In this document: positions 1 to 64,000 of the stretch, in pieces
Numbering within the stretch: position 1 is the first letter of the stretch
Layout: every line of letters begins with the position of its first letter
Assembly (NCBI GenBank): GCA_000708835.1
Contig: DF237034.1
Span: 1-64,000, forward strand
Reading direction: 5' to 3'
Length of the DNA: 64,000 nucleotides
DNA from: Klebsormidium nitens
Taxonomy: Eukaryota > Plantae > Klebsormidiophyceae
Position numbers and translations under genes: made by a program
Notes under the pieces: generated by a model
The model's database searches: none
Told to the model about the DNA's origin: nothing
What the model saw: only the letters and a program-made list of their open reading frames with translations

Positions 1-190
1 CCTCATCCCCCATGCCGCCTATATGATGGGCCATGGCATGAGAAGAGGAAGCTGGGACTCAGAGCAGCGAGGGCAGCAGGATTAGACGATAGCTGGGAAA
101 AGCAAATCCGTGTAGCTATGCCCCTGCTGTGGATATGCTACAATGGGGAGCCCATTCGTACTGGTCAATGACGATGATCGTCTGTTCCAG

Positions 191-3100
191 GAGTGCGAGA
201 AGATTTTGTTGGGCATCCCACGTCGAGGCGGTGACATCTTCAGCTGTGCCCTGACCATCAAACAGTTGGCCGCGCGTTTGCCCCTTGGCTGCGCCAGCGA
301 CATCAGCGTCAAGAACGTCCGCCAGGCAAGCGCAGCGATGGCTGCTGAGCCTGCATTTTCTTGATGCCCGCTCCGTCATTGTCATACCACCACAGCAGTC
401 CTCTGTCAGGTGTTGGCCATCAGACTGAGGGCAATTGTGAACACATCTCTGTGCCTTAACACTCGAAAACTGTACACATGCCTGTATTGAAAGTTCTGAC
501 AGTGCTTTTGCAAATGTGGCTCTGACAGCATGCTTGGGGTGACGTCGAAGGCTATGACTCCTTCCGGTGTGGGCCGCATTGAGACCCACATCCTCCTATG
601 TGGATAGCCTGCTGATGCCTGGAGCACCCCCACGAGGACCATGTGTGAAAAATTGGCAATTGGACCGAGTACTTGCAATGCAGCCTCAACCCACTGAATC
701 AATCCTTTTGGTGCAGGTGCTGAGCCAGCCTGCGCACCAGAACGTGCTGATCGCGCTTGACGATGTCAACATCGTCCACGTCAAAAAGTTTGAGGAACAG
801 CCGCAGGCAGCGGGCACGGGTGTAGCGGAGGGACCAACGGGCGAGCCCGATGACGCTGCCTGCAACCTCTGGGATGCGCCTGCGTCTTTAGGGGACGCCG
901 AGCAGGAGGGAGAAGAGGATGCGTGCCGACAGGGCCTGATGGACGGGGGCGAAGGGCAGCGGGGAATGCGGAAGGAGCGAACAGAGAGTGGGGCAGTGCA
1001 GGCGGCAACAGCAAGCGCTAGCCCAAGCACTGCCGGGGAAAACATGGAAGTTATGAAGCAGAGGGATCCCCCTAGGGCAGACTTGGGCGTGGAAAAGCAA
1101 GGAGTGGCCACGCTGGGAACGGGGCAGGACAACGAGCCACGAGGGGCGAGTGCGCCCTTCTTGTTTTTTGGAGCAGTAGGCGGGCCCAGCAGTGCCCCTG
1201 CGAAAAATGGTTTCTCCAGCCAGACGTCCAAGGTGGACCCGGGGGAAGCCGCCGGGGTGAAGCAGCCAAAAACGACTGCTGGGGCCGTGCCTGCTGTCGC
1301 CGTTGTGAACGCGATTGCGGGCAGCCAGAATGCTACTAGTCAACTGGATTCTGTGGCGCCAGGTGGAGGGCGGGGTCAAAGCGGTGGCGCGGAGGCCAGC
1401 AGTGGGGCTGGTCACGAGCAGGAGGAGGGAGAGGAGGAGAGCGAGGAGGAGCAGCTGGGCAAGCTGAGGCACTGCCAGGTTGACACAAACTTTTCCTTTC
1501 TGAAGTTTGCAATAAAACTGCCAGTCTGTCTTCGAGGTTTGTCTGGTACCGTTCGATCGAATCCATGTAGCATTGAAATGGTTTGACATAACTTGATAAC
1601 TGTCAAATTCTCAACTTGACAGTTTGAACGCGACCACCGCTATGAGAGATGATTACATCTTCTCCGCACTTCTTGAGATGCAAAGTTTTCAAGGATGCCG
1701 GCAATACATCTTTCGGAATGCTGATGCGGCCATGCCTTCTCTCCCTGCAGGACGAGATCAAGCGGCTGCTCTTGGAGCGGCACTCCCTGGAGGCCGCCCT
1801 CACGGCCAGGCTGACGCAGCACGCGCAAGCAGGGCAGGCGGCCCGGGCCCGCCAGCTTGCGGCGCAGCTGGCGCACATTGTGCGGGACATGCCGCAGCTG
1901 CCAGGGACAGGCCCCGAGCAGGCCCCACCTGGCAGCAACGCGCCGAAGGGGGTCGCTCCGCATCTCTCGGAGTCTCGCAGGCACGATGCAAACGGCCACG
2001 CAGCGTCTCCTTGTGCTGGGCGAACGAGTGGGCGGATTGGAGGGCAGGGGGCGAAAGATGGGGGGGAGAGCGACGTGGAGGTGATGGACGCACCGCCGGC
2101 GGCAACGGAGTGGGCCAAGAAGCGGGAGACCGCCCTCAAGCGGCGGCGCGAGGGGCAGAGCGGAGACGCCGAGGCAAAGCGAGCGAGGGGGCCGGAGAAG
2201 CGGGAGCACGAAGCGGAGACGGGGATGACAGGGCAGTCGGAGCTGAAAAAGGGAAAGGAAACAAAAATAAAGGAAGAGATGGACCAATCTCGGGTTGGCC
2301 AGGAAGGATACGGCACCACGGGGCAAGGTGTGACGAAAGTGGAGGGCGGTGGACTTGCTAGCCGCAGTGCAAACGCGAGCGATGGAGGGGCAAGTCCACC
2401 TGCGACAGAGCTTGCTCTGGGAGGGCCGCCCGGCAGCAGCAGCGGTTTTGGGATACCACCAGCGGCCACAGGGAAGGCCGGTCCGATGGAGCAGCGGGCC
2501 AGCGACGTGGAGGCGGCAACTGCGTCATCTTCCCGCTTTCCGCCGGCGCTTGTCACGGCAGTGGAGGAGCTGGGGGGGGACGCACTGGCGGGATGGGCGG
2601 CGGTGGCGCAGGCAGAGGTCGCGGCGGAGGTGGAGCGGCGGGGCATCGGCACTGGCGACGAGAGCGTCGTAGGCAAAGGGCTTTCTGTGGTGTGGGCGAA
2701 TGGAGTAGCCGGGCGGGGAGAAACGAGCAGCGGGGAAAGGCCTCGGGAGGCACAAGGGGAGCAGCTCGTGCGGGTCCCGAGCGAGAAGCCGGCGGCAGGC
2801 AATGTCGTGGTTGTCCAAACCACGGCAAGTGGCGGTGCAAAGGCTGGAGCAGGAGAGCAGGACAAGGGGAAAGCCCATGTCGCGGAGACGTACGGGGAGG
2901 CACCGGAAGGAGGGGCGCAGACTGCACGGGCCGGGGGCACGAGCAACAGCCCGAGCGAGCAGACCACAGCACCAGCGGCCAGACAGGATGCAGCTGACAC
3001 CAAGGTGGTGGGCCTGGGATTCAAGCGCAAACGGCATGGGGCTGCGCCTAAACGAAAGCGGCTGGAGGTAGGCATACTCCGGCTGCGTCAGCTCGTGCAG

Positions 3101-3662
3101 CTCAGGAAGGAGCTCCTTTCACAGCTCTTGCCTCTCGCGTTGGTACCACGCCGCTCCTCAATCTAATTGTATAGATGTCCGCCCAAGTGCAGAGTGGGCG
3201 GGTTCTACACGCCTACCGAGCAGAGTAGTGTGATCGATGGCGACGAGCCGGCTGAGGATTTTGGCGTCCGATGTCCTTTTCATATTGCCTGCTTATTTCA
3301 TCAAGAGCTGAGGCAAGTCGATGAATTTAGCCATAGCGATTGATCAATTGCATGTATCGTTCTTCATGCAGCCGGTGGAACCCGTCCACCTGGATTGGAA
3401 CATCAACGGCGAAGACGAAGCAGCGTCTGCACTCCTGGAATCATTGCTGACCCAGTGCAAGGCATCCTCCTCGGTGGCTGAGATCGACCGGGGATGGAGC
3501 GAAACACCCCAGGTTGTTGCGAAGAGCAAGGCTGATGTTCGGCTGGAGCCACCGACTGCAGAGGCGACTGAACCACCGAAGGCCCAACCAAGCGCCATTC
3601 AGCATCGGAAACAAAAGCGTCCTCGAAGACTTGTCAAGTCGAGCCAGTCCATCTCCTTTTGA
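191..3662 (+). CDS. Spliced gene for an uncharacterised, largely low-complexity, probably nuclear protein; 5' end may lie upstream and the 3' exon structure is uncertain
   Basis: In-phase exons at ~191-325 (GC donor cag|gcaagc), 717-~1478 and ~1750-3067 (ctggag|gtaggc), with a possible last exon ~3372-3662. Includes a short coiled segment (DEIKRLLLERHSLEAALTARL), E/G/A-rich tracts and a bipartite NLS-like FKRKRHGAAPKRKRL. No domain recognised. Confidence 0.5.
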
Positions 3663-4380
3663 GTGCTTCGCGTTGTTGACAAATCGCAGCTCCACGCTTG
3701 TGGCACTGGTCAAGAAATTTGTGGCGAGCATTGAGCAGCCATCTAAGGCAGTACCGTCAATATTGCGTTGCATAATGTTTCTGGTGCCACTCCGAGATGC
3801 TGCGACTGGTCGTTGCGATGTTGCTTCTGATCAGATTGTCGTATCTAAGTCAAGCTATAGCCATGCGCTTTTCATGTAACTCTCTCTATGATGGTGAAGG
3901 ATGCACAAATCTGAATGCAGCTGCATCTTCTGTACACCCGGTCCAAGCAATCGAGGATTTTTAGTCAATGGCGCCTGCACTTTGTGTGTGTGGCTCCGCT
4001 GATGTCACCAGGTAGCTGCTAACGCAGACCAGATATATTACATTAGCTGCTTAGTACCGGCACTGCGCGCACGATGTACGTGCGCGGCAGGCACTGAGGC
4101 TACCTGAGCTCGCGATTTGATCCGATCACATGCAGGTCGCGCGCGCGACCGGCCCGGCCGGGCGGCTCGATCGTCGGCCCTGGGGGGTTTGGCCGTGGGA
4201 TTTATGCGTGGGGCAAAAATCCCTTCAGCCTTTAGCCTAGGAGGCGGCACCGTCGCAAATCGCTCGCGCCCGCGCCGGCGGCTCGCATGTCGAAGAACTC
4301 ATGCACTCAAGTCTCATGAACAACTTTGGCATGCTTCAACGCCCCCATGCTGGCATGACTGGCATGAGGGCTGTAGCGTG

Positions 4381-7300
4381 ATGGGCATGGGCGCAGCTTC
4401 GAGCAGCCGCTGCTTTGTGCGGCCGCCCCTGCTGTCCTGCCGAGGCGTGTTGGCGGTGGAGAAATGGGGGCAGGGAGGCAGGGCGGCAGTGCAGGCTGGG
4501 GGGAGCATCAAAGTGGGCGGTGGTCATGTCAGCGTGGCCACACCTCCAGCAGTCCGTGCACGAGGCATTGCAGCAAGTGCTTTTGTTCGCCATGGGTGTC
4601 TGGGCGGCGCGCCATGGGGCCTAAGTGTCGGCATTGTGCGTTGCAGGACCTGGTTCTCAGCCTCGCAGCCTGGTCCGCTGCTTGGGACCAGCTTTGATTC
4701 ATTTCAAACCCAAGCTTTGGCCGTTGAGGCAGCACAGGTAGAGGAGTCAGCCCCTGCGGAGGCCTCCTTGCAAGACTCTGGGCGCGGGCCTGCTGTGGAC
4801 TGGGAGGTGGGGCGCTGGGTAGTGTTCTCGGACCTGCACCTGAGCCGGCGCACGCTGGACATCTGCCTGCAGACACTGCGCCAGGTGCACGCAGAGGCCG
4901 CCGCCAGGTGCACCACCCACATCATACACCTCATACTAGTTTCGTGATCTGACTCACTAGTTTGTGGACAGGATTTTGATGAATGTGAGCTTGAAGACTG
5001 TGAAGTGCAACGCGCCCCTGATCTGCCCTGCCCTTGACTGACGTGCCCCTTGTTTGGGCAGGAATGCGGGCATCCTGTTCCTGGGGGACTTTTGGCATGA
5101 GCGGGGGGCGCTGCCGGTGGAGCCGCTGAACCAGGTGCTGCAGGTGATCCAGGCATGGCAGCGCCCCACGCTCATGATCCCAGGCAACCATGACCAGGTC
5201 AGGCCGCCAACCATCCCACTGCTTTCTGCACCACCAGCAGAGCTTGGCATGGAAGGCGGCTATTCTGTTCTCCCAGATTCTTAAGTCCAGCTGCGACCAC
5301 CACGTCTCTCCATACACATATGTCATCCTTCCATGTCCAGTTCGTGCCGCCAAAGGGGTGCCACTTTCAACAAGATTGCGCAGGGCCTGCCGCTTGACGA
5401 ACCCACTTTAGCTTGATTCCAGAAGTGGGCTTACACACAAAGTGCCGTGTTCCTTTTGGCAGGTCAGCATTGGTGGTGAAGTCCACTCGCTGACACCCCT
5501 GGCCGCGGCGTCCCCCTTCATCCGAGTCCTCCACGAGCCCAGCGTGGTCCAGGGCGCCCTGTTTGTCCCGTACAGGCGCGACCACCAGCTGGTGCTGGAC
5601 GCCATGCAAGCCCACCCCGACGTCAAGGCCGTCTTTGCGCACATTGACGTGGTGGGACGGCACACCCTCCGACAGCAAACGCGCAAACTATGATTTCTTT
5701 CTGGTTGAACAAACACAGACTAAGTGTTACTTGATCAATCTCAGCCTGTGAATCTGTCAGGTATGAGCGACAGATGCATCTGACCCCATTTTCTGAGCCG
5801 CGTAATTTTTCCATTCTACCTTTTAGAGTGAAAAACTCCCCTAACGTCGCATCTGGTCCCATGTCTTGCCGCAGGCGGGCGCCTATCTGAACAACTCGTT
5901 CCAGGCCAAGGACGGCATCGCCCCGGCGGCCCTCCGCAAGGACGTGCCCATTTACACGGGCCACTACCACCGGCCCCACACGGTTGACGGCACCAGCGTG
6001 CGCTACGTGGGCTCCCCCTACCAGGTGTCGCGCAGCGAGGCCGGCCAGCAGAAGCACCTCCTTGTGCTCGACCAAGACTGGCAGGTGCGCAGTCCCGCTC
6101 ATGCAGCAATTGCGGCACCAGGGTCAGGCCAAGGCACAACCCATTGAATAAACGAAGTATACCGCCGAGGTACTCGATAGCACCCCCCCCTGCAGGTCGG
6201 AAGTTGATTTCAGCTTGCTCTGCCATTCAAAAGCTTGGTCTATCGTGGCTGAGGCTTCCCACAGGGCGCACAGCTGGCGTTGACAATACTACCGGCCCCG
6301 CTGCAGGAGGAGGAGGTGATCCCCCTCTCCGTTGGGCCGCGCCACTTCTCGGTGTCAGGAGCCACTCCCGACCTGCCAGAGGACCTTCGGGCGGGGGACC
6401 GCCTGCGGTGGGAGGTGCCCGCCGAGTGGGCGCTCCTGGCCAAGCAGGCCCGGCCCAGCGCCAAGGCGGCGCCTCACCCGGTGGCGGACACCCTGGTGAG
6501 GCAGGCGGGGACCGACCCAAGATCTTGCACCCCCATGTGTCCCTCTTCTTTGACGTACTCAGATGTGGCGTCCTTGGTCGAAGCAAGGCCCTCGATCCTG
6601 TGATCCGTGGCCCACCCGTTCCTCGCCTACGTCCTGATTGCGCAGGTCAACCGTCTATGGTGGTGCAGGCTGACTTGCGGCGGCGCGGCGTGGAGGTAGA
6701 GGTGGTGTACCCCCTGCCGGCCAGCACGCCGCGCATCCAGAAGGCGGAAGAGCTGGTGAGCGCACCACCTCCCATCCTGCAGGCTCGTGCAAACAGGAGG
6801 CAGGAAGCGCAACCCAGGGGGGTGTGGTGGCGGCTGTTGAGGATTGATCATAACACGAGAGCTCCTGTGGCTTACTATAAACCCTTTGGAAAGCGATCTC
6901 GATCGATCGACGTCAGTCGCCTCCCTTAAGTCCACCGAGATGCAATGAGTAACCGTTTCGTCGACGAGGTACGGTTCGGAAAGATTGTCGCCGAAGCACG
7001 TTCCCAGGCTGTCGCATATGGCATGCAGCACTTCAACGCGGTTACTGACCGTGTCTTCTCGCGCCGTCGTTGCTGTCGTCGCAGGACGCCTTTTCGCTCT
7101 TCTCCCAGTACGCTGCCACGGTGGGCCTGTCGCCGCCTGCTCTGGCCCGCGGCCACGCCCTGCTGCGCGAGCTGGACCTGCCGGCCCGGGCGCTGCGGCG
7201 GCCGCGCGCGGACGTGGTCTTCCGGCGGCTCGAGCTGGAGGGGTACGGCCCGTTCCTGGCCCGTACCGAGTACTGCCTGGGGCCCGCGCGAGGCCTGCGC

Positions 7301-10300
7301 GCCATCACGGGCAGCATCCAGGACGGCGGCCAGGGCTCCGACAGCAACGGCGCAGGCGAGCGCCGTTCGGCGATCCTTCTCCTTGCAAACTCCCATAGCG
7401 GGAGCACGGTGAACTCTGAGTAGGATAAGGCTTTGTTTGTTTTGTTGAGAATGTCCAGAGCCTCTCGATGCTGCCATTTCGTCGTTGTCTCCGTTCAAGG
7501 CAGCTGCTGCAATTGCCTTCTCTGCCGTCACACAATCGTCCTGCCGTGACACCCGGTGCGGCTCACCTGCGCCTGGCTCCGTGTCCTGCAGGCAAGACGA
7601 CTCTGGTGATGGCCCCGCTCTGGGCCCTCACAGGTGCGCACGCACACCGTCTAGCCTTCTCGGACACCAGACATCGATGCTGCATCGAATCAAACATAGC
7701 GCTTGGTTTTGAGTTAAGTTTCTGAGCCTTTTGCTTTACTGGCTGGCTGTGCGTGTAGCTTGGTCCGCCAGCTCCCTTGAGCCCCCTACCTGTGCGTGCG
7801 ACGCCATAATCGGCTGTGTCTTTGGTGCAGGCTCGACGGACGCCCGCCCCGGCGCGGAGGGCGGGCTGCTGCTGGGGGAGGTGGTGCACCCCGAGGCCGC
7901 CAGCGCGCGCGTGCGCCTGGAGGGCGACGTCAACGGGCGGCCCTTCACAGTGGAGCGGACGGCCGGCCGCCGCTCGGGGCTGCGCTTCGAGGTGGACGGC
8001 GAGGACCGTACGCAACAAGAGATGCGGCTCACGCAGGACAAGATCAACGACCTCCTGTGAGCACGCCCGCGCAGGCGCGCGGCCGCTGCCCGTGAGGTGG
8101 AAGCACTTGCTGCAAACGGCGGCTCGAGCTCGCTAAAATCTTCATGCGAAAAGGAGCAGCGATACACCGATGTTGCATCTAGTGGACCCGTTGAGCTGAG
8201 CCCGGATTCATCGTCGGTTTCCGCCATGCAGGGATACGGCCTCGTTGCGCCGGATCGCCTTTCACGGTCAGCACGCGGTGGGTGGCCTCCTCGAGGCCAA
8301 CGACAGAGAGCTCAAGGTACGCCTGCGACCGTGCGGAATTCCTCGCATTTGAATGGCGCTTTTCTTTGATAGCCTCCTGGCATACGGATCTCAAAACCAT
8401 GCCGCCTTTGTTTAGAACGACACGACGTGATTGTCCAGCTTCCTGAGGAGGGCTTTCGTGGTGGCCCCTTGTGTGTTGGCTGAGCGGTGTGTCTGCGCTG
8501 CGGCGTGGCAGGAGGAGCTGTCGCGCATGGTGTCGATGGAGGTGTGGGTGGCTGCGGCGGAGGCGTGCAAGCGGCTGCTCAAGCAGCAGCGCACGCACGT
8601 GGAGCACCTGCACGGCGCCGCCGCCGAGCTGCGCAACAGAACCGCTGCGCTGGAAGCAGAGGTGAGGGACACCGCCGGGCCACGTCAGCACGACAATAGC
8701 AAGGGCGCTCTTGTGCACTCTGTGACCTGCTGCTGGCATCTCGTGTCCGAGGACTTGTTTCCGGGTCTGTACAGCTTGCTGGGTGTTTGCAGGCTGGCGG
8801 TCGCACACGCTGCCAATTGGTTGCAGGTTTGTTGACAAGTCCCCTACTCTTTCCTCCAGATTGAGCGGACCGAGTCCGAGCAGCGGCAGTTTGAGCAGTG
8901 GAAGGCGGCACAGGCGTCCCAGCTGGATGGCCAGCTGGCCGCCACGCGCAGCCAGCAGGCGACGGCTCTGCAGCGGTGCCTGGAATCCGCGGTCCGCCTG
9001 GATGCGTGCATCGCCGCGACGGCGGGCCTGCTGACCGACTGGGAGGACGCCGCGCTGGGGGACGTCCTGGGGCCGCCCGGGGCGGGCATTATGCGGCGGG
9101 GGTGTCGGCGGAGGAGGAGGAGGCGGCGGCACTGGCGCAGGATGCGCAGATGGAGCTGGTAGACAAACGGGCACAGGTGCAGGCCGGGCCAGCAGGGAAT
9201 CACGACGTATTTGGAAAACGAAGGCCTGAGCTTTTTGTATTGAGAGCGTGTATTCCTACCCTTACTACGTTCCCCAAAGGCTCAGCATGATGAGTTCCTC
9301 GGTTCGGAGGCTTTGAAAGTCTCGGAAAATCATGCTGTGTCGCGCTGGCATCAATATGCTTCTTGTCGGAGAAAGTCACAGCTTGCAAAGGAATTGTGTG
9401 ACCGGACTGCTATGCAGACCGTTTGAAACCCGAATCACCGCACCTTTGCTTGTTCTCCGTTCCGTTGGCGTCCCTGACTGTCCGCTCAGCCACGTGCTCG
9501 CTGGGTTGCGCAGGCACGCAGTGCTGCTGCGGCGGTGGAGGCCGCGCGCGCCCGGCTGGCATCGTTCACGGCGGCCAACGCGGAGGCGGTGGTGTGCGAG
9601 CGCTGCCTGCAGCCCGTCACTGGGGAGCACCTCGCGGCCAGCGTCGCCGCCATGCGCTCCGACCTCCAGCACGAGCAGGCGCGCCTTGAGCAGCTGCGAC
9701 AGGTGTGAATCACAGTTGGCTGGGGGCCCTACGAGGGGAATTCCAAATACGAGTATAGCCACTGCACCACCGGCCAAGCAAGTCTGCTTTGCTGACAACC
9801 TTCAAAGTGCTGACTCACGTGGCCTGACATGTGCGCTGCTTCAACGGGCGGCTCCGTATCTTTCGAAGTCCGGCTTGGCTCGTGGGCCCACTCTGGCGTG
9901 TCGTGCGCTGGTGCAGGAGGAGGCGGAGATGGAGGCGGTGCTGGAGGGCGTGCGAAGTATCCTGGAGGACCTGCGCACCACGCGGCGGCAGCACGAAGCG
10001 CGCCGCAGGAGCGACGACGAGCAGAGGCGGGCCGCCGCCAGGCAANNNNNNNNNNNNNNNNNNNNNNNNNNNNNNNNNNNNNNNNNNNNNNNNNNNNNNN
10101 NNNNNNNNNNNNNNNNNNNNNNNNNNNNNNNNNNNNNNNNNNNNNNNNNNNNNNNNNNNNNNNNNNNNNNNNNNNNNNNNNNNNNNNNNNNNNNNNNNNN
10201 NNNNNNNNNNNNNNNNNNNNNNNNNNNNNNNNNNNNNNNNNNNNNNNNNNNNNNNNNNNNNNNNNNNNNNNNNNNNNNNNNNNNNNNNNNNNNNNNNNNN

Positions 10301-12427
10301 NNNNNNNNNNNNNNNNNNNNNNNNNNNNNNNNNNNNNNNNNNNNNNNNNNNNNNNNNNNNNNNNNNNNNNNNNNNNNNNNNNNNNNNNNNNNNNNNNNNN
10401 NNNNNNNNNNNNNNNNNNNNNNNNNNNNNNNNNNNNNNNNNNNNNNNNNNNNNNNNNNNNNNCGACGACGAGCAGAGGCGGGCCGCCGCCAGGCAAGAAC
10501 GGTGAGCACGCGCCATATCTGAATTGAGGTTCGAAGACGTCATGAAAAGAAAAGCTGCGAATCTTAGCTGTCACATTAAGATTTTTCAGTTCATTTTTGA
10601 GCTGTCACTCTAAAAGGTATTTAGGCGCTTGGGTACGAGGAGCATTAGCAAGTTCGGAATGGGCATACTGCTCGTTGTTCATTGACATACCATGCCTGGT
10701 TGCTCTGCTCCAGCACTTTGACACGTGCCACGTGGTGCTGCGTGCAGGCAGGAGCTGCAGCAGGCGCGCAGCCGGCTGGCGGCGGCTGAAAGAGAACGGG
10801 ACGACGCGCGGGGCCTGGACGTCGCCACGTTTGATGCCCTGCGCCGTAGCACGCCCGCGGGTGGCCTCGCAGAGGACGCCGCGGGTCAGCCCTCGGCCCC
10901 CTCCAAGAGGACTCCCATTGCGGACCGAGCACGTGCCTCTTTGGATGAGCTCCAGCAGGCGACGTCGGCGGTGCGGGAGGGTCACCATGCCGCTGTGGCG
11001 GCGGAGGCGGCCGTGGGAGAGCTGGAGCGGCGGCAAGAGGAGGTGGCGGGGAAGCAGGACCCACACGCGGCGCAGAGGGACACGCTGGCACGCATGCACG
11101 CTGATGCGCAGGTGGGGCAGCGGCACAACAGTGTGTCGGCCAATGGGTCTCGGCACTGCCGGCAAAAGTGTCCACCCGTTGCCCGTTGCGTAGTATTAGC
11201 ATCAAGGAAGAAAGTACTCGGCCCGTGCAAAATCCACAACATTTCCTCTATAACTTTGTAGTCGAGGTCTTTCACAGCAGATGTCTCGCTTTGAAAGGCC
11301 GTTTGCTTCTGCAGCCGGTTTGTGCTTACGGATCTATCCTCGATTCCTCTGATACGTAAGGGGGAGGTTTGCTGGCCGCATCAGCCTCGTCCATTGCCGC
11401 TATCCAGGCGGAGCTAGCGGCGCGGGAGGCTGCCATCGGGACAGGCGAGGCGGAGGTGGGCGTGCTGCGCGCGGTGGAGGCCGCGGTGGGCCTGGCGGGC
11501 ATTCAGAGCTTCGTGCTGGAGGGCGCGCTCGCGGAGCTGGAGGCGCGCACGGCCGCGCTGCTGGACACGCTCTCGGGGGGGACGCTCGCGCTGCACCTTG
11601 CCGCCACGCGTGTCGGCAAAACCACCAAACGAGAGCAGGTCAGACCCGTCCAGATGCGCTCGCGGCAGAGCTTGGGATCACAGCGGATGCTGCGGAGTGC
11701 TGTAACTGCCAGTCCTTTGATAGCACACTGCGGATGCATGCCTTATCGTGCGCTCGGGCCAGCCTCTTGTAAGGAGGTTCTGGTCGCGATTTGCAAAACC
11801 GGGTTTTGCATTGCCGCTGGTTTTACCGACTTCGCTTCGGCTTGACCCGCTCCTCTTCCTACCGCCCGCTTCTCGCAGGAGAAGATCGACAAGGTGGTCC
11901 GCGTGCAGCTGGGCGACGGCCGCGTGGTGGACCGCTCAGTGCGCCAGCTCAGCGGCGGGGAGCGCCAGCGCGTCGCAGTCGCGCTCCAGCTCGCGTTCGC
12001 CGACTTCGCCGCGGAGCGCAGCGGCGTGCACTCCGACCTCGTCGTGCTCGACGAAGCCTTCCAGGTCAGCGTCACAGATGGGGCAGCCCAACGGCCTCCT
12101 AAACATCTGTCTCCACGTTGGTAGCAGCAGTCTCCTGACCAAACACTCTGTTGGAAGCTAGCATAGTCAACCCACAACTTTCCGAGCCGTCAAACGTGGC
12201 AGACAGGACTGTTGCGCAATTGTGTTGGACGGCTAACGCTATTTTTCGGCGTGTGCGTGCAGCACTTGGACACGGCGGGTCGGTCGCGCATGCTGGCCGT
12301 CCTGCGCGGGCTGGCGGCGGGCAGCGTGCTGGTGGTGAGCCAGGCCAACGGGGAGCTGGCCGGCATGTTCGACCTGGTCGACACCGTCGTGCGGGACGCG
12401 CGCACCGCCACCGTCGTCGTCACCTAG
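4381..12427 (+). CDS. SbcD/Mre11-type metallophosphoesterase fused to an SbcC/Rad50-type SMC ATPase, with an N-terminal transit-peptide-like extension (~18 exons)
   Basis: Exons approx. 4381-4907, 5062-5197, 5463-5651, 5875-6084, 6307-6495, 6669-6755, 7085-7355, 7592-7633, 7831-8056, 8232-8316, 8512-8661, 8860-9176, 9514-9702, 9917-10501 (spans the N gap), 10748-11111, 11408-11638, 11879-12064, 12263-12427. Nuclease motifs FSDLH, LGDFWH, PGNHD, AHIDV, GHYH, YVGSPYQ. ATPase motifs: Walker A GSDSNGAGKTT, Q-loop FHGQH, zinc hook CERC, signature LSGGERQR, Walker B/D-loop LVVLDEAFQHLD. Confidence 0.9.
10046..10462. other. Assembly gap (N run) whose two flanks repeat the same ~33 nt
   Basis: cgacgacgagcagaggcgggccgccgccaggcaa is present at 10013-10045 and again from 10463. 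Confidence 0.95.
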
Positions 12428-15400
12428 CATCCCGCCGCAGTGTGCAGCGGGGCAGCCCCGCGGGCATGTGAGCCCGCGAGCCTCCACGTAGGGCGACATA
12501 GCGAGAGATGCGGCTCGGCTGAGCTGCAGTCGAGCGGCATTAGAAGCCGCAGATGTAGAATGTAGATAGACTGCCTGCATTTTACAGCGAGTGATCGGAC
12601 TGATCAAATAGCCATACGCCACTTAAAGAGGTTGCGGAAGGTCGTTCTCGTTGAGGATGTTGCACGCCAATTGTTCGGCACTGACGTTCTGGGTGCCTGC
12701 AATATCAAACTATCGAAGGGAAAGTAACCAGCAAACTTGGAGAAGTCGCTGTAGAAAGAGGAATATATCGTCCGTTTGAAAACGCTGTAAAGGCTCGCAC
12801 TTGCGATTCCAAGTGCATTGCTTTTTAAATACTTTCAAGACGGCGCCAAAGCTACGGAAGGGAGTCACGGAAGTTGAAGCCAATTGTAACAACCTGCTCC
12901 GCCATTTTCCGAGCGCGCTCCAAGTGGGCTCCTTGAATCTGGGGTTCTTTCGCGGTGGCCAGCCTTCCTGCGTCGCCTCCAATTCTGGGTGTCATGTGCA
13001 CATTGACAGCGCTCAGTTGTATGACCGTGACGAAGCTTGATCTAGCAGGGGCCAGTTTTTCGGACTTGTAGGCTCAAATCTTTTGCAATGCGGGTGGTTC
13101 TAACACCCTCTTACGACAAATCTTTTGCCATTTTGCATATTCTTTCAGACCCGATTGTGCGTTGCACTCTGACTTCAGCCCACTGTAGCGATTCTGCACT
13201 GATGGACGTCACTTCCAGGACATACAATGGAGTTGTAAGCGACGTGAAGGGCAGCCACGAGTTTAGGTTCCATCTTGGGGCTGCCCAGTGAAACTGCATG
13301 TTCTGAAGTTTCAATCGCGAGGTTGACTCTGGATCCAGAGTGCGCGCAGAGACTTTGAACGGATGCGCTATCTTATAGACTCAGCTCTGGAAAAAAGATC
13401 CAAAATGGTTTTGGTGAAACTCCAAAACAGCAAAAATAATGTACCCTTAAAAAACAGACTGCGCCTAGAAAGATGACAAAGCCTTCGAACGTCTTTCTCA
13501 ACCACAATTATTCCGGATGTATCGGGCTCTTCAAGAGGCTCTCGAAGAAGTCCTGGCCGGTTATCAATATCGGTTTGATTAACTGACCGACAATGTCAGT
13601 CTGTACGAACGTATAGAGTCAAGAAGTGCGTGCCTGACTCCGGCCCTAGTACGGAGCGCTAAAAGGACCGTGTTCGTAGCTTTCATGCATGTGGTGGCCA
13701 ATTACCTTAGAGGCAACGGGCCCTGCGCGGGTTTCGATTGGTGCCCGAGACTCATCGCCATCCCCAGTGAAGCGAATGGAGACGCTTCTTCACTGATATA
13801 CTCGTCGACTTTTGCTTGGTGTGGGGCGGTCGCCCGTCTCCATTTCACATTCCTTTTCTTCAGGCCGGCTGCCCGCCCCTTGCTGGACCCAGATTCTGCA
13901 GCATCAGCTATTCCAGTAGTTGTAGCCGACGTTTCTTATGCGCTGCCCAGCCGCGTACGGCCGTGCAACAGAAGGTTGAGCTCGAGATTCGCGCTTCGAA
14001 AATGGGTTGCCGAGTGGACGTTCCCGCCTCGCGCATGCGACCGTGCGGCGAGTCGATAGCGAATCTTCTTCGCCAAACAAGTTTCCTACGAAAGTAGTCT
14101 CTTGCTTTGACGATCGGTGACGAAGCCACGAACAGCCTCCTGACAAAGAGCAGTGGGTCCTCCTTCTTTGAGGTCTTGCTCGACGCTCTGCGCCGGCCCT
14201 TCCAAAGTCTAAAATACTTCGACTGAGATCGAGTCTCCACCTTATCTTATCCACGCTTGCTTGGATGCGACGCGTGCATTTGCCGTGGTCTGAGGTGGCC
14301 GTTCACGTGAAGATTGGGACGAAGGGGCACCTGCATGCGCATGTCCACTTCCATGTGCATGCGAAGCTGCCCAAATGAAAGTTACTCCGCTTGTGGGCAG
14401 TAAGCTTCAGCTGAGCGCGGTCGCTGGTTGAACGAGCTCTCAGGATCGCGCGCGGAGCTGGAGTGCGCCCGCTGCAAAGAATCGTTGTCGATGCGGTGAG
14501 CACTTAAGGAGGGACTCGAACCAGGGTGTCTCCCTGGGGGCAGGCAGGCAGAGGTGTTAGCCGCAGCAATGTTTCCCTTAGCACAAGCGGAGGAGGCTCT
14601 GGTCTGATGGTGCTGCTCATGGTGACCTGTGGGCTCCATGACACGATGCCCAACATCAAAAAACTTGGCTACTTTTGGGGCCCACCGGCGGGATTGCTTT
14701 CCCTCTACTGCAGCCAGGATTTGGGTTCGCGCCTACTTGAGAACGTCGATGCCCGCGAGGAGCAGGCCACGGGCGTTTAGGTGAGCAAGCTGCACGGCCT
14801 AGGCTTGTGGCATTTCGGTCAGTTGAAGACGGAGATGGTGAGCACAACGAGGGGTGAAATATGTAGAAGGCACGCCTTGCTACGTGGGATCCACCCCTTT
14901 GTGCTGATAATCTCTCACAATATGCATCTCTCGGCAGTTGCGAATAATTGCTCAGAGCCGTCTAGCCTCCCCGCCTCTGTAGCAGAGCTTACCAAAAATG
15001 ACTTTACATCTTTGAACTTGTTGCTGCTGGTTAGAGATAGGTAATAGTCATTGGGAAAGCAGGAACTATTTCGAAACACTGGGAAAATTTTACGGATGCC
15101 CTAAAAATAAACCCCTTTGACAGGTCCAACTCACCAGGCTGGGTGTAATTAGGTGCTTCTTCTGTTACCACCCCGCAGAGAGGATTCCTTGACATCCTCT
15201 TATTGCTTTTGGCTTTGCCTCTCAATGAGGCTCCTGCAAGAGCGGGGCATTTGCGTAGTTTTGAGGGCTTCCTTCCTCTGTCCTTCGACCAACTGCCCGA
15301 AATGCTGCAGGGCCAGAGTTTTCAAACGAGATCCATTTCATCTGGCCTCCAGTTTCAGCCAACAATCTCCACTTTGAGTTTTCCTAACCTTTGAACCCCC

Positions 15401-15830
15401 GGGTAAAATTGTTTTCAGAAACATTAGAGTGGGCAACATCGCGGGTTCTAACAGAGCAGTTGACCGTTTCAGGCTGGTGATTGCGACAACCTGTGCAATG
15501 AACACTGCTATTGGAACGCCCGTGCTTAAAGAAACTGACTAAGAAGGGTGCCAGTGGGTCCGTCAGTGAAGAGCTTCCCTCTCTGTGGTCAATTGATTGA
15601 TGTCAGATCGTGCCACGTGAGAAGGGCCAGTGCTCAGAACTGTCAGCCTGTTTCTTTCATCTGCTTTCGCTGTTTTCCTAGTCACAGTCAGTTCTTCGCC
15701 CCTGCCACATAGGCCGACCCGTTGCTGCGATGCCCTGTAGGACCTGTTTCTAATGCCTTTTCCCCTCCCCTGTTTTTCAGAATAAGCTCCTGCAGCAGCC
15801 GCTGACAAAGGGGCTCACCTTCTCGCGGCT

Positions 15831-18800
15831 ATGGCCGACTCCACCGGGCTGCCTGACGTCCTCCAAAGCGCGGCCTGCTTGGCACCCCCCGACGCGCCTC
15901 TCGAGGGCCCTGCGGAGTGGAGCGTCAGCGAGGCATCATCGCACGAGGAGCACATACCGCAGACAGCCTTCCAGCCGGCCGGTGTCTCTTTCGAAGTGAG
16001 GCCCAACGAGGAACTGCCCCAGCAGTGGAGCCCGCCTTTCCAGCCGCTGCTGGCGGTGGGCCTGCCGCCCGCAGCGCAAGTCCTTGTGCCCGACTCGGGG
16101 GGCGTGGTGTGGCCGCCAGCGGGCTACTCGGCACCCCCAACGGAGGTGCGGCCCGCGGTGCTGGCGCACGACGAGGCGCGGGCGGCGGAGCTGCAGAAGG
16201 GGGCGGAGATCCTGGCCTTCTCGCAGCGGCTGGGCCTGCTGGACCTGCCCCTGCCGGAGGTGCCCGTGCCGGAGGGGCCCATCTTTGTGCCCACGGGGCC
16301 GCTGTTTGCGCACGGAGACTCAGACGAGAGCGGCGGGCGGGGGCTGCCAGACATGGAGCAGAGCCAGAGCCAGGGGAGCACTCCGCTGGAGGACAGGGCA
16401 CCCGGGCAGCATGCCGCGGAAACGGAAAGCGTCGACCTAGAACGGGCCACGCAGGAGGAGGCGTGCCCGATTGCCAAGCCTATCTCCATGGAGCCGCCTG
16501 AGGCCCAGTTCCAGAAGCCGGTCTACGTGGCAGCCACCGCGCGGCCGTCTGACGCCGGCGTGCGTGGCGCGGGGGCCTCGGCGGAGGCGGTGCTGGCGAG
16601 CCCGCCGAACGAGGTGGTGCCGGAGCTGGACGTGGCGCGGCTGCTGGGGCGGGGCGAGCTGGCGGACGACGAGCGCGTGCCCATCTGGAACCGCGCCGCG
16701 CAGCGCAAACTCACCGGCCGCTGCGGGCCCATGCGCAAGAACCTCAAGGCCTACCTGGACAAGGTGAGCGCGCGCGCCCACTAGGGGACGCAGCAGGTTT
16801 TTGCATCTGCAAGCAGCGCGTCTGCATGACCGAGCTGTGCAATCTGCATTTGTGTCCACCTCTGCTTCGTAAGCCGAGGGCGAAACGGCATCTTGAGAGA
16901 CAAAGCTGATCAGTGTTAAAACCTACTGCACCTGACTGGTTTCGTGTACCGGTGGGCTTCTTGCTTCGCACTGCTATCTTCTTCGCGAGTTGTGCTCACT
17001 TGTGTCGTGTTTCTTCCTCAGCACCCCGAGTGCGAGATCTACGACCACCAGCAGTCCGGCCAGTCCACCCCGGCACAGGCCCCCGCCGCCAAGCGACGCT
17101 CCGTGCAAACCGCACACCGGTCAGGCAGCCACAAGCGCGGGTCGGCCCAGGCTGAAGTGGAAGCCCCGAGCTCCTTTGTGCCGGGCAAGCGACGGGCTAC
17201 GCTGAGGGAGGGCTACTACCGGGCACTGCAGGATGGCAAGGTGGCGGGGGCCTCGGACTGGGGGGAGCAACCACGCGGTGAAGAGGGGAGGGGCTTTCCG
17301 TCAGGTACATAATGACGGCAGGCCATTAGTACACCTTCTTTACAGGGCTCCCGGTGCCAGAATTAGTTACCGTCTGCTTTGTGATCAAATTGCACGAGCG
17401 CTGTACAGGATGGAAGCAGTTCGAGATTCGAGGTTTAAGCTCGTCGAGACACTCCTCACAGGACCTTCACTGTTGAGATTCTGCAGACGTAGGTGGCGGA
17501 ACAAGACGACTGTGCATCTCTTCGCAGCGTGCTCGGAGTTGACTGTTGCACGATTGCAGGGCCCTCTTCTGACCGCGATGGCGGTGCACGTGGGCCGTCC
17601 GGCGGTGTCCCTGCCAGCCTGAGGCCCGAGCCGCGCGCGCTGTCTCCGCTCAGTGAGGTACCTGCGCGTTGGGACCTGGCCTGGGCCGCGTACGGCATGC
17701 CGCGCTCCTCGAACGGCTTCGTCAGCGAGCGCACGGAGAGAAACAGCGCACGTGATGGGGCGCAGCCGGAGCTGGAGGCAAGCCCATCGGGGGGACCGAA
17801 GAGCCGGGAGAGGAGCCCCCCCGGAGGAGGGGGCAAGAGGAAAAAGATGCCGCTGGAACAGACGGTGAGCCGGGCAGCCAGAGGGGCGAGAGCGCGGGGA
17901 GAGGTTGAAAGTCTAAAAATTTGACTTCGCGGATTAACGGCAGGGCATCTCACAAGCTGCAAACAACGAGCTTAATCTGCTTGGGTTCGTTCTGAGTATG
18001 TTTGTCCTGTACCTTCACAGGCAACGTCTAATGCTGCTATAAACACCAGGTAGAACGCAAGCCTTCCGGTGCCCCCGCTCGCCTGCCCGGATTCCCCGCT
18101 GTTGCTCTGAGCCTTCCTCCTGGCGTGCCTGGTTGCAGGCCGCTCTGCAGGCCCTGGCCGACTCGGTGGGGTGGAACAGCCTCAACATCGAGGCGCGCGC
18201 CGCCACCGCGCGGCTGTGCGCCGAGTTCGGCATGACCTTGGGCCAGGTCAAAAAGTGGTTCTCCAACCACCGCCCCAGGGTGAGCCTGCCGCCAGCAAAG
18301 ACCGCCTTCCAGTCGTATCTCTTTCTGGTCAGGAAACGCTTTGCTGGTCACTTGGTTTGAAAAAACGACCCTGTTGTCATTTCTTCTTTCTCGTGCAAGA
18401 GACACCTCAAAGAGGTGACAGAGCAGCACTGCAGCACATGCTCAACTCCAGCCAGCTACTTCAGTCACTGTTCGCTTAGTCACCCAACTCTCACCTTACT
18501 CATTTCTCGCAGGATTTTGCCTCTTTCAGCAGTCCTCGCACCCCCTTGGACGTGTACTCGTCCCGCCAGGAGGTCTTCCTCCGGCCGCCTCCTCGCTGGC
18601 CCAGCCCCACCCGGAGCGGCACTCCGCCCCCAGCCTCATCGCGGGGCGTCTCGCGCAGCCCCTCCCCCGTTCTGCATGCCCTGCTGCCCTCTGCCGCCTG
18701 CCAGGCACCCCGCTCAGGCTCGCTGCAGGAACCTCCGGCCAGCCTTCCGTCCCCGCCGCCCGCGCCGCTGAGGGCCCGCTCCCTCGGCCTGGGCTTCTCG

Positions 18801-21800
18801 CTGTCGGGCAGCCTGGGCCGCTCCCCGCAGGCGCTCGCGGAGGCCCCCAGCAGCGGCTCCCTCCAGGGCGCGCCCTTCTTCGCCTCGCCGGAGCTGCCCC
18901 CCAGCCCGGGCCTGCGTGGCAGCCTGCACGGCCCGCTGCCGCTCGACTTTCTCTCGCGCGAGTCCCCGCACGACCTGCTGGGCGCGCACCTCTCGCTGGG
19001 GCCGCCAGCCGACGAAGCGCTCCTCGCGGCCGCGCCCCTGCACGCGCACCTCAGCCTGGCCGCCAGCCAGGCCCCGACCTCCAGCCAGCCGCCCGCCGTC
19101 GCCCCGCCCTTCCACGGAGCTGGTCCCGAAGCGTCCGCGCCCTTCTTCGGAACACCCGCCGATGCCGCTGAGCTGGAGGAGGGAGAGCACACAGTGGTCG
19201 CAGAGGGACTCCACGAGGAGGAGACTGATGAGGGGGAGTGGGGGCACCAGGAAGAGGTTGAGACACGCACTAAAGAAGGCTGGTCCGCAGAGGTGGCAGG
19301 TAGGGCAGACGAGAGTGACGACCAGGACAGAGCGGGCAGGGCCCTCGGCGGTGCGGAGCGTGGGACAGCAGGCGCGCACAAGCGAGGCGGGAGCTTCGGC
19401 GGGTTCGATTTAGAGAGCAACGACGCGTCGGAGCTGGATGCGCTGATGGAGTGCGAGGAGGAGGCGGGGCAACGCAGGCTCACGCCCGAGGTTGACCACG
19501 GCAGACACGGCAGGCCAGCCCTGCGCGACACGGAAAAGGCCGGGGCGATAGCCAGAAGCTTCCAGCAGGCATTCACGGATCGGACGGTCCGGATGGCTTC
19601 CCTGGAAGCGAGCAGAAATGTGTCTCGCGGCTACCGATCCATGCGGCAGGAGACAGCAAGCGACACGTGGCAGGCGCCGGGGCGTCGTGACGAGGAACAA
19701 GCAAGAATCAGTCTGACGTCGTATCGGCTGAAGCTGCGGCGCGAGGTGCGGGAGAGGGTGCCGGTCGGGCGCAGTCCCAGCCCGTACAGCCTCGGAAGCA
19801 CGCTGCAGCGGTCGCGGCAGGCAGCGCTGGAGCAGCAGCGAGGGGGCGCGGCGCGCGCGGGGAGAACGGAGGAGCGGCACGGCGACGCGCGGCCCGCCCG
19901 GCAGGACAGCCCAGGCAAGCCGGAGCGCTGATGACGAGGCATTGCTCATGTTTGGACTTAGTCACATGCTGCTTCAATGCCTTTCACTTGACACACCAAT
20001 GAGGCTTTCACTGCTGCTTTACATTTGACAGCACTTTTGAAAATAGTTGCGTTCAAATCTGCATTATGACGAGAAGCTTGCAGTCTCATCAACCGTCAGA
20101 GATCGCAGGGTGGCCGACCCTGTGTCGTGCAGGCGGCCCCCCCGGCGCGGACCTGCCGGCCATGCTGCGCAGCACGGGGTTCCGCGGGTCGGGCCCGCGC
20201 AGCCGCGTGCAGGCGGTGCTCTTCGAGAAGGCGCTCACACTGAGCGACACCAGCCACCTTGGCAGGATCGTCCTCCCCAAGGTCCGCCGCCCCGCGCTTC
20301 CCAGCAATCCAGCGCCGCTTCTGGATCGCTTCTGTCCGAACGGCCCCTCCGTCGACATGCTCTTCATAAAAACAACGAAATCTGTGTAAAGTCGGACAAC
20401 AGACTCATCTACTCCGTAGGTGGATACGAGCAAAGCAGTTGTGTTTTGCGCAGGGCTGTGCGGAGAAGTACCTCCCCCCCATGGACGAGAAGGAGGGCCG
20501 CCCCATCGTGATCGAAGACAACTACGGCGCGCGCTGGTGCTTCCGCTATCGGTAGGGCCCCCGCAACGCCGCTGTTGCAACGGAAACTTCGAGTGGCGGC
20601 GTCTCCTACCATCAGGGCTCTGCCTTTAAGGACGAGTTTTAGAGTTCTGTTTGAGCAAGCGAAGCTGGTGCTACTGCATTTTTGCCTGCTTTTTCGCGGG
20701 ATTGGGTGGAAGGTGAATCAGTCGAATGTGCCCTTAGGGCTGCTTGCGCCGTTTGGGATTTGACGCAGGTACGTTGTGGCGGCTGCAGGTTCTGGCCGAA
20801 CAACAAGAGCAAGATGTACGTGCTGGAGCACTCGGGGGACTTTCTGCGCGCGCACAGGCTGCGGGTGGGCGACGTGGTGCAGTTTTGCCGGTCCGAGCTG
20901 GGGCACCTGGTGAGTAGATGGGGGTGGGGGTCGGGCCGCTGTGCAGGCCGCGACTGCGCTCTGCGAAAGCAAAGGGCGTCTTGAAAATGACGTTTGTCAA
21001 ATATTTACACCCTGCATCCACGATGTTGCGCAAAGAAGAAGGCCGTTGGATCGACCTACACAGGCAGAGATCGAATGGTCGTCCTCAATTTTCAAAGGAC
21101 ACGTTTTTGTGTAACACTTTGTGTTTTCAAAAGCACGAGATGCTGATTCAGATGCGGCAGACAGTGACGGCGAGCAATTCTCATGCAGATCGTGCAGGGC
21201 AAGAAGGAGGCGGCGCGCCAGGCTGCGGGCCTGGCTCCCGGCGGCGCCTCGCCGCGGGCTGCCCCTCTGCGGGCCCCCCGCGAGCTGCGGCCCCCCACCT
21301 GCAAGCGCTCCCCAGCTACAAGCCGCCCGCGCAGGCGCGGCGCGCGGGGCCCGCTAATCCCCCACCCCGGCGTGGCCAGCTTTGACGAGGTGCGCGCCAG
21401 GGCACGCGAGGTCAGCATGACATCAGAGGAGCTGCTGAGGAGCTCCCGGGAGATCCGGGCAGAGATGCGGGCCTCTCTTGCGCGGAAGGAGGGCGGGGGC
21501 GTCTGCTCAGCGGCGCCGTATGGATCCGACGAGGCGGACGAGCAGCAGTTCGAGGCGGACCCGCAGAAGGAGCAGCGGCAGGGCAACCACGAGGAAGAGG
21601 AGGAAGAGCAGCTGCAGGGGCCGGTGGGCGCGCCGGGGCTGTACGATCTCCGGGCCGGCTTCTCTCCGCCCCGGCCTCCGTCGGTGCCCCCCCTTACCGG
21701 TGAGGGGCCGTTCCGGCTTGCGTCGCTGTACCCCGCTCACCTGTATTCGGAGCTGGCCCGCAGCAGCTCCCCGGGCGCCGTGTACCAGCCCATCCCGCGG

Positions 21801-22559
21801 CCGACCCCGCACTACTTGGCGCCGCCTTGGAGCGGCGCACTGCAAGCCTCGTTGTTCCCCTGGGCGGGGTCGTTCGCAGGCACTCCGGGCTTTGGCCTCG
21901 AGACTGGGCCACCGGCGTTCGGGGGGGTCGGTCTGCCGCTGGGGGGATTCAATCTAGAAGCGGCCCCGCCCGACGTCACTTATGCTGGCTCTCATGAGCG
22001 TGACGAAAGAGAGACCCCCACGATGGGAGAGATTCACGAAGGGCGCTGGCAGCGTCCGGTAGATGCAGAGCGGGGGGAGGCCTCAGACGACTCGAGCAGA
22101 GAGCGGGCCGCAGGCAACTCGGAAGAAGGAGCACAGGCCGGTCAGGAGGCGGGCCGGGGCGACGCCGCTGCAACGATTGGAAGAGAACTGGACGAAGACA
22201 GGCACGGCGAGGTGAAGGATTCGGACGCGGACGGCAGTGCTGGCAGGGGTGCTGCGGCAAGTGGGGGCTTGCAAGCGATGCCTCGGGGGGCGGGGATGGA
22301 TGCCGTGGAGCACAGCCTGGCACTACTGAGCGGGAGGGGGGGCCGCGACATGGCCGAGGCGGGGGACGCGCAAGGTGGAGGGCGGGGTGCCAGAGGTGAG
22401 CGGCAAAAGAAGCCCGGCGGAGCTCCGCAACAAGGTTGGACTTCTGAGACCCACACTGAGAAGGGCTTAGACTGCGTGGATCAACAACCGTTCTTGAGTG
22501 GGACACCAGCTCCCTGTCCTAAGGCTCCCCTTTTTGCCGTCCTGACAGGCAAAGGGTGA
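15831..22559 (+). CDS. Multi-domain transcription factor: BRK domain + atypical homeodomain + LAV-family (ABI3/FUS3/LEC2/VAL-type) B3 domain (9 exons)
   Basis: Phase-consistent exons 15831-16763, 17022-17304, 17560-17864, 18139-18279, 18513-19914 (GC donor), 20133-20281, 20454-20551, 20789-20909, 21189-22559. BRK-like [39 protein letters not shown]; homeodomain KRKKMPLEQTAALQALADSVGW...LCAEFGMTLGQVKKWFSNHRPR; B3 LFEKALTLSDTSHLGRIVLPK...WCFRYRFWPNNKSKMYVLE...LRVGDVVQF. Confidence 0.85.
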
Positions 22560-23832
22560 AACGGATCACTTGGTCAGTAGCCGATAAATATCGTTATGTG
22601 CACTCCCACTTCACGTCAAATATCTTCTCCTGACTCCGCTTGACACCTTCCTTGTAAAGAGAAAATCTTAAGAGCAGCTCGACCGCGCTACTGAATGGCC
22701 ACGCGCTGCTGTGCCGCTCACAGACTCGGACTCGAATGAACAATTCTTTTGCATGATTTGTAGCTGATGGCTCCCCAAGCACCAGCGCAAACACGGAGTC
22801 AGCTGGCTGATGCAGCGCTTCTCAAAGCCGGTTATGGCATCATGCAAAGGTCAACGTTGGGCACCTGTGCGACACTAGGAAGGGAAAGGTTTGTTCCGAG
22901 GTATAGGGGGCAACTTTGTGCTGACAAAAGGTGTGTGCAGTGTTCTTCAAGAGAGATCCGATGGGGTATGTGCGGCCGTAGGTCATGAGTCAGGTGGCAG
23001 TGTGGAGGACCAGGGGTCTAGTGAGCCGTAAGAGAATTACGGGTGTCGAGCAATGAAACGCTGACAAATGTGCAATCAGAGGCCCAATGACATGAGTGGA
23101 ACTTGAAACACGTGAATTGATTGAATCAACATCGATCGAGTGGCCTCGGGCAACGTAAGCACATTGAATCTAAATGCATAACGACCTAACAATCTTATCG
23201 TTAGCCATTTTTCGCATGTCGATCAGCCAATTCGTCATACTTTCAAAGCTCGAGTGAGACTAAAGCTAGTCATGCAATGAAGGAAGCTAGTAGGATGTCC
23301 GAAGGGGTAAAAACATGGTACCCCCTTCAGTATCAGGTCACCTTCTGCCCTCTCTCTGGCTAGCACGGCGTGCATGCATTAATATGCATGTGAGACATCG
23401 ATGTCGATCTCACAAATACCATTATTACCATGAGATTCATTATTCCATGTAATGGATTATAAGGAGGGTAGCTAGGACGGATGATCTCGATATCTAAAAA
23501 CTGAGAAGGTCGACACGCCACGGGATCGCTTAGCTTGGATTCAGAGTTGAAACCTTATATTCGACCCCAATTCGATCAGCGTTTTCCTCAAATTCGACAT
23601 ATCGATGCAGTTGTGCTCAGTCAGCAACGTTCTTTGTAGCTTTCATTTGTTTCTCGAGATACTTAGTCGCATTCTTCAACTTATTATTGACCAAGTTCGT
23701 TTGTCAGTGAGACAGTATTCCCCTTCTCGACAAGCGCTCTTGATGAAAAAGGCAAGCAGTCTCATCTTTGCACTAAGCGTGATCTGAGAGTCTACTTTCT
23801 CCTCATGTTACGGATCGCCGCTGGTAGCAGTA

Positions 23833-26800
23833 CTACTCCTTCTCGATATCCCAGGTGTCGACATTCTCAAAGACGCTCGCAATCTCTCCGACCTTTTCCC
23901 ACCAATCTGGAGGAGGCTCGGCATCTTGAGAGACAGCTACCTGCGGAGAAGAAACGAGAGAGCAACAAGCCAAATTCAACTTGACCTCGCTGTTACGACT
24001 TGACCTCGATGTACAAAAACTTAGCGAGATGCTACCGTGTGTGCCTGTTACCCGCGGTTGACCCGACTGCTTGTGAGACAGAGGGTAGTAAGTTGCTCAT
24101 ACCCCGTGAACGAGAACCCGTTTCCTATCATCGCGTCCTCCCTCCCTTACCCGCTGTCTTTCCCCGTCTTGGTCGCTTGCGTGAGCGTGTGGCGGGGCGG
24201 GAGGGGTCCGCCGAAAGGCCTCGGGCAAGAGGTGCGGCGGCAGCGGACGGATCGAGAACCGAAAGTCTGCACGACAGGGCGCCCGAGGTGAGGCCCGTCC
24301 AGCCAATTAAACCGACCTGTGGTGCGAGGTGGCTGGTGAGTGCATACAGTGTCTCATTTACTGGATCGAGGCTGACGCAGCTGGTCGTGAATCCTCGTTC
24401 CCCAGCACAAGTGTGGTTGGCGCCCCTGGCCGTAAGGTGCTTTCTGGGGTGGGCCTCACCTCGGCAGTCGGGGTCGTGACACTTTTGGTAGTAGCCCGCC
24501 AGCAGGAAGTCCACCACGTACATCACTGCACAATCAAAGCCCCGCTGTAGGTGCGCAGGAGCACCAGGCAGCGCAAAGGCACGGCAGCTTACCCAATTTG
24601 TCATTTACCAGAGAACAATAGGAACAGGCCTCGCTGTCAAGAGCGTGCATTTTGCTGCAAAGGCGAGCCCACGACTGTTGCGACAGCTGACCGTTGTTAC
24701 TCTTGTGCTGGCGGCCGATGCGCTCGCAGTAGCGGTTGTTGTCGATGTTGAACACCAGCACGCCGCGCTCTTCAAACAGGGACCAGTTGCGCAGCCGGGC
24801 TGATGGCGGCAACAATGGAGAGCGGACGCATGAGAACCCCGATCAAAGCAGGCAGCGTGCGCCAGGATGGCGGTGCCACATACAACGAATTGCTCCATAA
24901 GGCCACTCAAAAAGAGCAGACGGTGCCTTTCGAAGACAGAATTTGCGCATCCACCGCTTGCGGGCGTGCACCCACCTGGGGTGTCGTCCCCGGTGGCCAT
25001 GTCCTGGATGAAGGCGTCCACCGCGGGGAAGGGCGACGCCTCGGCCACCCGGCTGGCCTTGACCACCGTGCTTCGGGCAGGACCGGGGCGAGCGCCGACC
25101 TCAATCTGACGCAGGTAGCCGGAACAGGTTTCAGAATGAGCAATGCACTCAGCAACCGACCGTCTCAAGCGTTCATCAGTCCTTGCATGCTGAGTGCCCC
25201 GAGAGAAGCGAGAGAACGTCACTGGTGCTCACCTCGTCGAAGACCGTCAGCAGGGTGGCACCGTGGAAGCCGCCAGGAGGACAGATGAGGGCCGAAAAGA
25301 AGACCTCCCGCTCTGCCTGCAACACAACCGAGACAGTTATTAGCAGGAGATCAGCCTTACCGGAGTTACCTCGCCCCTCTTAACGAGCATGTTTCTGCGA
25401 CCTATGCTGGCCCCGTCTTGCCCTGGAATTGTAGAATCTTACATAGTGATTCCAAAATAGCAGGCCTTTCCATATAACAATTATGAAGACAACCATTCTT
25501 AGGAGTGCTTAAAGTCGCAGATAGTCACAGACTTCAACCAGATTCTGTGTAATAGCAGGCCAAGACAGACGAAGGCCAACTCTTGTAAAGCTTCAGACCG
25601 TCACATAATTTAGCGATGGGGGTGCGAGGCTGCTGGTGAGCTCACCAGGTTCTTGCACTTGAAGCGCGGGGTGGGCAGCAGGCGTGCCTTCTTGCCGTAC
25701 TTGCTCGAGAAAGGCAGCCGGAAGGCGCGGTTGCGGCTGTAGACGGCCTCGTCAATCAGCAGGCTGGACGGCCACTCCCCAGCTGCGCCCGTGGCCTCCC
25801 CCGGCTTCCACACAAACAGCATGGCGCAGGAGGGGTCGGTGTCGCGCATGGCGCGCAGGTGGCTGCAGAACTGCGGCAGTTGGAGGACCATCAGAGAGAA
25901 GAGAGTGCCAGCTCTTTGTCACCGAAGTAGTCCCAAACCACTGGGCGAAACTTGCGAAATCAGTTGTGTCGAGTGGATATCATCGTTTAGTGGCAGGTTG
26001 TAGGAAAGAACCAGAAGAAGCTCAGATGGTGACACATGGTATTGTCATGAGGAGGAGTGCACTGACCTTTTTGATGAAGGCGCCCACGTGGGCATTGCTT
26101 TTGAAGCCATGCCCCGGGAGAGGCGCAATGAGATGCCGGGAGAATTTCTCTGCGCACGAGCAGCACGCTGTAAGTGCAACCTTTCAAATCTTCCAGCCGT
26201 TGCCCCTGGGGCCCTCTGACCTTTCAGTCGTCATTGCTCCTCATTCAACCGGCACTCGCCGTAAGTTCTCCCGCCCTGGCCCCGCGCTCACCGTCTGTGG
26301 AGGAGTCCAGCTCCACAAGGGCGTCCTCGCGCAGGGCCAGCCCCAGGTGCTCCTGCACGGCTGTGCTCAGAAGGCGCAGCAGGGCCACCATGAGTGGCTC
26401 GGCGTCCGCAGCGGGGTTGGGGCCCTTGAGGTACTCCAGGTCTAGGTACAGGTGGCATGCGCAGCCCTGGATGTGGAAGCAGAACATTGCATGGGCAACA
26501 CAAAAGACTATAAGTGGGTTGCGTGAGTGGGCTTGCTTTTGTCAATTGCAAGGCTTGGACTGGACGGTCCTGCCACCCTAATTCCAAGGCCTTGCTCGCG
26601 CACAAAATGGTTACGGGGCCTAGGGGAGCACTTCCGTGGGTGGCATTGACAAGAACAGCATGCCAGATGATGGAACTCTGGCTTGCAACGCAAATCTCTT
26701 CAAGCTTGATTGAAGACGGGCGTCAAACTCACCTCTCGTATTATCTCATAGTAGTGCTGGTGGCCTGGCAGCATGCGCTGGTACCTGCAGTTGAAAACCA

Positions 26801-27721
26801 CCCTCTGAAACTTAGCAATTTTACGGTTGACAGCTACTTCTATGTTTGTCACTACTTTGAAAGTGAGCTGCTGGTTAACAGCATCCATGTGTTGGGTCTT
26901 AAGTGTCGCTCTGAACTTCCAAAGTGGCGAAGGGACTTGACAAGAAGCCTTTCCAAGTAGCCCAGCCAACCACTGGCGTGCTCACCTCTGCCAGAAGACG
27001 TCAAGTGTGGTGACCAGGAAACGGCGCCTCCCTGTGGCGGAGTCCTCAAATGTGAGGACAGCCAGCCGATCGGCATCAGCATTCTGGGCATCATGGGCGT
27101 CAGCAAACTTGAATGCCATCTCCTGTGTTGGGAAGATCTGCCACACTGCAGCCCTGTAGAAACAGCCAACAGGAAAAACAGTCAAGGCTAACAAAGGCCC
27201 CATCAAGGAATACCAAAATTATCTTCTCAGTCGATCCCTGCTGTACACATACAGCTTCCCTCCTTGATGGAAGAAGATACAGCGGCAATGCTGCAGCAGA
27301 TTGAGTTATTAAGCGCGGCTGACCTTGCTAGTCGCTGCCTCCGAGCTTCTTCTTCTGCTAGTATGAAGTTTTTGTTGGCAGAGGCGATCTGTTTCAAAAG
27401 GGCATGCCACTGTGTCGACGTGCTTCTCTTGCCGTAGAACTTCTGACCACCGAGCGACTTCTTGCAGCGAGCCTGGAGAGCCGCGGATGCATCTCCAGCA
27501 GCGTCACCTGCAGCCCCTGGCTTGCATTCATTCTGTACTACAGGAGAGCGGCAGGATTCTACGCTTGCCGCAGATCTTGCTGCAGCGGCATATCCTGAAC
27601 CACTTGACTTGGTCTTCTCACTTGCTTTCAACCGTGCCCGCTTGCCCGCCCTGTAACAATCAAGCAGCTCACTTGCTTGCTTACTTGAAAGAGGTGCATC
27701 CCCTCCTGCCTCGCTTGCCAT
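23833..27721 (-). CDS. PRIMPOL: DNA-directed primase/polymerase PrimPol (AEP catalytic domain plus C-terminal UL52-type zinc finger)
   Basis: Exons approx. 27721-27324, 27153-26986, 26784-26733, 26466-26292, 26149-26067, 25870-25646, 25316-25233, 25105-24976, 24799-24692, 24525-24460, 24266-24151, 23940-23833. Motifs RRFLVTT, HYYEIIREG, HLYLDLEY (DxE), KFSRHL, IDEAVYSRNRAFRLPFSSK, RYCERIGRQHKSN, YYQKCHDPDC. Confidence 0.92.
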
Positions 27722-28635
27722 TTGTGCTTGTCTTCGTCGTGCAGGTGTGCCGGCATGTTCCTACGTCGTCTCAATTGCATATTAATATTATGATCAATGC
27801 AGCCTTTCGAAGCTAACGCAGGGTTGCACGGTGCCGCGCTGCACAGCTAGATTTCTCCCAGTGCTTGCAAGTTGCCAGCCAGCGTGGGGGTTGCAAAGCA
27901 CTCCCCCAAAATTGCCAGACGGTACATTTCACGTTGTCATCTGCCGCCAAACAGACGGTCCGGGAGGATGCAATTTGAACCGTCAGATGATGATATCTAA
28001 GACTCAATCTGCCACGTTCACTAGTCGTCGACGACCGTCCGATCGGTCCGACGGCCTCCACCAAACGATAACGTTTGTATCATACTAAGAGCTGCTAACT
28101 TTTCCTGCGTCATACCTTACAAGCAGGATAAAGCTTACTGGAGGCTGCGAAGAATGAAGAGTTGAGGAAGAGATGAAGATAATCACATCGAGTCGTGGTA
28201 CTCGACAAACAGCCAAGATCGGCTTCAACCTTGTTGAGCTTATCTTCAAGGAGTTTTCTGAAGACTTTCTCATGGGGATCATCGCACGTGACAAGCAGGG
28301 GCGCAGTACCCTGTTTGATATTACGATAGCCTACAATCATTGAGATCATTCCAAATTCACTCATTGCACGACTCTGTACGCTTTTGTAGGTTTCATATGA
28401 CGATGTACTCAGTCGCGTCAGGATCACATGAGACAAACTAAGAACAGACTAGCAGACTTTGCTTGCAGCCGTCCTTGCCCTATGCTGTACACCGCCAGGA
28501 TGAAGGTTATATTGGAAGCAACGTCCAGCTTCAATAGGTGAAGGATCTTTTCTTTCCTTAGATACTGGTACAGTGGGCTTGTAAACCATCAACCGATTTT
28601 CACATTATCACTTTTCAAGGCATCCGAGTTGCGAG

Positions 28636-31530
28636 CTACGCATTCGCATCCTCGACGCCCTCCTCAACGCTCACGACCGGCTCGTACCCAAGCTCCCTCC
28701 GGATCTTGGAGTCGTCTATCCGAACGTCCCGTCCGATGAGCGCCAGGTCCTGCCGGCCGATCAGCGGTTCCCTCGTGACTCCGTATCCTAGCAGCGGCAC
28801 GTTTTCCAGGGCGGACTCGCGGTACCAGAGCAGCCAGAAGGGCACGGTCGCCGTGGGCTGCTTCACGCCCGGCTGAGAGGCCACGTACTGCAGCAAAAAG
28901 TCCTTGAGCAGCCGGGGAGGGCCGTCCGTCACGAAGTATACCTGCCCGCCTGCAAGCAACACAGGGCGTGCTTCTTGAGTGAGGCGTCGCCCATGGAACG
29001 CGCTTGTCCAAAACAGAACGAAGCGGCTGTTATCAGGAAGATGGGCCGGCACTTCGCATCGGCAAGCTTGACGTCCCTCACCGGGCAAAATTCATAACTG
29101 CTGCAACTCTAAAGAAATGACAGACGGTGATGATGATCAGAGGCACCGAGACAGACTGAAAAGACACATGTATCACAAAATTTGAGAGTCCCTCCGCTTT
29201 GATTATGTCTGGCTCCTGCTCCGCGGACTTGGCCTGTAGCATCCTGGTCACTAAGAACCTTGAATCCTTCTGACATGCCAGCATCTCAACGATCAAGAGA
29301 TTGTTCCAACGGTTTCATGTCGATTAGACAACATGTCGAGATCAAAGTCGTGACGGTTTCCGCCACGTGTGCATAGGAAGTTCTTCCAGATCCAATAACT
29401 CTTCCCAGCCGCTTGCGAATCCACAGGAATAATTACCGATGGGTTTTGCAGAAGAAGATCGCCCTAGTTTGCTTTAAACAAAGGAGCAAGAGCCGTGGCC
29501 GCTGGGGCTGACCTCTGCCCCGTGCCTGTGCCGCCAGGCGCAGCGCGTGGCAGACGTTGATGACGTGGCTGGTGGAGGAGACGGCGAGGGGCGTGATCCA
29601 GCGCCACGACCCGTCGTTGAACTGCTGCGTCAGCGTCGGCCGCATCACGCTGTCGCCCCGGCCCCACACAAAGCGCGGTCGCACCACCACCGCTGCACAG
29701 AGACCAGCGGACGTCAAGAATAAAGGATGGTGGAGGATGGCCGGGCGATGGGGCTTGGAAACATCAACGAGGGCTTGTAGGTAGTGAACCGGCTCTCGGC
29801 CCAATCGACTCGACTTCCTTTTCACCACACCACAAGGATTCACTGGGAATCGACTGGATTTCGAACGAGGTTCAGAGTGCAGGAATCGAACGACGCCTCG
29901 TTCTGCAGTCTGAAAGACAGCCCAAATCCACTCCGAAAACTTTCACAGCGAGCAGAAACAGCGCTCTACGAGCAAGTTGAAGGCAAACTTTTCCAAGCAT
30001 GTACACGTCAAGCATTCTCTGGACAGTTTTGTGCTGAAATGCACATGTGAGCATGAAAGGGCGTACTTTCAAAGTCGGGCGGCGAGTTGGCCTGCAGCAC
30101 GAGCTTCTCCGCCTCGGCTTTGCTCCGGGAGTAGGGGGCCCAGGGGGGAGGATCCACGGGGGTGGTCTCGTCCACCGACCCAATGGAACCATCGGCCTGC
30201 AGACAGGCAGGCGAGAAGCAGGGCGGACGTCAAGCAAGCAAGACTTAGCAAGCAAGACTTCTTTGCTGCATCGAAGATCGCTACGAACTGAGTATTTACA
30301 CTCGTAGAGATCATAAAGCAAAGACTAGTTCTCGACGGTAGGCAGAGAACTACGATGACTTACGAAGCTTTCAAACACGTATTGCCTTCGTGCACCTTTG
30401 TTGGATCTTTCAAAGTTTGAGGAACAGAAACAAGGCTGACCATTTGTGGACGATAAGACAAAATACAAGAAGTATCCGAAAACGTGACGGGAGAAGCCCA
30501 AAAGCAGTGACTTTTGAAAGACCAACAAGAAGAGCTTGCTACACATGAGATATAACAGACAGGACACGTTCCCTTGTCGATCAGTTCCTGGAAGCAAGGA
30601 GGTCACGACGGATCCAATCACAGTTTTGTTACACAGTTGTCCTCTTTCAACCCCGAGTGGCTAGTCCTACCAGCTCGAGGCCCTTCTTGAAACAGGCTCA
30701 GAGCCGCCGTACCTTGACCAGGACTGCTTCCGAGCTGATGAACACGAACTGGGCCACCCCCGCAGCCCTTGCCGCCGCCAGAGTGTTCCTGGTGCCCTCC
30801 ACCGTAATCTTTTGGAAATCAGAGTAGGGGCCCCAGCCGTCGATCTTGGCGGCAGCGTGAATGACGACGTCACACCCCTGCATGCCTGCACAAGAGTTCA
30901 TCAAGCAGGAGGTGAAACTGTTTTGAAGCACTAGCATACCTTTTGCCGAACAACTCAAACTTGATATAAGCTCATGTGCAAGAAGCCATTGAAATACAGA
31001 GTGGCAAATGAGACAGCACCAGCCACGCCAGTGAAGAATTGCATACCGAGGATTATGGGGCCACCAAAAGGAGATGTATGAGGTGGTCATCCTGGCGGCA
31101 CACTGGGCCTGTCCAGGTGTGAGAAGAGCCTCTGGGTTTCCAATGTAGCGTCATTGCACATCTACCAATACAGGTCAGCTCAAAACGTCAGAGAGCGTCA
31201 ACTCACCCCAGTAGTCTAACGGATGCATCCAGGGGACCAGCATGCATCTCTTCTGGCATCCTTTTCTGCATCTCTCTTCTCACCTTTTTTAAGCACATCT
31301 TCCGCTGTCAAGTCCCCTCGCACAATCTCAACAGTCCCCACCTCCGGCCGCTTGCCGTTTGGTGGCAGGCCTTTGGTGGGGACCACATCGCTGGCCTTCC
31401 TGATCTTCTCATCGGCAGCCGAGCTGCGCGACAGGGCCACCACCGAGTCCCCATGGTACCTGAGGAAGGGGGTCAGCTGCGTCCCAATGAACCCAGACGC
31501 GCCTGTCACAAACACTTTCATTGTGCTCAT
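28636..31530 (-). CDS. NAD(P)-dependent epimerase/dehydratase, extended SDR (3-beta-hydroxysteroid dehydrogenase-like)
   Basis: Exons 31530/31521-31284, 30885-30713, 30196-30067, 29692-29513, 28949-28636. Motifs VFVTGASGFIG, DVVIHAAA, FVFISSEAV, catalytic YSRSK, VVRPRFVWGRGD. Confidence 0.88.
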
Positions 31531-32095
31531 GCACACAACTCTTCCAGAGCTGGTCCTCACCAAGGTTCTAGTATTGCACCCTGGCCCTAGAAAGACGTCT
31601 AAATATGACCTTCTACTGAAGAGCCTGATTACCTGACCGCAGCTACCAACATGTGACGCCTGCATGTAGCTGGCTGTAGCCAATGGAGGTGATCAGTGCT
31701 TCAACATATGCATGTGCATTGACAATGAGGGTGCTCGGCAACTGCTTGGTGCAGTTGCATGAGAAGGAAACTGCTGCATTGCGAGTTCCTGCGGGACTAG
31801 GATGACGGACTACCTGCGCCTCAAGCCTTGTATCCTATATGTGTGTTGGGGCCATGCTGCAGCTGAACGCTGCGGCTGGCCAGCATGGGCGACGTGCTGT
31901 CTACTGCGCCGTCTGATCAGATGGCTCAGCTTGCAGTATTCAGTCCGTGCATAATGCAATTCTGGTACCAAATCCCAGCGTGACATCAGCCGGCTCTGAC
32001 GTAGCGGTGCTCGTAGCAGGGCTTACGTCAGCGGTTTGCTTTAACTGGGTTAGGTGTGGTAGGTACCTACATGGCGCCGGTCCTAACCCACCTCA

Positions 32096-32150
32096 GGCCC
32101 AGCCTCCCAGGCCCAGGCCCAGAGGCCCAGGGCCCCAGGCCCAGGGCCCA
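32096..32150 (+). repeat. Short degenerate tandem array with six GGCCCA (site-II-like) motifs
   Basis: caggcccagcctcccaggcccaggcccagaggcccagggccccaggcccagggccca read directly from the sequence. Confidence 0.7.
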
Positions 32151-32700
32151 GCTGGTAGACCCTACGAACCCACAACCTTCAAATTTACCCGGGCACGATC
32201 GCCGCGGTCGCGTGAAATTTCACTCAGTGAAATTTTGCCGCACCGTAGACTGCCGACACTTGGCAGAATTCAGGCAGGTTGTTCGCGAATCCAGTCTGCG
32301 TTTCAGACCTGTAAGAACTGCCCCTGTCCCCCGGTCAACTTGGTCATACCATAACAGGCCTGTATTTGGCGACAAGTCCGCCCGGTGTGTTCAGTGAACC
32401 TTGGGGTCGACCGAGCACTCCTCTAGGCTTTAGAAGTCCCCGGTAGAGACCTTAGCTTGTGAACCTTACCGGGCGGACTTGGGGCCAAAAACAGGCCTGC
32501 AATGGTCTGACTGCCTCACCCGGGGGACAGGACATTTCTCACAGGTCTGAAACGCAGACTGGATTCTGAGACAACCTGCCTGAATTCTGCTAAGTGTCGG
32601 CAGTCTACGGTGCGACAAAATTTCACTGAGTGAAATCGCGCTGCTCTGCCCGGGTCAATTTTGAAGGTTGTGGGTTCGTAGGGTCTACCGGCCCAGCTGG
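32148..32700. mobile_element. Foldback/MITE-like long imperfect inverted repeat (arms ~240 bp, short central spacer)
   Basis: 32148-~32385 is the reverse complement of ~32467-32700. Example: gtagaccctacgaacccacaaccttcaaa vs tttgaaggttgtgggttcgtagggtctac; gaattcaggcaggttg vs caacctgcctgaattc; caagtccgcccgg vs ccgggcggacttg. Confidence 0.85.
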
Positions 32701-33014
32701 GGTTTCTCGCAGGTCTGCGCTGTACAAATAATACAATCACCATTGGCATTGGCATCGATATCGTCTCCGCCAAAGCTAGTCCTAGGCCTGTGATATGGCG
32801 GCCTTTCAAAAGGACAGGTGCTTCCAGCTTGAATTGGCACTCTACACGTGCTGTCCATAGCTCCTGCTTGTAATTGTCTCAGCAGCACGACTTTGTCCCT
32901 AGAAGACTTAGAAGAAGCGGCCCGTCAGCTGGAGCGCTCATGTTGCTTTGTAGTGAGCAATGTGATAAACCGCAGCTTTGCTTTGCCCCTTTTGGAGCAC
33001 CGGCTGCCGCCAGG

Positions 33015-36000
33015 ATGCGCCGCTGGTTGCTGCTTGGCTTTCTGTCTGCTTGCCTCTGTGTTGGAGAAGTTCTTGGCAGCAGCTATGAGGCCTCCGCTCG
33101 CGCAGGTGAGAAATTGCATCTAGGCTTTTCCCCCACTGCAAGGGGGAAAGAATCACAGAGGGTTTCGGCTGTATGTGTTCCTAAAGCGATTCAGCTTGGC
33201 CGGCGGTTATGAGATTCGAAGGTGGCCGCCTTGTAGGGGGCTTGTTGAAGCTGCTGGTACAATTGGAAGGCAATGATCCGATGGAGACACTCACACCGAT
33301 CAAACTATCATAGTCAGCGAAAGGAAGCGTGTTTGGTGTGCCTCTTCACCTTGGGCATTTCTCACTGCTTCTGTTTTCTGCCCTCCTTCCAGAGGTCGCT
33401 GGCTTGCTCACGCCTTTCGGCAGCAGGGCTGCCGCTAAAAGAGGCGACCAGCGGCGGCGGCAGCTGTTGGCGGACTGGAACAAAGTGACCGCGGAAGAGT
33501 ATCCTCTACAGCGGGCATGAACGAATGGTCCTACCATTCAGATGATGGAATGCTGCTCGTTGTGTGCATTTCTTCATTCTTGGACTGCCATCCCTTTCCT
33601 TGACTCCTGGCCCCCCCCATCAGCTCATTGGTGGACCTTCTGAAGCAAGGTGACGCTGGCATTCGCCCCGACAAGGTGGACCAGGTGGAGGTGGGGAATG
33701 TGCTGCTGGACGCTCCGCGCTACCACAGCAATAAGGAGCTGCAGGAGTACCTGCACGGCTTTGTGCGCCGCTGCGGCCATGTGGCCAGCCTGGAGCAGTT
33801 CGGCAACAGCACGCTGGGCACCCCGCTGGTGAGGGCGTTGATCAGGATATGTCACGGGAGAAGCGCTTGAAGGATTCTAGACACGAATCCAGTGTGTCTA
33901 GCTTTGACTTGGTGACACGTCCAGGCTGACAAGTGGCAGCTGCTCACGGTGGCCGTGTCCGATGCAGTGGGCCCTTGAGATCTCCGATCATCCGGGGGTG
34001 GAAGAACCAGAGCCAGCATTCAAGGTAAGAACTGTATGGCCGCTTATGATGGGTTGGTTATGCTGCGACGAGACTTTCAATTCGTAAGTGCATGTAGGAG
34101 TCCTGTCAAGAGCCCCAGCAAGATGGAAGCCCAGCTTCAGCTTGAGTTTCTGTGTCCTCCGCTTTTCGCACACCTGTCTTACTGGCCTTACTCCTGGGTG
34201 CAGTTTGTGGGCAATATGCACGGCGACGAGCCTACCGGACGGGAGCTGGTGCTCTTCCTAGCGGAGTGGCTGTGCGCAAATCACAAGGTGGACCCGCAGG
34301 TAGGCCTCAAGCGCTTCTGCTGGAAAATGTTTTGGATCTTTCCTTCCAAGTTGATAGCGTGGTCCTTTCATGATCTGTCTATGCGCTCTATGACGCGGAG
34401 GGCATCCAGAGTGCGACATGTCACTGTGTCACGAGCTGCTGTCTTGGATATGACGTCGTGATGAGCGATACCATGTATCTACTCTCTAAGGGCCTGTCTG
34501 CAGGCTAAGCGCATAGTGGAGCGGCTGCACCTGTATCTGGTGCCCAGCCTCAACCCGGACGGCTTTGCCCGGCGCCAGCGCGGCAACCCCAACGGCATTG
34601 ACCTCAACCGCGACTTCCCCGACCAGTTCTTCACCAACAACAACGACCTTGCGCATCGCCAGGCCGAGACGCAGGCGCTTATGAACTGGACTCTCAGCCA
34701 CACCTTCACAGCAGGGGCCAGCCTGCACGAGGTGAGGTTGTGATTTCGGCCACCAGTTTGTGCTGCTGCAAGGAGGCCCCTGCCTTGGCAACCCTTCCTT
34801 GGGCGTAACGAAGGCCTGGTCGCTTATGTGCGGGTGCTACCAAAAGTCTGGTGGATTGATTCTTCAGTGGTGCTGCGCGCAGGGTGCTGTGGTGGCCAAC
34901 TACCCCTGGGATGGCTCAACCGACCAAGGGTGAGTGCCCGGGCCTTGCAGCGAGAACACCCTGTGTTGATTTTGACGCAGGAGGGGCGTTGTCGCTTTTC
35001 TCCTTGGGTTGACCATTCTCTCTGCTTGGGTGCGTTGATGGCAGGTGGTGCACGCAGCCGTTTGCTCATAAGGCTCGACTTTACTCGCAGCACGCACTAC
35101 GCAGAGGCCCCCGATGACACCGCATTTCGCCACCTGGCGAGCGCATATGCTCAAGGGCACGCACACATGTGGAACAGCTCTGAGTTCAAGGGAGGCATAA
35201 CCAACGGGGCAGCCTGGTTAGCCGTCGCACTCCCTGTGCATCCGCTTGTAGACTGCTGGAAGGTCACAATTGCCTAGAGAGGAGCACTTAACCCAATCAG
35301 CTATGCAGCATCTCTCGGACATTTCCATCAGGAGAGAGTGACTTGACGTCAGGTCGTCCGAGGTCGCCTTCGCTTGACGTAAGAGCGTGTGGCTGCAGGT
35401 ATCCGCTGTACGGTGGCATGCAGGACTGGAACTACCTCCATGGGGGCTGCCTAGACATCACCATCGAGGTCAACGAGAACAAGTGGCCCCCGCCGGAACA
35501 GGTGACGGCCCTTCGACTACGCTTCCCACGAGTCCCCCTCCATGCTTCGTTCTGAATCCCGCACCTGGATCCGAGATCTGTCCTGGTGTTCGGTTCCAAC
35601 GTTTGCCGCTTGCCTGACTGCCGCTCCCGGCGCACTGCAGCTGCCGTCCCTGTGGGCGGAGCACAAGGGCGCCATGCTGGCCGTCCTGGACATGCTGGTC
35701 AAGGTGAGCACACGCCGAGCGGCACGTGCCTCGCCAATGTAAAACCCGCATGTCCTGCTGGCTCTCGACTCGTTCGCTTGTAAACCCGATGAACACTGCC
35801 AGCGCGAGGTCGGGTGCCCTCTTATTCGTGCTTGCGGGAATGGCTTTTTAGGCCTTGCTCTTGCTCTTGTGCAGTCGGGATTGCATGGGACGGTGATCTC
35901 TTCCGAGGACAAGCGGCCGCTGCTTGCGCAAATCGACGTTGAGGGTGCGGGCCGCCCGGTGAGTATTCGGCTGGGAGATAGACGGGCCTGCCATGGTCAG

Positions 36001-37657
36001 CAACGCGCACAATGAAAAGGACTCAGACCTTCCTGACAGCAGCTTTGGTGAAACTGGAGATGCTTGAGCAGACATTGAGTCCATGCCCGTTTATCCTTTT
36101 TGTCATACTGGCTCCTTTGGGTGAGCATCGAGATTTGAAGAGGAGGACAGCGGCCTAAGATGCATGGCAGTCTTTTGGAACATCTCACTCAAGGTGGTTG
36201 AATGGAACCCATGGCCAACGCAATCTTGCATCCTTACTACCCAAGTACCCTACTTAGCGAGGCTTCAAGAGCTCCCTCCATGATAAATGAGGAGTCTTTG
36301 ATGCTCTCGCCAGCCTGGCCTGTGCTTCTTTTGAGATGCCGCCTCTTGACTTGTGCAGGTGCGGACGCGGGCGCTTTTGGGCGACTACCACCGTGTCCTT
36401 GCACCTGGCACTTACATCGTCCACGTGTCAGCCCCAGGGTTCAAGAACGAGACGGCTACAGTCATCATTGATGCGGACGCCCCCAGAGTGCTAGACTTTC
36501 GGCTGACAGCCTCCCCTGCAGGGACGCCCAGCAGACGCAGTGAGGGGGGTGCGTTTGTGGAGGGGGCCGACGGGGAGGGGCCTTTGAATGTGGGCAGCAG
36601 GGTCGGGGGCCGAAATGTGACGCAGCCGCTGCTTGGGAAGGACAATGCGACGTGGGGCGTGGCGGCGGGTCAAGAGGAACGGAGTGTGCGGGCGCTGTCC
36701 CCAGCAGACACGACGGCCGGGGATCGCAGCCTTGCACGGCCGCAGGCAAGGGTGGGAGCGGAAGGGGGCCGGTGGGATGCCGGGGGGGAACTAGAGGAGG
36801 GGCGCGGGGTTAAGCTGCCCCAGGTACGAGAAGCAGACGCGGTGATGACGAAGGGGGAGTGGGGGAGCGAAGGGCAGGTTGGAGGGCAGGAGAGGCAGGA
36901 AGAGGCGTTGACACAGGCCCGGCTACGAGGGGCGCAGGGGCAGCGGGGGATCAGCCTGGAGGAAGGGCGGGGGCGAAGCGGGGACGGGGAGGAGGACGCA
37001 GAAGACGAGGACGAAGGCGGGCAGCGCCGGGCGGTGCCGCGGGACAGGCTGGGGGCAGCAAAGGGCGCGTTCGACGCCAAGGACGACCGGAAGCGTACGG
37101 GCGACTTCGGGCAGAACGCAGCGTGGGTAGACACGGGGGGAGGGGAACGGGAGGTGGTGGCCGGCGCCAAGAGGGCGGCAGAGCGGAAGCGGGTGGAGTG
37201 GGGGGTGGGTGGGCGGGAGAACGTGGGCGGGGGGGACGGCCTGGACGAGCGGTTCCGGGAAGCAGGCAACGGAGGGAGGCTCGAGGCCCTGGGAGGAGTG
37301 GACACAGCCGAAAGTCGGGACCCGAGGATAGGGGGTGCAGGCGCCGGAGACCTAGATCCAAATGGGGACGAGATCTTCGTAGGCAAATCGGACGGCGAGA
37401 GGCCGTTCATTCCAAGAACAGGGACGTTCCCTGACTCCCCAGGCAACGAGCAGCGGACTCTAGATTCATACTATGCGGAGGGGCGGTCGACGTGGCACCA
37501 TCTGACGATGGCCATGGCGGTTGTCTTTACATTCATGTTGCTCATACTCTGGAGTTGGCTGCGGGGGAGAAGGACGAGAAGCTACATGGTGCGCGGCCGG
37601 CCTGCGCGAATTGCGCGAGTCCCACAGATAGGCGGTCCGGGTCTCTTTCGGGACTGA
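33015..37657 (+). CDS. Zinc carboxypeptidase D / SOL1-like (M14B) type I membrane protein
   Basis: Signal peptide MRRWLLLGFLSACLCVGEVLG. Motifs VGNMHGDEPTGRE (HxxE), PSLNPDGF, GIDLNRDFPD, ASLH, NYPWDG, GGITNGAAWYPLYGGMQDWNY, ITIEV. A beta-sandwich segment GDYHRVLAPGTY is followed by a long G/E-rich stalk, a TM helix (~37501-37560) and a basic tail. Confidence 0.93.
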
Positions 37658-38051
37658 GCTCTTACAGGTGACCTGGCAACTTACATACAGATATCACTGG
37701 CCGTGTACTCTACTTGAATATTATCATCTTGGTTTCAATGTTCTTGCACCTGTTAGCGTTCCGTAGTGCGTCTGTGCTTGATAAACAGATTCAGCAACGT
37801 TTACAGAGTTGTCTGCTTGGCTAAGCAATTCAGAATGGCGGCGCACGCGAATTACGTCCAGACGTATGCAGCCAGCGCCGACCAAGTTCATGGTCAATCC
37901 AAATATTGCGCCTGCGTCCGGGCAGGCTAGCCCGCGTTGAAGCTCGACATATGCAATATACTATTCCTCAGTGACCGTCTACCTTAATTGCATCCGATGT
38001 ACTCCCTATGTCTCATGGTAGGATCGAACTTATACGAGCCTGAGGAGCATC

Positions 38052-38133
38052 ACTATCCCGGGTCTGCCGGAGACCGTGCTCATGCATGGCTCCAACGTGG
38101 CTAAGGGCGTTACAATCAATGAGTTAAGTTACC
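38052..38133 (+). repeat. Dispersed ~80 bp repeat, copy 1
   Basis: actatcccgggtctgccggagaccgtgctc...catggctccaacgtggctaaggg...aagttacc aligns with 44271-44352. Confidence 0.75.
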
Positions 38134-38629
38134 ATCATTGTGGAGCAAACAATTACATAGCCGCTGAGCAAACTGGCAATATGTCTCGCACGTTGGGCAG
38201 CCTAGTCCTGCGTAGTTGCTGCACACGTTCATGCATCGCGAACTAGCTCTGCATGTCTGAACTCGAGGAAAAGGGCTTCGGGCGGCCGAGATGTCGGCTG
38301 TGCAATGATATATATATCATTGTTTTCCGACAGGCCTGCACCCATATCCCCTTCATGATGCACTTCATTACATGCAACAGCCAACTCTGTGTACAGAGAA
38401 TGATTGGTTGCAAAAGAGTCAACCATTATTTCTGGCCTTTCTGCCACACATTTAGTCCTTTGCGAATATAACACCTTCATACTTCAGAGAATAGCAGCCT
38501 GAAGGTCACCTGCATCGCGACTTGCTTTGCTGACCGGTCCTGGCTGCGGGCATGTTGTGTTGTGCTGAGATTTGCATTTACTTCACAACCTGGGGCTTCA
38601 AGGCGTTTTACGGTTGGTTTGACGGCACC

Positions 38630-42615
<3,986 letters not shown>

Positions 42616-43382
42616 TGCGACAGAGGAAGCTGCCACGGGACGACGACACATGTGTCATGATGCGACCGAGGATCCTCTTGCACCTGTGAGCGAGAACTAG
42701 GCTCTCGATCCTCTACGCCTTCACCTTTCTGTCTTGCAACCTGCGAAATGAACTTAACAGTTACAGTTACCGTTGTCTCTTTAACACCATTACCGTGCAC
42801 TACTGCTAGTAATAGTATAGCCTCAGAATACCTAGCCTATAGGGACCATACCGTACTTCTCCGCAGCCATTGCTGGCCGGTGCCAGTGGCGCTTTGACCT
42901 GGCCTCAGACACATTCCAAGGCAATATGTACTTGCATGGCAGTGCATGGCATTGGTAGATTGTGGGGTGAGGCCAAGGCCAGCCGGACAGCCGAAGGCTC
43001 GTGGGGGCTCAGCACAGACAAGGCCAGCACAGCAGCACACATGGTTGAGGAGTCGACAAGAAGGAATAGTACGAATAGTAGGTATTAGGAGAGCGTGCTG
43101 ATTCTCTCGTTGTACCGGATTCCCTTTTTGAGAGAGAAAGCAAGAGCTGGGGATGAGGTTCTGGTCAAGGTGACACTAGCATTGGGGCTGGTAACATTAC
43201 TCTCGCTGAAAAGTAATAGCTGCGGCTTCGTGCCAGTGAGTCGCTGTGCCCAACAACAGCGGTGTGGTTTGTCTGCGAGCACAGCATGCTGTTCTTGTCT
43301 GCCAATAGGAGTCGTGTGCTGGGTCGAGGATGTGCAAGCTCTAAATAGTGCCGGGGAAGGTTCGTGTAGCCCCTTACAAAAC

Positions 43383-43676
43383 ATGAAAGCTGCTTATTCT
43401 TCTCGATTGCTGGTTACATTGAAACGCAGCTTTGCAGGCAATCAGGCAGAAGTCTGTGATACCTTGAAAGCTTTAGGTCTCAAAGGGAAGATCAATCAGA
43501 CAGTAGAGAAGCAGAATACAGCCTCTATTCGAGGGATGATTGCCAAAGTGAAGAGACTTGTGGAAGTAGAGACTTTTGAGATGCATCAGCACCGCCTTGC
43601 AGAAGAAGCACATCAAAAGGCCCCTCAGCCTCCTTTCATTGTGGAGCATGGCACAGGTCCTAAGCAGGCCAACTGA
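43383..43676 (+). CDS. RPL30 (uL30m): Ribosomal protein uL30, probably mitochondrial; intronless CDS
   Basis: RLLVTLKRSFAGNQAEVCDTLKALGLKGKINQTVEKQNTASIRGMIAKVKRLVEVE matches the bacterial-type L30 pattern, with a eukaryotic-style C-terminal extension. Confidence 0.85.
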   Translation: MKAAYSSRLLVTLKRSFAGNQAEVCDTLKALGLKGKINQTVEKQNTASIRGMIAKVKRLVEVETFEMHQHRLAEEAHQKAPQPPFIVEHGTGPKQAN

Positions 43677-44270
43677 TTAAGGTACAAATGTTGCTACCAA
43701 CTGATGCAGTACCGTAGCGGATGACAACTGGGGGAAAAAACCCCCTGGTAACCGACAAGAGTTTGGCAGATTAGAGGAATGCCATGGTTGGTACTCCCTA
43801 CAGATGCCCACCATCTCAGTTTGCGCAGTGCTGCAGGAAGCAGTTCTGATAGCCAGTGAATATCTTTCTCAACTTCTGGCCATTAAATCAATCACAAGTT
43901 CCGGTTGGCAGTTTAGTTGAAAGAGCTAATAGATGGCTGATAATGCTCGGTACGATGTATTGAAGAAAGATGGTGATTGACCTATAGATGCAAAAGACAG
44001 ATCTTTTTGGGGAAGCCTCAGGCCGCCCTGGTCATGGCGTCACAAAGAAGACCATCATTTTCCTGAGGATTTACATGGAAGCTTCAGGTGCAACATGACT
44101 AGCCGGATTATACAATCAAATGAAAGCAACGGTCAGCTGGTTTGTGCACATGCCTCGCAACTATGCAGTGGTGAATCATAAAACAATGCCCCTGGTTGGC
44201 AGATAATACAGCGCTGCATCTATACATGTTGATGATGTGGTGCAGTGAACTCCACGCGTAATGTCAACAA

Positions 44271-44352
44271 ACTATACCGGGTCTGCCGGAGACCGGGGCT
44301 CCATGGCTCTAATGCGGCCAAGGGACAGCATTAATTTAATTGAGAAGTTACC
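44271..44352 (+). repeat. Dispersed ~80 bp repeat, copy 2
   Basis: actataccgggtctgccggagaccggggctccatggctctaatgcggccaaggg...gaagttacc aligns with 38052-38133. Confidence 0.75.
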
Positions 44353-44795
44353 GCTATGCATGAAGTGTTGAGTTGAATTCTCGACATGGCCTGATTGAAT
44401 CCGGTGTTAATGCAACTGCAACCGCGATGCACGCTAGTGAACCATGTATATGTAGTGCGTAAAACTTCTCTAATTAAGTACCGGCGCCCAAGTACACACT
44501 TTCAACTTACGTTTCTTGTCACTAGTGTCTCACCAATCCAATGACTGCAACCGTTAGCGAGGATTTGGACAGATACTAGATGAGCAAATTTAAAGTCATA
44601 TCAATGATGATGTCTTGCATCACTTGGGCCAATTGGCGAAGTCCTTTTCTATGAGTATATATGGGGTCTCCAAAGCTTTAACAAACCGGTTCACACCTTT
44701 TAACCTATACAAGGATGCGGAACGATTGTTTCTTTGCGACTTTTGTCAACCCTGCGAACAAGCGCATCTCGATCACAGGTGGTAACTCGATCCTT

Positions 44796-46371
44796 CTACC
44801 GGCTACTTCTATCCACGTTGGGCCTCCTTGATGCATCTTGCCAATCATCTACTTTCGAGTTAAACACAAAGCTTGGGAACTGAGTGGATATGTCCTTCAA
44901 CTGTGGGAGTGTCATCTTGGAAAGGGTTGCTGGGTGATGCTTGACCATTTCTTGCCATTCAAGTTGATCAATCTTCCCATCTTTGTTGATGTCTGCCTCT
45001 TCAAAAGTTTGATCAACAATAGCGTCTATCTGCTCTTCATTTAGCTCAAGGCTCGTATTCTCTTGCATAAGCGACATCAACATCTCCTTGACCTCCGCCC
45101 ACTCAATATACCCCGTCTGCATGAGACGGCAAGAAATCTTGGTCAACTGGAGATTGTGAGAGTCCAGTTTCAGCCAAGATCGATTTGAAACATGTCGTTC
45201 CTTCACCCAGTTTATTGTCCTCACAAACACTAACACGATAAGAATGGTTGATTGCTTGGCGGCGTTGCTAGGCGGACCCGGGGAAATGCCATTTATGGTA
45301 AGATTTTGAGCAACAAGGCACTACTTAAAAGAGGCTGAAAGGAGATGAGCACTTACCTCGTGAAGGTCATACAGATGGTACGCAAAATCAATCTTCTGTT
45401 GGACTGGAGCGTTTGGATGGAAGATGCTTAAGGACCGAATGAAATCTCCAAACCCAATCACTCCGTTGTGCTCCATGTCAAACAGCTCAAACACCCGATC
45501 CGCAAAAATGTTCTGCACTGAAGCATTGCCAAACATGACCTCCTTGAACTCCTCCAAGTGAATAACCCCGTCGTCGGAGAGCGAGCTGCTGACCTGCAGA
45601 GACAACAACAATTCAGAGCGGAAAAGCAGTGTAAAGCAAGACAGATTTTGCACTGGCTTTCATATCTCACACGTGTCACTCTCAAGGTTAAGGAATCTGT
45701 CTGCACCAGATTGCTGTCCATGTGACTCACGAGCGGCTCAGAGCTCATTAAAGAGTGCTTGCCGCAATAATTTTGGAAGATGAATGTCTGCATGTTGTAC
45801 AAAGTTATTCAAAAATGACATGGCATCACCAAATTAGGCCCTGGAGATTCGGACCTCAACGGTTGCAGAGTAGCCTCCGTCAATATTGACTCACCTTTTT
45901 AAACAACTCATACAAGGCCTCTACTTCACTGATGGTAAAAGCAGTCTCACTTGCCAAAATCTGCAAGAAGCAGGTACTCAACAAGTTGCATCAGTGTATT
46001 AGATATCACTGGGGTGCCCCCTACATTTGCGGGTTTTTGTTTTAGCATGTACTGGGGGCAGCTCCTTACAGACCCAGCAAAGATGGACATTCACAACTCA
46101 GGACTGTGATTGGTCTTCTATCCACAATTTCTACAATAAGGGAATGGCCTGAGAAAAGGCCTTCTTGTCAACTCAAGAAACAATCACTAGGATCTGCATT
46201 CAACCCCTTTCTTCACATTTTCATTTACCAGAGCAATAGGCGGACGAAGTACTAGAAACTCCATTGTCAACCATTGGTCCTTACCTTGGGATCTTCATAT
46301 CCAGGCGGTCGCCTGTTCTCTTCTTGCAGATTAAAGCAATTACCCAAGATGGGCAAGCACGCCCAAGACAT
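44796..46371 (-). CDS. CBL: Calcineurin B-like calcium sensor (EF-hand protein)
   Basis: Exons 46371-46285, 45960-45895, 45593-45357, 45116-44796. Motifs [62 protein letters not shown] and the C-terminal FPSFVFNS motif. Confidence 0.93.
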
Positions 46372-47202
46372 CCGGTGCATCAGGGTTACCACAAAGAGAT
46401 CTACAGGAAGTAATGCCACAAGGAGTACCTGAGATCCAGCAATTCTACAGTAGTGCCAATGCTGAAGGCTCCAGCGGTCCAGAAAGTCGTGTGCTCAGGC
46501 AGACAAGCTCTGTGCAGATCCCAGGGCCGGTTTGAATGGACCCTCGCGCACAGCATGAGTTGCTGCAGAGCCTGCATGTGAGACTTTGAAAGCCAAGTTC
46601 ACCGGACTGGCTAGCCAGCTAGTAGCTTCAAGCAAGCAGGGATCCCCATACTGCATGAAGCCGTATGGTCTATATAGGTAAGAGCCTTGGCAGAGACCCG
46701 AGAGCCAATATTCGATGAAGAACTGAATCCTGAGCCCAGAAGTACACATATAGTGTAGTACATCACTATCCGCCGGTTTTGGCATCAACCGGCATTGTCG
46801 TTTTACCAGCGATCTCGTTTGGAGACCATCTTTTCTTGTCGAACACGCCGCTTGCAAAGCGTCATTTACCGGTCTTACGCTCGTCATGGGAGAAGTCATG
46901 CATTGCAAATCACTTGCGAAAAAGACGCAAAACAATGCCATAAGCAGGAGAACCTGCAGAGGTTATACCTGCATCAGCACTCCACGAGCACCTTCTCTAC
47001 TGAAGTCTGGGGACTCGTGCAAGCACTTGGAAGTGGGAACATAGGTAGCAAACAAGACTCAATGACAAAAGCTCAGCCTCAGGGGTGGCAGCCTGGCGGC
47101 CTTGCAGGACGCTTTTGACCTTGTATTCAGTAAGAATAATCCCAGATTTGAAAGGTAAAGTAGCAATGGCTCTGGTTGTCTGACAGATACAGCGTAGATA
47201 AA

Positions 47203-50200
47203 ATGGATGAGAAAAGCTTGCGGCTATGGGTAAGCGATCAGTTGTATTCCCTGCTGGGGTATGCAGAAGCCAATTTGGAAGCCTACATCATCACACTAGG
47301 TGCGTGAACAAACCCTTTTTTACTATCTGAGAAGGTGCATCATTGATTGTTCTGATTGCTGTTGGGGCGTCCGTCATTCCTGTTAATGTCGAGAATGAAG
47401 TGATATCACATCGATCCTGGGGCATTGGATTCTGCAAAGTCTGCTCTTGAGTTGACTGTTGGTTACTTCAAAATATATAGAAGGAATGGGTCACCAGCAT
47501 CTCGACGGCCTAGTGCAGACACCTGACAACTCATTCACTTGTGCAGCCAAGCGTGCTTCGTCCTCAGAGGCGCTGGCCGGTCTGCTTGCGGGCCAACTGG
47601 GTGATGGCAAGGTCACGCCCAGTGAAGTGGCTCAGTTTGCTCAGGCGCTGTATGACAACGTTCCGCACAAGGGGCCAGCCCGCAAGGTATGCCCCTGACA
47701 TTAGAACTGGCTGGTTGGCTGGTGCACATAGCTTTCGTTTGGAGATGTGTTCAGTGCCTAAGAAGTCAGGATGCGGTCTTTCTTTTTGTCAAGCTGCATC
47801 ATGAGTTTGTTCAACATTTTCAGGCCGTCTGAGTCCTGGAACCAGCCTGCTTTCGTGCCTGCTTCTTTGCGATGGGCTACCTCAGGTGCTCAGCTGCTCG
47901 TACTCCCACTGGAGTATACCCAAACAATTCTCCCCTGCAGGCTTATCAGGAGGAGGTCCGTGTAGCAGCCGAGTACGCTCGTAAGCAGCAGCGGTATGCG
48001 CTCATTGAGGCTGACCCTGACGAGGATGCGGACGTGCCTTCCACCAGCGCGCCTGCTCCGGAGCCGGCTGGTGGAAGTAGCAGGAGGGGTAGCAAGCAGA
48101 AGAAGCATTTGAGGAAGAAAAAGGGGTCCGACGATGATGCGGGCAGCAGCGATGATGGGGTGGTGCGGCCGGCCCCAAAACGTAGCCGGCGAAGGGGGGA
48201 TGCGAGCGAAGAGGAAGATGACGAGGAACGAGAACGGAGGGCGGAGAGGGAGCGGGACCAGGCGGAGAGGGCCGACTTTGAGGACCGGCTTCGGGAGAAA
48301 GACGAGGCGAGCACGAAGAAGGTGGTGGAACCGAAGCTGAGCAAGGCGCAGCGTGCGGAGGCGGAGAAGCGGGCCAAGGGGGAGGCAGACCGGGAAATGG
48401 TGCCCAGTCTGCGGGACGTGTCGCGGCAGGAGTACCTGGCGAAGCGAGAGGCACAGAAGCTAGCGGAGCTGCGGGACGAGCTGCTGGACGCAGAGATGCT
48501 GTTCAAGGGGGTGAAGCTGACGCGGGCGGAAGAGGCAGAGCTGGCGTACAAGCGGCAAGTGTACCAGCTGGCACTGCAAAGGGCGGCAAAGCTGGAGGAG
48601 AAAGAGGACGGGTACCACATGCCCACCGCATACGATGAGGACAAGATGGGCCACGTAAAGCGGTTTGACGTGGCGCTGGACCGGTACAAGGAGCCAGAGA
48701 CGGACGCCGCGACGCCGTGGGCGGAGCAGGACACGTGGGAGAAGAAGCAGCTGGGGAATGCCACGCTCACTTTTGGCGCCAAGGACCGGAAGCAGGCGGG
48801 GGAGGAGTACGAGTACGTGTTTGAGGACCAGATCGACTTCATCCAGAGTGAGCTGCTGGCGGGCGCGGACGAGGGGGAGGAGCCGGAGGACCTGAAGAAG
48901 GAGGCGGCGTCGCAGGCGCGTACGGCGCACGAGAAGATGCAGGAAGGGCGCAAGCAGCTGCCAATGTTCGTGTACCGGGAGGAGCTGCTGAAGGCGATTG
49001 CGGATCACCAGGTGTTGGTGATTGTCGGGGAGACGGGGTCCGGGAAGACGACGCAGATCCCGCAGTACCTGCACGAAGAGGGGTACACGAAGCGGGGCAA
49101 GGTGGGGTGCACACAGCCGCGGCGCGTGGCGGCGATGAGCGTGGCTGCGCGCGTGGCGGAGGAGGTGGGGTGCAAGCTGGGCAACGAGGTCGGGTACAGC
49201 ATCCGTTTCGAGGACTGCACGAGTGACAAGACGGTGATCAAGTACATGACGGACGGCATGCTGCTGCGCGAGTTCCTGGGGGAGCCGGACCTGGCCAGCT
49301 ACTCCGTCATGATGATCGACGAGGCGCATGAGCGCACACTGCACACCGACATCCTCTTTGGACTCGTCAAGGTAGGCGCACAAATTTCGGTTGACCTTCT
49401 TGTCTTACTGCAGATGCTATGGTGGTCTGTATTGTAGAGTCAACTTCAACTTTGTTGGTTTGTTGGAACAAAGAAATTCGTTTTTCATGGCATGCAGGTC
49501 TCTTTTTACGTCAAATCGTCTAGTCAAGTGGAAATTAGTGAGGGTCTTCATCAGCGGCCCGCTGCTGAGTCTGAGTTCGTGTAGGTGATTGTAGTAAATG
49601 CGCGTGTCCCTCCCTGCGCGTGGAAGTCGAATCTTTCCACATCAGTCTGAGTCATGTGTCGTGCTGTTGGTCGCCCCTCCAAGTTTTCGCAAGGACTTAT
49701 GATTCAGATCCGCAAATGCTCTTGGTGCTCAATGCTCGCCTTGCAATCAATTAGCTCTCGTGCTCGGTGTCTCCCAGGACATTGCCCGCTTCCGCCCCGA
49801 CATCAAGCTACTCATCTCCAGTGCCACGCTAGACGCCGAAAAGTTCTCGGAGTACTTTGACGGCGCGCCCATCTTTCGCATCCCCGGGCGGCGTTATCCG
49901 GTGGACATCCTGTACACGAAAGCACCTGAAGCGGACTACCTGGATGCGGCGGTGGTCACTGTGCTGCAGATCCACGTCACGCAGCCTGCAGGGGATGTCC
50001 TGGTTAGTGCCCTTCCTGACTTGGCCAGACTGCTTAGTCGATGGTCACGAAAGGTACACTGCGATTAATTCGCATCTCGCCTACTTACTCTTCACGAAGG
50101 TTATTGCGTTGCTGCAAAGCCCTCGAGAGTATTGAACAAAAACGCGACGAAGGTTTTCCTTACTGAAGCAATTTCCTGGATGGGACGGACAGCTTCACCT

Positions 50201-52320
50201 GCTTTCTTTGGACACTTTGACTTTCTTCGTCGGTTTCGATGTTCGGATGAACGTTGATGCTCAAGTACTAGGGACAGGACGGATATTTGAAGTTTGTCTT
50301 TTGAGTCCTTGACCATGGACTTGCCCTGTGCGTGGGGAGCCGACCCGCGTTTCTGTCCAGCGGTCTTGTTGCGCACTGTTTTGACCACCTCACTCGCCAC
50401 CTCGCAGGTATTCTTCACGGGCCAGGAGGAGATCGAGGCGGCGGAGGAGATCTTGAAGGGCCGCCTGCGCGGCCTGGGCACCAAGGTGGCGGAGCTGCTG
50501 ATCTGCCCCATCTACGCCAACCTGCCGTCCGACCTGCAGGCCAAGATCTTCGAGCCGACGCCCGAGGGCGCGCGCAAGGTCGTGCTGGCCACCAACATCG
50601 CGGAGACGAGCCTCACCATCGACGGCATCAAGTACGTCATCGACCCCGGCTTCTGCAAGCAGAAGAGCTACAACCCCAAGAGCGGCATGGAGAGCCTCAT
50701 CGTCACGCCCATCTCCAAGGCGTCCGCCAACCAGAGGGCAGGCCGGGCAGGTACGCCTCCCTGCATCAAGAGTGCATTTTTCTTTTTGCGAAGACTGGAA
50801 TTGGCCGTTTTCCCTCAACCGCTTTCCTGTCTGTAGAGCCGCTTTGACAAGCGTGAGAGTGTAAAGGCGGTGCTGACCCCGTGTATCGCTGCTGTCGTCT
50901 GGCACTAGTATCCCGTTCGGACACGTTAAGGAGAGCAAGTCTTGTCATGATGTCGCCTTTCCTGCGCCCTCAGGAGATTCGACTCTTTCCGGACCTTGTA
51001 TTTCGCTCTGACCCCCTCCCCCTCCTTTCTTGCTGTCCAGGCCGCACGTCCCCCGGCAAGTGTTTCCGGCTGTACACGGCGTGGTCGTACCAGCACGAGC
51101 TGGACGACAACACGGTCCCCGAGATCCAGCGCACCAACCTGGGCAACGTGGTGCTCATGCTCAAGTCGCTCGGCATCAACGACCTGCTCAACTTCGACTT
51201 CATGGACCCGCCCCCCGCCGAGACGCTCCTCAAGGCGCTCGAGCAGCTGTACGCGCTCGGCGCGCTCAACGACCGCGGCGAGCTGACCAAGATGGGCCGC
51301 CGCATGGCGGAGTTCCCAGTGGACCCCATGCTGGCCAAGATGCTGATCGCGTCCGAGAAGTACGGCTGCGTCGACGAGACCGTCAGCGTGGCCGCCATGC
51401 TCAGCGTCGGGAACGCCATCTTCTACCGGCCAAAGGACAAGCAGGTGGGGCTCGGGACAAGCGTCCGCTTCTCGTCCGTTTGGGCACAATCTCTCTGAAA
51501 TTTTAGTTCTGCTTGCCAGCAACTTCCTCAGCTCTTTACGAAGCTTTTTGGATCGACGTTGTGCTTTGGCTTATATTCTTCTGATCTATCGTGTATTCTT
51601 TGACCGGCTTTTTGCACAGGTGCTGAGCTGTAATGCTTTTGCCAAGTGCAAAAATTCCGGCTTGACCAATTTCAGAGTGTGTGTGCTGGCGTCGGCACAG
51701 GAAGCTCTCCCTTTGGATGGCCCTTCACGTCCCCCACTCGGCCGCTGACGCTGGTTGTGGCCCGTTGCTTTCAGGTGCACGCGGACAACGCTCGCGCCAA
51801 CTTCAACATGGGCAACGTGGGCGACCACCTGGCGCTGCTGAACGTGTACCGCAGCTGGGCGGAGACCAACTTCAGCACGCAGTGGTGCTTCGAGAACTTC
51901 GTGCAGCCGCGCAGCATGAAGCGCGCGCGCGACATCCGCGACCAGCTGGAGGGCCTCATGGAGCGGGTCGAGATCGAGATCGTGAGCAACCCGGGCGATC
52001 TGGACGCCATCAAGAAGACCATCGCGGCCGGCTTTTTTTACCACACCGCCAAACTGCAGAAGACGGGCGCGTACCGCACTGTCAAGAACCCACAGACCGT
52101 GTTCATTCATCCGAGTTCGGGGCTGGCGGAGGTGCTGCCGCGGTGGGTTGTGTACCACGAGCTAGTGTACACCACTAAGGAGTACATGCGCAACGTGATT
52201 GAGATCAAGCCCGATTGGCTGGTCGAGATCGCACCGCACTACTACAAGCTCAAGGACGTCGAAGACGCCGCAGGGCACAAGATGCCCAAGGGCAAGGGCA
52301 GGGCCGCTCTCGACGGCTAG
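47203..52320 (+). CDS. DHX16: Pre-mRNA splicing DEAH-box RNA helicase PRP2/DHX16 (ESP3-like)
   Basis: Exons 47203-47299, 47547-47686, 47941-49371, 49778-50002, 50408-50750, 51041-51444, 51775-52320. N-terminal [66 protein letters not shown]2/OB-fold tail. Confidence 0.96.
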
Positions 52321-53336
52321 AGCCGACACTGTGCGCGCAGGACAAAGAGGGTCAACTTATCAGGACAGCTCGCGTGGCTTCAACTTTTAGGTGTTTCACC
52401 AACTCCGATTGTGCTGTTAGTGAGATGCTTGCTGAGCATTAAAAGCCATAGGGACTGGATCTGATGCGGAACCCGAAGTGTTGCCGTTGTAAGCCGGAGC
52501 TCTGATCCAACCTTTAGAACGATGCTCAAAAAAGTTTCTCTAAAATAGCGGAGACCCGGACGATGTAAGAACGGTTAACCTAGGTCTGTAGAAAGGACGA
52601 GGGTCGCAGCGCTCCCTCGAGGCTCAGTCAAGGAGTCCCCAAAATTCTAGCCCAAGCCCAAGTGGCCTGGGGCTAGCTTGTCACGAACTGAACTTACTCG
52701 CAAGGAATCTCTTTCGAGGGCATGTGCTAGTACGATAGGAAGATCAACCTCTAGATACATCGCCTGCATGCCAGGCTTGTGATGGGCGACCAACTGTCAG
52801 TATACTATAGCGGGCTTTCGCGCCGGCCTGCACTTTGCATTTCTATGCTAGTAGACAATTGCGTGCCCCCGGAATGATGCAGGCTGCGTACGAGCTCCTG
52901 AGGCGCGCGGCCTCGCGGACGTTACAGAGTCTAAGCTTGCGTCATGCTCATGCCAGCAGCGGCCATATGTGTCATGGATCATGTGCAGCCATATGTGCCT
53001 AATTCGACACGGACGTGCCCGGCCATGATGGGCGCAATTTTCACATGGTGAATCTGTCACCGCATGCTGTTGTGCAGGCGTCTGCTGCATTTTCCACCAT
53101 GCTTTTGATCTCATGATCGTACGTGTTGAGTCAAATCCAGCTAGGTCGATGACTCTATTAAAATCGGACCTAAACGGATTACTCGAAAGTGCTGACTGTG
53201 TTTTGACCCAGGTTTTGACTTAATTGAGAACTTCGCAAGTAGTTTTCTTTTGATTCTCGTAGAAGTACTTTTGTTAAGAAGACCCAATCAGCTAGAGCCG
53301 CATGCTATAGCCGAAAGGTACTGACAAAAACGCCCG

Positions 53337-55330
53337 TTACTGCTGGCTCGAGTACCCATGAGGAACGTACCTGATTTCTTCGTGCAGTTCGACCTCTGTT
53401 TTCTCTTTTACCCGTTTCTTCACTTCGTCGATCAGCACCCTGATATCTTCGCAAGTAGCAGACCCTGTGTTTACCAGAAAGTTCGCATGCTTCTCAGACA
53501 CTTGAGCGCCCCCAATTGAGAGGCCTTTTAAGCCGAGTTGGTCCAGCAAAGCACCAGCCGACGGCTGCCCTCCCCCCGGATTGCGGAAAACACACCCCGC
53601 AGTCTTGGCAGTGATCGGCTGCGTCTGTCGTCGGCTGCCACGAAACGATATCGACCAAGTCAGTAAGATGAAATGCACTTGACCAAGCAAGAAGCCTGGC
53701 CGGATGCCAACAAGACTTGCGCCGGAACGGGAATGCCTTGATCTGATAAAAAGGGCAAGGTTAGTACCGAAACTCAGGATGGCTTCCTCCTGACGCCCCA
53801 GTCACGAAACCGCTTTACCTGTCCATGAACGTCAACTGCCGCTTGCGGGCATCGCCGCTCTTGTCCAGCTTGAACGTGGCTGCTACAATGGCTGCCAGGC
53901 CCTCCATCTGCTGGAAGGGCGATGTCCGGTAAGACCACGCCAGCTCTCCGTTATCCCGGGTCAGCGTCCTAGACGTTCCCTCCGCTGTTACAATCTCCAC
54001 CGAGTCGACCACATCTCCTGTTTCGCAACCATGCGCTCCTGCATTCATGAAGACCGCCCCCCCTACGGTGCCCGGTATCCCGCTTGCGAACTCGAGCCCC
54101 GTGAATCCCAGACGAGCTGTCAAGATTCCCAGGGTGTTGAAACCGACCCCGGCCCCCGCCCTGAATAAATTCTCTTGACCAGGCTCAATGAACTCCACCC
54201 GGTTCAGAATGACGCACCCGTTGAAGCCCCGATCATCAAAGAGCACGTTAGAGCCCTTCCCAAGAACAAAGGTGGGGATCTTCTCGCGATGGCAGTACCT
54301 GAGAATACCATGTATATTTGAGACTTTGGCCGCGGCAGAATTTGAGGTGGAAGTCATCAGGTTCAGATCGTCCGCCGCTTTAGTTTGCAAAAGAGATCAC
54401 ATGCATATTGGATCCGTGGAACTAGTCCAAAAAGTTACACAACACTATCAAGTAGCGGAGCCCTGGGTTTTACGAACAATGCTTCAAGACAAACCACAAA
54501 AACAGAACCGATGCTGATGGATTACCAGGCGAGCACAAAGATGTCCTGAAACAGCCTTCAAGCGGAGGCTTTCAGAATTGAAGTAGAGGGCAGCCCGTAG
54601 GAATATTTTCAGCGAACCCAGTAGCGTGAAAGCGGAATAGCACTATTGGTTACTACTCTGGGTCTGGAGATTTGATGTCCGTAGTCTGAAAACAGAAGTT
54701 GGGTTCTGCGAAGTCGTTTTAGAGTGCAGTCTCCTTTTCTTGGATGGGGCTCCACTAGGACCAAGATGCAGCTTGAGCCAGAGTAGTTGCGTACCTCAAA
54801 ACATGGGCCATTTGGCTTGCATCATGAACCTCAATGAAGTACTTGGCAAGGCCCCCGACACCCCAAGTGGAAACCTTACTTAGCAATTGATCAGATGTGA
54901 ATTCTGGTCTAATTTCCAAAAGAATATCGCTACCCTCGGCATCTACTTTGTTTGCCGTTATCCTATCAGCTTTGACCCCTGATGATAGGGCCTGCTGGGG
55001 CCTTGTATCTGTGCTCTGAGGAAACCCTCTAGGAAGATGGTGCTGATTGGTGGTCAAAGATGAAGCAGGGCTTGTTGCTGATGTCGCATTGGAATTTACT
55101 GCACTGCTTGCTGCAACCACCTGCCAAGCAGACCTGTTGATTGGGAGAACGCGTGTGGTCAATGGTGGTGGAGGCAGCAAAGGGGCATTGCTGAGGGACG
55201 TCAAAGTGTGCAGAGCAGAAGCTCGACAACCGCGTTTATACGTGAGCATGTTGCAGGAAGAACTGGCAGGTTTTACAGGCACGACGCTACCAAGGTAGAA
55301 TCTGCTAGCAAGTTCCTCCCTATCCTGCAA
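53337..55330 (-). CDS. murB: UDP-N-acetylenolpyruvoylglucosamine reductase with transit-peptide-like N-terminus (plastid peptidoglycan synthesis)
   Basis: Exons 55330-54795, 54298-53819, 53634-53337. Motifs STWGVGGLA, LGKGSNVLFDD, GLEFASGIPGTVGGAVFMNAGA, WSYRTS, TAGCVFRNP, GGAQVSEKHANFLVN, LHEEIR. The N-terminal extension is S/T/P-rich. Confidence 0.95.
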
Positions 55331-56007
55331 TGGAAGCTGTCATGGCCTGTCTAGAATTCTGTCTATCGACAGTAAATGCCCTGCCGACTGCCGATGTCCC
55401 CACAAGCTGCATCGCAGGAATGTGGCCCCCACTGGCATGTCCTTCGATTGTCAATGTGCACCCCTCCAGGATAGCTGGAGGTGCCACCTTGACTCCATTT
55501 TCGTGAACTGCATTTTCAGTGAACTTTGTGAGAGGGTTGCTCATGGCCTGTCACTCATGACTGCAGACTCGCGAGCATCGAGTCTTCCGAGAGAGAATTT
55601 AACGCCTCTCGCGCAAATTTGAAGACTTCACGCCACCTTCGCGCAGTAAGTCTTGCCGGCTTCCAAGTTTCGACCGACCTAGGACTACAGGCTACGGTGG
55701 TGGACTCAGGTGCGCTTATGAAGTCTGGAAGCTAGCTTATACCCAAATTGCATATAAGCGATAGACTAAATTAGGGTTCCGCTTGGTGCAAGCACATGGC
55801 CGCCTGATTTGAAATGGTGGCGCAGAACTCTCCGGCCCTGATCAGCTTTCTCTGCGCGCTAGAGAAGCTAGAACGTGGCTAGTAGCAAGGAAGGTGGTCA
55901 CACATGGACGTAGGTCCTTAGAATTCCCCTTTCGTAAGAGGTTCTCATTGTCGTTCGCTTCTTGGTCTTGGCAGAGGAGTGTCTGCAAGACGCCACAATC
56001 ACTGTGA

Positions 56008-57897
56008 AGATGGGTTTCTTAGGAGCAATTTTGCTTCTGTCACTGGTCCTGGGCGCTTTTGCGGACGACAATCCTGTGTACAATCCATGCGGGGATGCCC
56101 CTGCTGTGGCAAGAGGAGACGGCTTTACATTTGCAGTTGCTCTTGGATCGGATCCAACCTTTTGGCATGGGTTGTCTCCTTGCGACCCCAACCTCGTGCA
56201 AGTGCCTGAGGTGAGTCGTGAATTGGCTTCTCTTGTCGTGCTTAACACAAGACAATAAGTCCAGAGGTTGGCTGCATTCAGGGTGCACAACTGTTCCATT
56301 GACATCCGCCCTTGTGGCAGCTGTATTGAGATACTTTCAACATAGTTCTTTATGTACGATTTCTAACATTGTTTGAATGGCAAGGCCAGTACAAAGCACC
56401 TGATCATACAGAGCTTCCGGCTCTAAGCACTTCGGGGACTGAGCTCATGCGTCTTCCTTGATCAGTGCGCACCGTTATGTGCAGATTCTTCCAAGTGGAA
56501 CTTCAATGGCAGTCTTTAGACCCAAGGTAGATGAGTTGTCGCTCATTCGCTTCAACAATATCAGCCTGAACAACTTAAACAATCAGGTAAGCTAGCAGTC
56601 CCCCATGTGGTCTAACAGAGGTGTGAGATGGAATATTTAGCACGGGAAAGACTGTTTTGTTCCATGCGTTCGTGCTGAGGTCAAACAGCCTTCAAGGGAG
56701 CACCAGTTTGAACGATGCCTTTCGTGAGAATAAGAGACTGTGCTGGCATCCGGTTGGCCATGCCTCACTGCAGTTGGCTGATGAAACGCTCCGTCCACCC
56801 TGCTTACCGGTATTGAGGGACCAGCTCCACCTCATGCTACACACAGCATCCCCAGACTTTCCGTTTTTCCCGCACAGTTCCCTGGGAATCAGTCCCTAAT
56901 GGTCTATGCCGGCAGTTATCCTGCATACATCTCCGTACCCAAGACATATCGGACCCCTTTGGTAAGTTCCACGGTCACTCACTCTGCTCCCATACTTGCA
57001 CGAGCGTTGAAGGCTATAAGAGGGCTATTAGACCTGCTGTCATGACACTCTCTTCAATGTCAATGGTGATTCCACATCCGTAGTTGCTATGATAGGATTC
57101 ACCACTCCAACTTACCCTCCGCTATCTGCTTGGCTTTCTCCAGGGGCAAGTGCCTACATTTTCGCTTGTATTGGACTTCAATAGAGGGAAGCTGCGCAAT
57201 ATCCTCTGGTGAGCTCCAAGATAACCAGAGTCGCCTTTTAGTTCTCTCAGTCCAGAGAGTATTTTAATTGGTTGCTGAGATGCCATAGAAGATTCCGAAT
57301 CCTGGTTTTGATTTATGTGGTCGTCCAGCCATATCCATCTGTGAGCATACGGCCCTGTTCGTAATGTCTACTTGCTTTGACATATATGTCCTCCTTGTTT
57401 CTTACTCAGGAAAAACGAAGATTGCAAGACTTGTGAGAAGCAGTACTGCTTCAACAACAGGAATTGTGCAGTGCCCCAGGCTACTTGTGACCAGTCCAGA
57501 GGAACAGATCCAAACCGCTGCAGATTGGCGGTAAGTTTTTTTGAGCTCTCCGTTAAGTCGGATGCATGAGAGCCTAGCAATTTCACAAGTGGGGACTCAG
57601 CGCTCTTCTATTTAACTTCTCACCTGCTTAGAAGTGTCCTTGTATTTGTTTTGTTGCTGTGCTTGGCCTCTGTTACTCACAATGAAGTCTCGATGTCTCA
57701 AGCTTTGGCTTAATTTGTGCAGCTTCAAGTGGCCTTCTCCGGCACCGATAAGAACATGGTGCCTATGCAGTCGTGGTACCAAATTGCCCAGCTGAAACAG
57801 TACTCGATCACAGGTTTGTATGGGCAGGCAGTGGATAATTTCAATGCTGCCATAGGCAACGTTGTGGACAATGCAAACGCAATCACAAACCCTTGAA
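56008..57897 (+). CDS. Secreted cysteine-containing plant protein of unknown function (Expp1-like family)
   Basis: Signal peptide MGFLGAILLLSLVLGAFA. Spliced segments NPVYNPCGD..GDGFTFAVA, LSPCD, AVFRPKVDELSL, FSLVLDFNRGKLRNILW, CKTC..CFNNRNCAV, LQVAFSGTDK...SWYQIAQLKQYSI match my recollection of the land-plant Expp1 family. Confidence 0.8.
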
Positions 57898-58702
57898 TTA
57901 CTGCTTCGTCTAACCTACGGTATCTGCTCGCCTCTTGATTGTTGAATCCTCACAAGCTACACCATCTTGATGAAAGGTTCATTAGAAGTACGAACTCAGC
58001 TATCAATGTTTTTGGGTGTGCTTTAAGTGGTGCCCTTTGCACGACCGTCCTTAGCACCGGTCTCAACAACCCAAGATCGTCACCAGGCATGTGGAGCTTT
58101 GATCTGCAATGTGATCGAGCGTTGATCATGCATGGTGGCCGGGCATCCGGTCCTATGAACCTGTACGTAAAGACGAAGATATCCATGTAATTAATGAATA
58201 TGAATGCCGCGCGGATGCATACCATGCATCGCATCATGCATGTAGTTTTCGCCGACACACATGTCCCCGCTTTAGTTACCGAGCCTATGGTTAAGCATGC
58301 CAGCCCATTGCCGCGAGCCTATAAAATTATCGCAGGACAATCACGGGGCTCATGCACATGCTGGCACATGTTATAACCTGAGGCCGCCTGCAAACTTTTG
58401 AGCTTTACTTCGTACAAGCGACCCGCATGCGGAATATGCCAGCACGTACCGTATGCATGCTGGCATGTTTGGGTTTGGGTTTATGTAGTACCCCATTGCC
58501 ATGGAGTAAACTCGACAACGCACAGTCAAAGTTACGAAAGAATCGGCTATCAGAACAAGCATTCCAGTGAGTTGCAATGATGCCGGGTGCAGTATAATTC
58601 CTAAAGGATATTTCACAAAATCATGCACTTTCGGGACCCTTGCCCATGTGACCGGCATGCTGTTTTGCAGCTACAGCCTCCAAGTTTGTAACTATCGAGG
58701 TT

Positions 58703-61700
58703 TCAAACGGAGGCCGAAAGATGCTCAGTGATACGTTGCGCTGTGAGCTGTGCCCCTATCATGACCAACGGCACTCCATTTCCAGGTCGCGTAGATGCCC
58801 CCGTGAAGAAGAGACCCTGCACAAGAGAAGAGCATGCGGCAGCTGTAACAATTCAAAGCGGCCAACTGTGAACGAATCTTTGGCGTAAAAACACGACGCC
58901 GAATGTTGGTCACGCTGCAGGCGTTCTTCGCCAAGAAGGTGCTCTCAACTGCTTTGCTGGCGCAGAGGAGCCCCACGTACCTTGATACGTGAGTCTTGCA
59001 GGTCCGGCCGAAAATACGCAAGCTGTGCTAGGCCGTGCGCCAGCCCAAACGCCGCCCCGTGCTGCAGGTTGTACCTACATCATGCCAGCTGACCACGCGT
59101 CAGGAAGTTTTGTCTCGAAATACTGTCAGATCTGGCTGCAGCCTTGAGAGGCAGCAGAAAGGGCGTTGAAGCACTTTTAAAGGACTCTCTGTGTGCACGC
59201 ACCTTTCTCTCCAGTCGAGTGGGTCCGTGACCGTCTCGTGCACGATGTGCGACTCCACGTCCCCACAACCCGCTTCCGCCAACCGCCGCAGCACGGCTGC
59301 CCGGCCCTTCGCAACTAGACCTGCGCCGCCCACCGAGACTGGGTGAGCTCTGTAGAGAACGAGCGATGGGAGCACCTCGGGTTCGCGAATCACCGTCTTA
59401 CGCGCAGGAATGGAGATCTTTCGGTTTTTAGGATTCGGGCTTCTCAGCTGAGGGGCTTACCGTCAAGATCGCGAGCATCCATCTGACCCAAGTTGGCCAC
59501 GGGCAGTAGCACCATGATCGAGTCACCACCTGCGAAGGTACACAAACGGTTTGCTCTGTCAAATCACAACGTGCTCATCCCGTGGGGCTCCCGCAAAAGA
59601 TCAGAAGCCGGAACATCCTACCAGAAGCTGCAATCCTTAGGTGCATGTAATCAACCCCTGACAGGACGACAGACCGTCACTCTCTTTGCTCTGTCACGAA
59701 AAGGTGGATGCCCTCACCTGGGGGCGCTGCGGACGGGTCTGTTCGGCTGGGAGCTGCAACGTAGAAGTTGGGCCGTTGGGGGAGGGCCGCCGCAGCCGTT
59801 GCGCGGTCCCAGCTGCGCTCATACTCGTCCGACAGGAAGACGCTGTGGTGCGAGAGCAGCGGCAGCGGCTGGTCCAAACACCTGAGATAGCAGCACGCCG
59901 TCCGGTGACGCACTCGGTGGACATAAGGTGAACAACGGTTTTGTTGAGCAGAGGGTCAGACGTTCTGAAGGCAGTAGCCGTGGCAAGGTCGACCGCTGAA
60001 CTTCGTTTTTGAAGCGGCGCCGCAGAGGCGCGGTGCGGATGGGACGGGTCAGCTTGCTCACCAGCAGAACTCGATGACGCCGGCGCTGTAGTCCAGGCCC
60101 GCCAGCCGCGCTGCCTTGCGCTGGTTCTCGGGGCCGTCCAGGAGATGCTCGTACACGTACCTGAATAAAGAACGGCATGCGAGGTGGTCAGGCGCGCTTG
60201 TTTCCTCGCAGGAATGCCACAGAAAAAAAGGATTTGACAAAGACCAGAAAGCTACGCAAACCGTGAGCGATGTCCTTTGTACGGAAAGCGGTCCTGAGGG
60301 GTGGAGACCTTCATTGACTAAGATCGTCGGGGTCAAGACTTATTTCGAATGCAGATGAAGGTTTCAAACAAGAATGTTGCTGCTACGACCCGGTCCCTTC
60401 GATCTCCGTGCATCATCGGAATCGGGCTACTTCTTGACCACTTTGAAGAACATGTCCCAACATCTTCGGGATTTTGAGAAGGTACACACGTTCAATCGGA
60501 ATCTTCTGATCTCCTCAACGACACGCATCAAGCACACGCTTTTAGGCTGGAGCGTTGCAACGCCCGTCCAAAACCGAGGGTCTGAAGGTGAGCTACTTTA
60601 TAGCAGGAACGAGGGCCTCACGGCAGGTCGGGATTGGCAACCACGACATCCGCCGGGATGCTGGTCCCATCATCTAACAGCACGCCTTGCACCGATGAGC
60701 CGGATGTCTGGATACTCCGAACAGCAGTGCCCCTCCGCACGCTAACGCCTGCTGCCTTTGCGGCCTCCAACAGCCCGGCACCAACCTGGAAAACAAGGAA
60801 TGAGGGCCTCGAAGCTGTTGAAATCTGAAAGAGCTAGGAGGCGTGAACATATCACAGCACGTATGGCCTCACCAGACAGGCGAGACGACATATATCACTA
60901 ATTCAAAGCGTTTTTGCCCAATTCCTTGCTTTTGATGTACTCAGAGCGGGATGAATGGGTAAGGTACGAAGCGCCGTTGCTCACCTTCTTGAAGCCCCCC
61001 AGCGGATACCAGACTCCATCGAGGAGCTCGGTGGCGGCCAGCAGGGAGAAGACGCCGGGGGCCGTCCTCGGGGAGAGGCCGACGTACAGGTCCTGGAAGG
61101 TGACGAGAGCGCGTAGGCGAGGATCCTGACTGCCGAAAGACGAGGGTGAGGGGTCAGATGTCAATTTGGCATTTGTTTCCGCAATCCTGACTGCAAGGAT
61201 CGGATAGATCCGGTCAAAAGCTGGAACCGTTCGACATCAGGGACTACGAACAGAGAATGACTGCCTTTCTGCACTGCTGACCAGCGATGGAACATTCATT
61301 GGGCTGAGAATCGGAGCTGGAAAGACAGAAGTGGGCCTTCACCTTGAAGTAGGTGGCCATCCTTGCTGCATGCGGCCCAAGGAGTTCAATGGGGGAGACC
61401 TTCCCCAGGAGAGGCAGCAAGCGGGGCACATTGGCGTAGTCCCAGAAGCTGCATCAGAGAAAGAGGCAGCGAGGCCAGTCACACACATGGAAACATAGAA
61501 GAGGTGGGGGAGATAAGGTGAGGGGGTGTTGTTGCAGGACATAACCGGCCTTTCCATGAAATAGCAACCAGGCCAATCACATACGAACATGCAACCTCAA
61601 GTGCCAATGAACCTCGTGCGACAATCTCAAACGAATCCGATCGGCAGAAACGTGGCTCACCTGCGGAAGTCCTGTTCAATAAAGTTCTTGGTGCCCACAT

Positions 61701-62966
61701 CGAATGCAGCCTGCAAACAGGACAAGATTACTCAGGACAACGTTTGCTTCGTCACCACTAACCTCAGACGGTTAGGTAACAGAGCAGGATAGCCGTGCAC
61801 GATCATGCTTTGCCAGGACCCCGAATGATTCAGACAGGTGTCTGTAGCCCACCTTGGCATTGGCCAGGAATCGGAGGTAGGCTGCGGCTGCCCCTGGCTC
61901 GACTGCCTCTAGCTGCGCAGCCATGGCCTGCACGTCGTACAGCAAGTCCAGCCAGCTCGGCCCTGCGGCATCATCGTGGAAAAAGACGCGATACGCAGCG
62001 GGCTCGACGCGGCGCAGCTGCACATGGTCTTCCAGCTGAGTGCCTGCAGGAGAAGGGCAGTGGTTCGCACCAAGAAAGTGAGGTGGAGGGCCAAGCAGCA
62101 CAACGAGTTGAGGGCAGGAGTGATGATCATCTGCTATGCAATATGGAGCTGAGTGTTTGCCCTTCAGAGAGTGGGGCTTACCCATGCTGCGGAAGGCTGC
62201 CCGGTACGCCTGGGGCATCAAGAGCAAGCTGCAACAAGGAGCGAGGTGGACTTAGGGGGGAAAACACAAGCAGTGCACAATCACAATCGTGCCGCTACAA
62301 GCCACCGCGTCTTTCTCCAATCATTGAACCGCCAATGCAGGGGCGTCATATTGTGGTCAACCTCAAGGTCCGGCGTACCTGGGCCCTGTATCAAACCGAT
62401 GCCCGCCTTCCTCAATAGTTTGCAGGCGTCCACCAATATCAGCATTTTTCTCAATGATGGTCACTTCAACACGTGACCTGCACAGCACAAAGGAACATGA
62501 AGGACAAGACAAACATAGTTATGTGGTGATCAAATTGGGGTTGTTAAAATTGGAAGCTTCTTGCCATTTTCACAATGAGGAGGGGCCCGTAGCGTGCTCA
62601 GACTTTGAGAGCTCGGATCCCTCACCCCAGTTTGTGAGCCAGTACTCCGCTGACGACCAAACCGCCCACCCCTGCTCCAACAACAACAATCTGGAGGGGA
62701 TCCTTGCCACCACGTTGCAACCTGCCAGAGCTTGCTGGCGCAGCATTCTGCATGCAGCAGACAACCCCGGTTCGCAATGCGAGTTTCCTGCTGCAAGCGA
62801 GCTCACGGGTCAGCGTAGGTTTCTTACAGTTCTTGTGGTCCCTGCAAAGCAACAGTGTACGCGGTGGCGGGTGCAGCCGGGAGCTCCTAAGCGTCCTGAA
62901 TCGAATCGTTGCATGGTGGAGGGCGGGGAAAAGGCCATCAGGACTTGAACCAACAATCACATCCAT
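58703..62966 (-). CDS. crtI: CrtI-family (bacterial/fungal-type) phytoene desaturase-like FAD oxidoreductase with transit-peptide-like N-terminus
   Basis: IVVVGAGVGGL (FAD-binding), IIEKNADIGGR, HRFDTGPS, DPRLRALVTFQDLYVGLSPRTAPGVFSLLAATELLDGVWYPLGG, NFYVAAPSRTDPSAAPPG, C-terminal FTGASTRPGNGVPLV; stop at 58703. About 90 aa of R/S/L-rich leader; alternative ATG at 63017. Confidence 0.88.
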
Positions 62967-63483
62967 CCGCTTGGAATTGAATCTTTGGCAGAGGGTGTCC
63001 GAGCGGAAAGGCGGCAACCAGCCCTTACTACTTTACAGGGCACCAGCTAAAGGTGGTACTAGTAGGTATCTTGAAGGATGCTGTGCACAATGCTGGCCAG
63101 CATCCAGCTTTCTGAAAGCTGCATTGCTGGACAGCAGAAAATTAGGGTTTCGGGACAGCAAGCAAGAGCTCTTCAAACTTTTTGATCAGCTCGACAAAAG
63201 TTCACCCCGTGCACGGCAGGAGGGGGACCGGAGGCGACCACAAATCTGCCTTCCGAATTTACTTGAGAACACTAAAAGCAGACTTCAGTCGCTGCAAAGC
63301 CTGCAAAGAATCGCATGGGAGTTCTCGCTATGCCGCATGCGTTTGGTTTTGGACAAAGCTGTGAAGAGAAAGGAGAGAAAAGACCAAAGGCCCTGGAGGG
63401 CGCTTGTTGCAGGCACTTCGGAGCTTAGCAGAAGTTGTAAAGTTGTCTGATCGTCTGATCGTGAAGCTGCGGTGCTGGTGACC

Positions 63484-64000
63484 ATGGCGAGTACAGCGGT
63501 GCAAGGGAACGGAGGCCTTTCTGGAGCAATCTCTCCCAACGGGACAAAGACAAGGGCGGGTAATCGGACATCTGGAGGTGCCGAGAAAGATGCTGACAGC
63601 CCCCGTCTCTTTGTAGGGCAGGTGAGGTGTTCTTCATGAGTCCTCCGGTACTTTGGACTTTGGCTCGGACATGTTGTGAGCAGGTTCGCATCGATTGGAT
63701 CTCAAAAGGTTCCAATGCGCTGACCACAGTATAATCAATTTGCAGGCGTTTCTTTTCTTGCTCTTGACATGTACCTAAGCCATTCTCCTCTTCTTGGCAG
63801 ATTGGCAATAAGCCAAATGAGGCGGAATTGAAACAGTTGTTTGATAACATTGGCGAGGTAGTGCAGTTCCAAGTACTGAGGGACAAGAAGACTAAGCAGA
63901 CCAAAGGTAAGTTTCCAGATCCATGCTCTTTTACTATTTATTGAGTTATTGAGGAACTTTACAGGGTAACGGTTTGTAACATGTTGTTGGGCTGGTCAGC
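63484..64000 (+). CDS. RRM RNA-binding protein, CELF/Bruno/FCA-like; 5' part only, truncated by the window end
   Basis: Exon 63484-63621 (MAS...SPRLFVGQ, RNP2) is spliced in phase to 63801-63906 (IGNKPNEAELKQLFDNIGEVVQFQVLRDKKTKQTKG, leading into RNP1). Confidence 0.8.

Follow-up and report, generated by a model that had tools for sequence, protein, structure and literature searches.

A split gene model in Klebsormidium nitens probably conceals a single nine-exon gene for a predicted regulator with BRK, ZF-HD-like homeodomain and LAV-type B3 domains

A locus annotated as two genes in Klebsormidium nitens is, we believe with good confidence, a single nine-exon gene, predicted from its sequence to encode a regulator of ~1600 amino acids with a BRK domain, a ZF-HD-like homeodomain and a LAV-type B3 domain. 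The locus lies at positions 15831-22559 (+) of the window, the 64,000-nucleotide stretch of contig DF237034.1 (assembly GCA_000708835.1) that was analysed. Its nine exons sum to 4803 nt and join into one frame of 1600 codons without an internal stop, in agreement with the initial annotation, which had described the splice junctions as phase-compatible. This nine-exon structure, which recurs at three related loci, is far beyond chance expectation. Seven of the eight introns (172-279 nt) have a GT donor, and the donor of intron 5 is GC. The exons are richer in G+C (64-74%) than the introns (49-57%, with intron 5 at 49%).

All exons are on the forward strand. Exon 1 (15831-16763; 311 codons) starts at ATG 15831, which is also the start of the 1026-aa gene annotated by NCBI, and contains a conserved block at about residues 115-138 as well as the larger part of the BRK domain. 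Exon 2 (17022-17304; 283 nt) carries the conserved block GYYRALQ.G.VA, and exon 3 (17560-17864; 305 nt) includes SPPGGGGKRKK, invariant across four species, with the basic arm and helix 1 start of the homeodomain at its 3' end (SPPGGGGKRKKMPLEQT). The homeodomain continues in exon 4 (18139-18279; 141 nt, 47 codons), which ends with KKWFSNHRPR. Exon 5 (18513-19914; 1402 nt) is a low-complexity linker with the short conserved motifs SRSPSPVLHALLP, FQQAFTDR and PSPYSL; its length in the four species is 1402, 1363, 1546 and 1489 nt, each 1 mod 3. The conserved motif ADLP..STGFRGSGPRSR and the B3 N-arm are found in exon 6 (20133-20281; 149 nt), followed by exon 7 (20454-20551; 98 nt) and by exon 8 (20789-20909; 121 nt) with the B3 C-arm FWPNNKSKMYVLEH. 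Exon 9 (21189-22559; 456 codons and a TGA stop) encodes the C-terminal region, in which TSEELLRSSR, PFRL..YP.HLYS and GGLQAMPR.AG.D.VE.SLA are conserved. TGTAA serves as a polyadenylation signal in green algae, and a candidate copy is located at 22653-22657 (+), 94 nt past the stop codon.

The public annotation divides the locus at intron 5 into two genes on the same strand, 132 nt apart. Intron 5 (19915-20132, +; 218 nt, phase 1) has the donor CAG/GCAAGC and the acceptor GTGCAG/GC (slashes mark splice sites), matching the GC-AG intron that the initial annotation had placed there. Among 15 phase-1 GT or GC sites in the 3'-terminal 270 nt of exon 5, this donor is by far the nearest to consensus. 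Reading the frame through it leads to a TGA at 19931-19933, as had also been noted initially. The first annotated gene, of 1026 aa, passes through the GC donor and stops at this TGA, and the second, a 601-aa protein designated B3 (P0147), starts at ATG 20066 within the intron. The GC donor of intron 5 is the probable cause of the split: the first model would have continued past it until the next stop, and the second would have begun at the first intronic ATG. Gene models in this annotation appear to be broken by GC-AG introns. Protein word searches with exons 5 and 9 found no transcript-derived protein across the 19914/20133 junction, and the supplements of Tounosu et al. 2023 (PMC10272232) contain no primer or CAGE entry for the locus.

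Comparison with three related algal loci (L001, L002 and L004) supports one gene. The nine-exon structure is kept in all three, and in the two complete loci the nine exons join into an intact frame, of 1636 codons in L001 and 1603 codons in L004. At intron 5, L001 has the same donor as K. nitens (CAG/GCAAGC), with divergence starting right after it, and the more distant L002 and L004 have a canonical donor (AAG/GTGAGG) near the homologous place. The intron 5 donors of all three loci are phase 1, and each is paired with the conserved GTGCAG/GC acceptor. Exons encoding the B3, BRK and homeodomain regions are 60-100% identical between species, as compared with ~35% in the linkers. From these comparisons we infer that intron 5 is spliced and that one protein spans it, in line with the initial annotation and contrary to the public two-gene models.

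It is improbable that the locus instead comprises two genes as annotated, a 1026-aa BRK-homeodomain protein and a separate B3 protein whose start is either ATG 20066 or the exon 6 methionine (20162). Both models are present in the NCBI annotation of GCA_000708835.1, P0147 stands in databases as a 601-aa B3 protein, and all four species have an in-frame methionine in exon 6. Furthermore, RNA-seq expression was reported for eight of nine predicted K. nitens B3 genes and predicted coding sequences were cloned from cDNA, with the inclusion of this gene unstated (Tounosu et al. 2023, PMC10272232). Against two genes, the 132 nt between the annotated stop and the next start contain neither TGTAA nor AATAAA, and TGTAA is also absent from intron 5. 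The annotated ends are not conserved either. The read-through tail past the donor is different in each species, and in L002 its stop falls ~110 nt ahead of the methionine. The annotated 22-aa N-terminus of the second gene is impossible in L002 and L004, which have an in-frame TGA and an in-frame TAG, respectively, and no ATG ahead of the acceptor in the corresponding region. What is maintained is a strong in-phase donor, either conserved or swapped for a canonical one, and the ADLP peptide 5' of the exon 6 methionine. In addition, the B3 domain of the homologues in Closterium terminates long proteins.

Equally doubtful is a combination in which the long fusion and a B3-only isoform are both made, by an internal promoter or intron retention, as an activator/repressor or dominant-negative pair; all species keep a methionine close to the beginning of exon 6, and retention of intron 5 would stop the upstream K. 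nitens protein at TGA 19931, but the methionine moves by one codon between lineages (AML vs SIM) and the retained-intron stop is unconserved, lying after 5 codons in K. nitens, 17 in L001 and 59 in L002, with none within the L004 intron.

The single-gene reading places three recognizable domains in one product. We assessed these with Pfam scans of the locus run exon by exon at E-values up to 1. All searches took single exons or database proteins as queries, and joined exons served for checking the frame and for the comparison with P0147. BRK is a small protein-protein contact module in chromatin proteins. The BRK domain (16659-17054, +) is split by intron 1 into 16659-16763 and 17022-17054 (HPECEIYDHQQ). 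On exon 1 alone, Pfam matched 34 of the 44 profile positions (E = 1.3e-4) with 22.0 bits against a cut-off of 23; the remaining 10 positions fall in exon 2, the start of which fits the BRK subfamily consensus HPxCEVYxGQD. The precomputed record of the annotated 1026-aa product lists BRK as weak. A profile search with exon 1 returned 126 proteins, and every one of the 116 tested was Pfam BRK (PF07533). With a local HMM derived from 251 BRK segments, exon 1 scored 64 bits. This reciprocal result and the local HMM score establish that the BRK call was real. A PDB profile search of the BRK region also matched the CHD7 BRK domain (2V0F) at 0.011. The WD40 matches that topped this search consisted of many tiny matches to DDKTVKLWNR and were discarded as artefacts.

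The initial annotation had described BRK as best known from metazoan CHD7-9 and Brahma remodellers. A confinement to animals does not hold, as close relatives exist in red algae. The K. nitens domain shares the subfamily pattern IWNR..RK..G..P..KNL..YL..HP.CE.Y with CHD7-9, Brahma/BRG1 and red-algal tandem-BRK proteins (Cyanidioschyzon CMS028C). In contrast to this group, the K. nitens protein has a single BRK and no chromodomain, and Pfam matched neither part of the remodeller ATPase core (SNF2_N, Helicase_C) on any exon. None of the 116 BRK relatives contained a homeodomain or B3, and one had a Myb domain.

The homeodomain (17835-18279, +) combines the final 10 codons of exon 3 (17835-17864) with all of exon 4. 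Exon 4 alone matched Homeobox_KN (E = 1.8e-4) and Homeodomain (E = 1.7e-3) across helices 2-3 only, below the Pfam cut-offs (PF00046/PF05920: 21.7 vs 24 and 18.5 vs 22.9 bits), and no homeodomain is listed in the precomputed record of the 1026-aa product. A PDB profile search with exon 4 gave 45 matches at E-values up to 10, almost all of them homeodomains. With a six-sequence profile, the top solved relatives were the Arabidopsis ZF-HD homeodomains 1WH7 (0.0017) and 1WH5 (0.0025), with 45 of 47 positions aligned. This ranking bears out the ZF-HD resemblance proposed in the initial annotation. Helix 3 (KKWFSNHR) fits the pattern W48-F49-x-N51-x-R53. An AlphaFold2 model of the 47-aa exon 4 piece had three helices (pLDDT 81), and fold searches with this model were weak and did not discriminate, returning unrelated helical proteins as well (Foldseek E ~1; VIA Z ≤ 3.6). 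Exon 4 had no usable match in the ESM Atlas, and neither the homeodomain exon nor B3 exon 8 was matched in metagenome scans.

Likeness to the ZF-HD (PLINC) family extends over helices 1-3: helix 1 ends in GW, helix 2 contains [LF]C and helix 3 contains K-W. We rejected a reading of the GW as an insertion in the helix 1-2 loop: the tryptophan is homeodomain position 20, the usual aromatic core site. The K. nitens domain differs from ZF-HD proteins in helix 3 (WFSNHRP vs WMHNNK) and in being fused to B3 and BRK. The ZF-HD dimerization zinc finger (PF04770) had no Pfam match on any exon.

The B3 domain (20216-21218, +) spans exons 6-9 and corresponds to residues 51-155 of P0147, which is identical to exons 6-9. 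It scored 51.1 bits on P0147 (PF02362; cut-off 30.1), and exon 8 alone, which is 100% identical across the four species, scored 15.3 bits (E = 0.02). PDB matches ordered by E-value were VAL1 (3.3e-28), FUS3 (4e-25), LEC2 (1e-20), RAV1 (1e-14), TEM1, NGA1 and ARF5 (1.5e-9). The LAV signature is present in the C-arm (WPNNKSKMY) and in the N-arm (HLGRIVLPK). The VAL1 residues R309, W349, N351, N352 and M356, which contact the RY motif (PMC5934628), are all kept in K. nitens; VAL1 I307 is replaced by L. The precedence of VAL1, FUS3 and LEC2 over RAV1, NGA1 and ARF, together with the five RY-contact residues, supports assignment of the predicted domain to the LAV type, as initially claimed.

This B3 domain is thus of the same type as those in VAL1/VAL2 (HSI2), ABI3/VP1, FUS3 and LEC2, and its nearest land-plant database matches were VAL1-like and VP1 proteins. 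The domains of these land-plant matches are limited to zf-CW or B3, with a homeodomain in none. The K. nitens protein differs from VAL and ABI3 proteins in having BRK and a homeodomain. The VAL modules PHD-like and zf-CW (PF07496) had no match on any exon (E up to 1) or on P0147, and the exon scans likewise showed no EAR module. Pfam, which was used without a dedicated B1/B2 profile, detected nothing of the ABI3/VP1 A1, B1 and B2 regions on any exon; the region 5' of B3 has the STGFRGSGPRSR motif, common to Closterium.

In land plants, seed maturation, desiccation tolerance and Polycomb silencing are governed by B3 factors of the ABI3/VAL type, and to our knowledge little has been described of these factors before land plants arose. 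The K. nitens product would be a nuclear transcription regulator of ~1600 aa, with BRK, a divergent ZF-HD-type homeodomain, a ~470-aa disordered linker, LAV B3 and a ~450-aa tail in order from the N-terminus, the linker and tail both having conserved motifs. The homeodomain may supply a second DNA contact or a partner contact, and BRK and the linear motifs may recruit chromatin or co-regulator partners. In this manner, the protein could couple RY recognition to chromatin state, much like land-plant VAL proteins do with other modules. These DNA targets and this role for BRK are what the domain content would predict, and a tie to desiccation or seed programmes is speculative. The RY motif is enriched in auxin-induced K. 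nitens promoters, for which the binder was left unidentified (Tounosu et al. 2023, PMC10272232). The gene, which keeps all five key RY-contact residues, is a concrete candidate for the K. nitens RY binder.

If the locus is one gene, its split model has hidden a three-module regulator in the reference proteome of this key streptophyte alga. Domain censuses that rely on this proteome would then list two proteins, one with B3 only and one with BRK only. We found no paper describing the combination of BRK, a homeodomain and an ABI3/VAL-type B3. The pairing of homeodomain and B3 connects ZF-HD and LAV, which have been treated as unrelated families.

The closest relatives of the B3 domain are two proteins of Closterium sp. 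Yama58-4 (P0149 and P0150; 61-63% identity), in which B3 is near the C-terminal end of annotated proteins of 888-913 aa. The TGFRG motif 5' of B3 also occurs in P0150, and the long C-terminal tail of the K. nitens protein is absent from both. Upstream of each Closterium B3 gene is an unannotated, in-phase homeodomain-like exon of 144 nt, as compared with 141 nt in K. nitens. Unlike its K. nitens counterpart, the Closterium copy has lost Asn51 (WLTTNR), and the capacity of this domain to bind DNA is accordingly uncertain. A Closterium BRK was rejected, as none occurs within 10 kb of either gene.

The initial annotation had suggested that the architecture is either lineage-specific or ancestral. 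Given its recurrence in Closterium, the homeodomain-B3 pairing is probably older than the split of the two algal classes, whereas BRK was found only at Klebsormidium-like loci. A broader scenario, which we consider rather unlikely, would place a ZF-HD homeodomain and a LAV B3 in one protein of the ancestor that Klebsormidiophyceae shared with Zygnematophyceae and land plants. The land-plant ZF-HD and/or ABI3/VAL families would then derive from that fusion through fission and domain swapping, and BRK would have been added in Klebsormidium, linking RY recognition to the chromatin machinery. Also in this family would be the protein that binds the RY motif enriched in auxin-induced promoters of K. 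nitens. A B3 domain joined to a second DNA-binding domain is likewise found in KnRAV of the same alga (kfl00094_0070; AP2-B3-PB1), although its B3 is of the RAV type, binding CCTG rather than RY, and its partner domains differ (PMC10272232).

The window spans the initial 64 kb of scaffold DF237034.1 from Klebsormidium nitens (GCA_000708835.1), and at this locus NCBI places two genes on the same (plus) strand. Gene A (15831-19933) encodes 1026 aa, with a weak BRK match and no homeodomain on record, and gene B (20066-22559) encodes the 601-aa protein P0147, which carries a B3 domain and maps to position 20066 of both the record and the window. The initial annotation had joined nine exons (15831-22559) into a single BRK-homeodomain-B3 protein that spans a GC-AG intron. 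This frame was reproduced: the joined exons comprise 4803 nt, or 1600 codons, and contain no internal stop. Seven donors are GT, and that of intron 5 (19915-20132) is CAG/GCAAGC, confirming the GC donor. Reading through it gives GKPER and then the previously noted TGA at 19931, which is the exact end of gene A. The gene B ATG at 20066 also lies within intron 5 and is translated straight across the acceptor, supplying residues 1-22 (MTRSLQSHQPSEIAGWPTLCRA); from residue 23 onward, gene B is identical to residue 1022 onward of the fused model. Because gene A ends and gene B starts inside intron 5, the annotated genes are 132 nt apart. A gene predictor disallowing GC donors would yield exactly these two models. 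G+C content was 64-74% in exons and 49-57% in introns, and intron 5 resembled the remaining introns in length and composition.

To find related loci, we ran a word search with exon 5 (the linker) and built a profile from exon 1; three algal loci emerged: L001 (Logan assembly of SRR23617307; linker identity about 71%), L002 (JGI metagenome 3300060285; about 35%), and L004 (JGI metagenome 3300060284; about 35%), to which L003 is identical. As in the window (4381-12427), an SbcC-type gene lies in the upstream flanks of L001-L004, with weak SbcC_Walker_B matches in the gene calls. This synteny marks the environmental contigs as genuinely orthologous to the window. All three loci have nine collinear exons with splice sites nearly all at the same positions, and frames were intact over 1636 codons in L001 and 1603 in L004. 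Identity across the four species was 100% in exon 8 and 86-98% in exon 6. The gene is real and well conserved.

These loci also bear on whether intron 5 separates two genes. Across all four loci, exon 5 has a phase-1 end that joins a conserved acceptor, GTGCAG/GC. L001 keeps the CAG/GCAAGC donor, with sequence divergence beginning immediately after it, and L002 and L004 have a canonical donor, AAG/GTGAGG, close to the homologous site. In the window, 15 GT/GC sites in phase 1 lie near the 3' end of exon 5, and the GC donor outranks the others. The ADLP peptide upstream of the exon-6 methionine is conserved across loci. A B3-only isoform begun at the exon-6 methionine may be produced alongside the fused product; the context of this methionine is AML in two loci and SIM in the other two. 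As for two separate genes, neither annotated boundary is conserved. Past exon 5, the read-through frame stays open for 5 codons in the window, for 17 in L001, and for 59 in L002, and in L004 it meets no stop inside the intron. At the gene B start, L001 has its ATG elsewhere, L002 is interrupted by an in-frame TGA 27 nt ahead of the acceptor, and L004 has an in-frame TAG and lacks an ATG. Neither TGTAA nor AATAAA occurs in intron 5, and a TGTAA is found 94 nt past the final stop. Comparison of the four loci therefore leaves us fairly confident in one gene, which the reference annotation very likely mis-splits.

Most of the BRK domain is encoded by exon 1, which alone scored 22.0 bits against Pfam BRK (cut-off 23), covering only 34 of 44 profile positions because intron 1 splits the domain. 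An exon-1 profile from three species, searched against 1.84 billion representative proteins, matched 126, nearly all through positions ~280-316, and every one of the 116 scanned contained Pfam BRK above threshold. Their consensus (HVTIWNR.E.RKIAGNAAPL.KNL..YL..HP.CEVY.GQD) agrees with the end of exon 1 and with HPECEIYDHQQ, which opens exon 2, so the exon 1-2 splice completes the domain. With a local HMM built from 251 BRK segments of these relatives, exon 1 reached 64 bits. The original BRK call thus stands, although any restriction to animals does not, since those relatives that have names are annotated as "BRK domain-containing proteins" and come from two red algae, Cyanidioschyzon and Cyanidiococcus. 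No homeodomain or B3 domain occurred among the 116 relatives, and a Myb domain occurred in one. More broadly, proteins of a large and mostly unnamed family (P0005-P0128) contain a tandem pair of BRK domains that follow the pattern HVTIWNR..RKIAGNAAPL.KNL..YL..HP.CEVY.GQD; its named members belong to these two red algae, Myb is present in one member, and AP2 matched weakly in one EukProt transcript. Exon 1 also encodes a helical-looking block, EARAAELQKGAEILAFSQRLGLLD (16173-16244; aa ~115-138), that is kept in all four species and matched no Pfam family.

The homeodomain assignment draws on sub-threshold but consistent sequence evidence. Exon 4 (AALQALADSVGWNSLNIEARAATARLCAEFGMTLGQVKKWFSNHRPR) matched Pfam Homeobox_KN (1.8e-4) and Homeodomain (1.7e-3) below their cut-offs and over helices 2-3 only. 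Every one of the 45 PDB sequences retrieved by a three-species profile (E up to 10) is a homeodomain. Once Closterium exons were added, the top matches were the Arabidopsis ZF-HD structures 1WH7 (0.0017) and 1WH5 (0.0025), with alignments spanning 45 of 47 positions, in support of the suspected ZF-HD resemblance. The invariant SPPGGGGKRKK at the end of exon 3, followed by MPLEQT, is consistent with a basic arm and the beginning of helix 1. Three helices were predicted by AlphaFold2 (pLDDT 81), and fold searches with this model gave weak matches that added little. Pfam detected no ZF-HD zinc finger in the exons of this gene.

P0147 scored 51.1 bits against Pfam B3 (cut-off 30.1). Its best solved matches were VAL1 (3.3e-28), FUS3 (4.3e-25), and LEC2 (1.3e-20), ahead of RAV1 (1.1e-14), TEM1, and NGA1, then ARF, which agrees with the LAV-type assignment made initially. 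VAL1 contacts the bases of CATGCA through I307, R309, W349, N351, N352, and M356 (Sasnauskas et al. 2018, PMC5934628). The aligned residues here are L, R, W, N, N, and M, making RY binding by this domain likely.

In the databases, the B3 part was most closely matched by P0149 (913 aa) and P0150 (888 aa), both from Closterium sp. Yama58-4; VAL1-like and VP1/ABI3 proteins of land plants ranked next. The two Closterium proteins end C-terminally in B3, and their annotated sequences lack a homeodomain. Searching their loci (GCA_947470075.1) with exon 4 by tblastn revealed a homologous same-strand stretch about 350-490 nt upstream of each annotated start (L006 9506-9649; L007 9665-9808; E 2.4e-7). 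In the L006 DNA it is 144 nt long, in phase 0, and edged by ...tccag and gtaagt; the following exon begins at 9839, with a frame open into the annotated ATG at 10001, and P0150 already contains its equivalent peptide. Hence, both gene models seem to be 5'-truncated, missing the in-phase homeodomain-like exon upstream, and the homeodomain-B3 pairing is common to Klebsormidium and Closterium. The Closterium copy reads WLTTNR, so Asn51 has been lost. BRK is absent within 10 kb in Closterium. L006 also carries the B3 segment FLPHVE.KEGILIIVEDSIGGQWCFRY in three tandem copies (12770-13220), one with a stop codon, which looks like an exon locally duplicated into the following intron.

We found no description of a homeodomain-B3 or BRK-B3 protein in the literature. 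Green-algal B3 genes have been described with a single, C-terminal B3 domain (Han et al. 2017, PMC5379062), and charophyte ABI3-type B3 was set aside and not reported in another study (Martin-Arevalillo et al. 2019, PMC6797205). Nine K. nitens B3 proteins have been listed, and the RY motif is enriched in auxin-induced promoters of this alga; KnRAV binds CCTG instead, and according to the authors the protein that binds RY has yet to be identified (Tounosu et al. 2023, PMC10272232). As predicted from its sequence, the gene most probably encodes a BRK, ZF-HD-like homeodomain, and LAV-B3 regulator that bears on how the ABI3/VAL and ZF-HD families arose. Elsewhere in the window, a 570-aa annotated gene on the minus strand (23833-27721) matched Pfam Herpes_UL52 (primase zinc-finger) and is probably PrimPol-type.
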